A stretch of 64,000 bases of DNA from the NCBI GenBank assembly GCA_038208905.1, contig JBBQYG010000002.1, positions 3,626-67,625 of the forward strand. Reading direction: 5' to 3'. Below the pieces are notes generated by a model, which was given only the letters and a program-made list of their open reading frames with translations, ran no database searches and had not been told where the DNA came from. Of the stretch, positions 1 through 64,000 are shown in pieces. Position 1 is the stretch's first letter, and each line of letters begins with the position of its first letter. Origin of the DNA: Candidatus Sumerlaeia bacterium (lineage in GTDB: Bacteria; Sumerlaeota; Sumerlaeia; SLMS01). The position numbers and the translations under genes were made by a program.

Positions 1-3000
1 TCCCCCGATGGCTGAACTCGTCCGCAAGAACGAGGAGTTGCCGTGGGCGATCCACCTCAAGGAAATCGCGCGCGCGCTCGCGCGGCAGGGGGGCCAGGTC
101 GCACTCACGCTCGCGTTCCTTCCATACGACGCCTACATGAGTGCCGACGCCATCGTTAGAACACTCGTGCGATTGCTGGTGACGAGGCGTCGCCTTCTCG
201 AATGGAAGACCGCGAGCGACGCGGAGCGCACCGCGCGCACGGATCTGGCGGGCTTCCTCGGCGCCATGTGGCTCCCGCCCTCCATCGCCATTGCATGCAC
301 TCTTTTGCTGGCGTGGCTACAGCCCCATCAGTTGTCGGCGTCGGCGCCGATCCTCGCGCTCTGGTTCGTCTCGCCATGGATCGCGTGGCGCATCAGCAAG
401 CCCATTCCGGCTATTACACAGGATATTTCCCCCTCGCAGATCGATCTGCTGCGCCGCACCGCGAGGAAGACGTGGTTCTTCTTCGAGACCTTCGTCGCCG
501 AGAAAGACAACTGGCTGCCGCCGGACAACTTCCAGGAGGACCCGCCAGTCGGCATCGCATCGCGGACGTCTCCAACCAACATGGGGCTGGCGTTGCTTGC
601 CAATCTGGCAGCCCGCGATCTGGGATATCTCCCCATCGGAAGACTCGTCAGCCGCACGCGCGAATCGCTGGCCACGATGGCGCGACTCGAAAAGCACCAC
701 GGTCATTTCTACAACTGGTACGACACCCGTTCCCTTCAGCCTCTTTTCCCACTCTATGTGTCGAGCGTCGATAGCGGCAACCTGGCGGGACACCTTCTCA
801 CGATGGGTTCCGGGCTTAGGGAGATGGTCGACGAGCCCGTGTTCCTCAATGAGTCGTATGCGGGGCTGCGGGACACGGTTGCTATCCTGCGCGGTCTTGG
901 CGGGGACGCGGGCGGGCTCGACGCGATGGAAGAGGCCCTGCGCAACACGCCCGATGGCCTGTCCGGCGACCTCGCCTCGATGAGGACGCTGTCATCGCAT
1001 GCGGCCGCCATCGAGGAGCCCCTTGAGCGGGGAAGCTCCGCCCGCGCATGGGCATCGGGATTGAGGAGGAACTGCGAGGAGTTCGCCGAGGAGATTCTTT
1101 TCTTCGCGCCGTGGCTCGGTTTTGCACATCAGATGGACGACCTGATCGCCGCGATCGGTGCCTCGCCATCGGGCTCCGACGAGGAAAGCGGCGAGTTCGT
1201 GGCCAAGCTCGCGTTGCTCGACCGGGTTGCGACTCTACGCGACGTCTCCCTGTTCGATCAGACATACTGCCTGCTGATCGAAGGCTACCTTGCCTCCCGC
1301 CCGGATGGTTTCCCCGATGAAGTGCGCTCGCGGCTGGAGATGCTCTGCGGCTCCCTCGCGGGCGCGAGCGGGCTGGCCCGGGAACGCATGACCTCGCTGG
1401 AATCGCTGGCCCAGCAATGCGACGACATGGCGGCGATGGACTTCGCCTTCCTCTACGATGCGAATCGCGACCTATTCACGATTGGCTACAACGTCTCCGA
1501 TCGGCGCCGCGACGCGAGCTACTACGATCTCCTCGCCTCCGAATCCCGACTATGCAGCTACGTCGCGATCGCGCTCGGCCAGATCCCCCAGGATCACTGG
1601 TTTTCTCTCGGCCGCCTGCTGGTGGCGTCCCACGGGCAGACCATCCTGATCTCCTGGAGCGGCTCGATGTTCGAGTACCTGATGCCGGGGCTCGTCATGC
1701 CGAGCTACGTGGACACGCTCCTTGATCGCACATCCCGCGTGGCGGTGAAGGAACAGATCGCGTACGGCAAATCGCGCGAAGTTCCCTGGGGAGTTTCCGA
1801 GTCCGGATACAACCGGACGGATACCAACCTCAACTACCAGTACCGCGCATTCGGGGTGCCTGGCCTGGGGCTGAAGCGTGGCCTTGCGGAGGACCTTGTA
1901 ATTGCTCCCTATGCGACGATGATGGCCCTCGTGGTGGCGCCGCGCGAAGCATGCGAAAACATGCAGCGCATGGTGGAGGCGGGGTTCGAGGGGCCCTATG
2001 GCTTCTACGAGGCGGTGGACTACACGCCGTCGCGACTGCCGCCCGACCAGGACTTCGCCATCGTGAAATCCTACATGGCGCATCATCAGGGGATGGCCCT
2101 GCTCGGGCTCGTCCACTTCCTCCGCGGAGCCCCGATGCAGCGGCGCTTCGCTTCGTGCCTCAAGCTGAGGGCCGCCGACCTCCTCCTGCAGGAGCGAGTG
2201 CCGCGCACGGACGCGAGCATCTTCTCCGGCGACCTTTTCGAGAAGGAGAAGGAACCCGCCCACCTGGCCGATGTCGAGTCCACGATGCGCGTCTTCACGA
2301 AGCCATCGGCGCCGGCCCCAGAGGTGCATCTGCTCTCGAATGGTCGCTACAATGTCGCCATCAGCAGCGCGGGCGGCGGCTATAGCCAGTGGCGCGGGCT
2401 TGATGTGACGCGCTGGCGAGAGGACTCCACGCGCGATTGCTGGGGAAGCTTCGTCTATCTGAGGGATGACGCATCGGGAGATGTCTGGTCGGTCGCCCTC
2501 CAGCCCACGCTTCGCGAGACAAAGAACTACGAGGCGATTTTCACCCAGGCCCGCGCGGAATTCCGCCATCGACACGACGGCTGGGACGTCCACACGGAGA
2601 TCTGCGTCTCACCCGAGGACGATGTCGAGCTGCGACGTATCACGCTAACAAATCGGACCCGCAGGCCGCGCTCGATAGAGCTTACCAGCTGTGCGGAGGT
2701 GGTACTCGCGCCTCGCTCGGCGGACGCCGCGCATCCTGCGTTCAGCGGACTGTTTGTCCAGACGGAGATACTGCCCAAGTCGTCGGCCATCCTATGCACG
2801 CGTCGCCCGCGTTCGCACGAGGAGAAGCCGCCGTATCTGCTCCACCTCATGTCCAGCCAGAAACCCTGCGAGGGCGGAACCTCGGCGGAGACCGACCGGG
2901 CGCGCTTTGTTGGGCGCGGCGGAACACTGGCCCACCCAGCGGCAATGCGTGAACCCGGCCCTCTATCCAACACGGCCGGCCCCGTGCTGGATCCTGTTGT

Positions 3001-6000
3001 TTCGCTGCGATGCGCGGTTTCCTGCGGAGCGAACGAGACCATTTCGATCGACATCGTTACGGGTGCAGCCGAGACGCGCGAAGCGGCCATGGCGCTGGTT
3101 GACAAGTACACGACGCCGCGCATGGCCGACAGGGCGTTCGAACTCGCGTGGACGCACAGCCAGGTCGTCCTTCGCCATCTGAATGCGACCGAGAGCGACG
3201 CGCAGCTCTATGGCCGCATGGCCAGCGCATTGATCTATGCGGACGGCGCGCGCCGCGCGGAGGCCGCCGTCCTCCGCGGCAACCGCCGGGGGCAGAGCAA
3301 CCTGTGGAGCTATGGCATCTCCGGCGACATCCCCATCGTCCTTCTGAGCGTTGGAAGCATCGACAACATGGCCATCGTTCGCCAGGCACTTCAGGCGCAC
3401 TCCTACTGGCGAATGAAGGGCTTGGCGGTGGAACTGGTAATCGTGAACGAGGACGAGTCGATCTATCGCCAGTCCCTCCACGATCACATCGTTGCCATGA
3501 TCGGCTCGGCGATCGAGGCACCCATGCTCGACAAGCCCGGCGGCATATTCGTCCGAAGGCTGGAGCAGATTCCCAGCGAGGACCGCATCCTGCTGCGGTC
3601 GGCGGCCCGGATTGTCCTTCACGATGGCGGCGGCGGTATCGCGGAGCAGTTCGAGGAGCGCGGCGATCTGGATTCACCGCCTCCGGCGCTTGTGCCTTCG
3701 CGGTCGGTGTTTCCAGAAGTTCCGGTGGCCCGGCCAAAGCGCGATCTCCTTTTCGACAACGGATATGGAGGCTTTACGAAGGACGGCCGAGAGTATGTGA
3801 TCGCCCTCGCACAGGGGCAGGCGACCCCCGCCCCTTGGATTAACGTCCTGGCCAACCCGCACTTTGGGGCCATCGTCTCCGAGAGCGGCTGTGGCTACAC
3901 ATGGGTCGAGAACTCCCACGAGTTCCGGCTTACCCCGTGGAGCAACGACCCCGTGCAGGACACTCCGGGGGAGGCGATCTACATCCGCGACGAGGAGACC
4001 GGTCGCTACTGGTCTCCCACGCCGCTACCCGCTGGGGATGGCGCCCCCTGCGTGGTTCGCCACGGCTTTGGATATACAGTCTTCGAACGCACCCAGAACG
4101 GGATCATGTCGGAGCTGTGGATGTACGTGGCGATCGACGCGCCGGTGAAGTTCGCGACTCTCAAGCTCACGAATGTCTCGGGGCGGTCGCGGTCGCTGTC
4201 GATCACCGGCTATTGCGAGTGGGTGCTGGGAGAGCTGAGGCAGAAAAACCTTCTCCACATCGTGACGGAGGTCGACCCCCGGACGGGCGTCCTCCTTGCG
4301 CGAAATCCCTACAACACGGCCTTCCCCGATCGCATCGCGTTCATGGACGTGGATGGCGCCTCGCGGAGCGTCACCGGAAGCCGCCGCGAGTTCCTTGGGC
4401 GCAACGGCACCTATGCCCACCCCGCCGCGATGCGGCGCACCCGGCTCTCCGGGCGGACGGGCGCCGGTCTCGATCCCTGTAGCGCCGTGCAGGTTCCCGT
4501 CGTGCTGGATGTCGAACAATCGGCGGAGGTCACGTTCCGCATCGGCGTGGGGCGCGGTCACGCGGATGTGCAGGAACTCGTCAAGCGCTACCGCCGCGCC
4601 GGCGCCTGCCGCACGGCGCTCGACGAAGTCCATCGCCACTGGCGCACCGTGCTGGGCGCCGTGACGGTGGAGACACCGGACCCATCCATCGACGCGCTCG
4701 TGAACGGTTGGCTCATGTACCAGACGATCGGATGCCGGATCTGGGGGAGAACTGGCTTCTATCAGTCTGGCGGCGCCTATGGATTCCGCGATCAGTTGCA
4801 GGACACGATGGCCTTGGTCCATGCCGCTCCCGACATTGCCCGCGACCACCTGCTCCGCGCCGCATCGCGTCAGTTTCGCGAAGGCGACGTGCAGCACTGG
4901 TGGCACCCGCCGACGGGCAACGGCGTCAGGACGCAATTCTCCGACGACTACCTGTGGCTTCCCTATGCAACGTGCAGGTATGTGACCGCCCTTGCGGATA
5001 CGGGGATTCTCGACGAGCGGATCTCTTTCCTGGAGGGGCGCCTCCTCAGTCCCGGCGAAGAAGCAAACTACGAGCTTCCGCAGCGCTCCGACGAATCGGC
5101 CACGCTCTACGAGCATTGCGTCCGCGCGATCAAGCGCGGCCTTGGACGCTTGGGGGAGCACGGTCTGCCGCTGATTGGATGCGGAGACTGGAACGACGGA
5201 ATGAACATGGTCGGCAAGGACGGCCGCGGAGAGAGCGTATGGCTGGCATTCTTCCTGTTCGATGTGCTGAAGCAGTTCGAGGTCCTTGCAACCGGACGCA
5301 GCGACGCGAACTTCGCGGCGGAGTGTTCCGCGGGCGCCGAGCTGCTGCGCGTGAATATCGAGGCCCACGCCTGGGACGGCGAATGGTATCGGCGCGCGTA
5401 CTTCGACAACGGCGAACCACTCGGCTCCCGAACGAATGAGGAATGCCAGATCGATTCACTCCCCCAAAGCTGGTCGGTGATCAGCGGAGCCGGCGATTCC
5501 GCGCGCGCAGAGATCGCCATGGAGGCGATGGACAAGCGCCTGATCCGCCGGGAAGATCGCATCGTGCAGCTCTTCGATCCGCCCTTCGACAAGTCGTCAC
5601 AGGATCCCGGCTACATCAAGGGATACATCCCCGGCGTCCGGGAGAACGGCGGGCAGTACACCCATGCGGCGATCTGGGCGGCAATGGCCTTTGCCAAGAT
5701 GGGTGACGGAACCCGCGCGTGGGAACTTCTTGATATCCTCAACCCCATTCGCAACGGAGACACCCCGGAGAAGATCGCCCGGTACCGCGTGGAGCCCTAT
5801 GTAATCGCCGCCGACATCTATGGCGTGGAACCCCACGTCGGGCGCGGCGGCTGGACGTGGTACACCGGGTCGGCGGGATGGATGTACCGACTGCTGGTGG
5901 AAACGCTGCTGGGTGTTAACCGCGAGGGACCGAACTTGCGCCTTCGCCCGATCATGCCGGCGGGTTGGAATTCCTTCACCGTGCGCTATGTGTACCGGGC

Positions 6001-6133
6001 CACGACTTACCGCATTCGCATTGAGCGATCCGCGAAGCCAGGCTTGATCGTGGACGGCAATCCGGTTTCCGGGGATATGGTCCCACTCTGGGACGACGGG
6101 AAGGATCACCAGGTGGAGATGACGGTCACGTGA
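1..6133 (+). CDS. Cyclic beta-1,2-glucan synthase (NdvB/ChvB/Cgs-like, GH94-containing), 5'-truncated by window edge; C-terminal ~2041 aa present
   Basis: Single 6.1-kb ORF in frame from position 8 to a stop at 6133, with no stop upstream to the window edge. Membrane-proximal region WLPPDNFQEDPPVGIASRTSPTNMGLALLANLAARDLGY, then GH94/cellobiose-phosphorylase-like stretches (YQYRAFGVPGLGLKRG, HQGMALLGLVHFL, GGWTWYTGSAGWMYRL) typical of NdvB-type synthases. Expected N-terminal GT domain and TM region lie outside the window. Confidence 0.65.
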   Translation, partial: PPMAELVRKNEELPWAIHLKEIARALARQGGQVALTLAFLPYDAYMSADAIVRTLVRLLVTRRRLLEWKTASDAERTARTDLAGFLGAMWLPPSIAIACTLLLAWLQPHQLSASAPILALWFVSPWIAWRISKPIPAITQDISPSQIDLLRRTARKTWFFFETFVAEKDNWLPPDNFQEDPPVGIASRTSPTNMGLALLANLAARDLGYLPIGRLVSRTRESLATMARLEKHHGHFYNWYDTRSLQPLFPLYVSSVDSGNLAGHLLTMGSGLREMVDEPVFLNESYAGLRDTVAILRGLGGDAGGLDAMEEALRNTPDGLSGDLASMRTLSSHAAAIEEPLERGSSARAWASGLRRNCEEFAEEILFFAPWLGFAHQMDDLIAAIGASPSGSDEESGEFVAKLALLDRVATLRDVSLFDQTYCLLIEGYLASRPDGFPDEVRSRLEMLCGSLAGASGLARERMTSLESLAQQCDDMAAMDFAFLYDANRDLFTIGYNVSDRRRDASYYDLLASESRLCSYVAIALGQIPQDHWFSLGRLLVASHGQTILISWSGSMFEYLMPGLVMPSYVDTLLDRTSRVAVKEQIAYGKSREVPWGVSESGYNRTDTNLNYQYRAFGVPGLGLKRGLAEDLVIAPYATMMALVVAPREACENMQRMVEAGFEGPYGFYEAVDYTPSRLPPDQDFAIVKSYMAHHQGMALLGLVHFLRGAPMQRRFASCLKLRAADLLLQERVPRTDASIFSGDLFEKEKEPAHLADVESTMRVFTKPSAPAPEVHLLSNGRYNVAISSAGGGYSQWRGLDVTRWREDSTRDCWGSFVYLRDDASGDVWSVALQPTLRETKNYEAIFTQARAEFRHRHDGWDVHTEICVSPEDDVELRRITLTNRTRRPRSIELTSCAEVVLAPRSADAAHPAFSGLFVQTEILPKSSAILCTRRPRSHEEKPPYLLHLMSSQKPCEGGTSAETDRARFVGRGGTLAHPAAMREPGPLSNTAGPVLDPVVSLRCAVSCGANETISIDIVTGAAETREAAMALVDKYTTPRMADRAFELAWTHSQVVLRHLNATESDAQLYGRMASALIYADGARRAEAAVLRGNRRGQSNLWSYGISGDIPIVLLSVGSIDNMAIVRQALQAHSYWRMKGLAVELVIVNEDESIYRQSLHDHIVAMIGSAIEAPMLDKPGGIFVRRLEQIPSEDRILLRSAARIVLHDGGGGIAEQFEERGDLDSPPPALVPSRSVFPEVPVARPKRDLLFDNGYGGFTKDGREYVIALAQGQATPAPWINVLANPHFGAIVSESGCGYTWVENSHEFRLTPWSNDPVQDTPGEAIYIRDEETGRYWSPTPLPAGDGAPCVVRHGFGYTVFERTQNGIMSELWMYVAIDAPVKFATLKLTNVSGRSRSLSITGYCEWVLGELRQKNLLHIVTEVDPRTGVLLARNPYNTAFPDRIAFMDVDGASRSVTGSRREFLGRNGTYAHPAAMRRTRLSGRTGAGLDPCSAVQVPVVLDVEQSAEVTFRIGVGRGHADVQELVKRYRRAGACRTALDEVHRHWRTVLGAVTVETPDPSIDALVNGWLMYQTIGCRIWGRTGFYQSGGAYGFRDQLQDTMALVHAAPDIARDHLLRAASRQFREGDVQHWWHPPTGNGVRTQFSDDYLWLPYATCRYVTALADTGILDERISFLEGRLLSPGEEANYELPQRSDESATLYEHCVRAIKRGLGRLGEHGLPLIGCGDWNDGMNMVGKDGRGESVWLAFFLFDVLKQFEVLATGRSDANFAAECSAGAELLRVNIEAHAWDGEWYRRAYFDNGEPLGSRTNEECQIDSLPQSWSVISGAGDSARAEIAMEAMDKRLIRREDRIVQLFDPPFDKSSQDPGYIKGYIPGVRENGGQYTHAAIWAAMAFAKMGDGTRAWELLDILNPIRNGDTPEKIARYRVEPYVIAADIYGVEPHVGRGGWTWYTGSAGWMYRLLVETLLGVNREGPNLRLRPIMPAGWNSFTVRYVYRATTYRIRIERSAKPGLIVDGNPVSGDMVPLWDDGKDHQVEMTVT

Positions 6134-6471
6134 CGGTCAGGGCATCACCGGCGACGTCGCCCTCGATGACGTCGCAACAACTCCCAACTGCCTTGCTGCA
6201 AAACACAATTCATCGTCCTTCACAGAAGAGTGCATTTCGCCCCCTCGCCTTGCGGGTCGCCTGTGGATTTCGCACGACGCGGCGACCAAAAGTGATCCCT
6301 CGCTCCGGTCGCGGAGAACCCAAAATCCACAAATGACAGTGAAAGGGGGGCTCGCGCCGATTCGCGCCCTTTTATATGCCCGATGGCACGCCGATTGATG
6401 AGAGTTTGGCAGAGAGAAGAAGGCCGCTGCAAACGCCCATCGTCTCCATCCCAATGCAGGAGCTTCCTACC

Positions 6472-6984
6472 ATGTCTCATCTCGGTTCCCTTCAGGACCT
6501 GTTCGTCGAACAGCTTCAGGACATCTACGACGCCGAAAACCAGCTGATCGAATCGATCCCCGCGATGGCCAGCGCCGCCCATGACCAAGACCTGCGCGAT
6601 GCCTTCACCCACCACCTGGACGAGACCCGCGAGCACTTGAATCGCCTCCGCGAAATCTTTCGCGGCCTTAGCCTTCCCGCGGAGCGGAAGCGCTGCAAGG
6701 CGATGGCCGGGCTCATCAAGGAGGCCGAGGAAGTCCTCACTGCCAGCGGTGATCGCGATGTTCTCGACGCTGCCCTGATTGCCGCCGCCCAGCGTATCGA
6801 GCACTACGAGATCGCCTCCTATGGCACCGTGCGCGCCTTCGCCAAGCGCTTGGACTACAGCGAGGCAGCCCGACTTCTGGACAAGACGCTGACCGAGGAA
6901 GGCAACGCGGACAAAAAGCTGACCAAGTTGGCGGAGGGCACGCTTCTCCAGCGCTCGATCAACAAGGAAGCCGCGAGCGCCTAG
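6472..6984 (+). CDS. Ferritin-like DUF892 (YciF/YciE family) stress protein
   Basis: ATG at 6472 preceded by AGGAGC. Sequence MSHLGSLQDLFVEQLQDIYDAENQL...HYEIASYGT matches the DUF892 family pattern. The six-frame ORF start at 6376 is likely an over-extension. Confidence 0.7.
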   Translation: MSHLGSLQDLFVEQLQDIYDAENQLIESIPAMASAAHDQDLRDAFTHHLDETREHLNRLREIFRGLSLPAERKRCKAMAGLIKEAEEVLTASGDRDVLDAALIAAAQRIEHYEIASYGTVRAFAKRLDYSEAARLLDKTLTEEGNADKKLTKLAEGTLLQRSINKEAASA

Positions 6985-7029
6985 AAGTCGCCTCCCTCAC
7001 CCTTAACCAATCCACAGAGGATCAAGCAC

Positions 7030-7305
7030 ATGAAAGCGAATAACACCGCGATGGAAGCCGAAGAGGTCCTGCACACCGGAGTACGCCGCCTTGCCGACAA
7101 CGCCGAGCACATGGCGGAAGTGGCAAACGAGAAGGTCAAGGAGTACACCGGCAAGGCCAAGGACCTGCTGCACGACGCCAATAACACGTCTCTGGCCGAT
7201 GTGGAGAAGAAGGTCGGTGGCTACATCCGCAAGTCCCCGGGCCGTTGTCTCCTGACGGCCGCCGCTGCGGGCCTCGTCCTCGGCTTCTTCCTCGCGCGCA
7301 AGTAG
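7030..7305 (+). CDS. DUF883 (ElaB/YqjD/YgaM-like) membrane-anchored stress protein
   Basis: 91 aa with coiled N-part (AEHMAEVANEKVKEYTGKAKDLLHDA) and C-terminal hydrophobic anchor (LLTAAAAGLVLGFFLARK). GAGGA RBS 8 nt upstream. Confidence 0.6.
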   Translation: MKANNTAMEAEEVLHTGVRRLADNAEHMAEVANEKVKEYTGKAKDLLHDANNTSLADVEKKVGGYIRKSPGRCLLTAAAAGLVLGFFLARK

Positions 7306-7544
7306 CCAGGATTCTTGACCTCACCCGGGGTGCCGCCCGCGAATCGAGGACACGCCATGGGATCCCATGCCCTCGATACGCCAGCGGCACCCCTTCCATC
7401 CATCTATCAATGCCCGGCGCGGGGGGCGAATCCCCTCGGCCGAGGACGGAGATACGAAGTGGACAAAAAAAGCTGGGATCAATGCGGCCCCCGACCGCAC
7501 GTTGATCACCACCCCGACCATTCTCAAGAACGAGGAATAATATC

Positions 7545-8066
7545 ATGGCTACCAACAAGCAGCAGGACAAGCAGGTTCACACAATGGCCGCGAATGAGGA
7601 TGCCCTGACGGACGCCCCCGGTACGCACCAGGCCGGAATTGGCGTTGGGGCCGCAGGCGGCGCCGTCGTGGGGGCCGCTATGGGCACGGGGGTCGCTGGG
7701 CCCCTCGGCGGCTTGGCCGGCGCAACGATCGGCGCCGTCGCCGGGGGCCTTTTTGGCAAGGGCGCGGCGGAAGCGTTCGACCCGACCCTCGAACTGGACT
7801 ACTGGCGCGATGCCTATGTCGAGCGCCCCTACTACGATTCGCAGTACACCTTCGACAGCTACGAGCCCGCCTATCGCTACGGCTGGGAATCCAAGTCCCG
7901 TATGATCGACAAGGACTGGGACGACGTTGAGGGCGACCTCGAACGCGACTGGTCCAAGGCGCGAGGCAACAGCAGCCTCTCCTGGGAAGGCGCCAAGGAG
8001 GCGGTTCGCGACGCCTGGGATCGCCTGACCGGGGACACCCCCACTCCGCCGCGCAAGCACCGGTAG
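7545..8066 (+). CDS. Glycine-zipper stress-associated protein (hypothetical)
   Basis: 173 aa; N-terminal Gly/Ala zipper (GIGVGAAGGAVVGAAMGTGVAGPLGGLAGATIGAVAGGLFG) followed by an acidic, Trp/Tyr-rich domain. Good RBS (AGGAATAA) upstream. Sits with the YciF-like and ElaB-like genes. Confidence 0.5.
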   Translation: MATNKQQDKQVHTMAANEDALTDAPGTHQAGIGVGAAGGAVVGAAMGTGVAGPLGGLAGATIGAVAGGLFGKGAAEAFDPTLELDYWRDAYVERPYYDSQYTFDSYEPAYRYGWESKSRMIDKDWDDVEGDLERDWSKARGNSSLSWEGAKEAVRDAWDRLTGDTPTPPRKHR

Positions 8067-8663
8067 TCGTCGGCCATCTCCCGGCGCCTGTCGTGCGGCC
8101 GAGGGTTCGAGCCTCGCCGAGAGGATCGTTCGGTTCTCGCCGAGAACAGCCACCAGCCACACAGGCGCCGGATTCACCCCGCCAGCCGCACCTCATCGCT
8201 AACTTTTGAGCCTCCAAGACTGAGCACCGCGGCGGTATAGCCACTGGTTTCTATACATCGGGAGCAGATGGCGGCGCCAGCGGTTGCAGGGCAGTCGAAC
8301 TTGACTTTCCATTGGTATAGGCGATGATGCGAATGTTCGGAGGCGGAACGGAAAATGCCTTCAGCTTCCGACGCTTGGTTGACGAATCAAAAGGCAGTCC
8401 GGTAGTGCCGGGCGGCTGGCTGACGAGTAGGCCTGCGAGATTTCGCACTTCTCAGTGACGAGCTCGAGACTTTATTCCCAACCACCGGATCGGATTATTC
8501 CATTGAGCGCCCCGATTTACTCACACTTCATTCTCTTCCTCGCTCCGAATCCCGACTTCCAATTCGCGCTTTCTGGCACATGGGGAGTGCTCGAAAGTGC
8601 GCTATTCCACGATGTTACTGTGCCCCTGTTCGCCAAGGATGCGGAGCGCTTGGGGATGCTGCT

Positions 8664-9863
8664 GTGAAAGCCATCGGCCCGCGAATCCTGACGATCAATG
8701 GCGGCTCCTCGAGCATCAAGTTTGCTCTTTTCGAAGCCGGTGATTCGCTCCCGCTCATTTTGAAGGGCGGCATTGATGGCATCGGATCGCCGGATGCCAC
8801 CCTGCGGGTGGAAGGATCTCACAGTTTCTCGCGGCTGATTTCGTCTCCCGGTCGCGCCGGGGCGGTGGAGGCCTTGATGGACTGGCTCGAAGAGTTCAAC
8901 GGAAGCGAGCCGTTCGACGCGGTGGGACATCGTGTAGTCCACGGTGGGCCAAGGTATTGGGAGCCACGGCGTATCAACGCCGAATTGATTGGCGAATTGC
9001 AGCGACTCAGCCCATTTGACGCCGACCATCTGCCGGAGGAAATCCGGCTGACTCAGGCGTTTCATCGCCGGTTTCCCGACCTCCCCCAGATCGCCTGCTT
9101 CGATACGGCCTTTCACCATGACCTGCCGCGCGTGGCGCAGTTGCTGCCCATCCCACGCCGATTCGAATCGCAGGGGGTGCGGCGCTATGGGTTCCACGGA
9201 TTGTCATACGAATTTCTCATGTTGGAACTCGCCCGCCTAGCGGGCGGGGATGCGGCGCATGGACGCATCATCCTCGCCCATCTCGGCAGCGGAGCGAGCC
9301 TGGCGGCGGTGCGAGACGGCGAGCCTGTGGACACCAGCATGAGCTTCACCCCGACGAGCGGAGTGCCGATGGGAACCCGTTCCGGAGACCTCGATCCGGG
9401 ACTCTTTTGGTATCTATCGCGCACCCAGAAGATGAGCCCCTGGCAGTTCCACGAGATGGTCGATTCCGGATCCGGGTTGCTTGGCATGTCGGAAACCAGC
9501 TCGGACATGCGCGATCTGCTCGCCTGCGAATCGCATGACGTGCGCGCAGCCGAGGCGGTCGCCCTGTTTTGCTATCAAATCAAGAAGTGGATCGGCGCGT
9601 ATGCGGCGGCGCTAGGCGGACTCGACACGCTGGTATTTGCCGGCGGAATCGGGGAGAACGCCCCCGTCATCCGTGCACGGATTTGCGAGGGGCTGGAGTT
9701 TCTTGGAGTCGAACTCGAAGAGGAATCAAATGCTACGGGCGTGCCCGTCATCTCCTCGGCGGTCAGCCGTGTTGTGGTGCGGGTTGTCCCGACAGATGAG
9801 CAGTGGATGATCGCAAACAAAGTGTGTCGGGTCTTGGAACTTGGTCAGAAACGGGAGGATTGA
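8664..9863 (+). CDS. ackA: Acetate kinase
   Basis: [17 protein letters not shown] (ATP-binding N-term), [64 protein letters not shown]. All are hallmark acetate/propionate kinase motifs. Probable GTG start at 8664 with GGGGA RBS; six-frame ORF begins earlier at 8580. Confidence 0.85.
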
Positions 9864-9865
9864 GC

Positions 9866-12232
9866 ATGGAGATGCCTACACTTTCTCCGGAAGTGCTCGA
9901 CGCCATCGATGCCTATTGGCGCGCCGCCAACTACCTGTCGGTAGGCCAGCTTTACCTCCGCGACAATCCGCTGCTGAGACGCCCTCTGGCAGCGACCGAC
10001 ATTAAGCACCTGCTGCTCGGCCACTGGGGCACGACGCCGGGCCAGAATTTCATTTATGTCCACCTAAACCGGGTCATCAAGAAGTTCGATCTGAACATGA
10101 TCTACGTGGCGGGCCCCGGTCACGGCGGCCCAGCCCTCGTCGGTAACACCTACCTTGAGGGAACTTACAGCGAGGTATATCCCCACATCAGCCGGGATGA
10201 GGCGGGGCTGCAAAAGCTGTTTAAGCAGTTCTCCTTTCCCGGCGGAATACCCAGCCACGTATCGCCGGAGTGCCCTGGCTCGATCCACGAGGGTGGTGAA
10301 TTGGGATACTCGCTCAGCCACTCGTTCGGCGCGGTGTTCGATAATCCCGATCTCGTCGTGGCCTGCGTGATTGGCGATGGGGAGGCCGAAACCGGACCGC
10401 TCGCCACGTCGTGGCATTCCAACAAATTCCTCAACCCCATCTCAGACGGTGTTGTGTTGCCGATTCTACATCTGAACGGTTACAAGATCGCCAATCCGAC
10501 GATCTTCGCGCGGATCGAGCCTGAGGAGCTAGACCAGTTGCTGCGCGGCTATGGTTGGAAGCCCTACTACGTTGAGGGCCACGAGCCCGGGCTGATGCAC
10601 GAGGCTATGGCTACCACGCTCGATGCAGTAATGGAGGAGATCAAGCGCATCCAGCACGAAGCGCGCGTCAACGGCAACACCATGCGCCCGCGCTGGCCGA
10701 TGATCGTGCTCAAGTCACCGAAAGGCTGGACGGGCGTGAAATGGGTGGACGGCCTCCAAATCGAGGGCACGTTCCGCGCGCACCAAGTGCCGCTCTCCGG
10801 TCCGCGGGAGAATCCCGAACATCTCAGGTTGCTTGAGGAGTGGATGCGCAGCTACCGCCCGGAAGAACTCTTCGACGAGCAGGGGCAGTTGATGCCGGAA
10901 CTGGCGGATCTGGCACCCGAGGGCGAACGCCGCATGGGCGCGAATCCCCATGCCAACGGCGGCCTACTGCTGCGCGACCTCATCATGCCGGACTTTCGAG
11001 ACTACGCGGTGGACGTGCCGTTCCCCGGCGCCGTGGAGGCTTCCGACGCGCATGAGCTGGGCGTGTTCCTGCGTGACGTGACCAAGCTAAACCAGGAACA
11101 CCGCAATTTCCGCATCTTTGGCCCCGACGAAACGCTTTCCAATCGCCTGAACGCAGTCTTCGAGGTGACGGATCGACAGTGGGACGCACGCATCCAGGAT
11201 GACGACGAGTTCCTCGCCTTGGAAGGTCGCGTCATGGAAATGTTGAGCGAGCACCAATGCGAAGGCTGGCTCGAAGGATACTTGCTGACCGGTCGCCACG
11301 GGCTTTTCAATAGCTACGAAGCATTCATTCACATCGTTGACTCGATGTTCAACCAGCATGCCAAGTGGCTGAAGGTCACGGCAGGACTGCCGTGGAGGCG
11401 GGAGATCGCGTCGCTGAACTACCTGCTGGCTTCCCATGTCTGGCAACAGATGCACAACGGTCTGACACATCAGGACCCAGGCTTTATCGATATCGTCGCG
11501 AACAAGAAGGCCTCCGTCGTGCGGGTCTATCTGGCTCCGGATGCAAATTGCCTGCTCTCGATCTGGGATCATTGTTTGCGCAGCCGCCACTACGTCAACG
11601 TCGTGATTGCTGGCAAATATATGGCGCCGCAGTGGCTGACGATGGACGCCGCGGTGAAGCATTGCTCCGAGGGAATCGGCATCTGGCAGTGGGCGAGCAG
11701 TGACCAAGGCGGCGAGCCCGATGTCGTCATGGCCTGCTGTGGCGATGTGCCCACCCTTGAGACCATGGCCGCCGTCTCCATCATGCGCAAGCATCTCCCC
11801 GACCTAAAAGTCCGTGTCGTCAACGTCGTTGATCTGATGAAACTGCAACCGCAGAGCGAGCATCCGCACGGTCTGAGCGATCAGGTCTTCGACGCACTTT
11901 TCACCAAGGACAAGCATGTGATCTTCGCCTTCCACGGCTATCCTTGGCTGATTCACCGTCTCACATACCGGCGGACCAACCATCACAACATTCACGTTCG
12001 CGGCTACAAGGAGGAGGGCACAATCACGACCCCATTTGACATGACAGTCCTGAATCAGCTCGACCGCTTCCATTTGGTGATGGACACGATCGATCGCCTG
12101 CCTCAGACGGGCGAAAGGGGCATCCAGCTGAAAAGCGGGCTCCAGAATAAGCTCGTTGAACACAAACGCTTCATCGACGAGCATGGCTTGGATATGCCGG
12201 AGATACGCAATTGGAAGTGGAGTAGCTCATAA
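9866..12232 (+). CDS. xfp: Xylulose-5-phosphate/fructose-6-phosphate phosphoketolase
   Basis: ~790 aa; [91 protein letters not shown] are classic Xfp signatures. ATG 3 nt after ackA stop with GGGAGGA RBS inside ackA 3' end. Confidence 0.9.
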
Positions 12233-12382
12233 TGAATATGCAGGCGGTCCCCCGAGCGTGTCGTTTATCGGCTGATGGATGGCTGGAGGCGGCGCTCTGC
12301 TCACTCGACAGTGGCGACGCGCCCATGACAGGGCGGTGGAAGTCCCTGAAAGACTTCAAATCCAATCTGGTTCTATTGATCT

Positions 12383-13926
12383 ATGAATAGAATCCAGAAA
12401 TTCTGGAACGATCTGCGATCCAACTTCTGGTTCGTTCCTTCGATCATCGTCCTGGTCAGTATTGCTCTTGCGGCGGTTCTGATTGGCGCAGACTCCACGG
12501 CCAGCCGACAATGGCTCGGTCAATGGCCGCGGCTGTTTGGGTCGGGGGCCGAGGGCGCTCGCGGAATGATGTCAACGATTGCGGGCTCGATGATGACCGT
12601 GGTGGGCGTTTCGTTCTCCATGATCCTGATGGTTCTGGCATTGGCTTCCACCCAATATACCTCACGTGTTCTGCGGAATTTCATGCGTAGCCGCGAAACG
12701 CAGGTCGTGCTCGGGATATTCGCCGGCATCTTCACCTATAGTCTAATCGTTCTGCGCTCGATTCGCAGCGGCGACGAGGGCGCGTTTGTTCCAAGCCTGG
12801 CGGTCTTTTTTGGCTTCGTACTGGCGCTCGGTGGGGTGGGAACCCTCATCTTCTTTATCCATCACATTGCCTCTTCGATTCAGGCTTCCAGCATCATCGC
12901 GTCAGTTGCCTACGAAACCATGGCAGCCATGGACCGCCTGTTTCCTGAAAAGCTTGGACAGGAACCGGAAGTGGAGTTGGACGATTCCATCATTCACCCG
13001 CTTGGCGAGCGGAGTTGGCACCCCATCCTGTCTGCTCGCAACGGGTACATTCTAAACGTGGACACCGATGCGCTCCTGTCCGTGGCGCGCGAACAAAAGA
13101 CAATCGTGCGAATGGAACGTGGCATCGGCCAGTTCACTGTTCAGAACACCGTCCTTTTCTCTCTCGCGATGGAAGAGCCGCCGAACAATAAGACGATCAA
13201 AGCCCTGCTGGCGGCCTTCGACATCAGCAGCCACCGCACGATCGAGCAGGACATAGAATTTGGCATTCGACAAATCGTTGATATCGCGATGAGGGCCCTA
13301 TCGCCCGGGGTCAACGACACCACGACGGCCGTAATGTGCGTCGACTACTTGACGGCGATCATGGCGCGCCTTGCGCCGCGACCCATGCCATCATTGCACC
13401 GCCACGAGGATGGACATTTGCGGGTGATCGCCAAGGCCCTGAGTTATGACGGATTGTTGGCAGAAGCGTTTGACCAGATTCGCAGCAACTCCAAGGGCAA
13501 TGTTGCCGTCATGCGGCGAATGCTCGGAGGTCTTCAAACCGTCGCCGCCCTAACGGCCAGGCCGGACCGGCGTCGAGCGATTAGCCAACAAGTGCGGTGG
13601 ATCGCCGATATCGCCGATCGCACGCTCGACTATGCTCAGGACCGCGCGGAGATCAACACCGCCTTGGAGTCCGTGCGCGAAATGCTGGAATTCGATCCTA
13701 TCGGGGAGCATGAGAACGACATGGAAGTCTTGCCGCTGATTCGCGAGTGGAGCGATAAACGGCCCGCGGAGCCATGCACACGCGAAACCGGCATCGAGGC
13801 CATGAGGCGACGGGCAATCGATCGATGGGAAAACGAAGGCGGAGTGATCCTGCCGCCCGAGCCCGGTGAACCGCGAGGCGGCGCGCGAGTCTCAGATTCG
13901 GTCGCAGCCCGGGGGTACCTGACGCC

Positions 13927-13930
<4 letters not shown>
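12383..13930 (+). CDS. DUF2254-family integral membrane protein
   Basis: 515 aa; N-terminal multi-TM region (FWFVPSIIVLVSIALAAVLIG...MMTVVGVSFSMILMVLALASTQYTSRVLRNF) then a large soluble domain. Pattern recalled as DUF2254. 4-bp ATGA overlap with the downstream gene. Confidence 0.45.
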
Positions 13931-16561
<2,631 letters not shown>

Positions 16562-16569
<8 letters not shown>

Positions 16570-16900
16570 CAAACCGAGCATAAAGGGAGTCGGCGATAAG
16601 GATGAATTCAGGCGCGAGGTTGCGGCAAAGACGAGACGTAAACTGAGGGCGCGCCGAAATCCCGGGTCGGGGGTGTGGTTTGGCTTGGGGATGATGGGGC
16701 TGATCGGTTGGTCGATTGTCGTTCCGACCCTCCTGGGAACGGCGCTCGGCATCTGGTTGGACAAGCGCCATACGGGAAGCCATTCCTGGACGCTGATGCT
16801 TCTCATGATCGGCCTGGTGCTCGGCTGTCTGAATGCCTGGCATTGGGTTTCAGACCAGGACAGATCGATGAGGGAAAACGAGGAGAACGACGATGAATGA
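16562..16900 (+). CDS. atpQ: N-ATPase AtpQ (AtpZ/AtpI-like small membrane protein, PF09527-like)
   Basis: 112 aa, two TM helices (GVWFGLGMMGLIGWSIVVPTLLGTALGIWLD; WTLMLLMIGLVLGCLNAWHW). Position between atpC and atpR as in N-ATPase operons. Confidence 0.55.
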
Positions 16901-17207
16901 GATGATAGGCTTACTGCTGTCGCTCGTGGCTGGGCTGTCGCTTGGAGCCCTCTTCTTCGGCGGGCTTTGGTGGGCCACTCGCAGGGCAATGCTATCAAGC
17001 CAACCGGTCTATTGGTTTCTCGGCAGCATGTTGCTGCGGTCGAGCATCGTCCTTGCCGGTTTCTATTTCGTCGCCCAGGGACAGTGGCATCGGCTGATCC
17101 CTTGTCTTCTCGGCTTTGTGGCGGCCCGGATCCTAGTGGTGCGGCTGACGAAGCCGCGGAGGGAACTGTCTGCTGGTCCAGAGGAGGTGCCCATCCATGC
17201 GCCTTAG
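16893..17207 (+). CDS. atpR: N-ATPase AtpR subunit (small membrane protein with conserved Arg)
   Basis: 104 aa; two TM helices with intramembrane arginines (GLWWATRRAML; VAARILVVRL). Operon position immediately upstream of the a subunit. Confidence 0.55.
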   Translation: MNEMIGLLLSLVAGLSLGALFFGGLWWATRRAMLSSQPVYWFLGSMLLRSSIVLAGFYFVAQGQWHRLIPCLLGFVAARILVVRLTKPRRELSAGPEEVPIHAP

Positions 17208-17919
17208 TCCTGACGAAATTGTATACTGGCAGTATGGATACTTCAAACTCAACGCCACGCTCGTGTTCACGTGGGGGCTGATGCTGTTGCTCGCCGTCGG
17301 CTCGAAGGTCATTACGAGAAAACTCTCGGTCGATCTGGATCGCTCGCGCTGGCAGAACTTTGTGGAGATCATTGTTTTGGGAATCATGAAGCAAATCGAG
17401 GAGGTTGGTTTGGCCAACCCGAGGAAATATCTGGCATTTCTGGGCACGCTCTTTCTGTTCATCGCCATGGCTAGTCTCTGCACGATCATTCCCGGGTATG
17501 AGACACCGACCGGTTCTCTGTCCACCACCATTGCGCTCGCTCTCTGCGTGTTCGTCGCTGTGCCACTCTTCGGCATCGAGGATCAAGGATTGATTGACTA
17601 CCTAAAGTCCTACCTGAAGCCGACCTACATCATGCTCCCCTTCAATGTCATCAGCGAGTTATCTCGTACGCTGGCTCTGGCCGTCCGCCTGTTTGGCAAT
17701 ATGATGAGCGGCGCGATGATCGTCGCGATCCTCGTCACCATCACGCCGCTCATCTTTCCGATCGTCATGACGCTACTCGGGCTTTTGACCGGTATGGTGC
17801 AGGCCTATATCTTCACCATTCTAGCCGCCGTCTATATCGCGGCCGCGATGCACGTGCGCGGCGCGGCGGGCGACGCGAAGGAATCGCAATCCAACCAGAC
17901 CGCCGCGGTCGGAAAGTGA
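17197..17919 (+). CDS. atpB: ATP synthase F0 subunit a
   Basis: 240 aa polytopic protein with the invariant a-subunit arginine in ALAVRLFGNMMSG. Confidence 0.8.
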   Translation: MRLSPDEIVYWQYGYFKLNATLVFTWGLMLLLAVGSKVITRKLSVDLDRSRWQNFVEIIVLGIMKQIEEVGLANPRKYLAFLGTLFLFIAMASLCTIIPGYETPTGSLSTTIALALCVFVAVPLFGIEDQGLIDYLKSYLKPTYIMLPFNVISELSRTLALAVRLFGNMMSGAMIVAILVTITPLIFPIVMTLLGLLTGMVQAYIFTILAAVYIAAAMHVRGAAGDAKESQSNQTAAVGK

Positions 17920-18617
17920 GGAACGGGATGCTTCACCGGGAAAAGCATCGGACGGACCGCATCGGCTGGCTGCCTGCGACCGTTCTCGGCGCAAACGACG
18001 GTGTCGTTTCGACCGCCAGTCTAATCGTCGGCGTCGCGGCAGCCCATGCCACCAGCGCCCAAATCCTTATAGCTGGCGCGACAGGATTGGTCGCCGGAAC
18101 CATGTCGATGGCGGCTGGAGAATACGTTTCGGTCAGTTCCCAGGCGGATACCGAGGCGGTGGATATTGCCATCGAAGAGGGGGAAATCGCGGCCGACCCG
18201 GGGAGAGAATTGATCGAGTTGGCGAGGATATGTGAGTCGCGTGGACTTGATCCCGCCCTTGCGACACAGGCAGCCGAGCAACTTACCGCCAGGGACGCGC
18301 TCGGTGCCCACGCCCGCGACGAACTCGGCATATTCTACGCCCTGAGAGCCAAACCCGTGCAGGCGGCGTTTGCTTCGTCGGGCTCATTGGCCGTGGGCGC
18401 CGCCATGCCACTGTTGACGGTAGTCGTTTCTGCCGAGCGCTACCTGATCCTGCTGGTTTCCAAATTCTCTCTGCTTCTCCTTGCGCTACTGGGCGGCGCG
18501 GCCGCGTTCGCCGGGGGCGCCAGTGCGAGGAAAGGGGCTCTGAGCGTCACTCTATGGGGCGCTTTCGCGATGGTTATCACCGCCGCCGTCGGAACTCTAT
18601 TTGGAGCCGTGCGATGA
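17916..18617 (+). CDS. VIT1/CCC1-family (Fe2+/Mn2+) transporter embedded in the ATPase operon
   Basis: LGANDGVVSTASLIVGVAAA, MSMAAGEYVSVSSQ, acidic cytoplasmic stretch EAVDIAIEEGEIAADPGRELIELARICESRGLDPALATQAAEQL, then three C-terminal TM helices. This is the full VIT1 topology with no N-terminal ferritin domain. GTG at 17916 overlaps the atpB stop; alternative ATG at 17928. Confidence 0.7.
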   Translation: MRNGMLHREKHRTDRIGWLPATVLGANDGVVSTASLIVGVAAAHATSAQILIAGATGLVAGTMSMAAGEYVSVSSQADTEAVDIAIEEGEIAADPGRELIELARICESRGLDPALATQAAEQLTARDALGAHARDELGIFYALRAKPVQAAFASSGSLAVGAAMPLLTVVVSAERYLILLVSKFSLLLLALLGGAAAFAGGASARKGALSVTLWGAFAMVITAAVGTLFGAVR

Positions 18618-18705
18618 CGCAATTTGACTGCGAGCTTGACGTGAAGGCCAGGGGCATTACGGCAACTCCCATGACCTGCCGCATCCAATCAACAGACCAA
18701 AGGAG

Positions 18706-18993
18706 ATGGACATGGACAGCATGACAATCATTGCGGTGGCATCAATCGTCATCGCGGGAATCACCACCGGATTTGGCACAATGGGTCCCGCGCTGGCCGA
18801 GGGAAAAGCCGTCGCTACGGCCCTGACTTCGCTGGCCGAGCAACCCGATGCCTCCGCCACAATCACCAGAACGCTGTTCGTTGGGTTGGCGATGATCGAA
18901 TCGACCGCCATCTATTGCTTCGTGGTTTCGATGATCCTCATCTTCGCCAATCCATTCTGGAACCACGTCATCGCCCAGGCGGCGGGAAAGTAA
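18706..18993 (+). CDS. atpE: ATP synthase F0 subunit c (Na+-type motif)
   Basis: 95 aa hairpin protein; TM2 carries ESTAIY, matching the E-S-T-x-x-Y Na+-ligand set of Ilyobacter/Propionigenium c subunits (ESTGIY, from memory). TM1 contains an extra Glu (ALAEGKAV). AGGAG RBS. Confidence 0.8.
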   Translation: MDMDSMTIIAVASIVIAGITTGFGTMGPALAEGKAVATALTSLAEQPDASATITRTLFVGLAMIESTAIYCFVVSMILIFANPFWNHVIAQAAGK

Positions 18994-18996
18994 CCC

Positions 18997-19806
18997 ATGC
19001 TGATCGATTGGTTCACCGTCGGCGCGCAACTGCTGAACTTTCTCATCCTTGTCTGGCTGATGAGGCGGTTTCTCTATAAGCCGATCCTCCGCGCCATCGA
19101 TGAGCGCGAGAAGCGAATCGCCTCTCAACTTTCTGACGCCGACGCCAAACGGGCGGAAGCGAAAAAGGGGCGCGATGAATTCCAGGCCAAGAACGAGGAA
19201 TTCGACCGACAGCGTGCGGCGATGCTGAGCCAAGCGGCCGACGAGGCGAAGAAGGAGCGTCAGCGCCTTCTCGACGAGGCGCGATCCGCCGCCGACGCCC
19301 TGAGTGCGAAACGACAGGAATCGACGCGAACCGAGGAGCAGAGTTTGCGCTCGGCAATCGCCCGGCGGACTCAGGAGGAAGTATTCGCGATCGCGCGAAG
19401 GGCGCTGAAGGATCTCTCCGGGACTAGCCTCGAGGATCGCATGGGAGAAGTCTTTACCCAACGCGTGCGAGAGATGGACGGCCAGCCGAAATCAGATCTC
19501 GCCACGGCCCTGAGGACGGTCTCCGGCGCCGCGATTGTGCGAACCGCTTTTGACTTGCCGACGGAGCAAAGGGCAACAATTCAACGTGCGCTCAACGAAA
19601 CTTTCTCGTCCGATATTCCCCTTCGCTTTGAAACGGCGCCGGATATTATCGGAGGAATCGAGCTCATCGCGAACGGTCAAAAGGTTGCCTGGAGTATCGC
19701 GGAATACCTCGCGTCGCTGGAAAGCAGTATCGAAGAACTCCTCAACAAGAAGGACAAGCCAGAGGCTAAAATGGAAAAGCCAGGCCCGGAAGCAAAGAGC
19801 CAATGA
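18997..19806 (+). CDS. atpF: ATP synthase F0 subunit b with delta-like C-terminal region
   Basis: 269 aa; N-terminal TM ([11 protein letters not shown]), long charged coiled coil, C-terminus [22 protein letters not shown] resembling the delta/OSCP C-terminus. No separate atpH is present, as in N-ATPases. Confidence 0.7.
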
Positions 19807-21356
19807 ACGGAGAGCCTGAAAGCCTGCGGAAGGTCTTCGACGGCGCCTTTGCCCGTGTGACCGAGGCGAGGGAAGCGTTCTCGCCGACACTGACACCGCG
19901 CGAAGTGGGTGTGATCGCGAGTGTCTCAACCGGCATTGCCATCGTCACGGGATTGCCCGGCGTGAGCTATGATGAAGTGCTCACGTTCCCCGGCGGCGTA
20001 CCCGGCATCGCCTTCAACGTGGACGAGGAAGAAGTGGGCGTTGTTCTGCTCCGCGCCTATTGGCACCTGAAGGCTGGCGATGAAGTGCAGCGCACGGGAC
20101 GCGTCATGGAGGTGGGAGTGGGTGACGGATTGCTGGGTCGCGTCCTCGACCCACTTGGTCAGCCGCTCGATGGCAACGGACCCTTGACCTTCAGCGGGCG
20201 ACTGCCGGTTGAGCGCCCCGCACCGCCGATCATGGATCGCGCGCCCGTTACCGTTCCGCTTCAGACCGGACTCAAGGTCGTCGATGCGCTCATTCCCGTG
20301 GGGCGAGGCCAGCGCGAATTGATTCTGGGCGACCGCCAGACAGGCAAAACTGCTGTCGCGATCGACACCATCCTCAATCAGAAGAACCACAATGTGGTTT
20401 GCGTCTATTGCGCCATCGGGCAGCGCGCGTCGGCGGTTGCCAAGACGGTGGCAAGCATGAGGGAGCGGGGCGCGATGGAATACACCGTTGTCGTGGTGGC
20501 AGAAGGCGACGCCCCGCCTGGTCTCTCCTACATCGCTCCCTATGCGGCCACGAGCATCGCCGAATCCTTCATGGAAGCGGGGAGGGATGTGCTGATCGTT
20601 TACGACGATCTGACGCATCATGCCCGCGCCTATCGCGAACTCTCGCTTCTGCTCCGCCGGCCCCCCGGTCGCGAGGCGTTTCCCGGCGACATCTTCTACA
20701 TCCACTCTCGCCTGCTTGAGCGGGCGACGCATCTGCGCAAGGAACTCGGCGGCGGGTCACTCTCCGCGCTCCCCATCATCGAGACGGAAGCCCAAAACCT
20801 TTCGGCCTATATTCCCACGAACCTGATTTCCATAACGGATGGACAGATATATCTGTCTCCCGCGCTGTTTGAGCTTGGCGTCCTGCCCGCCGTCGATGTC
20901 GCCAAATCGGTCTCGCGCGTCGGCGGGAAAGCCCAGAGGCCTGCCTACAGGGCGGTAACGGGCGACCTTAAGCTCGCCTACTCGCAGTTCGAGGAGCTCG
21001 AAACCTTCTCCCGCTTCGGAGCCCGGCTGGACGAGAGCACGCGCAAAATTATCGATCATGGGCGACGTATTCGAGCCTGCCTCAAGCAGCCCGAATTCAC
21101 CCCCGTTCCCGTTATGGGGCAAATTGCCATTCTGTTGGCACTGAGCGAGGGTCTCTTCGACCAAGTACCGATCGAGAAGATGACGGACGCCGAAACTGCC
21201 GTGCAGGATGCGGCGGATAAGATCCCCGCGGAGGTCAGCGAGCGACTGGATACCGCCGACAAGTTGAGCGATCAGGATCGCGAGGCGATCCTCCAGATTG
21301 TCCGCACCGCCCTCCTTCCGTTCCAGCAAAAACCTGAACCGGACAAGAAGCCGTGA
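19803..21356 (+). CDS. atpA: ATP synthase F1 alpha subunit
   Basis: [20 protein letters not shown]-loop; full alpha-subunit length (517 aa). Confidence 0.9.
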
Positions 21357-22246
21357 GCGACACCTCCGCAAGCCTGCGCAGGAAAATCGACAGCGCGACA
21401 GATCTCCAATCTGTGGTGCGAACGATGAGGGCTCTCGCAGCCTCCAGCATCACACAATACGAACAATCGGTGCGCTCCCTGACCGAGTACTATCGCATTG
21501 TGGAGCTTGGGCTGGGTGCCTGCCTTCGGGAACGCGGCACGATGACCTTGCTTGCAAAGAAGAAGAATACGGCAAGGGTCGCTGCAATTACCGCGGTGGT
21601 GTTCGGATCAGACCAGGGACTTGTTGGTCAGTTCAATGATGAGGTAGTCGATTTCGCCTCGCAGACACTCGCGTCCCTGCCGGCAAAACCGGAAATCTGG
21701 GCCGTGGGCGAACGCGTTCAAGCCTCGCTGGCCGACGCGGGATTTCCTACACGGGGGCTCTTCGCGGTGCCCGGATCCGCGAAGGCGATCACGCCACTCA
21801 TCGGACGGATTCTCGTGGAGAGCGCGTCGGGTTCCGCACACACAATACATGGTGAATTCCACCTCTTCTATAATCGTCCCAAAACCGGCGCCGCCTATGC
21901 CCCTGTTCATCAGCGTCTGTTGCCGCTCGACGAAAGCTGGCGCAGCAGACTGGCCGCGATCCCCTGGCCGAATGGGAACAAGCCCCAAATCAGGGAGGAT
22001 CACAACGGGACCTTGAGGGCGCTCGTGCGTGAGTACCTCTTCGTCTCCCTTTTTCGCGCTTGCGCCGAATCCCTTGCGAGCGAGAACGCGAGTCGCCTTG
22101 CTGCAATGCAGCGCGCCGACAAAAACATCGACGATCTGCTCGAGGAACTTAATAGCACCTTTCATCGCTTGCGCCAGGACGGTATCGACGCGGAGCTCTT
22201 CGATGTCATTTCCGGCTTTGTTGCGTTGAGCGGGAAAAAGAAGTGA
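21353..22246 (+). CDS. atpG: ATP synthase F1 gamma subunit
   Basis: 297 aa; N-terminal helix [26 protein letters not shown] and C-terminal helix typical of gamma. Last gene of the operon. Confidence 0.75.
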
Positions 22247-22531
22247 CTTCAATCCTTCGATTGGCTATGCTCCTGAGCCACGCGCTGGGGGGGCGATTCC
22301 TGAATCTCAGCGAAGGCACTTGCCAGGCGCATTGCCAAAGTAATCTCCAAGCGATACTTTCATTACATACCAATATGGAACCGCCGCCGCCACCTCGCAG
22401 AATGAAGAGCGCCGGATTCGGCTAGGCTTGCGGGGCTCCAAGGCGAACCGTATCCGTCCCGCCCCGACCATGTTGACTTGGGCCCCCTGTGCTGCTCGAC
22501 TGCCGCTTTTCCATCTTGCTGGGGAGAGCGG

Positions 22532-22992
22532 TCATGGGCACGAAGCGGGAATCCGTGTCGGCGGAGCGGGGTATTATCGTTGAGCGGTTCGAGGCGAGCG
22601 GGCTTTCAATGGCGGAGTTTTGCCGGCGGGAGGGGATAGCGTATTCGCAGTTCATGTCCCGGAGGAAGCGGCTTTCGTCCCCGGGTGAATCAGTCGGCGG
22701 CTTTGCGGAGCTGGTGCTGGCGCCGGGGGGCGGGTCGCCCGCGGAAGCGGCGCTCGTGGATCGCCACATCCGGGTCAACGGGGTCGCCCCCGGCCCCATT
22801 TGGACTCCCTTCATTCCAGCCATGGGCAGGGCACCGGATGACGTTGCCGCCCACGGCGACTCCTCGCCAATGAAACGCGCAGGCCAGCCCACCGAATGCG
22901 CCTCCGCCTTCGTGTTCCTCGCGTCGCTGGACAGTACCTCCATGACCGGTCAGGGACTCCACCCCAACGGCGGGGCGATCGTGAACGGCTGA
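22532..22992 (+). pseudogene. Chimeric remnant: IS66-family TnpA (orfA) N-terminal fragment fused in frame to the C-terminal ~85 aa of an SDR (YghA/YdaD general-stress dehydrogenase-like)
   Basis: N-part RESVSAERGIIVERFEASGLSMAEFCRREGIAYSQFMSRRKRL is the HTH of IS66 orfA-type proteins. From ...VDRHIRVNGVAPGPIWTPF...PMKRAGQPTECASAFVFLASLDSTSMTGQGLHPNGGAIVNG it is the conserved SDR C-terminus. No Rossmann TGxxxGxG N-terminus, no orfB/orfC. Confidence 0.6.
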
Positions 22993-23217
22993 TAATTAAA
23001 GGCCTCCGATTGCATTGCGCCCGGCATCATCAGGGTTTTCTGCACGGGAATCTAGTGTGGCGCCTACCGCGCCGACCCGCAGTTTTCACGCAAGATCAGG
23101 AAGGCCAACGATACGCGCCGAAGCAAACAGTTCGCAATCGATGGCCCGCTGTTTGATAGGGGTACATGGCTCGCGCATCCGAATTGTAGACGCTGCCAAA
23201 CTCAGAAAGGTCTTCCG

Positions 23218-23835
23218 ATGAAGCTAAAGAATCTCGAAGCACTCTACGTCGAACAGTTGCAGGACATGCATAGCGCCGAACGCCAGCTCGTGGCGGCCCT
23301 GCCCAAGATGGTCAAGGCGGCAAGTCACCCCGGCCTGGCGGCGGCGTTCAAATCCCACCTCGAGCAAACCAAGCATCACGTCGTAAGCGTTGCTGGGATC
23401 CTTGAGGGGATGGGAAAGAAGGCAGGCGGGAAGAAGTGCAAGGCGATGGAAGGCCTTGTCAAGGAAGGCTCGGAGATCATCGCTGAAGACGCCGAGGAGG
23501 AAGTCCGCGACGCGGGGCTCATCTGCGCCGCGCAGAAGATCGAGCACTACGAGATCGCCACCTACGGCTGCCTTCGCACCTTCGCCGCCCTGCTGGGGAG
23601 AGTTAAGGAGTCTACCCTCCTCCAGAAGCTGCTCGACGAGGAGAAGACCGCCGACGAAGCCCTTACATCCCTCGCAACGGCCGCGATCAATTCCCAGGCC
23701 ATGTCTCCCCCGATGGATGCGGAGCCCCGCCCCAAGCGTGCCGCGGCGCCGCGCCCCAAAGGCGCATCAGGCGCGTCGAGTGCCAAAAAGACTGTCCCGC
23801 CCAAGTCGAAACCGGCATCGCGCGGCAAGACCTGA
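23218..23835 (+). CDS. Ferritin-like DUF892 (YciF family) protein, second paralog, with Lys/Pro/Ala-rich C-terminal tail
   Basis: LEALYVEQLQDMHSAERQLVAALPKM...AAQKIEHYEIATYGCLRTFA parallels the 6472-6984 paralog. Basic low-complexity tail PKRAAAPRPKGASGASSAKKTVPPKSKPASRGKT. Confidence 0.7.
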   Translation: MKLKNLEALYVEQLQDMHSAERQLVAALPKMVKAASHPGLAAAFKSHLEQTKHHVVSVAGILEGMGKKAGGKKCKAMEGLVKEGSEIIAEDAEEEVRDAGLICAAQKIEHYEIATYGCLRTFAALLGRVKESTLLQKLLDEEKTADEALTSLATAAINSQAMSPPMDAEPRPKRAAAPRPKGASGASSAKKTVPPKSKPASRGKT

Positions 23836-23983
23836 GACGGTGTTCCAACCAAGTCGTGCCGCATGCTCCGCCGGCGATGTTTGCTAAATGGGGCACGAAG
23901 GGTGGCCCTATTGAATGACTCGGCCCGAGCCGGGACATAGACGCCATCCTGCCCCAACCGATCACCCGCTTGTAGGGCGTCTT

Positions 23984-24014
23984 GTACCAGAATCCTGACA
24001 CAGGATTCTGGTAC
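23984..24014 (+). terminator. Perfect 14-bp inverted repeat (GTACCAGAATCCTG-ACA-CAGGATTCTGGTAC), likely hairpin terminator or recombination/operator site
   Basis: Seen directly; followed by CGCCTTTGTTTAATC. Lies 150 bp downstream of the YciF paralog and 230 bp from tRNA-Ser. Confidence 0.4.
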
Positions 24015-24246
24015 ACGCCTTTGTTTAATCGGCGGGGATCAAACAGGGGTCGGTTCTGAAAGCAGCGGCCGATAGGTACATGCAAGGTGCAATCCGAGAA
24101 TCTGCGCCGAATGGGGACATAATTGGACTTATGCATTCTCACCAATCGCCAAGCTGGGACTATTTTTGACGCTTGGAGGCGGACGTTGGCACAAACCCGG
24201 AGCCAGAATCCATGGGCCGCCGTCGTATCAATGTGGAGGGAGGAAG

Positions 24247-24337
24247 TGGCGGACAGGGAGAGATTCGAACTCTCGGTGGGGGTTTAGCCCACACACGCGT
24301 TCCAGGCGTGCGCCTTAAACCACTCGGCCACCTGTCC
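24247..24337 (-). tRNA. tRNA-Ser (anticodon GGA), with encoded CCA
   Basis: Reverse complement reads GGACAGGTGGCCGAGTGGTTTAAGGCGCACGCCTGGAACGCGTG...GAGAGTTCGAATCTCTCCCTGTCCGCCA: 7-bp acceptor, D-arm, anticodon loop CUGGAAC, long variable arm (type II), T-arm GTTCGAATC. Confidence 0.85.
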
Positions 24338-24433
24338 ACTGCCTGCGGTGCCGGGGAACTGCCCAGCGCCGCAGAGGAGCGGGAGTAGAGTGGGGGCCCC
24401 GGGTCAGGTCAACGGGGAAGTGGCGCACCCCCC

Positions 24434-25102
24434 TCAGATCGCGAAGCCGCGCCCCGGGCCGAAGTAGAAGATGTCCCCGTCGCTGATTGTTCCATTGGTG
24501 GGGTCATAGATCTGGCCGCTGCCGTGGACGTGGGGGCCCGTGGGCGCGGTGATGTGGGGCACGTTCATGTCGTGCTTTTTGTCGGGACCAAAGCTGACGA
24601 AGAAGTAGGCCACGTTGGATGGTGGCTCCTGGCCGGTAACCTCCAGAAAGAACACCCGCCACACAGTGTTCCAGTTGGAGGTGGGGGAGTTGTTCCGGCG
24701 GATCTGAACATAGTCCCACGTGATGCAGTGATAGATTTGAGACTCGCCATGCCGCACTTTTTCCGCAAAGGGATCGTTGGAAAGCGACGTGATATAGGCC
24801 ACCGGCGTCGTCAGCAGGATCGGCAGGCGCGTTTCCATCGGGTTCACCGTCAGCGCCATCACGGGGCTGGGGATATAGGCCCCCCTATCGTCGGACGGAA
24901 CGGCATAGCGGCCGTTGTCCACATGGTAGGCCTCCATGGCGACGGAGAAGGAGCGCATGTCGCTCTTGACGCGAGATATCTTGGAGCGGGTCTGGGCCTC
25001 CAGAAAGTTGGGCACCGCGATGGCCGCAAGGATGGCAATGATCGCGACGACGATGAGGAGTTCGATGAGGGTGAAGGCACGGCGGGGGCTGGCGTGTGGC
25101 AT
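24434..25102 (-). CDS. Prepilin-type N-terminal cleavage/methylation-domain protein (type II secretion pseudopilin-like)
   Basis: N-terminus MPHASPRRAFTLIELLIVVAIIAILAAIAVPNFLEAQTRSK is a class III signal/prepilin motif. A His...DG motif (HGSGQIYDPTNGTISDGD) lies near the C-terminus. Confidence 0.75.
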   Translation of the reverse strand: MPHASPRRAFTLIELLIVVAIIAILAAIAVPNFLEAQTRSKISRVKSDMRSFSVAMEAYHVDNGRYAVPSDDRGAYIPSPVMALTVNPMETRLPILLTTPVAYITSLSNDPFAEKVRHGESQIYHCITWDYVQIRRNNSPTSNWNTVWRVFFLEVTGQEPPSNVAYFFVSFGPDKKHDMNVPHITAPTGPHVHGSGQIYDPTNGTISDGDIFYFGPGRGFAI

Positions 25103-25139
25103 GGGGGGTGGCTTTCGGGGTTGCTATCGCTATTGATAA

Positions 25140-25155
25140 GTCAATTTCAATTGAC
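25140..25155. promoter_or_regulatory. Palindrome GTCAATT-TC-AATTGAC in divergent promoter region between pilin-like gene and secreted-protein gene
   Basis: Seen directly in the 136-bp AT-richer intergenic region; candidate operator for a dimeric regulator. Confidence 0.3.
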
Positions 25156-25238
25156 CGCGCCCCGTCAAGCCCCTTTTCATGAGAATGCATTCGCAATAAG
25201 GCCACGGCCTACATCCATCCCAAGGGAGCATTGCCACC

Positions 25239-26414
25239 ATGAAGGCATTCACCGCAGGCGCCGCGCTGGCCGCGTCGCTCGTTCTCGCCTCCGCCGCTCA
25301 GGCGCAGGTCAATTTCAACACCGTCGTCTCCATCACCCAGGAACTGACCGTTGCGGAGATCGAAACCGCGCTCTCCGCCGCCAGCACCTTCCGCATCGAC
25401 GGCGTCGCCCTTGGGCCGGCAGGGACGATCTTCATCGTCCACGCGTCCACCACGGGCGCCAAGACCATCGCCCGGTTCGACGCAACGGCGGCGACGCCCA
25501 CGGCGCTCTATTCCAAGAGCACCGCGCAGTTGAAGGCCGACCTGGGCGGCGTATATGCGTCGGAGGCCACCTTCCCAATCCTCGTCTCGGAACTCGTCTG
25601 GGATCCCAGTACCGGCACCAATGGCACCCTCTACTTTGCCGACGAGTCCACGGTGACCACCGGCGAGTATGCCGTGCTGCGCCTCAATCTGGACACGAAC
25701 GTTGCCAGCGAAGTGCGCCGCAACAACGACATCGCCGGATGGAACAGCTTTGGCGTGCTCGCCTCCGGCAACCTGGTCGGCGCGCTTGGCGAGGAGCACG
25801 AGGTCCTCACCGGGGGCGAGCCCCAAGTGGGCAGCCTCAACGTCACCAGCGGTGTCTATACAGAGGTCGCCGACGTGGACGACTTCATCGCGAAGGCCGT
25901 CCCGGCGCTTGGCCCCACCGACGAACTCCCGCCCGAGACCATCGCCGTCAATCCCGCCAATAACGACGTCTACGTCTTTGGCCACGACAACTTCCGCATC
26001 TTCCGCGTCACCAACTTCGAGTCGGTGACATTCAATCCCGCCACCGACATCGCCCAGCTAGACATCCCCGAGTGGAACGGCGGCGACCTGAACCCCGGCT
26101 TTGTTGACCTTCACGGCTTGGCCGTGGACGAGGACGGCAACGTCTATGGATTCGACGAGGGGAACGAGGCCATTGTGATCTGGAACGGCACCGACACCTT
26201 TGACATCCCGCTCGACGACATCACGACCGCCATCGGCGGCACCGTGGGCGTCAGCGACTTCGAGCCCACGCTCTGGCGCGGACTCAAGGCCCGCAAGGTC
26301 AACGCCACCCAGAGCGAAGTCTGGCTCTCCAGCGGCACCGACGACTACGGCGTCGTGCGCATCATCCTCGGCAATGGCCCGCTGTCCGTCGCAAATTGGC
26401 AGATGTTCCAATAG
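25239..26414 (+). CDS. Secreted hypothetical protein (signal peptide, Thr/Asp/Gly-rich beta-type repeats)
   Basis: MKAFTAGAALAASLVLASAAQAQ signal peptide with AQA cleavage site; GGGAG RBS. No recognisable catalytic motif. Confidence 0.5.
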   Translation: MKAFTAGAALAASLVLASAAQAQVNFNTVVSITQELTVAEIETALSAASTFRIDGVALGPAGTIFIVHASTTGAKTIARFDATAATPTALYSKSTAQLKADLGGVYASEATFPILVSELVWDPSTGTNGTLYFADESTVTTGEYAVLRLNLDTNVASEVRRNNDIAGWNSFGVLASGNLVGALGEEHEVLTGGEPQVGSLNVTSGVYTEVADVDDFIAKAVPALGPTDELPPETIAVNPANNDVYVFGHDNFRIFRVTNFESVTFNPATDIAQLDIPEWNGGDLNPGFVDLHGLAVDEDGNVYGFDEGNEAIVIWNGTDTFDIPLDDITTAIGGTVGVSDFEPTLWRGLKARKVNATQSEVWLSSGTDDYGVVRIILGNGPLSVANWQMFQ

Positions 26415-26465
26415 TGGAAACAAGGGTGGTGGGCTGGGGATCCATGCCCCCGGCCCGCTACTCCG

Positions 26466-28738
26466 CCGTGCCGACCGGCAGGACATCAACAACGATGATA
26501 TTCTCCGCGCCAAGCGCGACCTCCACCTCGGCGGATTCCCCCTGCCACTTGCCGTCGCGGGAGCGGAAGGTGGCGCGGTAGCGGCCGGCGGCGATGCGGA
26601 GAAACTGGGCTGCGGGCGTGATGACTGCTCGTTTTCTCCAGATAATTGCGGCGTGGATACGAAGGGCCCGAGGCGATCCAGAGTCACGTCGCCATCCACC
26701 GCGGCTTGTTCTGTTGGGAAGACGAGCGCGATGCCCACGTCGCGGTAGTGGATCGTGAAGTCTTGGTGCTGCTCTGCTTCATGACGATTTCAAGGGGGCC
26801 CGATGCGGCGGTGATATTGTGCAGGTCGATACGGTCGTAATCGGCATGCATGATCGAGAGATTGTCGATTCGGCTGCTCTCGCCAAGGCCGCCGATGGTG
26901 AAGTTGCCATCGGCATCCGTGGGCACGGTTGCGCCCATTTCGAGTGTCTGGCCCGTCCTGACGATGTTGGGATTCACCTCGGCTCCGGCAATCGGCTTGC
27001 CGTCCTCGTTGCGGAGGGTGCCGATCAACTCCAATCCCTCGCCGAGTTCGATGTCAACATTTCGCCGATATTCGCCGGGGGCGAGTTCCAGCGTCTGCGG
27101 CGGCGGCGCGGTGTGGCCACTCTTCCCCACGCTGACCGCGGAGGCGACGCCCGCCTGGATGACAACGCGCCCGTGGGGAACCCGCTCGATGTAGTAGGTG
27201 CCATGGACGCCGGTGTTCACATTGGCGTTGAACGATTGGGCCCCCCCGGTGGTTGCACTCACAAGAATCCGCACGCCCTCCACCGGCTGTCGGCTTGCAT
27301 CGCGGACGGTGCCAGAGATGGAGGCGTCCTTGCGAAGGATGAATCGCGTTTCCTCGCCTTCCCCGACGCGGGGAAACTCCATGGACTTTGCGTCCGAACC
27401 GACGCCCTCCAACATGGCGGTCGCTTGGCCCGTGCCGCCGGATGGACCCATCACACGGAACCGACCACCATTGCCCGCCTTCAGGGTCGTGCGGGAAATG
27501 TTCGACCCACGGACTGATAAAATCGCTCCGTCGGCAGGTGTCTTCTCGTCCTCGAGGAGGACGATCCCCCGTGCATAGACACCCTTGGCAAAGCGCAGCT
27601 CCACGTGGGGTGGCTTGGCATGGTTGTGTATATACACGATGACGGTATTCGGTTCGCTGAATTGCGGTTCGGCAACTTGGACATGACCGTCGGGCGGATT
27701 TATATACAGTAGCACGCCGCTGCCGAGCATCGGGCCGGGAACATTCCTGAGCACGAAAGTCCCATCGGCACCGGAGATCGCCACCGGCGCCGGCTTGTTG
27801 GCCGGGGCACCCTCCACGAAGTTGGACTGGGAGACCTTCACCCCCGGAATCGGGGCACCGGTGGAGTCATCCAACGTCGTTCCTGCAACGGATATGAATG
27901 GTGGAAAGCGAATCTCGATATCGGCGTCCGAACGGTTGCGAAGGTCCACCATCGTGATGGCGCTCCTGGCAGATAGGCCATCAGGCGACCGGAGCTCCGC
28001 CGTCACAACGTAGTTCCCGGGCCCCAATCCGGCGAACTCGAATGCGCCGTCCTCATCGGTGATCGTGGATTCGCCAAAGAGTCCCGCCAGGATGTTCCCA
28101 GAGGGACCTCGCGCGGTTGAGTTGCCAGCCACCACCTTTGCTCCCTCAATGGGAGTGCCGTCGACCTCCACTGCACGCCCACGGATGGTGCGGTCGCCCC
28201 GTGCCAGACGAATCGTCACGTCGTTGGAGCCAGCATTCACCCCCTCGGCGATGCCGGGCGCAAACCCCGGCGCGCGCGCGAGAATGGTAAAGGGAATGGA
28301 GTCCTCCACTCCCTCGATGCGGAAGTTCCCGGATGCGTCGCTTGCGGCCCACGCCATCGAGAAGACATTGCCAATCGCCTCGTGCCGCGGGCCGGTGCGC
28401 TGGCGCTCGATTCCGGGCGCTGCCACGAGCATCGCGTCGGCGATTCCCGCGCCCGATTCGTCCACGACACGCCCGGCAACGGAGCCGCCCGGGAGGAGTT
28501 GAATCACGATCTCGCCCCGCCGAGCCACGTCGGGATAGATATTGACCGCGCAGGCGAGGAACCCCGGCGCCTCCCTTGGATTTCGCGAGGCAAGAAGTAG
28601 GCGCACGAGACCGACAGAGCAAGGCGAGTCGTGCGCGCGATGCCGCCTTACTACTTCCAGAGCCGAAATCCACGGTGGCATTGGCGCCTTGCCAATGCAC
28701 GACCATGCCGCGGGTGCCGCTGCACGGGCGAGACGCAC
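26466..28738 (-). pseudogene. Truncated/frameshifted paralog of the giant carboxypeptidase-regulatory-like (CarbopepD_reg) repeat protein
   Basis: 684-aa ORF (26684-28738) carries about five GRVVDESGAGIADAMLVAA...SGNFRIEGV-type repeats, colinear with the N-terminal two-thirds of the 1374-aa neighbour, but no N-terminal TM anchor. After GPLEIVMK the frame diverges. Homologous C-domain pieces (DFTIHYRDVGIALVFPTEQAAVDGDVTLDRLGP; AAGRYRATFRSRDGKWQGESAEVEVALGAENIIVVDV) are found in two other frames down to a stop at ~26466, with roughly 400 aa deleted relative to the intact copy. Confidence 0.55.
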
Positions 28739-28810
28739 CGTGCTACTGTGCTTCGCGCGCCCGGGAAATAGAATCAGAGACTACGGAGGTCCGTTTTTCG
28801 GAAAGTTGCC

Positions 28811-28847
28811 CAAATAATAAAGCGGTGCGGGCAAATGCCCGCGCCGC
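28811..28847 (-). terminator. Rho-independent terminator of the 1374-aa gene
   Basis: On minus strand: GCGGCGCGGGC-ATTT-GCCCGCACCGC hairpin followed by UUUAUUAUUUGGG. Located 55 nt after the stop at 28902. Confidence 0.6.
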
Positions 28848-28901
28848 TCCATTGCCTTTTTCCCCGCCGTTCCCTGCTTCTCCCTGCTTTTCCCTGCCTT
28901 C

Positions 28902-31900
28902 TCACTGCTGTTTCTGCATCCACACGCCACCGTTGCTGACGCCGGCGGCCTTGATATAGGCAACGACGGTGAAGCGGGCGCCGGGTTCGAAGGCGGGGAC
29001 GGCGAGGCGGTAGATGTGGTCGCGGCGCGTATATCCACTCCAGCCGATGTGGCTGTCGGTGGCTATCTCTCCGCCGTTCATCTTCAGCGCGGCTCTCTCG
29101 ATCTGGAGACCCTCGGCGCCGTTCTCGTAGTCGAAGAGCACCTGCCAGAATCCGGCGCTGGTGATGATGGCGGTGGCGTCGAATTCCACGGCGTGGACGG
29201 CGTCGCGTTTTTCGGTCTCGGCCCACGACCCAAGGCGTTGTCGTCCGGCATTGTCGGCGACCTCGATGACTAGGATGTTCTCCGCCCCTACCTGCACGTC
29301 CGCCTCCTCGGAGGTTCCCTGCCACTTGCCGTCGGGGGATCGGAAGGATGCCTTGTAGCGGCCAGCGGCGACGTTGACGAATGTGGCGGACTCGCGACTG
29401 ACGGTCTGCTTGTCGGTGAGGCGATACAGTTGCTCAGTATTGGTGGCGACGGGTGCTAGGAGGACATCGCCACCCACGGGGTCCTGTCCCACGGGATAGA
29501 CAAGCGCGACGCTGACGGCGCAGAGGGCGATGACGAATTCCTTCTCCTGCGCGTCGGGCGTGGGGGTGATTTCGAAATCACCCACGCGGACCGGCTCCGG
29601 GAACATGTTGCCCACGCGGCGAGACATCATTAGGCGATACCTCCCCGGCGCGAGGAGGCCCGTGAAGCGCCCGGCCTCTCCGCGGTTGGAGAAGGCGGTC
29701 CTGGATGCGGTTTCCCCGGCGGTGGGATTGGTGGGCATGGCGCTGAAGGTTACGTTGTTGTCGGCGGCGAGGGCCGTCAGGCCGTTGGGCCCGCTGGATT
29801 TGATGATCGCGGTGAAGGCGATCTCTCCGCTGAAGTCGAAGTTCTTCTCGATGCGCTCGCCCGGCTTGAGCTGGAGCGACTCGCTCTTGGTGAAGTTGGC
29901 GTCGGCCAGCGTGACAATGATGGATGCCCGGCCCGTGGCGATATTGGTTAACTCGTACTCGCCCTCGGCGCCAGCGGTGGCGCTGCGCGCCGCGTCATTG
30001 TTCCCATAGTACGATATCCGCGCCGTGGTCGCCGGCTTCCCATCCCGTCCGATGATCCTTCCAAACACCGACGCCTTGGACCCAAGCCGCAGGGTGATCT
30101 GCGCCGACTCGCGTCCGGCTACCGCTGCGGACTTCTCGGTATTCTGGTCCTCCGCGGGCTGATCGAGCCCGTCCTTCGCCGCGGAGAGGTGATAGTCGCC
30201 GGGGATTACCCCCGAGAGGGCGAACATGCCCTCCGCGCTTGTATAGACATTGGCGGGATCGAACGCGCCGTGGGTGGGGATGTTGTACCACTGGACGCGC
30301 TTGCGATAGAGCCCCACCGACGCCATGGCGACGGCCTCGTCCCCCTCACCGGAGACCACCCGCCCCACCAGGACTCCGCGCGGGCCAAGAGTCACGGCGG
30401 CCTCGGGCGCTTCCTTTCCCTGCTCCACCTTGATCGTGACGACGCCCACGTCGCCAGTCACGTCGGTTCCCGACTCCACGATCTGATAGGTGTGATCGCC
30501 GGAAGTGACCCCCTTCATCCGCAGCAGTCCGCCTGCCTCGAGGACTTGGGTAGAGGGTTGGCCCGCGGGCCGGAGGATTCCATACCCCTGTTGGTAGACT
30601 TCGCGGTACAGCACGCTTGCTGGCGCGGATCCATCGGCGCGCACCACGCGAATCGTGGCGGAGCCGCGGGGCTTGATCACGATCTCCAGCGGCCCAGACG
30701 CGATGGTAAGGTTTTCCCGGCTGATGGGATCATAGTCCTCATGGCTGATGGACAGGTTGTTGATGACCGTGGTTTCCTGAAGGCTGACGATGGTGAACTT
30801 CCCCTCCGCGTCGGTGGTGGTGTTCCGGTCAACCCATGCGCTCTGGCTGTACACATTGGGATTCACGCTGGCATTGGCGATCGGCTCGCCCTTCTCGTTC
30901 TTGACGGTGCCTGTCAGGGTCAGCCCCTCGTCCAGCACGAAGTCCACGGGGCGGCGGTATTCGCCCGGCTTCAGGTCCAGCGTCTGCACTGGTGGCTGGG
31001 TGTACTTCTTTAGGTTTTCCCAGAGCGGAGATCCGCGGTCGTTGTGTTGGTCGAGGGAGGCGTGAATCTTGGCCTGGCCGTGGGGAACGTTTTCCAGATA
31101 GTAGGAGCCATCCTTGCCCGTCGCCACCCTACCACCGTTGAAAGTCGTCATCTGCCCGCTCATGAGTGTGACGCCAGCCATGACGAAGACGCCCTCGACA
31201 GGCTCACCCGCGGGACCGCGGACAGTTCCGGAGATCGCTGCGTTCTTCTTCAGGATCAGGCGCACCTCGTCCGGCTCGCCGGTGGAGGGAATCACGACGT
31301 CCATTCGGTCCGTGCCGAATCCAGCAAGCGCCGCGAAGACATTGGCCTGATAGCCGGGAAGGCCCAGCACGACAAAGCGCCCCTCGCTGTCGGTGTTGAC
31401 GCTGGTGGCGCTTCCGCGTTCCCGCTGCATCGTCACCTCGGCCCCTGCCGCGGGGGTCGCTTCGTCGTCCTTGAGGACAACCCCATTCACCGTGACTCCC
31501 TTGGCGAAGCGCAGTTCGACTTTCGGCGGAATTGATGGATCGGGAATCTGAAGATGAACTTGGTCTCCCCAGTTCCGGAGATCGGGGGCCTTGAGATAGC
31601 CCGTCGGCGGCAGGGAATAAATGGCGATGCTCTGGCCCTGCATCGTCACTTGATCGAGCGTGAACGTTCCGTCGATGCCGGAGGTGGCGACGGGAGCCTC
31701 GCGATTGGCGGGAGCGCCCTCGCTGAAATTGGACGTGGAGACCTTGACCCCGGCAAGTGGGGCCCCTGTGGTGTCCTCCAGCGCGATGCCCGTGATCGAT
31801 ACCGGCTTGGGAAAGCGCAACTCCACCTCGGCGACTTTCTCGGTCGTCAGATCAACGCTTTGATTGATCTGTCGCTTGGGAATCCCTTGGGGGCCCATCT

Positions 31901-33026
31901 CCATCGCTATCACCACGTACTGCCCGGGTCCAATGGAGGCGATCTCGAAGGCCCCCTGGGCATCCGACGTGGTGGTGGTGCTCGCGGGCACCATCAGCAT
32001 GTTCAGGATCCCAATTTGCGCATTGGCCACGACGGAGGCGCCGGCCACCGGAGCGCCATCAGGCTCGAGCACGCGCCCGCGGATGACGCGGTCGCCAGCC
32101 TCCAGCTCGATCACCAGGGCCTCCATCCCCGGCTTCACGCCCTCCTTGGTCGTGGCGACGAAATTCTTGGCCTTGGCCACCACGGAGTAGGTTGAGGATT
32201 CCTCCGTCCCCTGAAGGACGAAATTCCCCGACGCGTCGGAAACGCCATTCGCAATCGAGTAGCTCATTGCCACCGCCGAGTCGGCCTGCATCCCCCCCAT
32301 TGGCATCCCGTTGGGAGCGGCGATCAGCTTAGCCTCGGCGATGCCCGCGCCGCCCTCCTTCGCCACAACCCGGCCGGTGATTGTCCCACCCTTTTTCAAC
32401 TCAATGCGGATTTCCTCTTTGCGCGCCACCGTGGTATTAATGGCGCTCATGGAAGTCGCGAATCCCGGCGCCTCCACGACGATCGCGATAAAGTTCTGAC
32501 CCTGTGGCATCTGGGGAGTTCCAAGCGTCCACGGAATCTCGAACCGGCCATCGGCACCCGTCTCGCCAAGAAACTCGGCATCGGGAATCTCTCCGCCCAT
32601 GAAGCGCATGACAGTGCGCCCCATCCCCGAAATGCGCGCACCAGCAACGCCGGCACCGCCATCCGCCGCAACGACGACGCCCTTGAGGACGAGACCAGAA
32701 TTGGCGTCCTGCGCGATGCCGCCGTGGCCCGCATCAGCCTCGGGGGCGGTCTCCACCGTTGGTTCGGGAGTGGGTTCTGCCACTGCGGGCTCAACCGTGC
32801 CGCCGGGAAGCGCGGGCAACGCCTCCACCGCGACCACCGCGTTGGAGGCGATCTCCATCGCGGGCTGCCCGCCCCCGGTCTCTCGTCCGCGCATGATGAA
32901 AACCACCGCGACAACCACGACCAGCAACGCCGCCAGAATTCCAACGATTGCCTTTGTATTCGAGCCACCCAGCCGATACCCCGCCACGCCGAAAAATCGA
33001 CGAACCATTCCCGCCACCTCGCGCAC
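28902..33026 (-). CDS. Giant membrane-anchored surface protein with ~8 carboxypeptidase-regulatory-like (PF13620-type) domains and a ~500-aa C-terminal domain of unknown function
   Basis: N-terminal signal-anchor (KAIVGILAALLVVVVAVVFIM). Repeated ~90-aa units with G(R/T)VV..DGxPVAGAxV...TDxxGxFxL motifs. C-terminal region has no recognised catalytic motif. Confidence 0.6.
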   Translation of the reverse strand: MREVAGMVRRFFGVAGYRLGGSNTKAIVGILAALLVVVVAVVFIMRGRETGGGQPAMEIASNAVVAVEALPALPGGTVEPAVAEPTPEPTVETAPEADAGHGGIAQDANSGLVLKGVVVAADGGAGVAGARISGMGRTVMRFMGGEIPDAEFLGETGADGRFEIPWTLGTPQMPQGQNFIAIVVEAPGFATSMSAINTTVARKEEIRIELKKGGTITGRVVAKEGGAGIAEAKLIAAPNGMPMGGMQADSAVAMSYSIANGVSDASGNFVLQGTEESSTYSVVAKAKNFVATTKEGVKPGMEALVIELEAGDRVIRGRVLEPDGAPVAGASVVANAQIGILNMLMVPASTTTTSDAQGAFEIASIGPGQYVVIAMEMGPQGIPKRQINQSVDLTTEKVAEVELRFPKPVSITGIALEDTTGAPLAGVKVSTSNFSEGAPANREAPVATSGIDGTFTLDQVTMQGQSIAIYSLPPTGYLKAPDLRNWGDQVHLQIPDPSIPPKVELRFAKGVTVNGVVLKDDEATPAAGAEVTMQRERGSATSVNTDSEGRFVVLGLPGYQANVFAALAGFGTDRMDVVIPSTGEPDEVRLILKKNAAISGTVRGPAGEPVEGVFVMAGVTLMSGQMTTFNGGRVATGKDGSYYLENVPHGQAKIHASLDQHNDRGSPLWENLKKYTQPPVQTLDLKPGEYRRPVDFVLDEGLTLTGTVKNEKGEPIANASVNPNVYSQSAWVDRNTTTDAEGKFTIVSLQETTVINNLSISHEDYDPISRENLTIASGPLEIVIKPRGSATIRVVRADGSAPASVLYREVYQQGYGILRPAGQPSTQVLEAGGLLRMKGVTSGDHTYQIVESGTDVTGDVGVVTIKVEQGKEAPEAAVTLGPRGVLVGRVVSGEGDEAVAMASVGLYRKRVQWYNIPTHGAFDPANVYTSAEGMFALSGVIPGDYHLSAAKDGLDQPAEDQNTEKSAAVAGRESAQITLRLGSKASVFGRIIGRDGKPATTARISYYGNNDAARSATAGAEGEYELTNIATGRASIIVTLADANFTKSESLQLKPGERIEKNFDFSGEIAFTAIIKSSGPNGLTALAADNNVTFSAMPTNPTAGETASRTAFSNRGEAGRFTGLLAPGRYRLMMSRRVGNMFPEPVRVGDFEITPTPDAQEKEFVIALCAVSVALVYPVGQDPVGGDVLLAPVATNTEQLYRLTDKQTVSRESATFVNVAAGRYKASFRSPDGKWQGTSEEADVQVGAENILVIEVADNAGRQRLGSWAETEKRDAVHAVEFDATAIITSAGFWQVLFDYENGAEGLQIERAALKMNGGEIATDSHIGWSGYTRRDHIYRLAVPAFEPGARFTVVAYIKAAGVSNGGVWMQKQQ

Positions 33027-33321
33027 ACGAATTTACAGCACCGACGATTATGACTCTCACAAGTCAGAGCAAGGTTAGATACGCAGATGGCGGATTTATA
33101 TTCAGCGCCACCCGCGAATTCACCGAACCCCGTCGAAACGCACCATCGCAAGCAAGTCGCGGATTGAGTGACCGTGGATTTGGATGCGGTTGGAACCTTC
33201 CAGAATATATAGTTATCTCCACCATTTCCAATCGCCGTCCATGTCGCAGCAAATGACGATCCGCCATCGGATGCGGCGCGCGCGGCACCGTGCCCTCCCT
33301 ACTGCTTGGGTGGCTCATGCG

Positions 33322-33820
33322 TCACCACGATCTCACATGGTCTTCCGCGCTTGCCTTCAGCGATACCTGATTTGCCACGTCGATCCCTTCCAATCGAAAG
33401 GAGCCATCATCGCCGACGACCTTTTGGTGGGAGACACCGATCTTGCCACTTTGGCCGGGATTCCCGGGCGAAGAGAGTGACGCTCGCACCATGGCGCCCG
33501 CCACCGGGGCGCCCGCGTCATCCAACAGGCGGCCCGCCATAAAGGATCCCTTGCCAAGCTACGCGCGCAGCTCGCTCTCTCCACCTTTAATTCTCGCGTG
33601 GAGGAACTCGGACGCATACCCTCTCGCGCGGACATTGAGTGGCGCGCGGCCGATCACGCTTCCCGTACTGCGGAAGACAATCATCGCCGTCGTAACATCA
33701 AAAGTGCCATCGGCCCCCGATGCGCCGAGGAGCGTTTCGTCCGGCTCCGCCGAGTTGCGCCGATAGATGACCTGAAACAGCTCCGCCCCCGCGATCGGCG
33801 CGCCAACAGCGCGCCCACCA
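33322..33820 (-). pseudogene. Remnants of a third CarbopepD_reg-domain gene (two domain fragments in different frames)
   Basis: Minus-strand translations MAGRLLDDAGAPVAGAMVRASLS...GDDGSFRLEGIDV (33322-33540) and ...VALVGGGRAVGAPIAGAELFQVIYRR...GASGADGTFDVTTAMIV (C-terminal part of the 33559-34110 ORF) match the repeat unit of the neighbouring giant proteins. No intact start or continuous frame. Confidence 0.45.
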
Positions 33821-34094
33821 CCAACCAGCGCCACGCTGCTGCGCCACGCCGTTGACCAAGTAGCCTGAAAGAATCCATCCCGATGATCCCTCTCCCAATG
33901 TTTGTGCAGATCGTGGGGATTTGGGTGATCAATCCGCAAGCGAGCAAGTTGCGGCATGATCGTTTTCCCCACCCGGCACTTTGCCGTTGACGGGGGGTGG
34001 GGGTTCGGAGGACACAGGCGGGCTTTTCGGGGAAGGCGCCTCCCCAGCACCGCGCGCCGCACATTCATCGTCGATCGATCAGGAGTCCTGCTTC

Positions 34095-34376
34095 GTGCCC
34101 AATAAAGCATCGTCCAGAAAGCGCGTCCGCCAGAACGAGCGCCGCCGCATCCGCAACCGCGACCAGCGCAGCACCATGCGCAGCAGCGTGAAGAAACTCG
34201 CCAAGATCATTGAGTCCAAGGACCTTACGGGTCTGGACGCCGCCCTTCAGGCCGCGCAGTCCAAGCTCGGCAAGGCCGCCAAGCGCAACCTGATCAAGAA
34301 GAACGCCCTGTCCCGCAAGCAGAGCCGCCTCACCAAGGCTGTCAACCGCGCCAAGGTGGCCGCAGCCTCCGCCTAA
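34095..34376 (+). CDS. rpsT: 30S ribosomal protein S20
   Basis: VPNKASSRKRVRQNERRRIRNRDQRSTMRSSVKKL...AKRNLIKKNALSRKQSRLTKAVNRA is the S20 signature. GTG start with AGGAG RBS 9 nt upstream; six-frame ORF is over-extended to 33981. Confidence 0.8.
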   Translation: MPNKASSRKRVRQNERRRIRNRDQRSTMRSSVKKLAKIIESKDLTGLDAALQAAQSKLGKAAKRNLIKKNALSRKQSRLTKAVNRAKVAAASA

Positions 34377-34414
34377 TCGGCGGGAGTTGCCCTCGATCCA
34401 GATTGAGCAGACCT

Positions 34415-34455
34415 CGGCGCCGGGAAGTCCTCCCCGGCGCCGGGTCCGTCTTTTT
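34415..34455 (+). terminator. Rho-independent terminator of rpsT
   Basis: CGGCGCCGGG-aagtcctc-CCCGGCGCCG perfect 10-bp stem followed by GGTCCGTCTTTTTA. Confidence 0.65.
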
Positions 34456-34590
34456 ATCCCGGCCCACGCCAGAGAAGGCAGCGGCATAGAACGCTCTGCA
34501 TTGCGGCGATTCTCATCTACCTTGCCCCCACGGCCCGCCCGGCGACCATCGCGGTATTGCTGATCGCTGGTCATTCGCTGGAGCGCGAGA

Positions 34591-35328
34591 GTGTCCGTGT
34601 CCCCATTCCTTTCCGACGCGTTGTTTGTGTGCGCCCATCCCGACGACGGGGAAATCCTGGCCGGCGGCATGATGGCACGCATGGCGGGGCTGGGCCGCCG
34701 CGTGATCCTGGCCGATGCGACGCGCGGAGAGATGGGCACCCGAGGCAGCGCCGATGAGCGCGCCATCGAGGCCGCAAACGCCGCCGTGATTCTGGGCGTG
34801 GAGCGCGTGAACCTGGGCCTGCCCGATGGCGGCATCGGGCGCGACCTTGAGGTATCGACCCGCGCCGTGGTTTCCGCGATCCGCGAGCATCGCCCGCGCC
34901 TGGTCTTCACCCACACCGGCGGCGACCACCACCCCGACCACAACGCGATCCACGAGGCCACACGGCGCGCGTTCTTCAATTCCAACGTGCTGAAGTATGA
35001 CACCGGCCAGAAGCGCCACGCGGCGCGGCGGCTCTACTACTTCTGGTCCCACCGCACCAACCTGCCCCCGCGGATCGACTTCATCGCCGACATCACGGCA
35101 ACGTGGGAGAAGAAGATGGCCGCCCTGCGCGCGCATCGCAGCCAGGTCGCCGGCACGGGATACCAGGGCGCGGAAACCTTCCTGACGTCTGACCTTTTCT
35201 GGCACCGGATTGAGGCGCGGTTCGGCTACTTCGGCTCGCTGATCAACGTGCGCTATGGCGAGCCGTATCTGGCGGAGGGCGCGCTGCGCATCGACGACCC
35301 GCTCTCGCTCGCCGACGCGGCGGAGTAG
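34591..35328 (+). CDS. PIG-L/LmbE-family N-acetylglucosaminyl deacetylase
   Basis: [14 protein letters not shown] (HPDD.E zinc motif), ...[17 protein letters not shown] (second His cluster). ~245 aa, typical LmbE size. Confidence 0.7.
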
Positions 35329-35338
35329 CCGCGCCAAC

Positions 35339-37224
<1,886 letters not shown>

Positions 37225-37225
<1 letters not shown>

Positions 37226-39957
37226 TGGGCTCCGGCAAGTCCGCCCGGCGAAAGAACCGCGTCCGCGCCACCGCCGAAATCCCCGGTCTAAGCGCCGCGC
37301 CACCGCCGCCGATTCCATCCCCACGCCAGATTCCACGCGCCGATCTGTGGGTCGCGGTATTCCTCATTGTATGGGCCACACTCTTCGCCGCGACGCTGCT
37401 GTCGCTCGCCAACGGCCGCAGCTTTCATCAGGACGAGCTGCACGTACTCGCCGTGGAGAAGAAGGCCGAGGTCGGCATCGAGACGGAATCGCAACACCAG
37501 CACTTTCACGCCTTCCAGCACTGGTGGCTCAAGGACCGCCTGAACCAGCGCCACGCGCGCATCCCATCGATTGTTTTCGTGACGCTGGGGATGATCTCGC
37601 TGGCGCTGCTTGCATGGAGGCTGGGGGGCCGAAACGCCGCGGCGGCGGCGGCCCTTGTCTATACACTGTGGCCGAGGGCCTGGGACGACGGACTGGAGAT
37701 GCGCTACTACGGGCTGATCTTTCTGGCGGGGACGCTCGGGTTTCACGCGCTGCTGAGCCTCGCGCGTGGCGCGTTCCTATGGCCCGCGGGGGCGATGGCG
37801 CTCCTCTTCGCCGTCATGGCGCGATGGCACCCGACGGCGATCCCGTTCCACGGCGCCCTGCTGCTCGTGGCGTTTGGCGTGAGCCTGTTGGGAATGATTC
37901 GCCGATTGCGGGAGTGGAACACCCGGAGGGATCCCGCGTCCATCCGCGCCCTCGTGGCCCCATCGCTGGTGGTGGCGATCTCCCTCATCGTGGGCGTCGC
38001 CGTGCTCGGGCGTGTCTATACGCATCTGGGGGGTAGCGCCATTGCGGATCGGTTTGGGAAGCTCGGCGGAGGCAACTACAACCTACTCGATCTGGGACGC
38101 TGGTTTGTGGCGTGGGTGGACGACCGATTCGCGGGGGACTTTCCCGCGATTCGCATTCTTCGACTGTCGTTTCCGGTGCTGGTGGCCGTCGGGCTTTGGA
38201 GGCTCTGGAAGTCGAGCCGCCTGCTGGCGGGTTGCGGCGTGGCGATCCTCGTGCTCCAGCTTGCGCTCGCGGGTGTCTTTTCGCTCGGCTGGGGGCGCGT
38301 GGTCTTTGGATATAAGTATATCACATCCTCCAGCGTGCTCCTCGTGCTGTCGGTTGCCATTGCATCGGCATGGATCGTCGAGGCCGTGCGTCGCCGGTCG
38401 CCCCGCGCCGCAATGGGCGCAGTGTCGGTTCTGGCTCTCGCCTATGCGGTCCCTGTCCTCCCGCGCGTCTATCTTTCCGCAACGGGCGATGGCTCGCACT
38501 TTCGCCAGTTGTGGTCGCGTCTCTTTCTTGAGTCGGGAGTGCGACCCCCAGTCGTCTATGCAACCACCGAGACCACCCAGAGCGTCCGCCCCTACACGGT
38601 CTTGATGCCGAATTTCGCCGCAACGGTCGCCAGCAACCAGGTGCTCTCTCCCGATGTTGTACCCTCGATCTTCCACCGTGACCAGCCGGGCTTCGTGGCT
38701 CTCGATCCCGCGATTCTGGCGCGGATGCCATGGAAGGATTTTCTTACGCCGGTGGAGTCCTATCGCTCTAACTTCGCCCCCGCGTGGGACATCGAGCTGA
38801 TGCGCCCGCGTGGCGATGCGCAGATCGCGGCAGGGGAAGAGTTGCTCCTCGACGGCGTCGCGAATCTCCTCGTCCTCGAACCCGGCCACTGGCGGCTCAA
38901 TGGCGAGGCGACGCTCAGCCTTCCGCAGCCGTGGATGGCCGGAGCCCTTGTCGCCGTCACATCCGCGATGCCCGGCGCGCGGCTTATCCCCGACTATGCG
39001 ACGGGACCAGTCGTCAGGAATCCGATCCTAGCGCGCGTCGGCCCGCTCGACGCCGACAGCCGCCCGCTCTGGCGGGAGAGCCGTCCTGTCTATACGCTCC
39101 TCAGCAACGAGACCCTGGCCTACGACTTCTGGTTCCCCGCTGCGGATTCCCACCTCGTTCTCGGCGGAGCCTCCGACTTTGCCGACCGTGATGGATTCCT
39201 GGTGCAGTTCAACGGCGAGGCTGCGGCGCTCGTTTGCAACATCGAGCCCGCTGCAAGTGGAGCTCCTTTCCTCTATCGCATCGCGGTTCCCGCCAAGTTG
39301 AGCGGGCGCACGGCGCGCGTGACGCTTTCTCGCCTGAGGGACAGCGCCCACTATCTGTCCCCCAAGAAACCGCGCAGCGCGCTCACGCTGGAGTCCGTTC
39401 AAGTCGAGCTGGCGACACCCGACTCGTTGCCGAGCGAGAATTTCCTGCCCACGCTTCGCTTTGCCGCGCGGCCATCGTGGGCCGCCGACGGCAGCTACGA
39501 CGCGGCCACCGATCCATCCCCGTGGAATATCAGCGAACCCACGCGTGGCGTTTCGGGGGTGACGCTCTCCACCACGCGCGAAGGAGTCCGCGCGGCGCTG
39601 GCTCGCGACCTGGGCGAGCAGGGGATCTATACGGAAGCCTTCCCCGTTACCCCCGGGCAGGCGCTGGCCGTTGAGATCCGTCTTCGCCTGCGCCACGCCA
39701 TCACCAAGAGTGCGGTCCCCTTCGTGTACTTCCTGAGCGCGGAGGGCGGCATCATCGCCTTCGATCCCATCGGTGGCCGCCCACTGGACGCGAACGACTG
39801 CGACTGGACCACCCGCATCCGCGTGGGAGAGGCGCCCCCCGGCACGGTCGCGGCCACCATCGCCATCGTCTTCAATTCTCCCCCCGCCGCCAGGCTGAGG
39901 GAGGATACATTTATTGATATACAGGGGATTCGTTTTTTGAACGGCGGGGAACGGTAG
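37225..39957 (+). CDS. Large polytopic membrane protein, GT-C-fold (ArnT/PMT-like) glycosyltransferase candidate with ~450-aa C-terminal extracytoplasmic domain
   Basis: ATG overlaps the regulator stop (TGATG). About 11 predicted TM helices. First loop carries an HQDELHV motif comparable to the DE/DD motif of GT-C transferases. No sequence-level proof of activity. Confidence 0.4.
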
Positions 39958-39986
39958 GGAGCAGCAGAGTCGGATCCTGCCATTCC

Positions 39987-42182
39987 CTACTTCTCGCTGC
40001 CTTTCCCTGCCGTTCCCTGCCGTTCAATCCTAAAATCCGCCAGCGCCCCGGCAAAGGGCGGGATGTTGGCGTCGGTGCTGCCGACGATCGTGCGGCCGGG
40101 ATAGACATTGAGGCCGGTGAAGTAGGGCATCTCGAGCTGCTGCACGAGGACGCCATTGAGGTAGATGCGGGCGCGTCCGTCGTCGAGCGTGGCACGGACG
40201 TGGACCCAGCTCTCTGGCTCGATGAGGCTGGCGGGCGTCTCCATGTAGAGATAGCGGAAGTCCGCATCGCGGAGCGCGAGCACCAGCTTCCCTTTGTCGT
40301 ACCAGCACGACGCCACCAGGTTGCGATGGAACAGGTACATAAGCCGATCCGACTTGGCGGGCTTCATCCAGAATGAAATCGCGAAGGGGGTCCCCAGCGC
40401 GTCGATGCGCCCCGAATCGAGGAACACGCGGTCACCATCGCCATCCATTCCAAAGGCCGGCGCGCCGCGATGGGGCCCAGCGACCAGCGCGGGCACGGTC
40501 CCCGCACCGTCCCAGATCGGCGGTCCCGCGCCCTCCGCAACGTCGCGCAGCACACCCGTTGTGGGGTCGTCGGCGCTCGGCACCATGCGCAAACGATGAA
40601 GGAGCGTCGATTCCGGCCCCGGCATATCCTCACGATAGGCATAGAGCGTGCCGCTCCCCGACGCCACGGGGGCGAACCGGATCGCGTCCAATGCGCCGAT
40701 GATTGGAGGATCGCTCGAGAGTGGGTCGGCGGCGCGGGTGACGACCTCCAGATAGTTCATCCCCGCATCGAGCCGGATGCGCGGCAGTTCCACCTCGCGC
40801 ATCATGCTCTCCGAGGCATAGCCGGATAGCTTCTCTCGCAGTAGCTTTCCATTCAAATAGAGGTCGAAGTCATAGCTCGCCGGACCCGCTGTATATCGCA
40901 GCGCCGGCGCGAAATCGCCCGCCTCCTCGAACTGGATGGCCCACACGAATCGCGAGCCCGTGCTGTACCCGATCACCATCGCGTCGGCGTCTCCGCTGAA
41001 CTTGCCGCGCGCCTCGGGCGGATACCGGCGCAGGCTGGTGGCGCCGCCCAGCACGGCCACGATCTCTCCCGCGGCCATTGCTGTCTCCGCCTCGAACCAC
41101 TCGCCGATGTGATGCGCGGGCAGAGGCGTCGTTCGCAGGTTGCGCGCGGCCGCGTCGGGAAGCGGTTCCTGAACCTGCGGCGCGTCGAGATAATAGTAGG
41201 CCACCGTGGCGTAGTTGTTCCCCATCACCGCGCGCCCGTCCCACCCCGCAGCGCCGTGCTCCAGATCGAAGCGGAACGACTCGCGGAATGGAATCGGCGC
41301 CTCCTCGTGAAAGCGGAAGACACTCCACTGCCCGCCGCGCAGCGTCGGCTCGTCGGCGACGGGGACGCCGAATCGCGTCCCCTTGCTGGTCACGTTTCCC
41401 CATCCCCACGCGCCGCCATAGTAGTCCTCGGTTCCCGTGCCCCAGAAACGCTCTCCGTCGATCGTGAACACGTCGTCGCCCTCTCCCCACCAGTCGGGAC
41501 CGTTGAGCGCGATGGAGAGATTCGATCCGAGAAAGAACCCCGAGCCCTCCACGTCGAGCACGTTGTAGTGCTGCTCCTGCGGCGCGGGGATCGCCTGGTT
41601 GTAGCGCGCGTGAAAGTAGGGCCGACCATCCAGCGCCGAGGCATCGTCAAACGTGCGATACTCGATGTTGAAGTAGAACAGCGGCACCATCGTGGCCGAT
41701 TCGTTGACGATCTCGAATCGCGCCGACTTGCGGAATGGCATCGGGAAGAACGCGTTCAGCGATTCAGTCTCGGCAACGTGGATGAACCGATTCTCGAAGA
41801 CCGCCGACTTGCCGAGTCCCAGCCCGAAGAAATCGCCCAGCGGAACCAGCACGCTCGGCCCCGGGGCATCGTCCCACGTGATGCGAAGGACGATTCCCTT
41901 CCAGTCGCGCGCGGGCGATTGGTTGAACGTGAACCACACGCGCGTGATCTCGCCCGGGCCCTCGATCACGGGGAGCGAGAGCGTCCCGCCCACCTGAATC
42001 TGCCGGAAGTCGAAATTCTTGCCCGTCGGGTCCTCGCTGGCGATGCGGCCCCACCGATGCCCGGGCGTGCGCGCCTGCCAGAAATGCGCGGGCTCTTGTC
42101 GCCGCGCGCATCCGGCGATCGAGAAAATGGCGAGAAGCAGCGGGAGGATTGCCCGCGCGGAATTTCCGGGGATGTGGATCAA
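39987..42182 (-). CDS. Lipoprotein with DUF2961 (GH172-like) domain and C-terminal concanavalin-A-like/LamG domain
   Basis: Lipobox LLLAIFSIAGC. WGEGDDVFTIDGERFWGTGTEDYYGGAWGW block characteristic of DUF2961. C-terminal FAISFWMKP...ARIYLNGVLV LamG-type fold. Confidence 0.55.
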   Translation of the reverse strand: MIHIPGNSARAILPLLLAIFSIAGCARRQEPAHFWQARTPGHRWGRIASEDPTGKNFDFRQIQVGGTLSLPVIEGPGEITRVWFTFNQSPARDWKGIVLRITWDDAPGPSVLVPLGDFFGLGLGKSAVFENRFIHVAETESLNAFFPMPFRKSARFEIVNESATMVPLFYFNIEYRTFDDASALDGRPYFHARYNQAIPAPQEQHYNVLDVEGSGFFLGSNLSIALNGPDWWGEGDDVFTIDGERFWGTGTEDYYGGAWGWGNVTSKGTRFGVPVADEPTLRGGQWSVFRFHEEAPIPFRESFRFDLEHGAAGWDGRAVMGNNYATVAYYYLDAPQVQEPLPDAAARNLRTTPLPAHHIGEWFEAETAMAAGEIVAVLGGATSLRRYPPEARGKFSGDADAMVIGYSTGSRFVWAIQFEEAGDFAPALRYTAGPASYDFDLYLNGKLLREKLSGYASESMMREVELPRIRLDAGMNYLEVVTRAADPLSSDPPIIGALDAIRFAPVASGSGTLYAYREDMPGPESTLLHRLRMVPSADDPTTGVLRDVAEGAGPPIWDGAGTVPALVAGPHRGAPAFGMDGDGDRVFLDSGRIDALGTPFAISFWMKPAKSDRLMYLFHRNLVASCWYDKGKLVLALRDADFRYLYMETPASLIEPESWVHVRATLDDGRARIYLNGVLVQQLEMPYFTGLNVYPGRTIVGSTDANIPPFAGALADFRIERQGTAGKGSEK

Positions 42183-42202
42183 GACTTTCTCCCGGCCAGG
42201 CC

Positions 42203-43318
42203 TCAGCCGCCTTCGGCGCCAAGGCTCCTACGGTAATCCGCCGAGCGAAGCTGCGGCCTCAGGCGCACGGCCTCGCGAAAGTAGCTGGCCGATTGGGAAC
42301 TCTGGCCCAGCTTTCCGTATGCGAGCGATAGATTGTACATCGCCATCGCGTCCTCTGGGTTGCGGTCCGCGATCGTCTGGAAGTGATCCGCCGACTGCGT
42401 ATAGCGCCCCAGCTTGTAATACGCGACACCCGCGATCAGGTGGGCCTCCATGTCCTCCGGGTCTTGGCGCAGCAACTCGCGCACCTCCGCCAGGCAGTCG
42501 TTGAAGCGGCTTTGACGCAGCAGGCTGTTGGCGATATTGAAGCGCAGGTTGAGCGACTCGGGTGCGAGAGCCAGCCCCTGTCGATAGTAGGGTTCCGCCT
42601 CCCGGTGCCGCCCCTCGTCCGCATAGGTGTTGGCCAGGTTGTTGTAGCCCTGATAGAAATCCGGCTCGGTCTCCACCGACTCGCGATAGATCGACCGCGC
42701 CTCCACCAGATTGCCCATCTGGACCAGGCGGTTTCCGCGCTCCTTCAGCTCGACAATCGCGGGGGGAAAGCTGCGCTGGTCGATCGCCAGCGCCGTGGGC
42801 ATCGGGGGCTCGGGATTGGCCTCGGGCAGGGCAGCCGCCGTGGGGGGGATCTCCGCGACGACGGGGGCCGGCGAGGGCTCGGGAGGAGCGGGCGTGGGGA
42901 CAACGTCCACCACGGGGGTTGGATCGGGCACGACTGCCGGCTCGGGGACGTTCCGGTTCACAACCACCAGCGCGGGCTGGGGCGCGGAATCGGGGAGCAT
43001 CACATACACGACGGAGCCGATAATGACGATCACGAGCAGCGAAATGGCCACCATGATGGCCACGTCGCGGCTACGCTCATTGTCCTGCGGCTGGGCGCGC
43101 TTCTCTCCAAGGAGCGCCTCCTCCGCCGGCAGGCCTGTCACCTTGCTGGGGCGTGGCCGGGCCAGTTCCTTGTCCTTCAGCTCTTTCCCATACTTGTCCA
43201 GCTTCACGCCGCGGGCGATCTCCGCCTCGGCACGCGTCCGCGCGGAAAATCCACACTCCAACCCGTCGCACGTCACGCAGGTGCAGGTGATATTGTAGGT
43301 CTTGCAGAACTTCGCCAT
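42203..43318 (-). CDS. Cys-cluster (zinc-ribbon-like) / single-TM / Pro-rich linker / TPR-repeat protein
   Basis: N-terminal CKTYNITCTCVTCDGLEC. TM AIMVAISLLVIVIIGSVVYVM. PxP-rich spacer, then about six TPR-like repeats (YNNLANTYADEGRHREAEPYYRQGLAL...). Confidence 0.55.
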   Translation of the reverse strand: MAKFCKTYNITCTCVTCDGLECGFSARTRAEAEIARGVKLDKYGKELKDKELARPRPSKVTGLPAEEALLGEKRAQPQDNERSRDVAIMVAISLLVIVIIGSVVYVMLPDSAPQPALVVVNRNVPEPAVVPDPTPVVDVVPTPAPPEPSPAPVVAEIPPTAAALPEANPEPPMPTALAIDQRSFPPAIVELKERGNRLVQMGNLVEARSIYRESVETEPDFYQGYNNLANTYADEGRHREAEPYYRQGLALAPESLNLRFNIANSLLRQSRFNDCLAEVRELLRQDPEDMEAHLIAGVAYYKLGRYTQSADHFQTIADRNPEDAMAMYNLSLAYGKLGQSSQSASYFREAVRLRPQLRSADYRRSLGAEGG

Positions 43319-43381
43319 GGGACCCCGGCCTCTTTAGCCCGCGAAAGGTGGCTGTCCGCCCAAGTATCGTCCAGTCATACC

Positions 43382-44599
43382 CTATGCTGGGGCGGTTCCC
43401 TTGCCTGTGGCAACTCGTTTCGTGCAATTCGCAAGGGACTGTATCGCCGCCTCCAGCGCCCCCGCCTCCGCCAGGCACGTAAATACCGCCCACCCCGGCA
43501 AATCATAGTAGAAACCCGGATGAACCAGGACCCCGTCTTCGCCCAAAAGCCTCAAGGCAAAGGCCTCCTCGTCCGCCCCCGGCGGGAGCCGACTGCATAG
43601 ATAGACCCCTGCCGCCGGTATCGGAGCGCCCGGCAGGCGATCCAACGCATTCCGCCGCGCCGACGCGATCCATGCGGAGGCCGCCGCCAGGACCCCAGGG
43701 TCACCCACCCGAAAAATCCCCGACACCGTGGCTTGTTGCAGCTCACCCACCGGCAGGAAGGTATCCGATAGGTGCTCCGCCGCGCGGATAAACGGCTCCA
43801 CATGGGCAACGTCGCCGTCGGCCTTGATCCACGCCACCTTCCACCCCGGCAGGGTGAACATCTTGGAGAAGCCGTTCAGCGTCAGCACGAGCGGGAACGG
43901 ATGCCGCGCCGGGGTTGGAAACGGAGCCGGAGCGGCGGATTCGCGGAACACCTCGTCGAAGACGACCGGGAGCCGGTTCTCCGTGCAGATTTCCGCCAGC
44001 CGCGCCAGCACTCCATCGCCGATCACCATCCCCGTGGGATTGTGCGGGGAGACCAACATCAGCAACCGCGTGCGCGGGGTAATCTGGAAGAGCACCTCCT
44101 CCGGATCGAGGCCCCACCCAGCCTTGGTTTCCGAGAGGTGATAGCGCCGCAGCCTGACATCGCACACCGCCGCCAGATCGTCGAAGAGCGGATACCCGGG
44201 ATGCGGAACCAGAATCTCGTCGCCGGGCTCCGTAAGCAGGCGCAGCGCATAGAGGTACGCGAGACTCGTCCCCGGCGTCATCACAATGCGCGCGGGATCG
44301 GCGGGTTCGCCACGACGCGCATAGTACCCCGCGATGGCCTCGCGCGCCGCCGCGCTCCCCATGGGATCGGGCCGATAGGCGCGAAGCACCGTCGGCACCC
44401 CGAGCGCCGACTCGACGATCCCGCGCATCGCATCCGGCGCGATCCCGAGACCCAGCTCGACCGCACCGCCCCCGGTCAGGTCCACAAAGGACTCGCCGGA
44501 TGCGCGGCGACGCGCCACCTCGCGGTCCAGCAGCGTGGTCGGCGACTCGCTCCAGTGGCGACCGAGGAAGTTGAGGAGTGTGGGATGGGGGCGGGGCAT
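43382..44599 (-). CDS. Class I/II PLP-dependent aminotransferase
   Basis: Fold-type I layout: SAAAREAIAGYY, VMTPGTSLAYLYALRLL, LVSPHNPTGMV, FDEVFRE; predicted Schiff-base lysine in LNGFSKMFTLPGWKVAW. Confidence 0.7.
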   Translation of the reverse strand: MPRPHPTLLNFLGRHWSESPTTLLDREVARRRASGESFVDLTGGGAVELGLGIAPDAMRGIVESALGVPTVLRAYRPDPMGSAAAREAIAGYYARRGEPADPARIVMTPGTSLAYLYALRLLTEPGDEILVPHPGYPLFDDLAAVCDVRLRRYHLSETKAGWGLDPEEVLFQITPRTRLLMLVSPHNPTGMVIGDGVLARLAEICTENRLPVVFDEVFRESAAPAPFPTPARHPFPLVLTLNGFSKMFTLPGWKVAWIKADGDVAHVEPFIRAAEHLSDTFLPVGELQQATVSGIFRVGDPGVLAAASAWIASARRNALDRLPGAPIPAAGVYLCSRLPPGADEEAFALRLLGEDGVLVHPGFYYDLPGWAVFTCLAEAGALEAAIQSLANCTKRVATGKGTAPA

Positions 44600-45015
44600 G
44601 ATTTAGGTCCAGCGATTGCCACAGTATGCAATCGGTCGATGCGAGTTGCGGCCAGACGAGACGCGGTAGCGGCGCCACAATCGTAGCCCCGGACTTCAGC
44701 CCGGGGACGACTCAATTCCAAGGGCCGGACCCTTCCACAATCGGCTCCAATTCGCCTGAGTCCTCGGGGGCGAGAACTCCAAACGAATTGGGAAAGCGTG
44801 GCAGTAGGCGCGCAGTTATTTCCTCGAGCGATTCGGGCAATGGGGCGCGAGACCTCTTGCGTCTGTGAAACCTCGCGAAGGTTGCATTCCTCCACTTCCC
44901 AGCGCAACCACATTGCCCGCGCGATAGAGCCAACCAACCCCTTGCGCCATACCCCCGCCACCTCTAGGAAATCTCCTCGACGCGCAACGCAACCAAGGGC
45001 ACCCGCTCCCCCGCC

Positions 45016-47481
45016 ATGCTCAGGATTCACTATCACCGGCTCGACGGCGAATACGACGACGTGGGGCTTTGGACTTGGATTCCCGGGGACGAGGCGGCGA
45101 CGGCGCGCGAGGTATTGTCGGCGGAGAGCGACGACTTTGGACGGATCTTCCGGATCGCGATCCCGCCCGGAGCCGCGTTGATCGGGTTCATCCCGCGCGT
45201 GGGCCGCGACTGGAGCCGCAAGGACGGCGGCGACCGGTTCTGGAAGGCCGGCGAACCGCAGGAGCTTTGGCTCGTCAGTGGCGAGCCCCACGCCTGCTTC
45301 GACCGCCCCAACATCGCGCCCCGCATCGACGCGGCCTACCTGGACGGGCCCAACGAGATCGCCCTGAAGCTGAGCCATGCGGTGGCGCTCGGGCGACTTG
45401 TCCCCGCCCTCTTTCAGGTTCGCAGCGCCGGCGGCGGCGCGCTCCCGCGCATCAAGTCCGTGCGCTCCATCGACTCGCGGGGCGGGCTCGCCCGTTCGGT
45501 CGTCGTGATGCTCGAGGGGCCGCTGGACCTGCGCCACGAAGTGATCGTCCTGGCCAATGGATACCGCCCCGCCGAGGTAGTGCCGCGCCACCTCTCCATG
45601 GACCAGGACGCCTTTCACAGCGACGCGGAGCTGGGCGCGATCTGTGCCCGCGACCACACGATCTTTCGCGTGTTCTCTCCACGCGCGCGCGCCGTTTCCA
45701 TTATCGTCCACGATGCCAGGGCGGGCGATGGCCCCCACCACGAGGTCTGCCTGGAGCCACGCGGCATGGGCCTGTGGGAGGCGACCGAGTGGGGACACCT
45801 GCACGGCAAGTTCTACATGGTGGCGCCGCGCTTCAACGGCCAGCCCGAGGCGGAGGCGGTGGACTTCTATGCGCGCTGCACCACGGGCCGTGGCGGGCGC
45901 GCGATGATCGTGGACCCGCGCCGCCTGGACCCGCCCGGGTTCCGCCCGATTCGTCGTCCGCCCCCGCTGGCTTCGCCCTGCGACGCGGTGATCTACGAAA
46001 TGCATATCCGCGATTTCACCATCTCCCTTGATTCCGGAGTTCCCGCGGCACTGCGCGGCACCTATCTGGGAGCGGCGCGGCGCGGCACCAAGGCCCCCGG
46101 CGGAGCCCACACGGGGATCGACCACCTCGTGGAGCTTGGCGTGACCCACGTGCAGCTCCTTCCCGTGCAGGACTTCGACAACGACGAGGATGGCAACGAG
46201 TACAACTGGGGCTACATGACGTCGAACTTCTTCTCACCCGAGGGATGGTTCTCCACCAATCCGCGGGGACCCGAGCGTATCCGCGAATTCAAGGAACTGG
46301 TGAAGGCCCTCCACGACGCGGGCATCGGCGTCGTGATGGACGTGGTGTACAACCACACGGGGGTCGATGCGACCTTCGAGAAGATCGCCCCCGGCTACTA
46401 CCACCGCATGAAGAACGACGGCACCTTCTGGAATGGCTCCGGCACGGGGAACGAGTTCCGCAGCGAGGCGCCCATGGGCCGCAAGCTGATCCTCGATTCC
46501 TGCCGCTACTGGGTGGAGGAATACGGAGTGGATGGATTCCGCTTCGACCTGATGGGGCTCATGGACATGGACACGCTGAATGCTGTCCGCGACGAGCTGC
46601 TGGCTGTATATCCATCTATCTTGCTATACGGAGAGCCCTGGGCCGCTACCGGTCCCGACGGCGCCGGAATCGGGCGCATGACCTACAAGGACGTCGCCCG
46701 TGGCTCCGGCATCGGATGCTTCAACGACCATTTCCGCAACGACCTGAAGGGCTCTCCCGACGGCGACGGGCCGGGATATGTGCAGAACGCCAGCCAGCGA
46801 GATGGCGTGGCGCGCGGCCTGCTTGGCGCGATCCACGACTGGGCCGAGCACCCCGCCGAATCGATCCAGTATGCCGACTGCCACGACAACCTGACGCTGT
46901 GGGACAAGATCGAGAAGTCGGCCCCCGCCGAGTCCGAGGAAGAGCGCCTGAAGATCCAGATGCTCACCGTGGGAATCCTGGCCGTCAGCCAGGGGATCAT
47001 GTTTCTCCACGGCGGCGTCGAATTCGCGCGCACCAAGGGCGGCCACCACAACAGCTACGACGCGCCGGACGCCGTGAATCAGTTTATGTGGAAACGCAAG
47101 GCCGCGCACCGCGATCTCTTCGACTACGTGCGCCACGCCATCGCCCTGCGCCGTGCCCACCCCGTCTTCCGCCTGGCCACGCGGGAGGCGGTCGAAAACC
47201 GCGTGAAGCTCCGCGACGACCTCTCGCCCCCGGGCAATGGAATCTCGCTTCACCTCAACGGCGCGGGAGTCCGCGCAGAGAAGTGGGCCGAAGTCATCGT
47301 CCACATCAACCCCGACCGCGAGGACCTGGAGTTCAAGCTCCCCCCCGGCGAGTGGGAACTCCACCAGCAGGGCGCCCTCCACGGCGAGACCGCCCCGCTG
47401 ATGCGCCTGCGCGATTTCGTCTATGTCCCCGCCCGCGGCATGGCGGTTCTGGCGCGCCCCCTGGGCACGCCGATCACCTGA
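45016..47481 (+). CDS. Type I pullulanase / GH13 debranching enzyme
   Basis: YNWGYMTSNFFSPEG (pullulanase YNWGYDP motif), GIGVVMDVVYNHTG, GFRFDLMGLMD, ADCHDNLTLWDK. N-terminal CBM48-like region. No signal peptide seen. Confidence 0.8.
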   Translation: MLRIHYHRLDGEYDDVGLWTWIPGDEAATAREVLSAESDDFGRIFRIAIPPGAALIGFIPRVGRDWSRKDGGDRFWKAGEPQELWLVSGEPHACFDRPNIAPRIDAAYLDGPNEIALKLSHAVALGRLVPALFQVRSAGGGALPRIKSVRSIDSRGGLARSVVVMLEGPLDLRHEVIVLANGYRPAEVVPRHLSMDQDAFHSDAELGAICARDHTIFRVFSPRARAVSIIVHDARAGDGPHHEVCLEPRGMGLWEATEWGHLHGKFYMVAPRFNGQPEAEAVDFYARCTTGRGGRAMIVDPRRLDPPGFRPIRRPPPLASPCDAVIYEMHIRDFTISLDSGVPAALRGTYLGAARRGTKAPGGAHTGIDHLVELGVTHVQLLPVQDFDNDEDGNEYNWGYMTSNFFSPEGWFSTNPRGPERIREFKELVKALHDAGIGVVMDVVYNHTGVDATFEKIAPGYYHRMKNDGTFWNGSGTGNEFRSEAPMGRKLILDSCRYWVEEYGVDGFRFDLMGLMDMDTLNAVRDELLAVYPSILLYGEPWAATGPDGAGIGRMTYKDVARGSGIGCFNDHFRNDLKGSPDGDGPGYVQNASQRDGVARGLLGAIHDWAEHPAESIQYADCHDNLTLWDKIEKSAPAESEEERLKIQMLTVGILAVSQGIMFLHGGVEFARTKGGHHNSYDAPDAVNQFMWKRKAAHRDLFDYVRHAIALRRAHPVFRLATREAVENRVKLRDDLSPPGNGISLHLNGAGVRAEKWAEVIVHINPDREDLEFKLPPGEWELHQQGALHGETAPLMRLRDFVYVPARGMAVLARPLGTPIT

Positions 47482-47490
47482 TTGGCGCCG

Positions 47491-48960
47491 TTACTTTATC
47501 TCGATCACATGCAGGTAATTCGTGTGCCGCGTCTTCCCCAGCGGCACGCCGCCGAGCACCACGGCGCGGTGGCCGGGGCGCGCGATGCCGTGGTACTTTG
47601 CCGTGCGGATGACCTCGTTGATGAGCGCGTCGGTCTCGCTGCGTTCCACTTCGCCGGCGTCGAGATTTGACATTGTCCGCGAGGTGACGCCCCACGCCAG
47701 GCAGAGCCGGTTCACCGCGTCGGTATTCACCGAGCAGGCGAAGATCGGCACCGAGGGCTTGAACCGCGCCACGTGAAAGGCCGAATAGCCCGACTCCGTC
47801 GGCACGATGATCAGGTCGAGACGCAGCAGTTCCGCGATGCGCACCGCCGACTGGCAAATGGTCTGCGTCACGGAGGGATGATCGCCAAGATCCAGCAGGC
47901 CGGAAGCGCGAGCCGCCTCGCCCAGCGCGCGCTCCGCCTCCAGCGCCACCGTGCGCATCATCTCCACCGCCTGCACGGGATACTTCCCCGCGGCGGTTTC
48001 GCCGGAGAGCATGATCGCGTCGGTGCCGTCGAGAATGGCGTTATAGACATCGGTCACTTCGGCGCGCGTGGGGCGCGGGCTCTCGATCATCGACTCCAGC
48101 ATCTGCGTCGCCGTGATGACGGGATGCGAGAGCCGGTTGGAGAGGCGAATGATCTGCTTCTGAACCGCGGGAACCTGCTCCATCGGAATCTCGATGCCCA
48201 GATCGCCGCGCGCCACCATCGCGCCGTCGGCGGTCTTTAGGATGTCGACCAAGTTGTCCACGGCCTCCTTCTTCTCGATCTTCGCGAGGATCGGGACCTC
48301 TCGCCCGCACTCGCGCATCGCCTCGCGGGCCGTCTGGATGTCGATCGGGGAGCGCACGAAACTCAGCGCCAGCAGATCCACCCCCGCCGCCAGCGCAAAC
48401 TTCATGTCCGCGCGGTCCTTCTCCGTCAGCGCCGGGATCGGCAGCCGCGTATCGGGAAGGTTGACGCCCTTGCGCGGCTTGAGGATTCCGCCGTCGATCA
48501 CCGTGCAGAGGACTTCCTGACCCTCCACCGCGTCCACCATCAGCGCGATGTGCCCATCGTCCAGCAGGATTTTCTCGCCCGGGCGCGCCACCTCGTGGAA
48601 GCCGGCGAAGCTCACTTGGAATCGCTTGTGAGTGCCGTCGGCCTCCGCGGATGTAAGGACGATCTGCTCGTTGTCCTCCAGCAGCACCGCCTCCGCCGCC
48701 ATCCCCGCAATGCGCAGCTTGGGCCCCGACAAGTCGCCGAGAATCGCCAGCGGACGGCTCATCTCCTGCCCGATCTCCCGGATGATGTGAATCCGATTCA
48801 GGTGCTCCGCATGGGTCCCGTGGCTGAAGTTCAGCCGGAATACATCGGCCCCCGCATGTACCAAATGCTGAATGACTTCCTTTGTGGAGGACGACGGTCC
48901 AAGCGTCGCAACGATCTTCGTGCGATGGCGCGGGGCTTCGGTGGAGCGAATGCGGGCCAT
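47491..48960 (-). CDS. pyk: Pyruvate kinase
   Basis: TKIVATLGPSS, FRLNFSHG, MVARGDLGIEIP, full ~490 aa with C-terminal allosteric domain. Confidence 0.9.
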   Translation of the reverse strand: MARIRSTEAPRHRTKIVATLGPSSSTKEVIQHLVHAGADVFRLNFSHGTHAEHLNRIHIIREIGQEMSRPLAILGDLSGPKLRIAGMAAEAVLLEDNEQIVLTSAEADGTHKRFQVSFAGFHEVARPGEKILLDDGHIALMVDAVEGQEVLCTVIDGGILKPRKGVNLPDTRLPIPALTEKDRADMKFALAAGVDLLALSFVRSPIDIQTAREAMRECGREVPILAKIEKKEAVDNLVDILKTADGAMVARGDLGIEIPMEQVPAVQKQIIRLSNRLSHPVITATQMLESMIESPRPTRAEVTDVYNAILDGTDAIMLSGETAAGKYPVQAVEMMRTVALEAERALGEAARASGLLDLGDHPSVTQTICQSAVRIAELLRLDLIIVPTESGYSAFHVARFKPSVPIFACSVNTDAVNRLCLAWGVTSRTMSNLDAGEVERSETDALINEVIRTAKYHGIARPGHRAVVLGGVPLGKTRHTNYLHVIEIK

Positions 48961-49145
48961 GTGTTTCCGATCCGAATGGGATGCGAAGGATCACAGGGCG
49001 GGATAGGCGAGTGGGGCAAGAGGGATGGAAACGGCGGGGACGAGGTCGAAGGGATGAGTGATGAACGGCAACAGGGCTCCACCCCATCCGTCCCATCGGT
49101 CCTATTCGTCTCATCTGTCCAGCCGATACCGCCGTATATACACCC

Positions 49146-49658
49146 CTACCGCGTCATCTCCTCCACCACCCGCGCGTGCCGGGGATACTCCCGCAGCAAC
49201 TCCTCCCGCCCCGGCATCTTGAAATCGGCGAAGTCGAATCCCGGCGCCACCACGCAGCCCGCGAGGGCGTGGGCGGAGCCCGGCGCGGGTCGCGCGGCCT
49301 GGAGCCAGCCCGCGGGGACGGCGGCTTGCAGCTCGGCGTCGGGGCCGAGCGCGACGACGCGATGCTCGCCGGTATCGGGCGCGAGGAGGTGCAGCTCCAG
49401 CGCGCCGCCGCCCTGCCAGAGCCACACCTCGTCCGACGCGACGCGATGCCATGCGGAAAAATCGCCGGCCTCCAGCAGGAAGTGGATGCAGGTACACGCC
49501 GCGCGTTCGGCGCCGGATGCCGGATGCGCCACGGGAATCGCGGAACGCCAGGTCTCGCGGTACCAGCCGCCCTCGGGATGGCGGAGGAGGCCGAGGCGCT
49601 GGATCAGCCGCTGCGCGACTTCACGGGGGTCAGGGCTGGGCATGGGGGGCGGGGTCAT
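49146..49658 (-). CDS. DUF985 cupin-superfamily protein
   Basis: LLRHPEGGWYRETWRS...TCIHFLLEAGDFSAWHRVASDEVWLWQGG pattern of cupin_5/DUF985 proteins. Confidence 0.55.
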   Translation of the reverse strand: MTPPPMPSPDPREVAQRLIQRLGLLRHPEGGWYRETWRSAIPVAHPASGAERAACTCIHFLLEAGDFSAWHRVASDEVWLWQGGGALELHLLAPDTGEHRVVALGPDAELQAAVPAGWLQAARPAPGSAHALAGCVVAPGFDFADFKMPGREELLREYPRHARVVEEMTR

Positions 49659-49811
49659 CTTCCTCGATCTGCCAAACGCGCTGCTTTAATCCACGCGCCT
49701 CCAGGATCGGAGCGCGGCGCTTCCGCATCTCGACGACAATGCGGATATTTTCGGGAAAGGGGAGCTTCGCCCGTTCCCGGCGCCACGCGGCCTGTGCGCG
49801 CGCGATGTCGT

Positions 49812-50250
49812 CTATCGTGAAGTCCGGTCGATCCATTTATCGAACCTTTCCGCCAGCCCATGCCGCACAAGGAGCTCCCCAAGGAACTCCCTGTCGATCT
49901 GAACCTGCTCCATCAACGATTCCAATCTTGCGCGATCCTTGTCGCGCCCTGTCTGGACCATGATCGCCGCGAGATGCTCGGGCCGCGGGACCCTGGTCGC
50001 CTCGGAACGATAGGGGGTCTCCACGGCCTGCTCAATTGCTTCCTCCACGAGCGAATTATATGCTGGCAGAAACTGAACGGGCAATCCCTCCACAAGGATG
50101 TGCGGCCTGGTCGATGAGGATGAAGACGTCCAGATCTTCCGTCTCGAATGGCGCCAGATAAAAGAACGCCGCAATCGCGCCGCCAATGGCGTAGCGTCTC
50201 TACAACACTGCCCTTTCAAGCTCGTTGAGTATCCTGAGCGTCTTTTCCAT
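49812..50250 (-). pseudogene. Disrupted nucleotidyltransferase-type (AbiEii/MNT-like) toxin-family gene
   Basis: Minus strand from ATG 50250: MEKTLRILNELERAVL then in-frame TAG (plus 50200-50202). Continues RRYAIGGAIAAFFYLAPFETEDLDVFI (GG...R.T.DLD NTase motif), then a frameshift into the ORF-track frame HILVEGLPVQF...DKWIDRTSR. One nonsense codon plus one frameshift. Confidence 0.5.
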
Positions 50251-50251
50251 C

Positions 50252-50953
50252 TCACGCTCCCGCCAGCACGCCGTCAAAATCCCGAATCACGTCGTGCCCC
50301 GGCTCCGCCAGTTCCGCCGTGCCGGGCCTGACGACAAGGCGCGTGGCCATGCCCGCCTCGCGTGCGGCGTCGAGTTCCGCCGCCACGTCAGAAAGGAAGA
50401 GCACCGCCCCGGGCCCTACGCGCAGGTGCCCCGCAATGCAGCGATAGCTGTCGGCCTCGCGCTTGGGGCCCGTGGTGGTGTCGAAGTAGCCAGTCAGGAG
50501 CGGCGTTAGGTCGCCCTCGGTGGAATGGCGGAAGAGGAGCTTCTGGGCGAGTACGCTGCCGGAGGAGAAAATCGCCGCCATCACGCCATCGGATTCCCAC
50601 CGGCGCAGCGCCGGGGCCACATCGCGATAGACCGCGCCGCGCAGTTCTCCGCTGGCGTAGCCCTCCTCCCAGATCAGGCCCTGCGCCGTCTTCAGCGCCG
50701 TGGACTTCACATCGCGGTCCATGAGCCACGTCGCGTATGCCGCCGCCCCCTCGCGATCGTCGCCCCCCCACGCGGGTGGACCATTCGCGTCGGCGGAATG
50801 CTCGCGCTGGAACGCCTCCAGCAACCCAGCGTCGCATCCCGCCAGGAAATCAGCTATCCTTCCCCGCGCGAAGGGAAAGAGCGTTGTATATACAAAATCG
50901 ATCGGCGTCGTGGTGCCCTCGATGTCCAGCAATACGGCTCGGGTGTCGGTCAC
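50252..50953 (-). CDS. mtnC: Enolase-phosphatase E1 (2,3-diketo-5-methylthio-1-phosphopentane phosphatase)
   Basis: LLDIEGTTTPIDFVYTTLFPF HAD motif I characteristic of MtnC; ~230 aa. Confidence 0.75.
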   Translation of the reverse strand: MTDTRAVLLDIEGTTTPIDFVYTTLFPFARGRIADFLAGCDAGLLEAFQREHSADANGPPAWGGDDREGAAAYATWLMDRDVKSTALKTAQGLIWEEGYASGELRGAVYRDVAPALRRWESDGVMAAIFSSGSVLAQKLLFRHSTEGDLTPLLTGYFDTTTGPKREADSYRCIAGHLRVGPGAVLFLSDVAAELDAAREAGMATRLVVRPGTAELAEPGHDVIRDFDGVLAGA

Positions 50954-51017
50954 CGATCAGCTCCGCCAGATGGATGGGCCCAATCAGACGCATCGCCAAA
51001 AACCAGCAGTTCATGCC

Positions 51018-51575
51018 TCATGCCTTCGGCGCCACATACATCGGCCCCATGCACAACGGCTGGAACCCCTTGTCCACGCCGCTATCGGTGTAGCGCGGCG
51101 TCCAGCCGGCGGTGTCCTGAAAGAGGCGGATCGCTCGGATGCGCTTATCCGTGCAGAGGTCAAACCAGTGCCACGTCCCCAGCGGGACGCGCAGCAGGTC
51201 GCCCGGTCCAACCTCGATGGCGATCACGGGGGCACCGTCCTTGGGGTGGATGTGAAAGACCCCGCGGCCCTCGATGATGAAGCGCACCTCGTCCTCGTCG
51301 TGCCAGTGCTCCTTGTTGAACTTGTTGAGCATGGCATCCAGATTGGGCGTCTCCGCGGTGACGTCGATCACGTCGGCGGTTACATAGCCGCCCTCCAGCT
51401 TCAGGCGGTCAATTTCGGCCTTGTAGGCGTCCAAAATGTCCGCCGCGCTGGCGCCGGGCTGGATCGGGTGGCTGGGTTCCCACCGTTCATAGTCGATCCC
51501 GATCCCCTCCAGATAGTCGGCAACTTCGGGGAACTCGCGAAGGGTGCGGTTTTCCGCTGGAATGCTGATTACGGC
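51018..51575 (-). CDS. mtnD: Acireductone dioxygenase (ARD)
   Basis: [22 protein letters not shown]...GTWHWFD cupin metal-binding motifs of ARD. Probable start MAVISIP at 51575; ORF track extends to 51635. Confidence 0.75.
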
Positions 51576-51740
51576 CATGATCGGAGCCTCCTGATGGGTC
51601 ATTTTCCTGTTCGAAACTGGAAAGTGGCTGCCCATTCAGGCAAGGGGTTTCTCAAATACCCCGCCCGCTGGCATGGGATTCTCTTTGTCTGGACCGCGAT
51701 CGCTGGGATACAAGATAAGGAAGGTAAGGACTAGAACCAC

Positions 51741-54700
51741 TTGGCGCATCCCACAAATCAACCTTCGGACGAGGCAGTGACTCCGCCACCGGACTTACCG
51801 GCGGACTCGCTCGTGTCCTACAACCCGGGCCGTTCGTTTGCCAATCGCCCCCCCGGAACACCCGGTGGCGATGGCTGCGACTTGCGCGTTGCCGCCCGGT
51901 GGTCGGTCTCGGTTGCCGACCCTACCGAGCGCGAATTCCGCACCGACTTCGAGATCGAGGAGGACGCGGTCGAGGAAGAGGAGTCGGGCTCCTATCAGCT
52001 CATCCGCATCGTCGGGCGCGGTGGCTTCGGCGAGGTCTGGGAGGCCGTTCAGGGGACGCTGGACCGCGTGGTGGCGGTCAAGCGCCTGCGCGACGACCTT
52101 GAAAAGGGCGAGACGGAATCGACAGCCGACACCTTCGCCATGAGGGAGAACTTCCGCCAGGAGGCGCTGACCACCGCCAACCTGGACCACCCCAACATCG
52201 TGCCCGTCCACGATCTGGGCGAGGATGAAAACGGCTCTCCGCTGCTGGCGATGAAGTACGTCCGCGGCAAGCCGTGGAGCGACATGATCATGGAGGAATT
52301 CCCGGCGATGTCGCCTGCGGAATTCCTGGCCAAGCACATCCCCATCCTGGTGGACGTGACTCAGGCCGTGGCATTTGCCCACTCGCGCGGCGTGGTGCAT
52401 CGCGATCTTAAGCCATCGCAGGTGATGGTGGGCGAGTTCGGCGAGGTGATGCTGATGGACTGGGGCTTGGCCGTGGTCATGAACCCCGAATCGCTGATCG
52501 CCAGCAGTCGGCGTCGCTCGCGCGGGGGGCGGCGCAGGTTCCTTCCCACCCCCGAATCCGCCTCCAACCCGGCGGGCACCCTCGCCTTCATGGCGCCGGA
52601 GCAAACCAACAAGACGGCCAAGTATATCTGTCCCGCGACCGACGTGTTTCTCCTGGGCGGAACTCTCTATTACCTGCTTACCGGGCGGCTTCCCCACCAG
52701 GGTGAATCGTCCAAGGAAATCTTCATGCGCGCCCGCCTCGGGGAAGTCATCCCCGCCGAAGTGGCTGCCCCCGATCGCGATATTCCCCAGGACCTGATCG
52801 AGCTCGCCGCCGGCGCAATGCGGCCGCTGATCCGCGAGCGAATGCAGACCGCGCGCGAGTTCCTTGCCGGGCTTCAGGACCACCTATCCGGCGCGACCAG
52901 GCGGCGTGAATCGGTGGCGCTGACCGACGCGGCGCGCCATCAGCTCGACAACTGCAAGGGCGAATATCCCGTCTTCGCCGAGGCCCTCGGGCGCATCTCC
53001 CGCGCGGACACGCTGTGGGATGGGAATCCCGATGTGGATGAGCTTGCCGAGCGCGCCCACCGCCAGTTTGCCCGCGCCGCCCTGCGCAATGGCGACCTCA
53101 TCCTCGCCCGCCTCCAGGCCCAGCTCCTTCCGGAGAGCGACCAAAAGAAGTCCACCATCGCGGAGATCGACCGCGCGCAGTGCCGCTCCATCCTGCGCGA
53201 GCGCCAGCGCCGCATCGCCCTCGTCGGCGTCGCCGCGCTTCTCCTCCTCGTGGTCGCCGGCTCCAGCTTCTTCATCAATCGCCTCTCCTACCAGCGCGAC
53301 CTCGCGATGCTGGAAAAGGAGCGCGCCCTCTCCGCGCGAAACGACGCCCAGACCCTCGTCAGCTATATGCTCGGCGATTTGGTCGTGTCCCTCCAGCCCC
53401 TCGGCCAGCTCGGTCCGCTCAAGAATCTGGCCGAGCGTGTGAAGGAATACTATGACAACGTCCCCAAGGAGGAACTCTCCGCCGACGGACGCCTGCAACA
53501 GAGCCTCGCGCTCGCCTCGCTCGCCCAGATCAATGTGGAAAGCGGAGACTCCGAAAGCGCCTTGAAGCAGTTTCAGCAGGCGCTGGACATCGCGGAGCCG
53601 CTTCTGGCGGAGAACCCCGCCGACGACGAGATCGCCCGCGATGTCGCGGCCATCTATGCCTCCATCGGCGACGTCAAGGCGGAGCGCGGAGATCCCAACG
53701 CCCGGGTCGAGGGCGTTGCCAAGGCCATCGGTGTCGTCGTCCAGGCGCTCGCGCTCAACCCCGAGTTCAGCCGCCAGTTCCCCGACAGTGCCACATCCGG
53801 CGAGGTTGCCGCCGCCTTTGCCCGTGGGATGATCCCCGGCGATGGGGCCCAGTTGGGCGAATCCCTCGCCATCCTCGACAAGGTTAATGCGTGGAATCAG
53901 CAGGACCCGCGCTGGGGGCTGGACCTCTCCGTGGGATACGAGATGATGTCGCGTATCTTCCTGGACAACGGCGATTTCGCCCGCGCGCGGGAGGCCGGCC
54001 GCAAGTCGGTCGCGCTCCGGGAACGCTCCGTCGAGATGCTTCCGGGCGAGGCCGGACCGCGCCGGCTCCTGATATCCGCCTATCTCGCCATGGGCGAAGT
54101 CTATCGCCGCGAGGGATACGCCGACGCCGCCCTGCGCAACTACGAGAGCGCCCTGACCCAGGCCGACGAGCAGATGACCAAGGATCCGGGCAACGTGTTC
54201 TGGCCCGTGTCGCTCGCGGGATCGCACGCCGCCATCGCCGATGTTCTGATCGACAAGGAACTGCCGCGCGAGGCCGCCGGCCACCTGCGCGAGTCCATCG
54301 CCCTTTCCGAAATGATTCTCGCCCGCGACCGCGACAACGCCACCACCCGGTTCGAGCTTTCCAAGCGCTATGGCAAGCTCGCCCAAGTGCTGACCAGCCT
54401 TGGGGAAATCGCCGAGGCCCGCGAGTACTTCGGCAAGGCGTTCCCCATCGCCAGCGCCCTCCTCCTCCAGGACCGCCGCAACGTCCGCTGGCAGACGGAA
54501 TTCAACGAACTCTTCGGCGGAAGCCTTGAACTGGGCGACCTGCTTCTGGACGCGGATGACTATGTCGGCGCAGAAGAAGCCTACAAACACGTCCTCTCCA
54601 TGGCCGCCATCCTGGTCGAGGCCAACCCCGGCAACATGGATCACCTGCGCGACTACTTCACCAGCAGCGAGCGCCTCGGCAAGACCCTCGTCCTTCTCGA

Positions 54701-55001
54701 TCGCGGCAAGGAGGCGATCCCCATTCTGTTCCGCGCGTTCTCCCTTCCCGCGCTGGAGCAGGGCGCCGCCCAGGCCATCGACATCGCGCGAGAGAACGAG
54801 CCGCCGCTCCTCTTCGCCGTCGGCATGGCCTATGCCGCCCAAGGCGACGCCGAACACGCCTTCCGATTCCTGCACCAGGCCATGGACGGCGGCTACAAGC
54901 CCCGCCTCAAGGACTCCCCCTTTGCCCCGCTCCTCGATGGACTGCGCAAGAAGGACGCCGCGCGCCTGGAATCGATCCTCGGCGCGGGTAGCAGTCCCTG
55001 A
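51741..55001 (+). CDS. Ser/Thr protein kinase with TM segment and ~600-aa TPR/tetratricopeptide-like C-terminal domain
   Basis: Hanks kinase motifs GRGGFGEVW, VAVKRL, HRDLKPSQVMV, DWGLA, APEQ. One TM (IALVGVAALLLLVVAGSSFFI). Long alpha-solenoid tail with TPR-like periodicity. Confidence 0.8.
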   Translation: MAHPTNQPSDEAVTPPPDLPADSLVSYNPGRSFANRPPGTPGGDGCDLRVAARWSVSVADPTEREFRTDFEIEEDAVEEEESGSYQLIRIVGRGGFGEVWEAVQGTLDRVVAVKRLRDDLEKGETESTADTFAMRENFRQEALTTANLDHPNIVPVHDLGEDENGSPLLAMKYVRGKPWSDMIMEEFPAMSPAEFLAKHIPILVDVTQAVAFAHSRGVVHRDLKPSQVMVGEFGEVMLMDWGLAVVMNPESLIASSRRRSRGGRRRFLPTPESASNPAGTLAFMAPEQTNKTAKYICPATDVFLLGGTLYYLLTGRLPHQGESSKEIFMRARLGEVIPAEVAAPDRDIPQDLIELAAGAMRPLIRERMQTAREFLAGLQDHLSGATRRRESVALTDAARHQLDNCKGEYPVFAEALGRISRADTLWDGNPDVDELAERAHRQFARAALRNGDLILARLQAQLLPESDQKKSTIAEIDRAQCRSILRERQRRIALVGVAALLLLVVAGSSFFINRLSYQRDLAMLEKERALSARNDAQTLVSYMLGDLVVSLQPLGQLGPLKNLAERVKEYYDNVPKEELSADGRLQQSLALASLAQINVESGDSESALKQFQQALDIAEPLLAENPADDEIARDVAAIYASIGDVKAERGDPNARVEGVAKAIGVVVQALALNPEFSRQFPDSATSGEVAAAFARGMIPGDGAQLGESLAILDKVNAWNQQDPRWGLDLSVGYEMMSRIFLDNGDFARAREAGRKSVALRERSVEMLPGEAGPRRLLISAYLAMGEVYRREGYADAALRNYESALTQADEQMTKDPGNVFWPVSLAGSHAAIADVLIDKELPREAAGHLRESIALSEMILARDRDNATTRFELSKRYGKLAQVLTSLGEIAEAREYFGKAFPIASALLLQDRRNVRWQTEFNELFGGSLELGDLLLDADDYVGAEEAYKHVLSMAAILVEANPGNMDHLRDYFTSSERLGKTLVLLDRGKEAIPILFRAFSLPALEQGAAQAIDIARENEPPLLFAVGMAYAAQGDAEHAFRFLHQAMDGGYKPRLKDSPFAPLLDGLRKKDAARLESILGAGSSP

Positions 55002-55004
55002 CCG

Positions 55005-55277
55005 CTACCGGTCGGCGTGCCCCAGGTCTCGCCCCGGCGCCACCACATCGCGCAACCGCTGCTTGAGCTCCTTCGGCTGCGGAAACCCACCCTCCGCCGC
55101 CCGCGACCAGATCACCCGCTCCCCCACCCGCACCTCAAACCCCCCGCCCGCCCCCGGCACCAGCGCCACCCCGCCCAACTCCTCCTCGAACGTCGTCAAC
55201 AATTCCTGAGCCAACCAAGCCGCCCGCAACATCCAACGGCACTGGCGGCAGTACTCGAGTTCGACGATGGGGGGCAT
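55005..55277 (-). CDS. Rdx/SelW-like thioredoxin-fold protein (CxxC form)
   Basis: MPPIVELEYCRQCRWMLRAAWLAQELL...GGFEVRV matches the SelT/SelW/Rdx family; both redox residues are Cys (TGC), no in-frame TGA. Confidence 0.6.
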   Translation of the reverse strand: MPPIVELEYCRQCRWMLRAAWLAQELLTTFEEELGGVALVPGAGGGFEVRVGERVIWSRAAEGGFPQPKELKQRLRDVVAPGRDLGHADR

Positions 55278-55606
55278 GGGGGGGACTCCGTGAGCGATGG
55301 ATTCGGTATGCTACCGCGGGAAGCGAAACCACCGCTCGCGAAGGAGCAAGCGAGCGTGCCACGCGCAATGATTAGGCCGTCCTGCTATACGCGAAAACTA
55401 CTCGAATACATCATCTTCCGCGATACCAGCTTGGCGGAGTAGGTGCCTGGGCAGACCCTTCTTCAGGGGTGTATTGCCGTCTACTGGAATAGGCAAGCGG
55501 ACGGATTCACCATCTTTGGCGAGAATATGATGGCTCCCATTTACCCGACGCAGCACTCATCCGCGCCGTTCGATTGCGCGAATCAAGTCCTAGCCGGATG
55601 TGCTGC

Positions 55607-55810
55607 TCACACTGCGATCTCGATGACGCGCTCGGTTCCGGAACGTCGGGGTGGCTCTACTTCAACGGATACGCACCCCTCCACCGCCTCATAGAAATTC
55701 GCGAGCGGTTCCTCGAACGTGTCCCCCTGCGTGGCGCATCCTGGGATGGCAGGCACTTCCGCCCAGAAACCACCTTCCTCCGCCTCGTGGACGACGACCT
55801 TGAGCTTCAT
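55607..55810 (-). CDS. hicB: HicB-family type II antitoxin
   Basis: MKLKVVVHEAEEGGFWAEVPAIPGCATQGDTFEEPLANFYEAVEGCV fits the HicB N-domain consensus (..dGgy.A.vPdlPGC.sqGdT.EEAl.N..EAIe). Confidence 0.7.
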   Translation of the reverse strand: MKLKVVVHEAEEGGFWAEVPAIPGCATQGDTFEEPLANFYEAVEGCVSVEVEPPRRSGTERVIEIAV

Positions 55811-55930
55811 GCCATGAACTCCGCGTGTCGGATTTTCGAGGCAACATCACTGTGCAAAGGGTGCCCGTCCCCGACAAGCAAAACGTCGTCCATCAACGAT
55901 CGCCCCCCGTCGTTCATCCCTGCTTTTCAC
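55807..55930 (-). pseudogene. Candidate decayed hicA toxin gene (two short overlapping frames)
   Basis: Frame 1 (55930-55847): VKSRDERRGAIVDGRRFACRGRAPFAQ*, with VKSRD...DG resembling the HicA N-terminus MKSRDVI..LE.DGW. Frame 2 (55917-55807): MNDGGRSLMDDVLLVGDGHPLHSDVASKIRHAEFMA*, which ends with TGA overlapping the hicB ATG (ATGA coupling). Neither frame gives a full ~60-aa HicA. Confidence 0.3.
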
Positions 55931-57447
55931 TCCCACTCGATCGTCGCCGGCGGCTTGCTGCTGATATCATAGGTCACGCGGTTGATGCCCTTCACTTCGT
56001 TGATGATGCGGGCGGAGAGCCGCGCGAGGACGTCGCGGGGCATGTCGTACCAGTCCGCCGTCATGCCGTCGGTGCTGGTGACGCAGCGGATCGCGCAGAC
56101 GTTGTCATACGAGCGGTTGTCGCCCATGACGCCGACACTGCGCACGGGAAGCAGCACGACGAAGGCCTGCCAAATGTGGTCATACTGGCCGCTGCGCTTC
56201 AGCTCCTCGATGAGGATCGCGTCGGCCTCGCGCAGGATGTTGAGGCGTTCCTTTGTCACCTCGCCCAACACGCGGACGGCGAGGCCGGGGCCGGGGAACG
56301 GATGGCGCCCCAGCGTGTCCTTGGGAATGCCAAGAATGCGGCCGACCTCGCGGACCTCGTCCTTGAAGAGTTCGCGCAGCGGCTCCACCACACGGCCCTG
56401 CTCGATCATGTCCAGGACTTCCTTCACTCGGTTGTGGTGGGTCTTGATCGTGGCGCTGGGGCCCTTGGTGGAGACGCTCTCGATCACGTCGGGATACAGC
56501 GTCCCCTGCGCCAGCATGTCGTTCTTCTTGATGTGCGGCATGAAGGTCTCGATGAAGACGCGGCCGATGATGCGGCGCTTCTCCTCGGGATCGACGACTC
56601 CGGCCAGCGGCGTCAGGAACTTCTTCTCCGCCTTGAGGAGCTTGGGCGTGACTCCCAGGTCGGCGAACATCTCCTGCACCGCCGCCACCTCGTTCTTGCG
56701 CAGCAGTCCGTTGTCCACAAACACGGGAACGCTCTGGTCGCCGATGGCGCGGTTGAGCAGCACGGCGAGCACGGTGGAGTCCACTCCCCCGCTGACGGCG
56801 CAGACCACGCGGCGGTCGCCAATCTCCTCGCGCAGTGTGTCCACCGTGTGCTTTACGAAGTCCTTCATCTTCCAGTCGCGGCGCGCGTTGCAAATGCCGA
56901 AGACGAAATTGCCCAGCCAGTGGTCGCCCTGTTCCGTGTGAAAAACTTCCGGGTGGAACTGGATGCCATAGATCGGCAGCCGCTTGTGGGCCATGACGGC
57001 GAAGGGGCAATTCTCCGAATCGGCGATGCGGCGGAACTCCGGCGGGATCGTCTCCACCTTGTCTCCGTGGGACATCCACACGCGGCCGCGCGGAACGATG
57101 CCTTCCACCAGGGGGCTCTTGGCGCGAATCGCGATATCCGCCAGGCCATACTCCCGCTTGGTGCTTTTGGCGACCTTGCCGCCGAACTCCAGCGCGAGGA
57201 GCTGCATGCCGTAGCACACGCCGAGGATCGGCACGTCGAGCGAGAACACCCAATCGGGGAGCTTCGGCGCGCCCTTCTCGTAAACCGACGACGGTCCGCC
57301 GCTGAGGATCACGCCGCTGGGCCGCAGTGTGCCGATCTTGGCGCGGCTGACCGTGGGCGGGAAGATCTCCGCAAAGACGCCGAGCGAGCGGATCTTTCGC
57401 GCGATGAGCTGCGTGTATTGCGAACCGTAGTCCAGAATGACGATCAT
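55927..57447 (-). CDS. guaA: GMP synthase (glutamine-hydrolysing)
   Basis: MIVILDYGSQYTQLIARKIR, GVCYGMQLL (GATase Cys), VSGGVDSTV (PP-loop), C-terminal ...KPPATIEWE. True start MIVILD at 57447; ORF-track start at 57543 is over-extended. Confidence 0.9.
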   Translation of the reverse strand: MIVILDYGSQYTQLIARKIRSLGVFAEIFPPTVSRAKIGTLRPSGVILSGGPSSVYEKGAPKLPDWVFSLDVPILGVCYGMQLLALEFGGKVAKSTKREYGLADIAIRAKSPLVEGIVPRGRVWMSHGDKVETIPPEFRRIADSENCPFAVMAHKRLPIYGIQFHPEVFHTEQGDHWLGNFVFGICNARRDWKMKDFVKHTVDTLREEIGDRRVVCAVSGGVDSTVLAVLLNRAIGDQSVPVFVDNGLLRKNEVAAVQEMFADLGVTPKLLKAEKKFLTPLAGVVDPEEKRRIIGRVFIETFMPHIKKNDMLAQGTLYPDVIESVSTKGPSATIKTHHNRVKEVLDMIEQGRVVEPLRELFKDEVREVGRILGIPKDTLGRHPFPGPGLAVRVLGEVTKERLNILREADAILIEELKRSGQYDHIWQAFVVLLPVRSVGVMGDNRSYDNVCAIRCVTSTDGMTADWYDMPRDVLARLSARIINEVKGINRVTYDISSKPPATIEWE

Positions 57448-57622
57448 GGTTTTGTCTCTCTCCGCCCGGATGGCCGTTCCGGCGTCGGGAGAGACGTATG
57501 AGCTACAGCGGGGCGCCGTGCGCCACGAAAATCTGGCCGCCACAAGGTAGCGTGGGCGTCCCGCCCGCGCCGGAGCGCGGCGTGCCCCGGCGCGCGCGAG
57601 ACGCCCACCCTACCGTGCTGTA

Positions 57623-58093
57623 CTACGGCTTCAGCGACTTAAGCGCGCGAATCTCCACGGTGCACGACTCCGCGTTCGGCGTCTTGGATTCCGCGCGGAA
57701 CGTCATCGACTGGCGCGCATCCAGATAGTAGGCGCGCCACGCGGTTTCGTCGCCGGTGGAAAGGCCCTGGAAGTCCTTGAACACCACGCGCGCCTCGATG
57801 GGGACGATCCTCTTCTTGCGGTTGCGGATGTTGGCCGAGACGAGCAGGCGGCCATCCTCCAGGCGGACGATCTGCTGGATCTCCGAGCCGATCTTTCCAC
57901 TCAGGCTGCTGTCCACGACGTTGACGGCGCCGCGGCTCTTCGCAAAGGCGTCGGGGTCGTTCTTGGGAACCCAGGGGCCGGCGGTGCCACATCCCGAAAG
58001 CGGAATGGCCAAGGCGACGGCGGCGGCGAAGAGCAGCGAAAACAAAGGGCGACTGGTCATGGGAGGAAGGCTCCTAAAGGGGGATGAAATCAC
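57623..58093 (-). CDS. Lipoprotein, YcfL/DUF1425-like
   Basis: Signal + lipobox AIPLSGCG; ~120-aa mature beta-rich domain. Last gene of a three-lipoprotein operon with an LpoB-like gene. Confidence 0.45.
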   Translation of the reverse strand: MISSPFRSLPPMTSRPLFSLLFAAAVALAIPLSGCGTAGPWVPKNDPDAFAKSRGAVNVVDSSLSGKIGSEIQQIVRLEDGRLLVSANIRNRKKRIVPIEARVVFKDFQGLSTGDETAWRAYYLDARQSMTFRAESKTPNAESCTVEIRALKSLKP

Positions 58094-59368
58094 TTACTGC
58101 GGAGGGGCGATCAGCACGGCGCCCTGACCGGGAAAAACGAGCACAACAGAAAGACCATCGCCGGGGCGCGGAAGATTGACCAGCCCCGCCGCGGTGCTGC
58201 CATCGGGCAGGATCACGGCCACGTTCTGGGGTCCGTAGCACGCCGTGGCCGTATAGACAGACAGCGAATCGGGGATCGATTGCCATTGGCGCACGTCGGC
58301 CTTGGTGGCGGTGAGCTGGGAAAAGAGCAGGAAGAGCAGCCCCGCGAGGATGATGGCCCCGCCCGCCGCGGCGGTATCGCTGTTTCCCGAGCCCGCCAGC
58401 ACCGCCGCGCCCGTATAGACGGCTACGGCGCCAACCCCGGCGGTGGCGTCCTTGAAGATCACCTTCTTCTTCTGTACGCTGTCAAAGGGACGCCCGCCGC
58501 GCGTGGTCGCCTGAAAGAAAACCGAATCCATCATCGGCATCCACACCGATTGCTGACCACACAGGCTTGCGTAGGGCGGAGGCGCCTCGCCCGAGCCGCG
58601 GTTGTAGCCGAGCCCCTCTCCGTACTTCCCGCGCCGCGCCTTGATGGGAGCGCCGCCAACCCCCGCGATCACGAGGATGTTGTTCTCCACAGCCGGAAGC
58701 GCGGGAATCCACAGCGAGCCCGGCTGCAGCGCGATCCCCGTGGCGGCGGCATACTTTGCAGGGAATGCGGCGTTGTTGGCCGCTGCGCGGGCAAACGCCT
58801 CCTGCGCGGCCAGGGGATTGCCCAGGCGCGTCTCGCATACGGCGATCAGGTAGTCGAAGATCGCCCAGTCGGCCTGGTCCTGCTGCTCCTCCGCAAAGGC
58901 GTCCTGAAGGGCGCCGCTGCGAAAGCTGGCGCGCGCGTTCTGCCAGTCGCCGTCCTGCATATACAGGATCCCGCGATACAGGAAGGCCATGCACCGCTCG
59001 TGGGACTCGCCCTTGAACAGCTTGATGTCCTCGTTGAAAAAGAGCGTCCGCGCGCGGCCCGCCCCGGGAGTGCTGCCAAAGACGGCCTCGATGTTGAGGA
59101 TCGATTCGTCCAGCGCCCGCTTGGCCAGATCGCGCTCCCCCATGCGCATCGCGGCCACGGCGAGTTCGTTCAGGTGAAGCACCCAGTTGCGCTCGCCGTC
59201 GCGCTCCATCAGCATGACGTAGCTCGCGAGTTGCGGCGGCACCGCGACCCCCACCATCGCGGGGGGAAGCCCCGGGCGACCGCGAGCCGCGCAACCCGGC
59301 AACCCCACGGCGACCAGCGCCAGCAGGACAAAGCAGAGCCGACCCAGGATAGAATAGAGAGCGATCAT
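58094..59368 (-). CDS. Lipoprotein, COG3014-like (TPR-like N-domain, C-terminal TM)
   Basis: Lipobox VGLPGCA; helical repeat N-domain; C-terminal hydrophobic segment IILAGLLFLLFSQL. Immediately follows the LpoB-like gene with a 27-nt gap. Confidence 0.4.
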   Translation of the reverse strand: MIALYSILGRLCFVLLALVAVGLPGCAARGRPGLPPAMVGVAVPPQLASYVMLMERDGERNWVLHLNELAVAAMRMGERDLAKRALDESILNIEAVFGSTPGAGRARTLFFNEDIKLFKGESHERCMAFLYRGILYMQDGDWQNARASFRSGALQDAFAEEQQDQADWAIFDYLIAVCETRLGNPLAAQEAFARAAANNAAFPAKYAAATGIALQPGSLWIPALPAVENNILVIAGVGGAPIKARRGKYGEGLGYNRGSGEAPPPYASLCGQQSVWMPMMDSVFFQATTRGGRPFDSVQKKKVIFKDATAGVGAVAVYTGAAVLAGSGNSDTAAAGGAIILAGLLFLLFSQLTATKADVRQWQSIPDSLSVYTATACYGPQNVAVILPDGSTAAGLVNLPRPGDGLSVVLVFPGQGAVLIAPPQ

Positions 59369-59395
59369 GGAGGACCCGAGAATCCCGGGCGGATC

Positions 59396-60007
59396 CTAGC
59401 GGTAGATCACGTCGTCGCGGCCTTCGCGCTTCGTCTCGAAGCTGTCCTCCCAGACCTCGATCCCCGTCTCCGCATCCACCAGCTTGAACGTGTACAGGAT
59501 GTAGTCCGACTGCCCCTTGGTGCTGACCGCGGCAAGGCCGTCGGCGCGGCCCTTCAGGAAATAGTCTCCGCCAGCCTGGGCTTGGGAGCGCAGATTGGGA
59601 TCATAGTCCGCCTGGCCCGAACGCTTCAACTCGCGCTCCCTGGCGATGGCGTCCCACATGTCGCGCGCCACGAACATGATGCGCCCGTCGGCGTTCCGCG
59701 CCAGCTCCACCTTCAGGCGCGAGCTGAACACCTCGCCGCTAAAGGCGTGGCGCGTGTTGTTGGCAAACTCATAGAGCACGATCGTCGGCGGGGTGGTCCA
59801 CTGGCTGGAGGCGCGGCTGGAAAGCAGCGAGCGCGTCAACTGATCCGAAAGCTGGATGGCGTCCTGGCTCTCCGGCCCCAGATTGCGCACGGTGCCCGGG
59901 CGGCCCGGATCCACATCGCGGATCTCGAACTTCTTGCCGCACCCGATAGAGGCAGTCAGAATGGCGGCGGAAATGCCGGCGAAACAAAGCCTTGAGAGCG
60001 AAACCAT
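59396..60007 (-). CDS. LpoB-like (COG3417) penicillin-binding-protein-activator family lipoprotein
   Basis: Probable start MVSLSRLCFAGISAAILTASIGCGKK (lipobox) with AAGGA RBS. C-terminal GGDYFLKGRADGLAAVSTKGQSDYILYTFKLVDAETGIEVWEDS pattern typical of LpoB/COG3417. Confidence 0.5.
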   Translation of the reverse strand: MVSLSRLCFAGISAAILTASIGCGKKFEIRDVDPGRPGTVRNLGPESQDAIQLSDQLTRSLLSSRASSQWTTPPTIVLYEFANNTRHAFSGEVFSSRLKVELARNADGRIMFVARDMWDAIARERELKRSGQADYDPNLRSQAQAGGDYFLKGRADGLAAVSTKGQSDYILYTFKLVDAETGIEVWEDSFETKREGRDDVIYR

Positions 60008-60118
60008 GCGGCGGCGTCCTTGCGGGGGGAAGTGACCGAAGCTGCTAGCCCGGGAGCGCCCTCGGCGCAATCCCGTTCGGGGAAGAGACCGGGGATTCGC
60101 CGCGAAAGTTTGACCGTA

Positions 60119-60139
60119 GCACGGGCTTACAGCCCGTGC
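60119..60139 (-). terminator. Hairpin GCACGGGC-TTACA-GCCCGTGC downstream of lpxD
   Basis: Perfect 8-bp GC-rich stem 40 nt after the lpxD stop; weak U-tract. Confidence 0.35.
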
Positions 60140-60180
60140 CCGACCAGCCCAACGGGTTTTGGGGGGCGCCCGTGGCGCCT

Positions 60181-61248
60181 TTAATCCACATCGTCACCGG
60201 GGGCGGCGAGGCGCCTGGTCCACTCCCGGTCGAAGTTCTTGTAGAAGTTGATGAACCGCGTCCACGTGCGGATGGGGATCGCTGGAAAGCCGATCACCCG
60301 GGCGCCGGGGGCGATATCGCCCTGCACGGCGGAGTGCCCGGCCACCTGGGCCCGGTCGCCGATCGTCACGTGGTCCTTGATACCGGTCTGACCCCCGATC
60401 ATCACGCCGCGTCCAACCTTGGCCGAGCCGGCGACGCCCACCTGGGCGACGATCACGCAGTCGCTCCCGATGATGACGTTGTGGCCAATATGCACGAGGT
60501 TGTCGATCTTGGTGCGCGCGCCGATGTGGGTATCGGTCAGAAAGGCGCGGTCGATCGTCGTGTTGGCGCCGATCTCCGCGTCGTCGTCCACGCGGACGCC
60601 GCCGACCTGGGGGACCTTCTTCACCCCCTGGCGCGTGGGCTCGTAGCGAAACCCGTCGGCTCCCAACACCGCTCCCGGATGAATACGGACGCGCTGGCCG
60701 AGGACCGTTTTCTCCAGCAGCGTAACGCGCGGCGCCAGCCAGCACGCTTCACCCACGATGACCCCGGGTCCAACGAAGCACTGGGCCTCGATCCGGGCCC
60801 CGTCGCCGATCGCGGCGCCAGCCTCCACCACGACCCCGGGCCCGATATGGACATTGGCGCCGATCCGCGCGGTGGGGTCCACCACGGCGCTGGGATGCAC
60901 AAACGCCGAGCGGACGGGCGTGGGAAAAAGCGCCTCCAGCAGGCGGATCACCGCGGGCATCACCTCCGGTACGCGGAGCACCAGCGGATGCGACAGCTCC
61001 AGCCCGGCGGGCGCCAGCAGGCACGCGGCGCGCGACGAGACGGCGAGCTCGACAAACTTGGCCTTCAGAACGAAGGAGAGGTCGTTCTCTCCCGCGGATT
61101 CCAGCGGCGCGATGCCCGCCAGCGTTCTGCCGCCCTGGCCTTCGGGCGCGGGAATCTGGAGGAGATCGCAAAGCTCCTGAACGGTGAAGGGGGCACGATG
61201 GTTCAAGGCTGGAGGGGGTTCCTGGGGAGGGGTGACCTGCGGGGCCAA
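60181..61248 (-). CDS. lpxD: UDP-3-O-(3-hydroxyacyl)glucosamine N-acyltransferase
   Basis: N-terminal domain [10 protein letters not shown]...[16 protein letters not shown] then left-handed beta-helix hexapeptide repeats ([26 protein letters not shown]...), ~355 aa. Confidence 0.8.
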
Positions 61249-61299
61249 GATGGCGGCGCGCGCCCCGGGAGCGTCAACTGGGGAAGGCGACGCGCGTCG

Positions 61300-62076
61300 C
61301 TACTGATCCAGCTTCCAATGCGGATCGTTGTAGCGGTCGTCCACGTCGCTGTGGCGACCCGGGTGGCCCATGCCGATCACGCGGGCCGTGCGGCGGCGGC
61401 GCTTGCGTCCGGGCGGGCGAAAGTCCTCGAAGAAATCCAGAATTCCCGGCACCTTGATCAGAAGCCACCCCATCCCGACGCCGCCGATGCCATGGGCAAA
61501 GTAGGAGGGATTCACGGCGATCTCGATCAGGATGATGAATCCGACGATCACGCCGAGCACCCGGACGGGAATCTCGAAAAAGATCATGTGGAACCGCACG
61601 CTGGGGTTCATCACGATGATCGCTATCAGCATTGCATAGAGAGGCCCGGAGAATCCAAGCAGAGGAATCGACCCCAGCGCCGGATTCCGCACCTGGGCCC
61701 CGATCCCGAAGAACACCGCGTGAAGCAACCCAACCCCCAGCGCCGAAAGAATCACAAACGCCAGGAACCGCCGACCACCCAATTGCTCCTCGATGATTCG
61801 CCCAAGGAAGAAGAGCCCCAGCATCTGCAACAGGAACGCCAGCAGGCTCAATTGCACGAACGCAAACGTCAGCAACTGCCATATCTGGTATTGGAAAAAC
61901 GCGCCCGCCGGCGTCAGGATGAAATACCCGAGCACGGTGGCGCCGACCTGACCGCCAACCGACATCAGCAACACGCTGACCACGAACGCCACCGTCAGCG
62001 TATAGAACAGCTTCCGCGACATCGGCGGCATGTATTCGCGGAAGAAACTGCCGGTCTCGCGTAGGGGTGCTTTCAC
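61300..62076 (-). CDS. Rhomboid-family intramembrane serine protease
   Basis: Six TM helices; catalytic GFSGPLYAM (GxSG) and downstream AHGIGGVGMG (His in TM6). Start may be internal (MPPMSRK / MSRK). Confidence 0.7.
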   Translation of the reverse strand: MKAPLRETGSFFREYMPPMSRKLFYTLTVAFVVSVLLMSVGGQVGATVLGYFILTPAGAFFQYQIWQLLTFAFVQLSLLAFLLQMLGLFFLGRIIEEQLGGRRFLAFVILSALGVGLLHAVFFGIGAQVRNPALGSIPLLGFSGPLYAMLIAIIVMNPSVRFHMIFFEIPVRVLGVIVGFIILIEIAVNPSYFAHGIGGVGMGWLLIKVPGILDFFEDFRPPGRKRRRRTARVIGMGHPGRHSDVDDRYNDPHWKLDQ

Positions 62077-62160
62077 GGTGCGCGCTCTCGCTCTGCTTCA
62101 GGTAAGTCAAGTGTGCCCCGCGCCATCCGGCACGTCAAGGGCGGGTGGCGCGGGGTCGCT

Positions 62161-63744
62161 CTACTGCACGCGCTTGAAGGACGAGTAATCGACGGTGTCG
62201 GGAATCATCGGCTGCAAGACCACATACCCGCGCGCCGGAAGCGTCAGCGTCAGCGTCCCCGCCATCGTCAGGTATTCCTCTCCGGTAAAGGCGTCGCGGA
62301 GTTTCGAGTAGCTCATGATCTTGGAATCGCGGAGGACCAGCAACTCCTTCACCTCCGTTGGCGATGGATTCACCGCCACCAGAACCGTGTCGGCGATGCG
62401 GTCCGTCCGGCGGAGGAACGCCATCATCTGGTCGGTGTCGAGCCGACGGAAATCGCCGATGCGCAGTCCGCGGCTATCGCGGTGGAGCTTGATCAGCGAG
62501 CGCATCCACTTAAGTTGTTCGTTGCTGTCGTTCACAAGATCCCAGCGCATCGGCCCGCGCTGCTCGGGATCGTCGCCGCCCTCCATACCGAGCTCGACGC
62601 CATAGTAGATGCAAGGCGATCCGGGAATCGTGAACTGAAGCACCTGGGCCATGCGCTGCTGCCACGGCTCGGGGAGCACCGTGCGCAGGCGCGGGGTGTC
62701 GTGATTGTCCAGGATGATCCAGGACTTGAGCGTTGGCCCGATCCCATAGTCATCGACCAATGTCTCGATCGTGCGCGAGGCGCGCGCGGCGGGGATGTTG
62801 CCGCGCACCATCTGGAGGATAATCTCCCGGCCCGTCATGTTCATCACGCCGTCCAGCGCGGGGCTCCACTCCTCGGGGTAGTTCCATATCTCGCCGATCA
62901 CCAGCGAGTCGGCCCGCGCGCTGTGGGCCGCGCGCGTCAGTTCGTCCAGATAGGTGAACCCAATATCGTACGCCACGTCGAGCCGCCAGCCGGAAACTCC
63001 CTCGCGCAGGTAGCCCTGAATCACCGAGTCCTTGTCGTTCCAGAGGCGGTCGCGCACGGCCTTGTTCTCGAGGTTCAACTCCGGCAGGTTGTCCACATCA
63101 ACCCACGCGCGGTAGCCCTTCTTGTACTGGTCGCCGATGTAGAACCAGTCGCGCCACTTGCTGTTGGGATCGGCGGCGGCGTCCTTGAAGTCGGGCGACG
63201 TGCGCCCCATGTGATTGACGACGCCGTCGAGCACGAGCCTCATGCCGCGCCCTTCCAGATCCTTCGCCAGCGCGGTCACATCCTCGCGCGTGCCGTATTC
63301 CTTCGAGACGCCGAAGTAGTTCTGGGCGTCGTACTTGTGGTTTGTATATGCCTCGTGAATCGGGTTCAGATAGAGCACCGATATTCCGAGTTCCTGAACG
63401 TAGTCGATGCGCGCGCGGAGGCTCTGCAAGTCGCCGCCCCAGAAGTCGATCTCGTGGCTCCACACGTTGGCGGACTCCACATAGGTGCCACGCTTGGGGA
63501 CCTCTTCCCATTTTCTCAGCGTCTTGGGCGCGGGATACAGATCGCGCTTCGCGTCGAGATTCGCCGATGGGGCAAAACGGTCCACGATCACCTGATAGAC
63601 AAGGGCCCCGTTGCGCCAGTCGGCGTCGCGCGTTGCGAACTCCTCGCGCCGCTCAAGGTCCACGGCGTTGCCATAGTCCACCTCCGCGGCAAACGACGGC
63701 ATCGTGAATGCCGCGACGGCGGCGATGGCAAGGAAGGCGCGCAT
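62161..63744 (-). CDS. Secreted GH13 alpha-amylase-family glycosidase
   Basis: Signal peptide MRAFLAIAAVAAFTMPSFAAE. GH13 regions LVLDGVVNHMG, GWRLDVAYD, VIGEIW, ILDNHDTPR (catalytic D/E/D context). Confidence 0.8.
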   Translation of the reverse strand: MRAFLAIAAVAAFTMPSFAAEVDYGNAVDLERREEFATRDADWRNGALVYQVIVDRFAPSANLDAKRDLYPAPKTLRKWEEVPKRGTYVESANVWSHEIDFWGGDLQSLRARIDYVQELGISVLYLNPIHEAYTNHKYDAQNYFGVSKEYGTREDVTALAKDLEGRGMRLVLDGVVNHMGRTSPDFKDAAADPNSKWRDWFYIGDQYKKGYRAWVDVDNLPELNLENKAVRDRLWNDKDSVIQGYLREGVSGWRLDVAYDIGFTYLDELTRAAHSARADSLVIGEIWNYPEEWSPALDGVMNMTGREIILQMVRGNIPAARASRTIETLVDDYGIGPTLKSWIILDNHDTPRLRTVLPEPWQQRMAQVLQFTIPGSPCIYYGVELGMEGGDDPEQRGPMRWDLVNDSNEQLKWMRSLIKLHRDSRGLRIGDFRRLDTDQMMAFLRRTDRIADTVLVAVNPSPTEVKELLVLRDSKIMSYSKLRDAFTGEEYLTMAGTLTLTLPARGYVVLQPMIPDTVDYSSFKRVQ

Positions 63745-63891
63745 GGTGCGTGGTCCTGTGGGTGGAATCTACTATTGCCGGACTTGTACGGGTCCCACCG
63801 CGGATCGCCAAGCAAAAAGCGTGGCGCCCCACGGTATCATGGGCGTCCCGCCCATGAACTCCACGACCAGTTCCCATGAAACACCGAGGCA

Positions 63892-64000
63892 TCAATTCAG
63901 GCTTAGATACACCGACCCCTTCGAGTCGTTCCCGCCGTCGCCCTTGAGCTGGGTCTGGATGGTATAGGTGCTGTTGGGCTGTCGATTCCCCAGGTCCAGG
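63892..64000 (-). CDS. 3' end of an unidentified gene running off the window (C-terminus ...LDLGNRQPNSTYTIQTQLKGDGGNDSKGSVYLSLN)
   Basis: Open frame on minus strand from window edge to TGA (plus 63892-63894). Protein-like composition; too short to assign. Confidence 0.3.
   Translation of the reverse strand, partial: LDLGNRQPNSTYTIQTQLKGDGGNDSKGSVYLSLN

Follow-up and report, generated by a model that had tools for sequence, protein, structure and literature searches.

A VIT1/CCC1-family transporter gene between the a- and c-subunit genes of an N-ATPase operon

Results

An N-ATPase operon with one additional gene

The window, i.e., the whole stretch of DNA that was analysed (64,000 nt), comes from contig JBBQYG010000002.1 of a Candidatus Sumerlaeia bacterium. 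At 14715-22246 it contains a complete N-ATPase operon in the order atpD-C-Q-R-B-[VIT1]-E-F-A-G. The features of the operon and of the genes upstream of it are as follows:

8580-9863, + strand, acetate kinase, upstream of the operon (Pfam)
9803-12232, + strand, phosphoketolase, upstream of the operon (Pfam)
12383-13930, + strand, DUF2254 membrane protein, upstream of the operon (Pfam)
13927-14718, + strand, HAD/PMM-like hydrolase, whose end runs 4 nt into atpD (Pfam)
14715-16190, + strand, atpD, N-ATPase beta subunit (TIGR03305 alt_F1F0_F1_bet, 880 bits; cut-off 752)
16162-16569, + strand, atpC, epsilon subunit (TIGR03166 and NF004871, above cut-off)
16562-16900, + strand, atpQ (gene 1), small membrane protein (PF09527, E = 5e-17; TIGR02230, 131 bits)
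16893-17207, + strand, atpR, N-ATPase hallmark membrane protein (PF12966, E = 1.8e-27; TIGR03165, 101 bits)
17197-17919, + strand, atpB, a subunit (TIGR03306 altF1_A, 375 bits; cut-off 302; residues 3-218)
17918-17922, + strand, GAGGA Shine-Dalgarno sequence for VIT1, read from the sequence, overlapping the atpB stop codon
17928-18617, + strand, VIT1/CCC1-family transporter, 229 aa (PF01988, 6IU3); the alternative GTG start at 17916 gives 233 aa
18618-18711, + strand, VIT1-atpE spacer, 94 nt, with AAGGAG at 18700-18705
18712-18993, + strand, atpE, c subunit (TIGR03322, 164 bits; cut-off 131); alternative ATG start at 18706
18997-19806, + strand, atpF, b subunit with C-terminal delta-like (OSCP) part (TIGR03321, 324 bits; PF00430)
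19803-21356, + strand, atpA, alpha subunit (TIGR03324, 902 bits; cut-off 750)
21353-22246, + strand, atpG, gamma subunit (TIGR03323, 389 bits; cut-off 282)

Subunits beta, epsilon, a, c, b and alpha, as well as gamma, all scored above the curated cut-offs of the NCBI "alternate F1F0 ATPase" models, which are specific for the N type (TIGR03305, 03166, 03306, 03322, 03321, 03324 and 03323), and atpR (PF12966) and atpQ (PF09527) lie between atpC and atpB. These matches establish the gene identities and confirm the statement of a preliminary description of this DNA that the canonical order, atpDCQRBEFAG, is kept apart from one inserted gene. The genes are tightly packed. The operon lacks a separate delta gene, and the b subunit matched PF00213 at residues 179-244 in addition to PF00430. 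The atpB gene ends with a TGA at 17917-17919 and encodes a C-terminal tail of 22 amino acids that is not conserved in relatives. The c subunit carries a two-carboxylate motif, E...ESTAIY; the ESTxxY form is taken as Na+-type (PMC2881411), in agreement with the Na+-type rotor proposed earlier. Many related N-ATPase loci, whether they carry VIT1 or not, likewise have the acetate kinase, phosphoketolase, DUF2254 and hydrolase genes upstream. To our knowledge, an N-ATPase always accompanies a canonical F- or A-type enzyme, as the second rotary ATPase of a genome.

With the canonical N-ATPase operon (Dibrova, Galperin and Mulkidjanian, 2010; PMC2881411) the window shares all nine genes, their order, AtpR and AtpQ, the absence of a separate delta gene, a b subunit with a delta-like C terminus, and a two-glutamate c subunit with ESTxxY. 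In both cases the block looks laterally acquired; in the window, a tRNA-Ser gene lies 2 kb downstream. The difference is the VIT1 gene between atpB and atpE. One- and two-gene insertions are mentioned only for cyanobacterial N-ATPase operons (PMC2881411), and the ProAD GTDB survey (PMC11738941), which gives the N-ATPase a strict order of beta-epsilon-X-X-a-c-(b-delta)-alpha-gamma, does not mention transporter insertions. We found no link between N-ATPase operons and VIT1 in the literature searched, in line with the earlier statement that no N-ATPase or F-ATPase operon with an embedded divalent-metal transporter is known to have been described.

The inserted gene belongs to the VIT family

The VIT1 open reading frame extends without interruption from 17916 to 18617 on the + strand. 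Its product matched PF01988 (VIT family) with an E value of 2.2e-54 and a score of 185 bits (cut-off 28.1) over profile positions 3-214 of 214, as expected from the preliminary description of a complete VIT1/CCC1 transporter; none of the NCBIfam models matched it. Against the solved Eucalyptus VIT1 (6IU3_A) the E value was 1.1e-14, with residues 3-216 aligning to residues 2-217 of the chain. The LGANDG motif, MAAGEYVSVSSQ and an acidic helical stretch were all found, and hydropathy analysis revealed about five hydrophobic segments (19-44, 44-64, 147-170, 165-201 and 203-229). The predicted helices fit a five-transmembrane topology with a cytoplasmic helical region, the putative metal-binding domain, between TM2 and TM3. 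An AlphaFold2 model built from a 23-sequence alignment was of low confidence (pLDDT 52, pTM 0.32); the protein is assigned to the family through its sequence matches in Pfam and the PDB.

When the protein was aligned to 6IU3 (residue numbering and roles of EgVIT1 as in PMC7714665), the residues of the metal path were found to be conserved: D43, G44, G69, G76 and M80 are retained, and E102, E105, E113, E116 and E153 of the metal-binding domain are all Glu. The position of M149 is occupied by His, and that of P48, which is missing from VIT family groups I-IV (PMC7714665), by Thr. E72, implicated in proton movement, is replaced by Gly, a Glu being present in the aligned MAAGEY motif. By homology, the gene would encode a divalent-metal exporter of the usual bacterial VIT1/CCC1 type, acting on Fe2+ and possibly Mn2+; both the substrate and the direction of transport are predictions from family membership.

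Translation is likely to start at ATG 17928 rather than at GTG 17916, because the resulting length of 229 amino acids is that of most homologues and of a public NCBI gene call with identical sequence. The ATG lies 8 nt past the atpB stop codon, a gap compatible with translational coupling; the overlap with the atpB stop that had been reported earlier occurs only with the GTG. A segment related to the Shine-Dalgarno region, GAAAGTGAG, lies upstream of VIT1 in other embedded copies.

A scan that assumes sigma-70-type signals, which may not hold for the host phylum, returned three promoter-like and seven terminator-like sites, i.e., no more than expected from shuffled sequence, and none of them brackets VIT1. 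When the operon was searched against Rfam for RNA elements, such as a metal riboswitch, two hits were obtained, both at chance level. The VIT1-atpE spacer did not fold unusually compared with shuffled sequence (z = +0.35) and contained no terminator-like site and no Rfam family. No signal that would isolate VIT1 transcriptionally was detected in these scans, in keeping with the preliminary description, and co-transcription of VIT1 with the pump genes is the most likely arrangement.

The a-VIT1-c arrangement is rare, patchy and recurrent

The a-VIT1-c order recurs in metagenomic loci L001, L002, L003, L167-169, L172 and L173, in at least four diverged operon lineages. It is nevertheless rare and patchy: among the matches listed, VIT1 was present at none of the 77 N-ATPase loci closest by a subunit, and in species-representative genomes the 80 closest VIT1 loci had no ATPase genes nearby. 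These genome and metagenome frequencies, from scans of up to 80 loci each, are estimates from the nearest relatives, among the matches listed, and not a census. Three junction types were distinguished (the window; group B with L172; L173). Synonymous sites are saturated between them, support for a VIT1 clade is weak, and there may have been one insertion or several.

All seven embedded VIT1 proteins fell within a single 20-member cluster of the 200 sequences compared. The neighbour-joining clade uniting them had a bootstrap of 15%, and stand-alone VIT1 genes, which are ubiquitous and to which the embedded VIT1 is 60-72% identical, were nested among the embedded ones. The presence of VIT1 was uncorrelated with the c-subunit ion motif, EST, ESI and ESV each occurring with and without it. 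We rejected neofunctionalisation of the embedded VIT1s: only five clade-typical residues distinguish them from stand-alone forms, all of them outside the known functional positions. In L133, L135, L167 and L173, genes for HPF and baeRF are inserted between atpA and atpG.

VIT1 has a history different from that of its host operons

Neighbour-joining trees with bootstraps were incongruent between VIT1 and the ATPase genes. Monophyly of all VIT1-bearing operons was recovered in 0 of 200 bootstraps of the ATPase trees, in which L172 grouped with the VIT1-less L103 (100%), L167 with L117 and L087 (98%), and L002 fell within a VIT1-less clade (80%). The nearest relatives of each VIT1-bearing operon include ones that lack VIT1. 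When VIT1-bearing operons were compared with VIT1-less sisters, the end of atpB at the junction was 95-97% identical at the nucleotide level up to the breakpoint, and the indel breakpoints were identical, immediately after the atpB residues ...RK(P). In group B and L172, dS was 0.22-0.63 for VIT1 and 0.62-1.06 for the ATPase genes; the bootstrap intervals of the two did not overlap, and GC3 was 0.57-0.63 for VIT1 and 0.70-0.82 for its neighbours. Judged from these values, VIT1 is younger than the host operons there, and a lower dS together with a common breakpoint is what would be expected of a cassette spreading by recombination. The gene recurs in several lineages, patchily, and has spread in the manner of a cassette; it is an optional, movable passenger of a few lineages and most probably not a new subunit of the enzyme.

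In most lineages VIT1 is under purifying selection, with dN/dS (omega) between lineages of 0.11-0.17. The window allele carries five private substitutions (R16P, A78V, Y102C, V115A and F154L) at positions with 96-100% invariance across 198 relatives, and sister sequences from the same 90% cluster retain the consensus. For this allele, the ratio of nonsynonymous to synonymous changes was 8:1, compared with 8:22 elsewhere in the operon (p = 0.0015, Fisher test), and within the population amino-acid divergence was 2.2-4.8% for VIT1, compared with 0-0.4% for atpA. In this population, VIT1 is evolving under relaxed constraint, and the five private changes together with the skewed ratio suggest that the window copy may be losing function.

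Discussion

Our preferred reading, to which we assign a probability of about 0.6, is that VIT1 is a co-expressed cargo Fe2+/Mn2+ exporter, separate from the enzyme, that was captured at the a-c junction and may use a gradient made by the pump. A VIT1-type exporter gene would have entered the N-ATPase operon as cargo, and would most likely share a transcript with the pump genes and have a ribosome-binding site of its own, for translation from a start 8 nt past atpB. The product would probably act apart from the N-ATPase, as a dimeric antiporter that shares its membrane. It has been proposed that N-ATPases use ATP to pump and do not synthesise it (PMC2881411, PMC5376962); the enzyme would expel H+ or Na+ (the window motif being Na+-type), and VIT1 would use the gradient and membrane potential thus generated to export cytoplasmic metal. 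The link between the two would be conditional rather than structural, the cassette being found in few related lineages, absent from the closest relatives, and recombining.

This division of labour would be that of the V-ATPase and VIT1/CCC1 in plant and yeast vacuoles (PMC7714665; 6IU3), where a rotary pump that is only driven by ATP is combined with a VIT1-family metal/H+ antiporter that takes Fe2+ from the cytosol; EgVIT1 couples antiport to H+ and relies on the V-ATPase (PMC7714665). With this eukaryotic precedent, it is plausible that a pump-made gradient drives Fe2+/Mn2+ export, and energetic coupling may be the selective reason for the arrangement. The window system shares with the vacuolar transporter the protein family, D43, M80 and the glutamates of the metal-binding domain. 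However, the eukaryotic pair is organellar and encoded by unlinked genes, whereas the window pair lies in one bacterial operon; its pump is F-like (N-type) and probably Na+-coupled, and E72 and P48 are not conserved. If the pump is coupled to Na+, as ESTxxY suggests, coupling to a H+ antiporter would be indirect, via the membrane potential or Na+/H+ exchange. Counting against a cargo exporter are the replacement of E72, a proton-movement residue, by Gly, the 15% bootstrap of the embedded clade, the private substitutions and skewed ratio of the window allele, and the rarity and patchiness of the arrangement, which fit a neutral passenger equally well.

Such a passenger would be a gene that became inserted at a tolerant intergenic site of a frequently recombining, laterally mobile operon and persists or spreads through linkage only, functionally unrelated to the pump. 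Unrelated insertions are indeed tolerated in these operons, as the HPF and baeRF genes between atpA and atpG illustrate, and insertions have been reported for cyanobacterial N-ATPase operons (PMC2881411); constraint on VIT1 is relaxed in the window population, and the five residues that separate embedded from stand-alone forms avoid the known functional positions. Nevertheless, VIT1 occupies the a-c junction in at least three junction types, in operons that have diverged deeply (dS > 1), the cassette now sits in several distinct operon backbones, and it is maintained there by purifying selection. Repeated use of one junction, spread and selection argue that VIT1 is used and its position favoured, and we consider a purely neutral hitch-hiker unlikely. 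The preliminary description had also suggested an unrecognised accessory subunit, co-regulated stoichiometrically with the rotor. A true subunit of the membrane sector, or a factor in its assembly, that touches the a subunit or the c ring, e.g., gating ions or delivering metal, would suit a gene placed exactly between those for a and c, and small membrane proteins tied to divalent cations do occur in atp operons (the Pfam name of PF09527; AtpZ/AtpI). Against this, the closest relatives of the enzyme lack VIT1 while matching its operon right up to the breakpoint, and three VIT1-bearing operons group with VIT1-less ones. Co-evolution with the ATPase genes was not seen (in group B and L172, dS is about half or less and GC3 differs), stand-alone VIT1s are nested in the clade, and the c-subunit ion motif does not track the gene. 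Neither part of the suggestion survives these comparisons well, and a structural role seems very improbable.

The window copy itself might be heading for inactivation, its reading frame intact but its function impaired, with the association a relic in this organism. The private changes at nearly invariant columns, the excess of nonsynonymous changes and the high divergence within the population all favour this. There is no frameshift or stop codon, however, the key metal-path residues are intact, and the five changes may be adaptive or may reflect mistakes in a consensus assembled from a metagenome. Inactivation here, a minority prospect in our estimation, would be compatible with a cargo exporter in the lineage as a whole.

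Building on the cargo-exporter reading, the N-ATPase and its embedded VIT1 might constitute a selected two-part, ATP-powered module for Fe/Mn detoxification, a bacterial counterpart of the V-ATPase/CCC1 pair, with the a-c junction recruited more than once and the cassette passed between operons because co-expression is advantageous. We regard this as tentative and rather doubtful. If true, it would assign a definite physiological task to the N-ATPases, which are poorly understood, and the likely conditions would be energy-limited, metal-rich and probably anoxic, where respiration is unable to supply a gradient. The role of N-ATPases is largely guesswork, with salt extrusion in one cyanobacterium and a proposed part in the acid survival of Burkholderia. 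Nothing usable on an N-ATPase of Burkholderia induced by hypoxia emerged from a search of the literature, and a link to hypoxia was rejected. A metal exporter that is repeatedly kept and passed around in these operons is a hint to what the pump does, the pairing on offer being ATP to pump to gradient to Fe2+/Mn2+ efflux. Taken with the ribosome-hibernation insertions and the upstream phosphoketolase and acetate kinase, VIT1 suggests a pump that may energise the membrane from substrate-level ATP in stress or dormancy, and could power secondary exporters. The picture of N-ATPase subunit composition is unchanged by the finding, which also provides a clear-cut example from nature of recombination passing a cargo gene between homologous operons.

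Two other systems invite comparison. MbfA is an inner-membrane, VIT1-domain iron exporter with an N-terminal ferritin-like (erythrin) domain, encoded by a stand-alone, iron-regulated gene. The window VIT1 differs in being a short, 229-aa form with no extra domain, inside an ATPase operon. AtpZ and AtpI, from the atp operon of the alkaliphilic Bacillus pseudofirmus OF4, have been implicated in Mg2+ uptake. MbfA of Bradyrhizobium and Agrobacterium offers a precedent for iron export by a bacterial VIT1-family protein (cited in PMC7714665 and PMC7762939). AtpZ/AtpI resemble the present case as membrane proteins connected with divalent cations and encoded in an atp operon, as the name of PF09527 reflects; in contrast, they are unrelated small proteins, widely conserved at the start of the operon, whereas VIT1, a full member of a transporter family, has its gene between those for a and c, in few lineages only.

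A VIT1 gene within an N-ATPase operon

On the forward strand of the window, ten genes follow one another head to tail; nine are the N-ATPase set, and the tenth lies between atpB (a subunit) and atpE (c subunit).

14715-22246 (+): ten-gene operon
17928-18617 (+): VIT1, 229 aa
16276-17586 (-): 436-aa open reading frame antisense to atpC-atpB

The subunits beta, epsilon, a, c, b, alpha and gamma all scored above the curated cut-offs of the NCBI "alternate F1F0 ATPase" models (beta, 880 bits versus 752; alpha, 902 versus 750). The N-ATPase-associated small membrane proteins AtpQ (PF09527) and AtpR (PF12966) were both encoded, and the b subunit had a delta-like segment at its C-terminus. The preliminary description had placed a complete VIT1/CCC1 gene between the a and c subunit genes. 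This was correct: in the profile search proposed there, the product matched the VIT family (PF01988) along its whole length (E = 2.2e-54), and it also matched the solved structure of Eucalyptus VIT1 (EgVIT1; 6IU3, E = 1e-14). By every sequence criterion that could be tested, the operon belongs to the N-ATPase family and the inserted gene to the VIT1/CCC1 family. The antisense frame lies opposite genes that match their families strongly; most likely it is an artefact caused by high G+C content.

In an alignment to EgVIT1, with residue roles taken from a review (PMC7714665), the window protein kept D43 and M80 of the translocation path, glycines G44, G69 and G76 at the kinks, and glutamates E102, E105, E113, E116 and E153 of the metal-binding domain, whereas E72, P48 and M149 were replaced by Gly, Thr and His, respectively. 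Hydropathy and predicted helices were compatible with five membrane helices and a cytoplasmic helical domain, the three-dimensional model being poor. Bacterial VIT1 proteins of 229 aa, very numerous and spread over many phyla, were 56-74% identical to it, and the window VIT1 looks like a working metal transporter of this common type. In public annotations the protein is named only "VIT family protein". The c subunit carries the two-carboxylate motif E...ESTxxY, an indication of Na+ binding according to Dibrova et al. (PMC2881411); in the proton-selective Burkholderia c ring, Thr62 and Met63 follow the ion-binding Glu61.

Start codon and junctions of VIT1

The VIT1 start had been described as overlapping the atpB stop. 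The open reading frame does begin at a GTG (17916) that overlaps the atpB TGA (17917-19), but the next in-frame ATG (17928) appears the better start, because it has a GAGGA Shine-Dalgarno sequence five bases upstream, gives a protein of 229 aa, the length of most homologues, and matches the product listed for the public NCBI contig exactly. The overlap then becomes a gap of 8 nt. Junctions within the operon mostly overlap or have a 3-nt gap, the exceptions being both flanks of VIT1, with 94 nt separating it from the atpE ATG (18712), which is preceded by AAGGAG.

A promoter and terminator isolating VIT1, which the preliminary description had named as grounds for rejecting the association, were not found: promoter- and terminator-like sites did not exceed shuffle expectation and none flanked VIT1. 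The VIT1-atpE spacer had no unusual structure (fold z = +0.35), and no Rfam family, including metal riboswitches, was found in the operon. Co-transcription with the N-ATPase genes is the natural inference from the sequence.

Recurrence of the a-VIT1-c arrangement

Genomic context was looked up for twelve relatives of the window VIT1.

Embedded (inside an N-ATPase operon) and stand-alone VIT1 genes
L001: embedded, a-VIT1-c order like the window; VIT1 97% identical, same population as the window
L002, L003, L167-169: embedded; VIT1 73-74% identical
L172, L173: embedded; VIT1 69% identical
P0012, P0015, P0017, P0037, P0050: stand-alone; 68-72% identical

The synteny survey that had been suggested thus recovered the same gene order in every embedded locus listed. 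Ranked by a-subunit similarity, the top 80 metagenome loci (73-82% identity) included 77 with both atpB and atpE; none of the 77 had VIT1, the a-c gap being 103 nt or less in each. Around the 80 closest VIT1 loci in species-representative genomes (56-68% identity), no N-ATPase genes lay within the fetched flanks (0/80). In a neighbour-joining tree of 200 VIT1 sequences, all seven embedded VIT1s fell in one 20-member cluster (bootstrap support 15%), which also included two stand-alone genes. The arrangement is real and recurrent, but only a small subclade of VIT1 and a small minority of N-ATPase operons show it. The earlier remark that no described N-ATPase operon with an embedded metal transporter was known holds for the searchable literature, where the pairing did not turn up; neither the N-ATPase papers nor the 2025 ProAD survey (PMC11738941) mentions a VIT1 insertion.

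VIT1 behaves as a movable cassette

It had also been proposed that VIT1 might be an unrecognised accessory subunit. This is contradicted by its absence from the 77 nearest loci, and by trees of concatenated ATPase proteins, in which VIT1-bearing operons were monophyletic in 0 of 200 bootstraps. L172 paired with the VIT-less locus L103 (100%) and L167 with the VIT-less L117 and L087 (98%), while L002 was placed within a VIT-less clade (80%). Members of these pairs were 95-97% identical in nucleotide sequence through the end of atpB to the '...RK(P)' codons, past which the VIT-bearing sequence has a segment of ~60 nt and then VIT1, rejoining shortly ahead of the ribosome-binding site of atpE. 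L002, L003 and L167 (all group B) and L172 share this breakpoint and the upstream segment. The VIT-less operons share the atpB tail KPKPEPEAKH* and a 31-nt spacer; because deletion of VIT1 could not recreate these, the VIT-less state is, on sequence grounds, ancestral in this group.

Synonymous divergence (dS) among L002, L003 and L167 was 0.22-0.34 for VIT1 versus 0.62-0.84 for the ATPase genes, and in comparisons with L172 it was 0.57-0.63 versus 0.92-1.06, with non-overlapping bootstrap intervals. GC3 was 0.57-0.63 for VIT1 versus 0.70-0.82 for its neighbours. By these measures VIT1 is younger than its host operons within this group. The simplest reading is one insertion allele that later moved among related operons through homologous recombination by way of atpB and atpE. 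VIT1 behaves here as a movable cassette, and its rarity, the VIT-less sister operons, the cassette-like breakpoint and dS speak against the accessory-subunit reading.

Neighbouring genes and other cargo

Genes flanking the operon
8580-14718: acetate kinase, phosphoketolase, DUF2254 membrane protein and HAD/PMM-like hydrolase, directly upstream
Downstream: apparent SDR gene remnant, DUF892 protein, tRNA-Ser
24247-24337 (-): tRNA-Ser(GGA), ~2 kb downstream of atpG

Phosphoketolase, DUF2254 and HAD genes occur near many N-ATPase loci related to this one, both those that have VIT1 and those that lack it. Subsets of the upstream genes lie 5' of the N-ATPase in L097, L101, L103, L113, L118, L125, L135, L142, L147, L148, L155 and L168, irrespective of VIT1, which suggests a larger conserved module. 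Among named organisms, Candidatus Sumerlaeota consistently supplied the nearest relatives of the pyruvate kinase encoded in the window (47-63% identity), and the source probably belongs to that phylum. The tRNA gene may delimit a block, acquired laterally, that includes the operon. The frame at 22489-22992, downstream of atpG, aligns with no more than the final ~74 positions of adh_short_C2 (161-234 of 236) and looks like a remnant of a short-chain dehydrogenase gene; colinearity with L001 ends from about 22825.

Several related operons carry a ribosome-hibernation factor between atpA and atpG, with or without a baeRF-family gene, a hint that these operons may act in stress or dormancy.

Cargo between atpA and atpG
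L133 8834-10410 and L135 9486-11056: ~385-aa gene and hibernation factor, by N-terminal sequence resemblance to L167/L173
L167 7810-9362: ~385-aa baeRF and Ribosomal_S30AE, by Pfam matches
L173 9520-9891: hibernation factor alone, Pfam S30AE match

In L167 (4851-6074), L168 (9021-10124) and L137 (7727-8212), a repetitive C-terminal extension rich in Lys, Pro and Glu, with a DUF2934 match, makes the b subunit gene longer. A SpoIIAA-like gene (PF11964) directly precedes the N-ATPase operon in L173 (2333-2722) and the stand-alone VIT1 P0050 in L174 (5629-5991), which may be coincidence.

Maintenance and possible role of VIT1

Between lineages, dN/dS of VIT1 was 0.11-0.17; because this lies inside the range of the ATPase genes (0.01-0.31), VIT1 is maintained. 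VIT1 could be a purely neutral passenger, but this is less likely because of the purifying selection and the spread of the cassette into several operon backbones at the same site.

N-ATPases are thought to be ATP-driven ion pumps rather than synthases (PMC2881411, PMC5376962), and the VIT1 proteins assayed are Fe2+/H+ antiporters that move metal out of the cytosol, in vacuoles depending on the V-ATPase (PMC7714665). VIT1 in a pump operon would mean that an exporter is made together with the machine supplying its driving gradient, which could matter when respiration is unavailable; the substrate-level ATP-generating neighbours and the hibernation cargo of sister operons would suit such a picture. 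With a Na+-type rotor, coupling would have to be indirect, or VIT1 would have to accept Na+. The embedding leaves the definition of the enzyme as it is, but gives a clue, concrete and testable, to the purpose of N-ATPases.

Between the window and L001, VIT1 showed eight non-synonymous differences and one synonymous, versus 8 and 22 in the rest of the operon (Fisher p = 0.0015). Five of the changes occur in the window allele alone (R16P, A78V, Y102C, V115A and F154L), at columns 96-100% invariant in 198 relatives, where sister VIT1s of the same 90% cluster retain the consensus. Amino-acid divergence within that cluster was 2.2-4.8% for VIT1 versus 0-0.4% for atpA. The window copy is intact but may be drifting; the private changes could reflect relaxed constraint, adaptation or assembly noise.

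Other junction types

The junctions of the window (8-nt gap, with the atpB stop codon inside the VIT1 ribosome-binding region) and of L173 (intact atpB tail and 71-nt spacer) differ from that of group B. Synonymous sites are saturated between these lineages (dS > 1.3), whose VIT1 genes may go back to one ancient insertion or to captures made separately. Upstream of the VIT1 start, the window and group B have a short GAAAGTGAG stretch in common. The stand-alone gene P0012 (L164 7637-8723) is nested among embedded VIT1s, adjoins a DDE transposase gene, and is preceded by the longer GAAGAAGAAAGTGAG segment seen upstream in group B, containing a related GAAAGTGAG core. It also retains the 'EEESE...' coding stretch, which in group B operons makes up the extended tail of atpB, and is either an escape from an operon or a donor form.

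Follow-up and report, generated by a model that had tools for sequence, protein, structure and literature searches.

Organization of the region downstream of atpG

The window, by which we mean the whole 64-kb stretch of DNA that was analysed, carries an N-ATPase operon whose last gene, atpG, spans positions 21353..22246 on the + strand, according to the Pfam annotation of a syntenic metagenome contig (L001). A 203-bp spacer with no recognisable content (22247-22449) separates atpG from the left terminal inverted repeat (IRL) of an IS66-family insertion sequence. This is followed by an ORF that starts with an ATG at 22534, 287 bp past the atpG stop codon, and ends with a TGA at 22990-22992. As read from the sequence and its ORFs, positions 22534..22992 of the + strand encode a product of 152 aa plus the stop, identical to database protein P0001; a preliminary description of this DNA had given 22532 as the start and 153 aa as the length, and both figures are corrected here. 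An in-frame GTG at 22489, upstream of the ATG, would extend the ORF to 167 aa; the ATG at 22534 is considered the true start of the parental tnpA, since intact relatives begin MGAKRESVW at the equivalent position. The IS remnant and the ORF, which we refer to together as the scar, lie outside the operon. Located 225 bp downstream of the ORF there is a gene for a DUF892 / YciE-like ferritin-like protein (23218..23835, + strand), and further on, both on the - strand, a tRNA-Ser(GGA) (24247-24337), 1.25 kb downstream of the scar, and a gene for a prepilin-type N_methyl protein typical of Planctomycetota and Verrucomicrobiota (24434-25102). For the block beside it, this tRNA gene may serve as an integration landmark. 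Neither sigma-70-like promoters nor convincing terminators were found in the scar region.

In L001, which is ~99% identical to the window, the Pfam assignments along the operon are beta, epsilon, ATPase_gene1 (AtpQ), AtpR, a, a VIT1 insert, c, b, alpha and gamma. Apart from the inserted gene, this is the canonical order of N-ATPase operons, atpDCQRBEFAG, which include atpR and atpQ, contain no delta subunit and have been laterally transferred as whole operons (PMC2881411). The closest relatives of the gamma subunit among GTDB species representatives are ~70% identical to it, with none above 72%, and the best 80 matches belong to Acidobacteriota, Desulfobacterota, Nitrospirota, Omnitrophota, Planctomycetota, Verrucomicrobiota, Chloroflexota and others, in agreement with that report. 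The insert is a VIT1-family (PF01988) gene, found at 17916-18617 (+ strand), where it follows atpB (a subunit), with a 4-bp overlap, and precedes atpE (c subunit). A VIT1 homologue was present near one of 80 other N-ATPase loci (L063), there just before atpG, and comparison of the window with L001 and with another related contig, L002, gave 8-9 non-synonymous and 1-2 synonymous differences in this gene, unlike the pattern of the atp genes described below.

Upstream of the operon, the segment 8580-13930 (+ strand) includes a phosphoketolase gene (9803-12232; NF003619, 1446 bits), a preceding ORF of 427 aa and a DUF2254 gene (12383-13930). Homologues with up to 82% identity were located near N-ATPase loci of other phyla, in 22 of 80 for the phosphoketolase, 4 of 80 for the 427-aa ORF and 13 of 80 for DUF2254, the latter being placed either upstream of atpD or downstream of atpG, and the three look like accessory genes travelling with the N-ATPase cassette. 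Within 10 kb of atpG, homologues of the short-chain dehydrogenase (SDR) from which part of the scar derives, of DUF892 and of the scar's TnpA were found at none of 80 other N-ATPase loci; because of this absence, the SDR remnant and DUF892 are regarded as genes of the flank and not of the cassette. The search for an intact SDR at the scar position gave no close relative, and the ancestral arrangement was not observed. The nearest DUF892 homologues (<=66% identity) are part of a DUF892-BON-DUF883 cluster with no adjacent SDR.

A TnpA N-terminus joined in frame to an SDR C-terminus

The ORF at 22534..22992 is a chimera of two parents, the N-terminus of an IS66-family TnpA (residues 1 to ~75) and the C-terminus of an SDR of the YghA/YdaD type (residues ~76-152, with the SDR profile match beginning at ~72). 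A search with the product in a database of 5.8 billion proteins returned 460 matches, and more than 55% of the query was covered only in the same-locus variants P0001 and P0002, the remaining matches listed being 264-aa SDRs aligned with the second half or 106-aa proteins aligned with the first. The preliminary description had already read the ORF as an in-frame chimera of this kind, headed by the helix-turn-helix region of an IS66 TnpA (orfA), and this reading stands: two unrelated families match, each with separate intact parents in the databases, and no single family matches the product from end to end, as only the same-locus variants span both halves.

The tnpA-derived part (22534..22757, + strand), delimited by a match to profile NF047593 and by alignment with nine TnpA relatives, corresponds to residues 1 to ~75 of the 106 of TnpA; it keeps the helix-turn-helix region and has lost the C-terminal ~30 residues. 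The score against NCBIfam NF047593 (IS66_ISAeme5_TnpA) was 44.8 bits, with a cut-off of 28, over profile positions 10-62 of 79 only. Intact TnpAs of 106 aa include P0003, 84% identical over the first 76 residues of the chimera, and P0004, with 79% identity to the first half. This subfamily is rare, with 11 clusters in the database of 5.8 billion proteins, and no relative of P0003 was confirmed among GTDB species representatives, a set that apparently lacks the genome to which the window belongs, since the best gamma-subunit match in it is only 72% identical. As for the elements that carry intact versions, contig L003 contains tnpA, tnpB (PF05717) and the start of tnpC, and L004 is a complete, more distant relative with tnpA, TnpB (NF033819, 112 bits) and a DDE TnpC (NF033517, 418 bits). 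The metagenome to which L001 belongs has, at another locus, one more degraded piece of this IS family (L093 1-244; JGI 3300007799 contig Ga0105049_10034609); its tnpA carries an in-frame TAG, and IS similarity stops at codon ~64.

Alignment of intact IS left ends to the scar region, a check proposed in the preliminary description and done here with metagenome relatives, gave similarity spanning 22450-22760. The retained left end (22450..22760, + strand, 311 bp, delimited by blastn) consists of the IRL, a 62-bp leader and tnpA codons 1 to ~75, and is 89.4% identical to L003 883-1193, 91% to L091 and 78% to L004 31-322, all similarity ending at 22760. The IRL, GTATCCGTCCCGCCCCGACCAT (22450..22471, + strand), aligns with positions 31-52 of L004, where the IRL starting at position 31 reads GTATCCGTCCCGACCAGACCAT. 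The inverted partner at the right end of L004 (2436-2457) reads CTAAGCGTCCCGTCTCGACCAT inward from 2457, with a 16/22 match to the IRL, and the terminal inverted repeats of L004 are 2,426 bp apart. Four unrelated left flanks, those of the window, L003, L004 and a further contig, L118, lose similarity exactly left of 22450; as judged from these alignments, an IS terminus is present and is placed precisely at 22450. The termini of L004 (IRR, TAAGCGTCCCG; IRL, GTATCCGTCCCG) are similar to the canonical IS66 terminal repeat, which begins GTAAGCGTCC as reported for ISPsk01 (PMC12888890), and the right repeat matches the canonical one. The IRL of the window differs from canonical GTAAGCG at two positions. 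IS66 elements generate an 8-bp target duplication, and no obvious 8-bp duplication was seen at the inferred ends of the full-length relative L004. The preliminary description had counted the terminal repeats among the absent parts, together with orfB, orfC and the Rossmann N-terminus of the SDR; this has to be amended for the left repeat, present at 22450-22471, and holds for tnpB, tnpC, the right repeat and the SDR 5' half, which are missing from the 64-kb window.

Ahead of the ORF, a Shine-Dalgarno-like motif of tnpA, GGGGAGAG, can be read at 22521..22528 (+ strand), its last base 5 nt before the ATG. The equivalent ribosome-binding motif, GAGGAGAGCGGTCATG (GGAG-type), is conserved in L003, L004, L091 and L093, which suggests that the translation signals of the IS itself, with a putative Shine-Dalgarno function, are kept in front of the chimeric ORF.

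The SDR-derived tail (22761..22992, + strand) corresponds to ~residues 187-264 of homologues of 264 aa and shows 70% identity to residues 184-261 of P0006 and 69% to residues 186-264 of P0011. It matches positions 213-292 of 293 of PRK06701 (NF005214), with 90.3 bits and a family cut-off of 413, and positions 161-234 of 236 of Pfam adh_short_C2; the best solved structure is PDB 3i3o/3ijr (3i3o residues 212-291 of 291), followed by 3r3s. In comparison with the YghA/YdaD SDRs (PRK06701, PRK06128, PRK07985; 3i3o/3ijr, 3r3s), ~78 C-terminal residues align end to end with 57-70% identity and include the shared IRVNxVAPG segment and C-terminal GQxLHxNGG motif, whereas ~185 N-terminal residues are gone, among them the TGxxxGxG cofactor site and the Ser / YxxxK residues. 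The catalytic Y-A-[A/S]-T-K (YxxxK) of P0006 and P0011 sits upstream of the retained segment, the scar starting just before IRVNG, and the tail cannot be catalytic because the piece that is left lies after this motif. The description of this part as the C-terminal catalytic-tail region of a YghA/YdaD-like SDR was thus right about the SDR C-terminus and wrong about catalysis, as it contains no catalytic residue. Judged as a classical SDR (PRK06701), it lacks the TGxxxGxG Rossmann fold and the catalytic Ser plus YxxxK, and it scores below the family cut-off. Mutations also affect two family-conserved positions: a His stands in place of the Gly before IRVNG, and in GQVLHPNGG the Val has become Gly.

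The two alignments meet in a breakpoint zone, GCGCTCGTGGA (Ala-Leu-Val-Asp; 22750..22760, + strand), that fits both parents and leaves the exact crossover ambiguous. The TnpA alignment reaches residue 76 and the SDR alignment begins AALVDR; the SDR consensus just before IRVNG is L-[A/V/I]-[E/D]-[K/R]-G (n=114 homologues), and TnpA relatives have AL[L/V/A]EI at the junction. At the DNA level, GCGCTCCTGGA is followed by GATCGTG in the IS, versus GCGCTCGTGGA followed by TCGCCAC in the window. Such ambiguity is as expected for a microhomology-mediated illegitimate deletion, where the microhomology would have involved the ancestral SDR DNA.

Searches of the 64-kb window revealed no additional copy of the IS piece or of the SDR piece, no SDR 5' half and neither TnpB nor TnpC; full-length SDR queries matched nothing else in it, and TnpB and TnpC of L004 gave no match when used as tblastn queries. 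The missing SDR 5' half, which the preliminary description had proposed to look for elsewhere, did not turn up in the window; there is no further SDR-like segment in 22000-23300 or in the rest of it, and no SDR remnant left of the IRL. These absences make an insertion inside the SDR less likely and favour an insertion upstream of it. In terms of a complete IS66 element, TnpA is represented at the locus, and TnpB (PF05717 / NF033819), TnpC (NF033517) and a pair of terminal repeats are not.

Recurrence and drift of the scar in other assemblies

The junction is identical base for base in L001 (JGI 3300007799), L002 (ENA ERZ27246989) and L118 (JGI 3300007521). L001, a 12.9-kb contig, shares synteny with the window beginning at DUF2254, along the N-ATPase operon and as far as the pseudopilin-like gene. 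L002 matches the window with ~99% identity until ~23118 and is unrelated from its position 7620 onward, which defines a second breakpoint ~130 bp downstream of the scar.

The native SDR frame is kept in the window and in L118. In the other two of the four assemblies, L001 and L002, one extra A at 22824..22825 (+ strand) causes a +1 frameshift that splits the ORF into pieces of 102 aa and 40 aa. When the window was compared with L001 and L002, differences amounted to 2.1% in the SDR part of the scar (3 non-synonymous, 1 synonymous and 1 indel), 0.9-1.3% in the tnpA part and 1.8-3.2% in flanking intergenic DNA, versus 0.1-0.5%, mostly synonymous, in atpD, atpF, atpA and atpG. All scar copies have other residues in place of Trp9 and Trp19 of TnpA, which most intact relatives possess, and Trp43, found in eight out of eight intact relatives, has been substituted in the window alone; in the SDR motif GQVLHPNGG, the Val is Gly in the window and Ile in the other scar copies. 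These counts, all of which point one way though they are small (5-8 events), suggest relaxed constraint. The chimeric ORF is a drifting pseudogene, and its frame is open in the window by chance.

The segment 22247-22533 (287 bp), which comprises the spacer between atpG and the IRL, the IRL itself and the tnpA leader, shows no differences in three assemblies, versus 1-3% in the adjacent ORF and downstream spacer; at local rates of ~1%, zero differences in 287 bp is not significant. A hidden RNA was looked for in this invariant segment, with no match in Rfam (only the tRNA gave a meaningful one) and a fold z-score of +0.37.

The fourth assembly differs on the left side. L118 is a 1,028-bp contig (Ga0105044_10517012) with the IS-SDR junction and downstream DNA as in the window, and its first 66 bp (L118 1-66) are unrelated to the flank of the window, the switch taking place exactly at the IS terminus (left of the equivalent of 22450). 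This 66-bp flank has no match in the window or in any of the fetched loci. In addition, within a tnpA patch located approximately at 22663..22700 (+ strand; alignment columns 307-343), the window, L001 and L002 differ from L118 at 10 positions; at nine of these L118 has the same base as an intact IS variant, and the remaining one is peculiar to L118. The patch reads RLSSPGESVGG in the window, as in P0003, and RRSSSAERVGG in L118/P0129, as in P0133, a pattern that may reflect gene conversion. L118 could be either a version of the scar that recombined with intact IS copies (by gene conversion, perhaps together with a rearrangement of its left flank mediated by the IS) or the product of a mis-join in the assembly graph, passing through the repeated IS end. 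The neighbourhood of the scar is clearly rearrangement-prone.

Origin of the scar and its significance

We consider it very probable that the scar is a decaying pseudogene that resulted from one illegitimate deletion after an IS66 insertion. An IS66-family element of ~2.4 kb, with an ISAeme5-type TnpA, TnpB and a DDE TnpC, would have entered the DNA between atpG and an SDR gene of the YghA/YdaD type, with the orientation of the latter. One illegitimate deletion, at least 2.7 kb long and extending from tnpA codon ~75 into the SDR gene at codon ~186 (at least 2.1 kb of the IS and at least 0.55 kb of the SDR), would then have eliminated the tnpA 3' end together with tnpB and tnpC, the right inverted repeat, whatever spacer there was and the 5' two-thirds of the SDR gene (~185 codons), probably by way of a short sequence that encodes Ala-Leu-Val-Asp/Glu in each of the two genes. 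Because both endpoints are internal, the transposase would not have made this deletion. The frames would have matched by chance (1 in 3), leaving the ribosome-binding site and ATG of the IS at the head of a 152-aa ORF that ends at the native stop of the SDR; its product would have neither the nucleotide-binding fold nor any catalytic residue, and the ORF would since have been drifting as a pseudogene. Some observations go against parts of this scheme. Two of the four assemblies (window and L118) have an uninterrupted ORF, which keeps the tnpA ribosome-binding site, so that expression is possible, and the differing left flank of L118 implies more than one event at the IS end, unless this contig is an assembly chimera.

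The openness of the ORF in the window and L118, the preservation of the tnpA leader with its Shine-Dalgarno motif, the identity in three assemblies of the 287 bp before the ATG and the presence of intact IS relatives in the same metagenomes would all fit a functional domesticated fusion, in which the helix-turn-helix of TnpA with its new tail acts in trans as a repressor or inhibitor of related IS66 copies, or controls the stress gene that lies downstream. We regard such a role as very unlikely: the frameshift removes the tail in two of four assemblies, the changes in the ORF are mostly non-synonymous and fall at conserved positions, and the invariance of the 287 bp is, as indicated above, not significant at local rates. 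Besides, an SDR tail deprived of the cofactor-binding and catalytic parts has no known autonomous fold or function, and the fusion is limited to one population of ~99% identity, with no diverged homologues. That the IS and the SDR were falsely joined during metagenome assembly is hardly credible. The contig is MAG-like, IS repeats commonly break or mis-join assemblies, and the left side of L118 may itself be such a mis-join, but the appearance of the same junction in three other metagenome assemblies rules out misassembly; the junction is base-identical in four assemblies from at least three samples obtained with different pipelines (the 68-kb NCBI contig, JGI 3300007799, JGI 3300007521 and ENA ERZ27246989), and the scar copies have in common private tnpA substitutions that are absent from intact IS copies.

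Alternatively, the scar could record the arrival of the N-ATPase block, joined to the IS left end by a transposase-driven rearrangement at the terminus or by homologous recombination between two IS copies, with the IS as vehicle or docking site instead of bystander. L118 could be taken in this sense, with the same junction and downstream DNA and unrelated sequence beyond the IRL from the very terminus, and so could the tnpA part, a mosaic of scar copies and intact IS variants that points to recombination with other copies. The loss of synteny of L002 ~130 bp downstream of the scar and the laterally mobile character of the N-ATPase cassette (PMC2881411) are also in line with it. Against this, L118 has only 1,028 bp, with 66 bp of alternative flank that a graph mis-join through the IS end explains equally well; the 22 kb upstream contain no second IS copy, IS end or target duplication, and the 10-kb flanks of the 80 other N-ATPase loci are devoid of TnpA homologues. 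On balance we find this origin unlikely, and an IS insertion followed by one deletion and by decay remains the preferred explanation. The preliminary description was correct in pointing to past IS activity and deletion next to the N-ATPase operon, given that atpG is followed by the IS left end and then by the SDR tail, with the breakpoint at 22750-22760. Its further claim, that the scar supports a mobile history for the block, is not sustained: there is IS activity beside the operon, and no second IS copy or IS end bounds the N-ATPase block in the 22 kb upstream. The scar is evidence of IS activity and deletion at the right edge of the cassette, and no demonstration that the IS moved it.

The locus resembles classical IS66 elements (tnpA-tnpB-tnpC, such as ISPsk01 and ISPa75) in that its TnpA scores above the NCBIfam cut-off and its intact relatives show the TnpA/TnpB/DDE-TnpC layout. 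Truncated chromosomal IS66 remnants are known, for instance the delta-ISPa75-like one (PMC12888890). Unlike a classical element, only the leftmost 311 bp of ~2.4 kb are left, which are not transposable, and the remnant ends inside tnpA, in frame with a host gene. Truncated transposase-derived inhibitors are another point of comparison, including Inh of Tn5, InsA of IS1 and OrfA of IS911. Like these, the chimera contains the DNA-binding N-terminal portion of an IS protein, lacks a catalytic partner and is encoded beside one IS end; unlike them, two of four scar variants are frameshifted and there is no sign of conservation, and any inhibitor role would be putative. To our knowledge, the function of TnpA in IS66 elements is poorly defined.

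There is nothing unusual in this scar, in which an IS remnant and a gene fragment are fused. It adds one more case to a well-known kind, stems from an IS66-family element that is rare and unnamed and whose left terminus it supplies, and leaves what is known of IS66, SDRs and N-ATPases unchanged. For annotation purposes, the ORF should be labelled as a pseudogene / IS remnant, and neither as 'SDR family oxidoreductase' nor as transposase. Since IS debris comes right after atpG, and beyond it lie host stress genes that are not carried along with the cassette, the scar delimits the N-ATPase cassette of this lineage on its right-hand side. Its importance would be raised only by the L118 polymorphism, if this is real at the read level. 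The IS left end would then be an active recombination joint, at whose terminus the N-ATPase block is attached or detached within one population, with the related possibility that the 152-aa TnpA helix-turn-helix fusion inhibits related IS copies in trans. We hold this to be improbable; if true, the joint would provide a directly observable mechanism by which an N-ATPase cassette changes its genomic location.

Follow-up and report, generated by a model that had tools for sequence, protein, structure and literature searches.

Do related genes in unequal states of repair record the decay of a gene family, or do they form a reservoir from which one expressed member is varied? The question is raised by a minus-strand locus within the 64,000-nucleotide stretch of DNA analysed here (the window), where an intact gene for a giant repeat protein has a broken copy immediately downstream and smaller, related coding sequence upstream. 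The original prediction, made from the sequence, allowed for both answers: a duplicated surface-protein locus undergoing erosion, or a cassette-donor system serving the expressed copy. Our analysis favours the first, and we put at roughly 80% the probability that the locus is an old tandem duplication eroding to a single working member, with no variation system.

The intact gene and its product

The largest gene had been predicted to be intact and to encode a signal anchor, and both points were borne out by an unbroken ORF of 1374 aa. Its real start is probably the ATG at 33008, giving 1368 aa; this codon is favoured because a 98%-identical ortholog, P0001 on contig L001, has 1372 aa. The protein has a single hydrophobic segment, with a mean Kyte-Doolittle value of 3.37 over 19 residues compared to 1.72 for the runner-up, and this putative anchor would remain uncleaved. 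The features of the gene are as follows.

28902-33026, minus strand: intact gene (ORF, Pfam CarboxypepD_reg, ortholog P0001)
32892-32948, minus strand: hydrophobic signal-anchor, aa 27-45, IVGILAALLVVVVAVVFIM (Kyte-Doolittle; R/K-rich residues just before)
29262-32696, minus strand: predicted stalk of about 12 transthyretin-like/CarboxypepD_reg beta-sandwich domains, aa 111-1255 (HMM, AlphaFold, Foldseek)
28905-29258, minus strand: terminal domain of about 115 aa, aa 1257-1374 (phmmer and Foldseek to 8pxt/8pxu/8pxv)

The expected repeats are present in a larger number than the eight or so first counted, being nine or more: a home-made iterated repeat HMM finds nine between aa 111 and 1055, and Pfam places CarboxypepD_reg in seven stretches (E=4.9e-57), with a PF13620 score of 190.7 bits against a gathering cut-off of 32.3. 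SdrD_B and SpaA are secondary Pfam matches. AlphaFold models of the repeats contain almost only strands, as a beta-sandwich fold requires, the prediction being all-beta for aa 100-790 (pLDDT 77) and entirely beta-strand for aa 786-1374 (pLDDT 67). The C-terminal half, previously described as one unknown domain of about 500 aa, appears instead to comprise about five more beta-sandwiches, with two further CarboxypepD_reg repeats at aa 884-962 and 985-1055, followed by a domain of 115 aa whose homolog is the C-terminal domain of an Akkermansia GH20 hexosaminidase.

This tip domain matches the C-terminal domain of the Akkermansia muciniphila GH20 beta-N-acetylhexosaminidase both in sequence (phmmer E=6e-12 to residues 527-641 of 8pxu) and in predicted fold (Foldseek to 8pxt/8pxu/8pxv: 34% identity over 114 aa, with an rmsd of 3.2 A). 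What the two proteins have in common is limited to this accessory domain; Pfam gives no match to the Glyco_hydro_20 catalytic domain (PF00728) in the intact gene, which rules it out as a GH20 beta-N-acetylhexosaminidase. Pfam holds no model for the tip domain, and a literature search on the identifiers 8pxt, 8pxu and 8pxv found no paper describing the accessory domain in GH20 among the library searched. A word-index protein search with the last 193 aa returned no match, not even P0001, which is a limit of the word index; an exhaustive search of representative clusters recovered the domain in 321 of them, including a GH20 enzyme and proteins of about 1350 aa built like the product of the intact gene.

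Foldseek matches to the stalk are strings of beta-sandwiches, for example the TIE protein, Gram-positive pilins and SdrD. The SdrD B repeats, the Spa, Rrg and BcpA pilins and the Bacillus anthracis TIE protein consist of Ig/transthyretin-like beta-sandwich strings, as is predicted for this protein. The similarity is at the level of domains only, with low TM-scores (0.1-0.2), and unlike these Gram-positive rod proteins the present one would be anchored by an N-terminal helix; no LPXTG/sortase motif or pilin assembly genes were reported by Pfam and NCBIfam.

Relatives, location and divergence between strains

The intact gene aligns colinearly and over its full length, at 25–29% identity, with P0002, P0003, L002_B, P0137 and P0139, the aligned spans being aa 113-1254 with P0002, 116-1254 with P0003, 113-1264 with L002_B and 81-1373 with P0137. 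A similar N-terminal anchor is visible in P0002, P0003, P0004, P0009 and P0137. The near full-length colinear alignment, together with its own anchor, places the gene in a family with an anchor and a stalk of about 12 domains; P0002, P0003 (hypothetical protein GC173_02230, GCA_016125005.1), P0137 and P0139 likewise combine an anchor with a colinear run of about 1150 aa of predicted beta-sandwiches. It is the tip that differs. P0002 and P0004 have none, P0003 and L002_B end in PG_binding_1, and P0137 and P0139 have the same GH20-C-like terminal domain as the intact gene. Relatives of the P0003 type are uncharacterised ‘carboxypeptidase regulatory-like domain-containing’ envelope proteins of uncultured bacteria, and their identity to the present protein is low. 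A scan of GTDB genomes with the protein gave no match.

Tandem pairs occur among these relatives. Contig L002 (Logan SRR25822370) carries in succession genes of 1228 aa and 1296 aa, same-strand paralogs of which one is tipped and the other plain, as in the window; unlike in the window, both are intact and anchored, and the order of plain and tipped members is reversed. The two copies in the window are 45% identical to each other compared to 26–29% to either L002 gene, so the two duplications were probably independent. The 510-nt tails that follow P0137 in other metagenomes encode no related paralog.

Location at the cell surface, which had been assumed, is not established: the sole export signal is the N-terminal anchor, and Pfam and NCBIfam reveal no surface-attachment domain and none of the outer-membrane or surface modules sought (beta-barrel, T9SS CTD, PEP-CTERM, SLH, LPXTG). 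Colinear relatives that end in PG_binding_1 point rather to the periplasm or the cell wall.

Between the window and L001 (99.3% identical), the intact gene shows 25 amino-acid differences and one 12-nt indel. Its 25 non-synonymous and four synonymous changes compare with 21 and 26 in neighbouring genes (Fisher p=3e-4), and the 25:4 ratio itself does not significantly exceed what neutrality would predict (binomial p=0.11); rapid evolution of the gene, or relaxed constraint on it as well, may lie behind this pattern.

One further reading, which we offer as speculative and rather unlikely, is that these proteins form a hitherto undescribed family of stalks anchored in the inner membrane and crossing the periplasm, with an interchangeable tip (PG_binding_1, GH20-C-like or none) docking onto cell-wall glycan, so that the whole would serve the envelope as a tether or spacer, and with the intact copy under diversifying selection, to which its 25 to 4 changes would be due, for example as a contact point for phages or predators. 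About 12 extended beta-sandwich domains would then reach tens of nanometres. Whatever their role, the locus points to an uncharacterised and widespread family of anchor, stalk and variable tip in the envelope of uncultured high-GC bacteria.

The downstream copy and the upstream ORF

Immediately downstream lies a colinear paralog that had been described as lacking the anchor, split over three frames and largely deprived of its C-terminal region. The first two points stand: the copy is 45% identical to the intact gene and occupies three frames, and its highest Kyte-Doolittle value is 1.18, which leaves no hydrophobic anchor. At its 3' end, however, the copy is not truncated, its stop codon falling at the point where the related P0002 and P0004 also finish; by this comparison its 3' end is the natural C-terminus of the family, and the tip domain, which it does not have, is an addition in the intact gene beyond that point. 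Its features, with those of its surroundings, are as follows.

28574-28901, minus strand: spacer, including a fortuitous 5' extension (from GTG 28738) of a 684-codon ORF (no homology, non-coding composition)
26777-28573, minus strand: pseudogene segment A, equivalent to aa 185-789 of the intact gene, six repeats, open in the window (tblastn, Pfam, HMM)
26771-26777, minus strand: junction of an out-of-frame deletion of about 1.1 kb, at which aa ~790-1157 (about four domains, about 368 codons) are lost (frame jump)
26679-26771, minus strand: pseudogene segment B, aa 1160-1190, second frame (tblastn 45%, 31 aa, colinear)
26633-26636, minus strand: A4 run, a 1-nt deletion relative to A5 in contig L005 and a second, window-specific frameshift (pairwise alignment of L005 and window)
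26458-26634, minus strand: pseudogene segment C, aa 1206-1256, third frame, ending in TAG at 26458-26460 (tblastn 57%, 51 aa)
33322-33957, minus strand: 211-codon upstream ORF, small and anchorless, with two CarboxypepD_reg-like domains (single-frame translation, HMM)

Homology in the first segment is extensive, aa 185-785 of the intact gene matching 28573-26777 at 45% amino-acid identity (tblastn E=1e-133); CarboxypepD_reg is found there by Pfam (E=3e-39), with a PF13620 score of 133.5 bits in five stretches for the whole pseudogene ORF. The match resumes with aa 1160-1190 at 26771-26679 and aa 1206-1256 at 26634-26482. At the deletion junction the reading runs ‘...GPLEIVMK’ and then directly, in the next frame, ‘QHQDFTIHY...’, which corresponds to aa 1160 onward. 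The first 184 aa have no counterpart: in no frame does 28574-28901 resemble them, nor does it encode a hydrophobic segment, and the codon-position composition of 28574-28738 looks non-coding (GC3 0.58, GC2 0.64). This 5' truncation is seen in the window assembly alone, since L005 stops short of it and L001 spans only about 60 nt.

Similarity at the nucleotide level, also anticipated, was confirmed by comparing the locus with itself. Colinear matching blocks join the downstream copy to the intact gene, the best being 26497-26594 against 29274-29371 (77% identity, E=3e-16), with three further blocks at 65–82%.

L005, an independent metagenome contig 98.9% identical to the window, retains the same deletion junction and frame change. 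It has A5 for the A4 of the window at 26636, which places segments B and C in one frame, and it carries two nonsense codons of its own, AAG to TAG at 27388 and TGG to TGA at 26545. The A4/A5 difference falls within a homopolymer, and a sequencing error in one or other assembly could account for it. Segment A shows four non-synonymous and four synonymous changes between the two, a number too small to establish neutrality.

The coding sequence upstream had been taken for two isolated fragments in different frames. It reads as one frame of 211 codons, broken by nothing but a TAG at 33559-33561, in place of which L001 has GAG (Glu) and an uninterrupted called gene of 211 aa. The three states of preservation originally proposed are therefore roughly right, save that the third is one ORF with one stop. 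Its relationship to the intact gene is distant: 25% identity to aa 148-290 (E=2e-5), a DNA match of only 21 nt, two repeats by HMM with PF13620 scores of 25.8-27.4 bits (below the cut-off of 32.3), and a low GC3 of 0.67. We considered whether it could be the missing 5' part of the pseudogene and rejected this, as it corresponds to aa ~113-290, at 25% identity, and overlaps the part retained from aa 185 on.

Erosion or variation

Between 26458 and 28573, then, lies a paralog that is 45% identical over 600 aa, is without the first 184 aa and is disrupted by one out-of-frame deletion and one frameshift. Disabling mutations differ between close genomes, the window having lost one nucleotide from the A-run and L005 having gained two nonsense codons, with the junction common to both. 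Such independent lesions in close strains imply that the downstream copy is a real and recently inactivated pseudogene and not an assembly error. With the strain-specific nonsense codon upstream, the lesions extend over three assemblies, and they bear out the proposal that a duplicated locus is being eroded. The pseudogene differs from the intact gene at pS 0.62 and pN 0.39 (dN/dS about 0.43); therefore most of their divergence arose under constraint. GC3 declines from 0.83-0.88 in neighbouring genes to 0.80 in the intact gene, 0.75 in the pseudogene, 0.67 in the upstream ORF and 0.58 in the 5' extension.

The history that we propose begins with the duplication in tandem, long ago, of a gene whose product is an extracytoplasmic stalk protein anchored in the membrane and composed of an N-terminal signal-anchor, a linker rich in Ala, Pro and Glu and about 12 beta-sandwich domains. 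The copy at 28902-33026 would have stayed intact and bears the extra distal domain resembling the C-terminal domain of a GH20 hexosaminidase. The copy at 26458-28573 probably kept its function through most of the period after duplication and was inactivated recently; it would have lost its 5' end, with start codon, anchor and first domain, been struck also by the single out-of-frame deletion, and would now be gathering strain-specific lesions. The far more diverged two-domain ORF upstream appears to have suffered its nonsense mutation in this genome only. Both broken copies are presumably silent, and would not feed sequence into the intact gene; a truncated product of the still-open 684-codon ORF is conceivable.

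That ORF (26684-28738) might be a living, shortened gene for a six-domain protein that has no anchor and has taken on a new role, its tail alone being dead. In the window it stays open over 2 kb, yet L005 has a TAG at codon ~451; its dN/dS against the intact gene is below 1 and the four-to-four changes between window and L005 are not clearly neutral, yet its first 55 codons have neither coding composition nor homology, and it terminates by reading out of frame past the deletion junction. It encodes neither a signal peptide nor an anchor, yet every domain is extracytoplasmic in type. A search of 5.8 billion proteins returned no identical or close homolog, L005 having come from a scan at the DNA level. 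We regard a living gene here as quite improbable and prefer recent pseudogenisation.

That the frame disruptions are assembly or sequencing errors, each copy being one continuous gene, is very unlikely: the A4/A5 difference does lie at a typical site of indel error, but the out-of-frame junction recurs in an independently assembled metagenome contig differing at 1% of sites, the two further nonsense substitutions of L005 are not indel-type errors, and neither a missing 5' end nor about 368 missing codons is a frameshift error. Over 14.5 kb of the window L001 shows two indels only (12 nt in frame and 1 nt intergenic), so the assembly is not indel-prone. Programmed frameshifting was rejected, as the sister strain is without one of the frameshifts and has nonsense codons instead.

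The erosion reading would bear mainly on annotation: the 684-codon ORF is best labelled a pseudogene, the pieces upstream recorded as one gene with a strain-polymorphic stop, and the putative 500-aa unknown domain as further stalk with a recognisable tip domain. The locus would offer a clean, small case of a gene whose inactivation is recent and whose lesions differ between sister strains known from metagenomes, an ordinary erosion of a gene family and no new mechanism of variation.

The cassette-donor proposal holds that promoterless partial copies act as silent donors which, by gene conversion, vary an expressed and exposed protein. A partial, anchorless copy does adjoin the intact gene, which also has, relative to its neighbours, a surplus of non-synonymous changes from strain to strain that could be read in the same sense; this excess is, as noted, not significantly above neutral. 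The substrate for recombination is lacking. The longest exact word common to both copies is 18 nt, compared to 11-16 nt in shuffled or unrelated DNA, DNA identity is 65–77% (the best block reaching 77% over about 100 nt) and there is no conserved flank at which recombination might start. There is one candidate donor and no bank of cassettes, the upstream ORF being too distant in protein and DNA alike, and that donor itself holds nonsense codons and frameshifts that differ by strain. Nor do the strain differences of the intact gene reproduce the pseudogene: neither their cluster at aa 333-390 nor the 12-nt indel has a DNA match in it, and just two of the 13 comparable substitutions agree with it in protein. 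We consider donation barely plausible. A diversity-generating retroelement was rejected because mismatches are not adenine-specific; in the best-matching pair of repeats, 29260-29385 and 26483-26608, A takes part in 14 of the 32 substitutions and C, G or T in the other 18, with indels besides, and no RT domain was found among the neighbouring proteins scanned.

Silent-cassette loci such as pilE/pilS of Neisseria, vlsE/vls of Borrelia and msp2 of Anaplasma possess many cassettes, long near-identical tracts and mosaic expressed alleles. Neither such tracts nor, between the window and L001, such alleles were found here. The present locus resembles pilE/pilS, vlsE/vls and msp2 in that an intact, presumably expressed gene stands beside a promoterless, 5'-truncated homolog; it differs from them in having one decayed copy, common words of 18 nt or less, 65–77% identity and no mosaicism of the intact gene between the window and L001.

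Structure of the tandem locus

The locus represents ordinary decay of tandem paralogs within a repeat-protein family that is widespread and uncharacterised. The original prediction, an array of repeat surface-protein genes in three states of preservation, is largely correct and stands well beyond chance, but it misdescribed the frames of the upstream piece and what the C-terminal half of the intact protein consists of. The features are as follows (residue numbers are those of the intact protein).

28902-33026, minus: intact gene, uninterrupted ORF of 1374 aa
28573-26777, minus: downstream copy, piece 1, corresponding to aa 185-785 (45% identity, E=1e-133), first frame
26771-26679, minus: downstream copy, piece 2, corresponding to aa 1160-1190 (45% identity), second frame
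26634-26482, minus: downstream copy, piece 3, corresponding to aa 1206-1256 (57% identity), third frame
33322-33957, minus: upstream ORF of 211 codons in a single frame, with one internal TAG at 33559-33561

The three downstream pieces, which are colinear, were recovered by tblastn with the intact protein. At the first frame change '...GPLEIVMK' gives way within 5 nt to 'QHQDFTIHY...', at the junction of a single deletion, by which approximately 368 codons (four domains) were lost out of frame. Piece 3 ends at TAG 26458-26460; the 3' end of the copy is not truncated, since the related proteins P0002 and P0004 terminate at the corresponding position, and the terminal-domain difference between the copies is an extra tip domain in the intact gene. 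Upstream of 28573, no likeness to aa 1-184 was found in any frame; a 55-codon extension of non-coding composition (GC3 0.58, GC2 0.64) supplies the GTG start of a 684-aa ORF, and the downstream copy contained no hydrophobic segment. Nucleotide-level similarity between the copies is real, as predicted, but modest: one block of ~100 nt, which pairs 26497-26594 with 29274-29371, is 77% identical, and three others have 65-82%.

The upstream ORF had been described as two fragments in different frames, which is wrong. Its internal stop codon is GAG in L001, a metagenome contig from a close strain, where the gene caller reports an intact 211-aa gene. The product has two CarboxypepD_reg-like domains, shares only 25% identity with residues 148-290 of the intact protein, and no membrane anchor was found in it; all three differences between the window and L001 are non-synonymous. 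The upstream ORF is a relative of greater age and under weak constraint, and it has been inactivated in the window genome.

Inactivation and the question of a variation system

A scan of metagenome contigs for DNA patterns found L005 (Ga0163154_10105875, 1714 nt), from another close strain, which aligns to window positions 27712-26000 at 98.9%. The out-of-frame deletion junction is common to both. The A-run at 26633-26636 is A4 in the window and A5 in L005, where the last two pseudogene segments share one frame, and the second frameshift of the window is therefore strain-specific; L005 has nonsense substitutions of its own (AAG to TAG at 27388, TGG to TGA at 26545). Because an old lesion is shared while new lesions differ between two near-identical genomes, the downstream copy is in all likelihood a true pseudogene, and the erosion anticipated in the original prediction is the right reading. 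The same pattern excludes assembly error as a general explanation, although the homopolymer difference, taken alone, could be a sequencing or assembly error. Over the 14.5 kb that L001 shares with the window (43008-28514), the alignment contains just two indels, an in-frame one of 12 nt and an intergenic one of 1 nt, and the assembly is therefore not prone to such errors. L001 ends 389 nt past the intact gene, ~60 nt into pseudogene homology, and each of the three listed contigs with the ortholog-like P0137 (L088, L089, L090) stops exactly 510 nt past the gene, in tails encoding nothing related; assembly breaks are thus repeated just downstream of genes of this stalk-protein family.

Between the intact gene and the first-frame part of the pseudogene (26777-28573), pS is 0.62, near saturation, pN is 0.39 and dN/dS is ~0.43, so most of the 55% protein divergence arose while both copies were constrained. 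Survival of a 2-kb open frame in the window argues for recent inactivation. GC3 falls from 0.83-0.88 in neighbouring genes to 0.80 in the intact gene, 0.75 in the pseudogene and 0.67 in the upstream ORF.

The alternative reading is that the copies are cassette donors for variation of the expressed gene. Against L001 (10001-14119), from a strain 99.3% identical, the intact gene (28902-33008) has 25 non-synonymous and 4 synonymous differences, with one cluster at aa 333-390, and an in-frame, GGC-rich indel of 12 nt at 32006; pooled flanking genes have 21 and 26 respectively, a significant excess for the intact gene (Fisher p=3e-4). The 25:4 ratio does not significantly exceed neutral expectation (binomial p=0.11); rapid evolution, or a loosening of constraint throughout the locus, may lie behind it. 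Neither the variant bases nor the indel match pseudogene sequence, there is one candidate donor and no cassette bank at the locus, and the longest exact word common to gene and pseudogene is 18 nt, against 11-16 nt in size-matched controls of shuffled or unrelated sequence. A variation system is therefore without support. In the best repeat pair the mismatches are not adenine-specific, which rules out a DGR for that pair.

Genomic setting

The locus is chromosomal, flanked on one side by tRNA-Ser (24247-24337), a pseudopilin-like gene and a secreted beta-propeller-like gene, and on the other by rpsT, a PIG-L deacetylase and a sigma-54 activator. The prepilin-type pseudopilin gene (N_methyl/GspG-like) occupies 24434-25102 (minus) in the region adjoining the pseudogene; a 391-aa gene (25239-26414, plus), whose N-terminus resembles a signal peptide and which has only faint matches to NHL/RCC1 repeats, converges on the pseudogene stop across a 43-nt gap. 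Another gene remnant lies ~3.5 kb from the array, a 167-aa ORF (22489-22992, plus) whose C-terminal 74 aa match only the tail (161-234/236) of an SDR/enoyl-ACP reductase profile; its HTH-like N-terminus (NikA-like, E=0.005) is presumably akin to an IS accessory protein fragment. Further away are an ATP synthase operon (~14700-22250, plus), a DUF892 (ferritin-like, YciE/YciF-type) paralog pair 16 kb apart (6376-6984 and 23218-23835, plus), and a 2041-aa ORF (8-6133, plus) with GH94 supersandwich and catalytic domains and a glucoamylase-like domain, which resembles a cyclic beta-1,2-glucan synthase/phosphorylase and seems to extend beyond the start of the window. The alpha subunit of the ATP synthase shares 73-81% identity with MAGs labelled as Acidobacteriota, Verrucomicrobiota, Chloroflexota, Proteobacteria, Planctomycetota and even one archaeon; so wide a spread over phyla points to an ATPase cluster of N-type-like kind that moves horizontally.

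The intact protein and its relatives

Pfam CarboxypepD_reg matches the intact protein in seven stretches (E=4.9e-57), and a profile made from the best of its repeats detects nine copies within aa 111-1055. The sole strongly hydrophobic segment, aa 27-45 (mean Kyte-Doolittle 3.37; runner-up 1.72), follows a basic N-terminus, from which we infer an uncleaved N-in signal-anchor. The ortholog on L001 (P0001, 1372 aa, JGI contig Ga0105049_10005305) is 98% identical; its start codon corresponds to the ATG at 33008, where translation of the window gene more likely begins as well. Pfam and NCBIfam identified no outer-membrane or surface-attachment module; taken with the inner-membrane-type anchor and with the tips that bind peptidoglycan in relatives, this would make the periplasm or cell wall no less probable a location than the exposed cell surface.

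Colinear relatives in MAGs and metagenomes are 25-29% identical. The window's two copies, at 45% identity, are far closer to each other than to any of these, including P0003 and the proteins on L002 (a contig of distant relatives), and for this reason the duplication is probably lineage-specific. L002 carries a comparable tandem pair with both members intact, one plain and the other with a C-terminal PG_binding_1, as in P0003.

The C-terminal half had been taken for one unknown domain of ~500 aa. It contains two further CarboxypepD_reg repeats (aa 884-962 and 985-1055, by Pfam and the protein's own profile) and a terminal domain with known homologs. This tip domain (aa 1257-1374, ~115 aa) is homologous to residues 527-641 of the Akkermansia muciniphila GH20 beta-N-acetylhexosaminidase (PDB 8pxt/8pxu/8pxv; phmmer E=6e-12), and its model fits that structure with an rmsd of 3.2 A across 114 residues, at 34% sequence identity (Foldseek). 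An exhaustive search placed the domain in 321 representative clusters, among them a GH20 enzyme (P0140) and several ~1350-aa proteins with the architecture of the intact gene; of these, P0137 and P0139 cover aa 81-1373 in alignments of 27-28% identity. P0149 (1122 aa), also in these clusters, is an unusual sigma-factor fusion to the stalk-and-tip architecture, in which ECF sigma-factor regions 2 and 4 are joined to CarboxypepD_reg repeats and to the same GH20-C-like terminal domain. The Akkermansia enzyme and the intact protein have the C-terminal domain in common, whereas the GH20 catalytic domain is absent from the latter (Pfam). AlphaFold models are nearly all beta-strand (aa 100-790, mean pLDDT 77; aa 786-1374, mean pLDDT 67), and the structures matched by Foldseek are strings of beta-sandwiches: TIE protein, Gram-positive pilins and SdrD.
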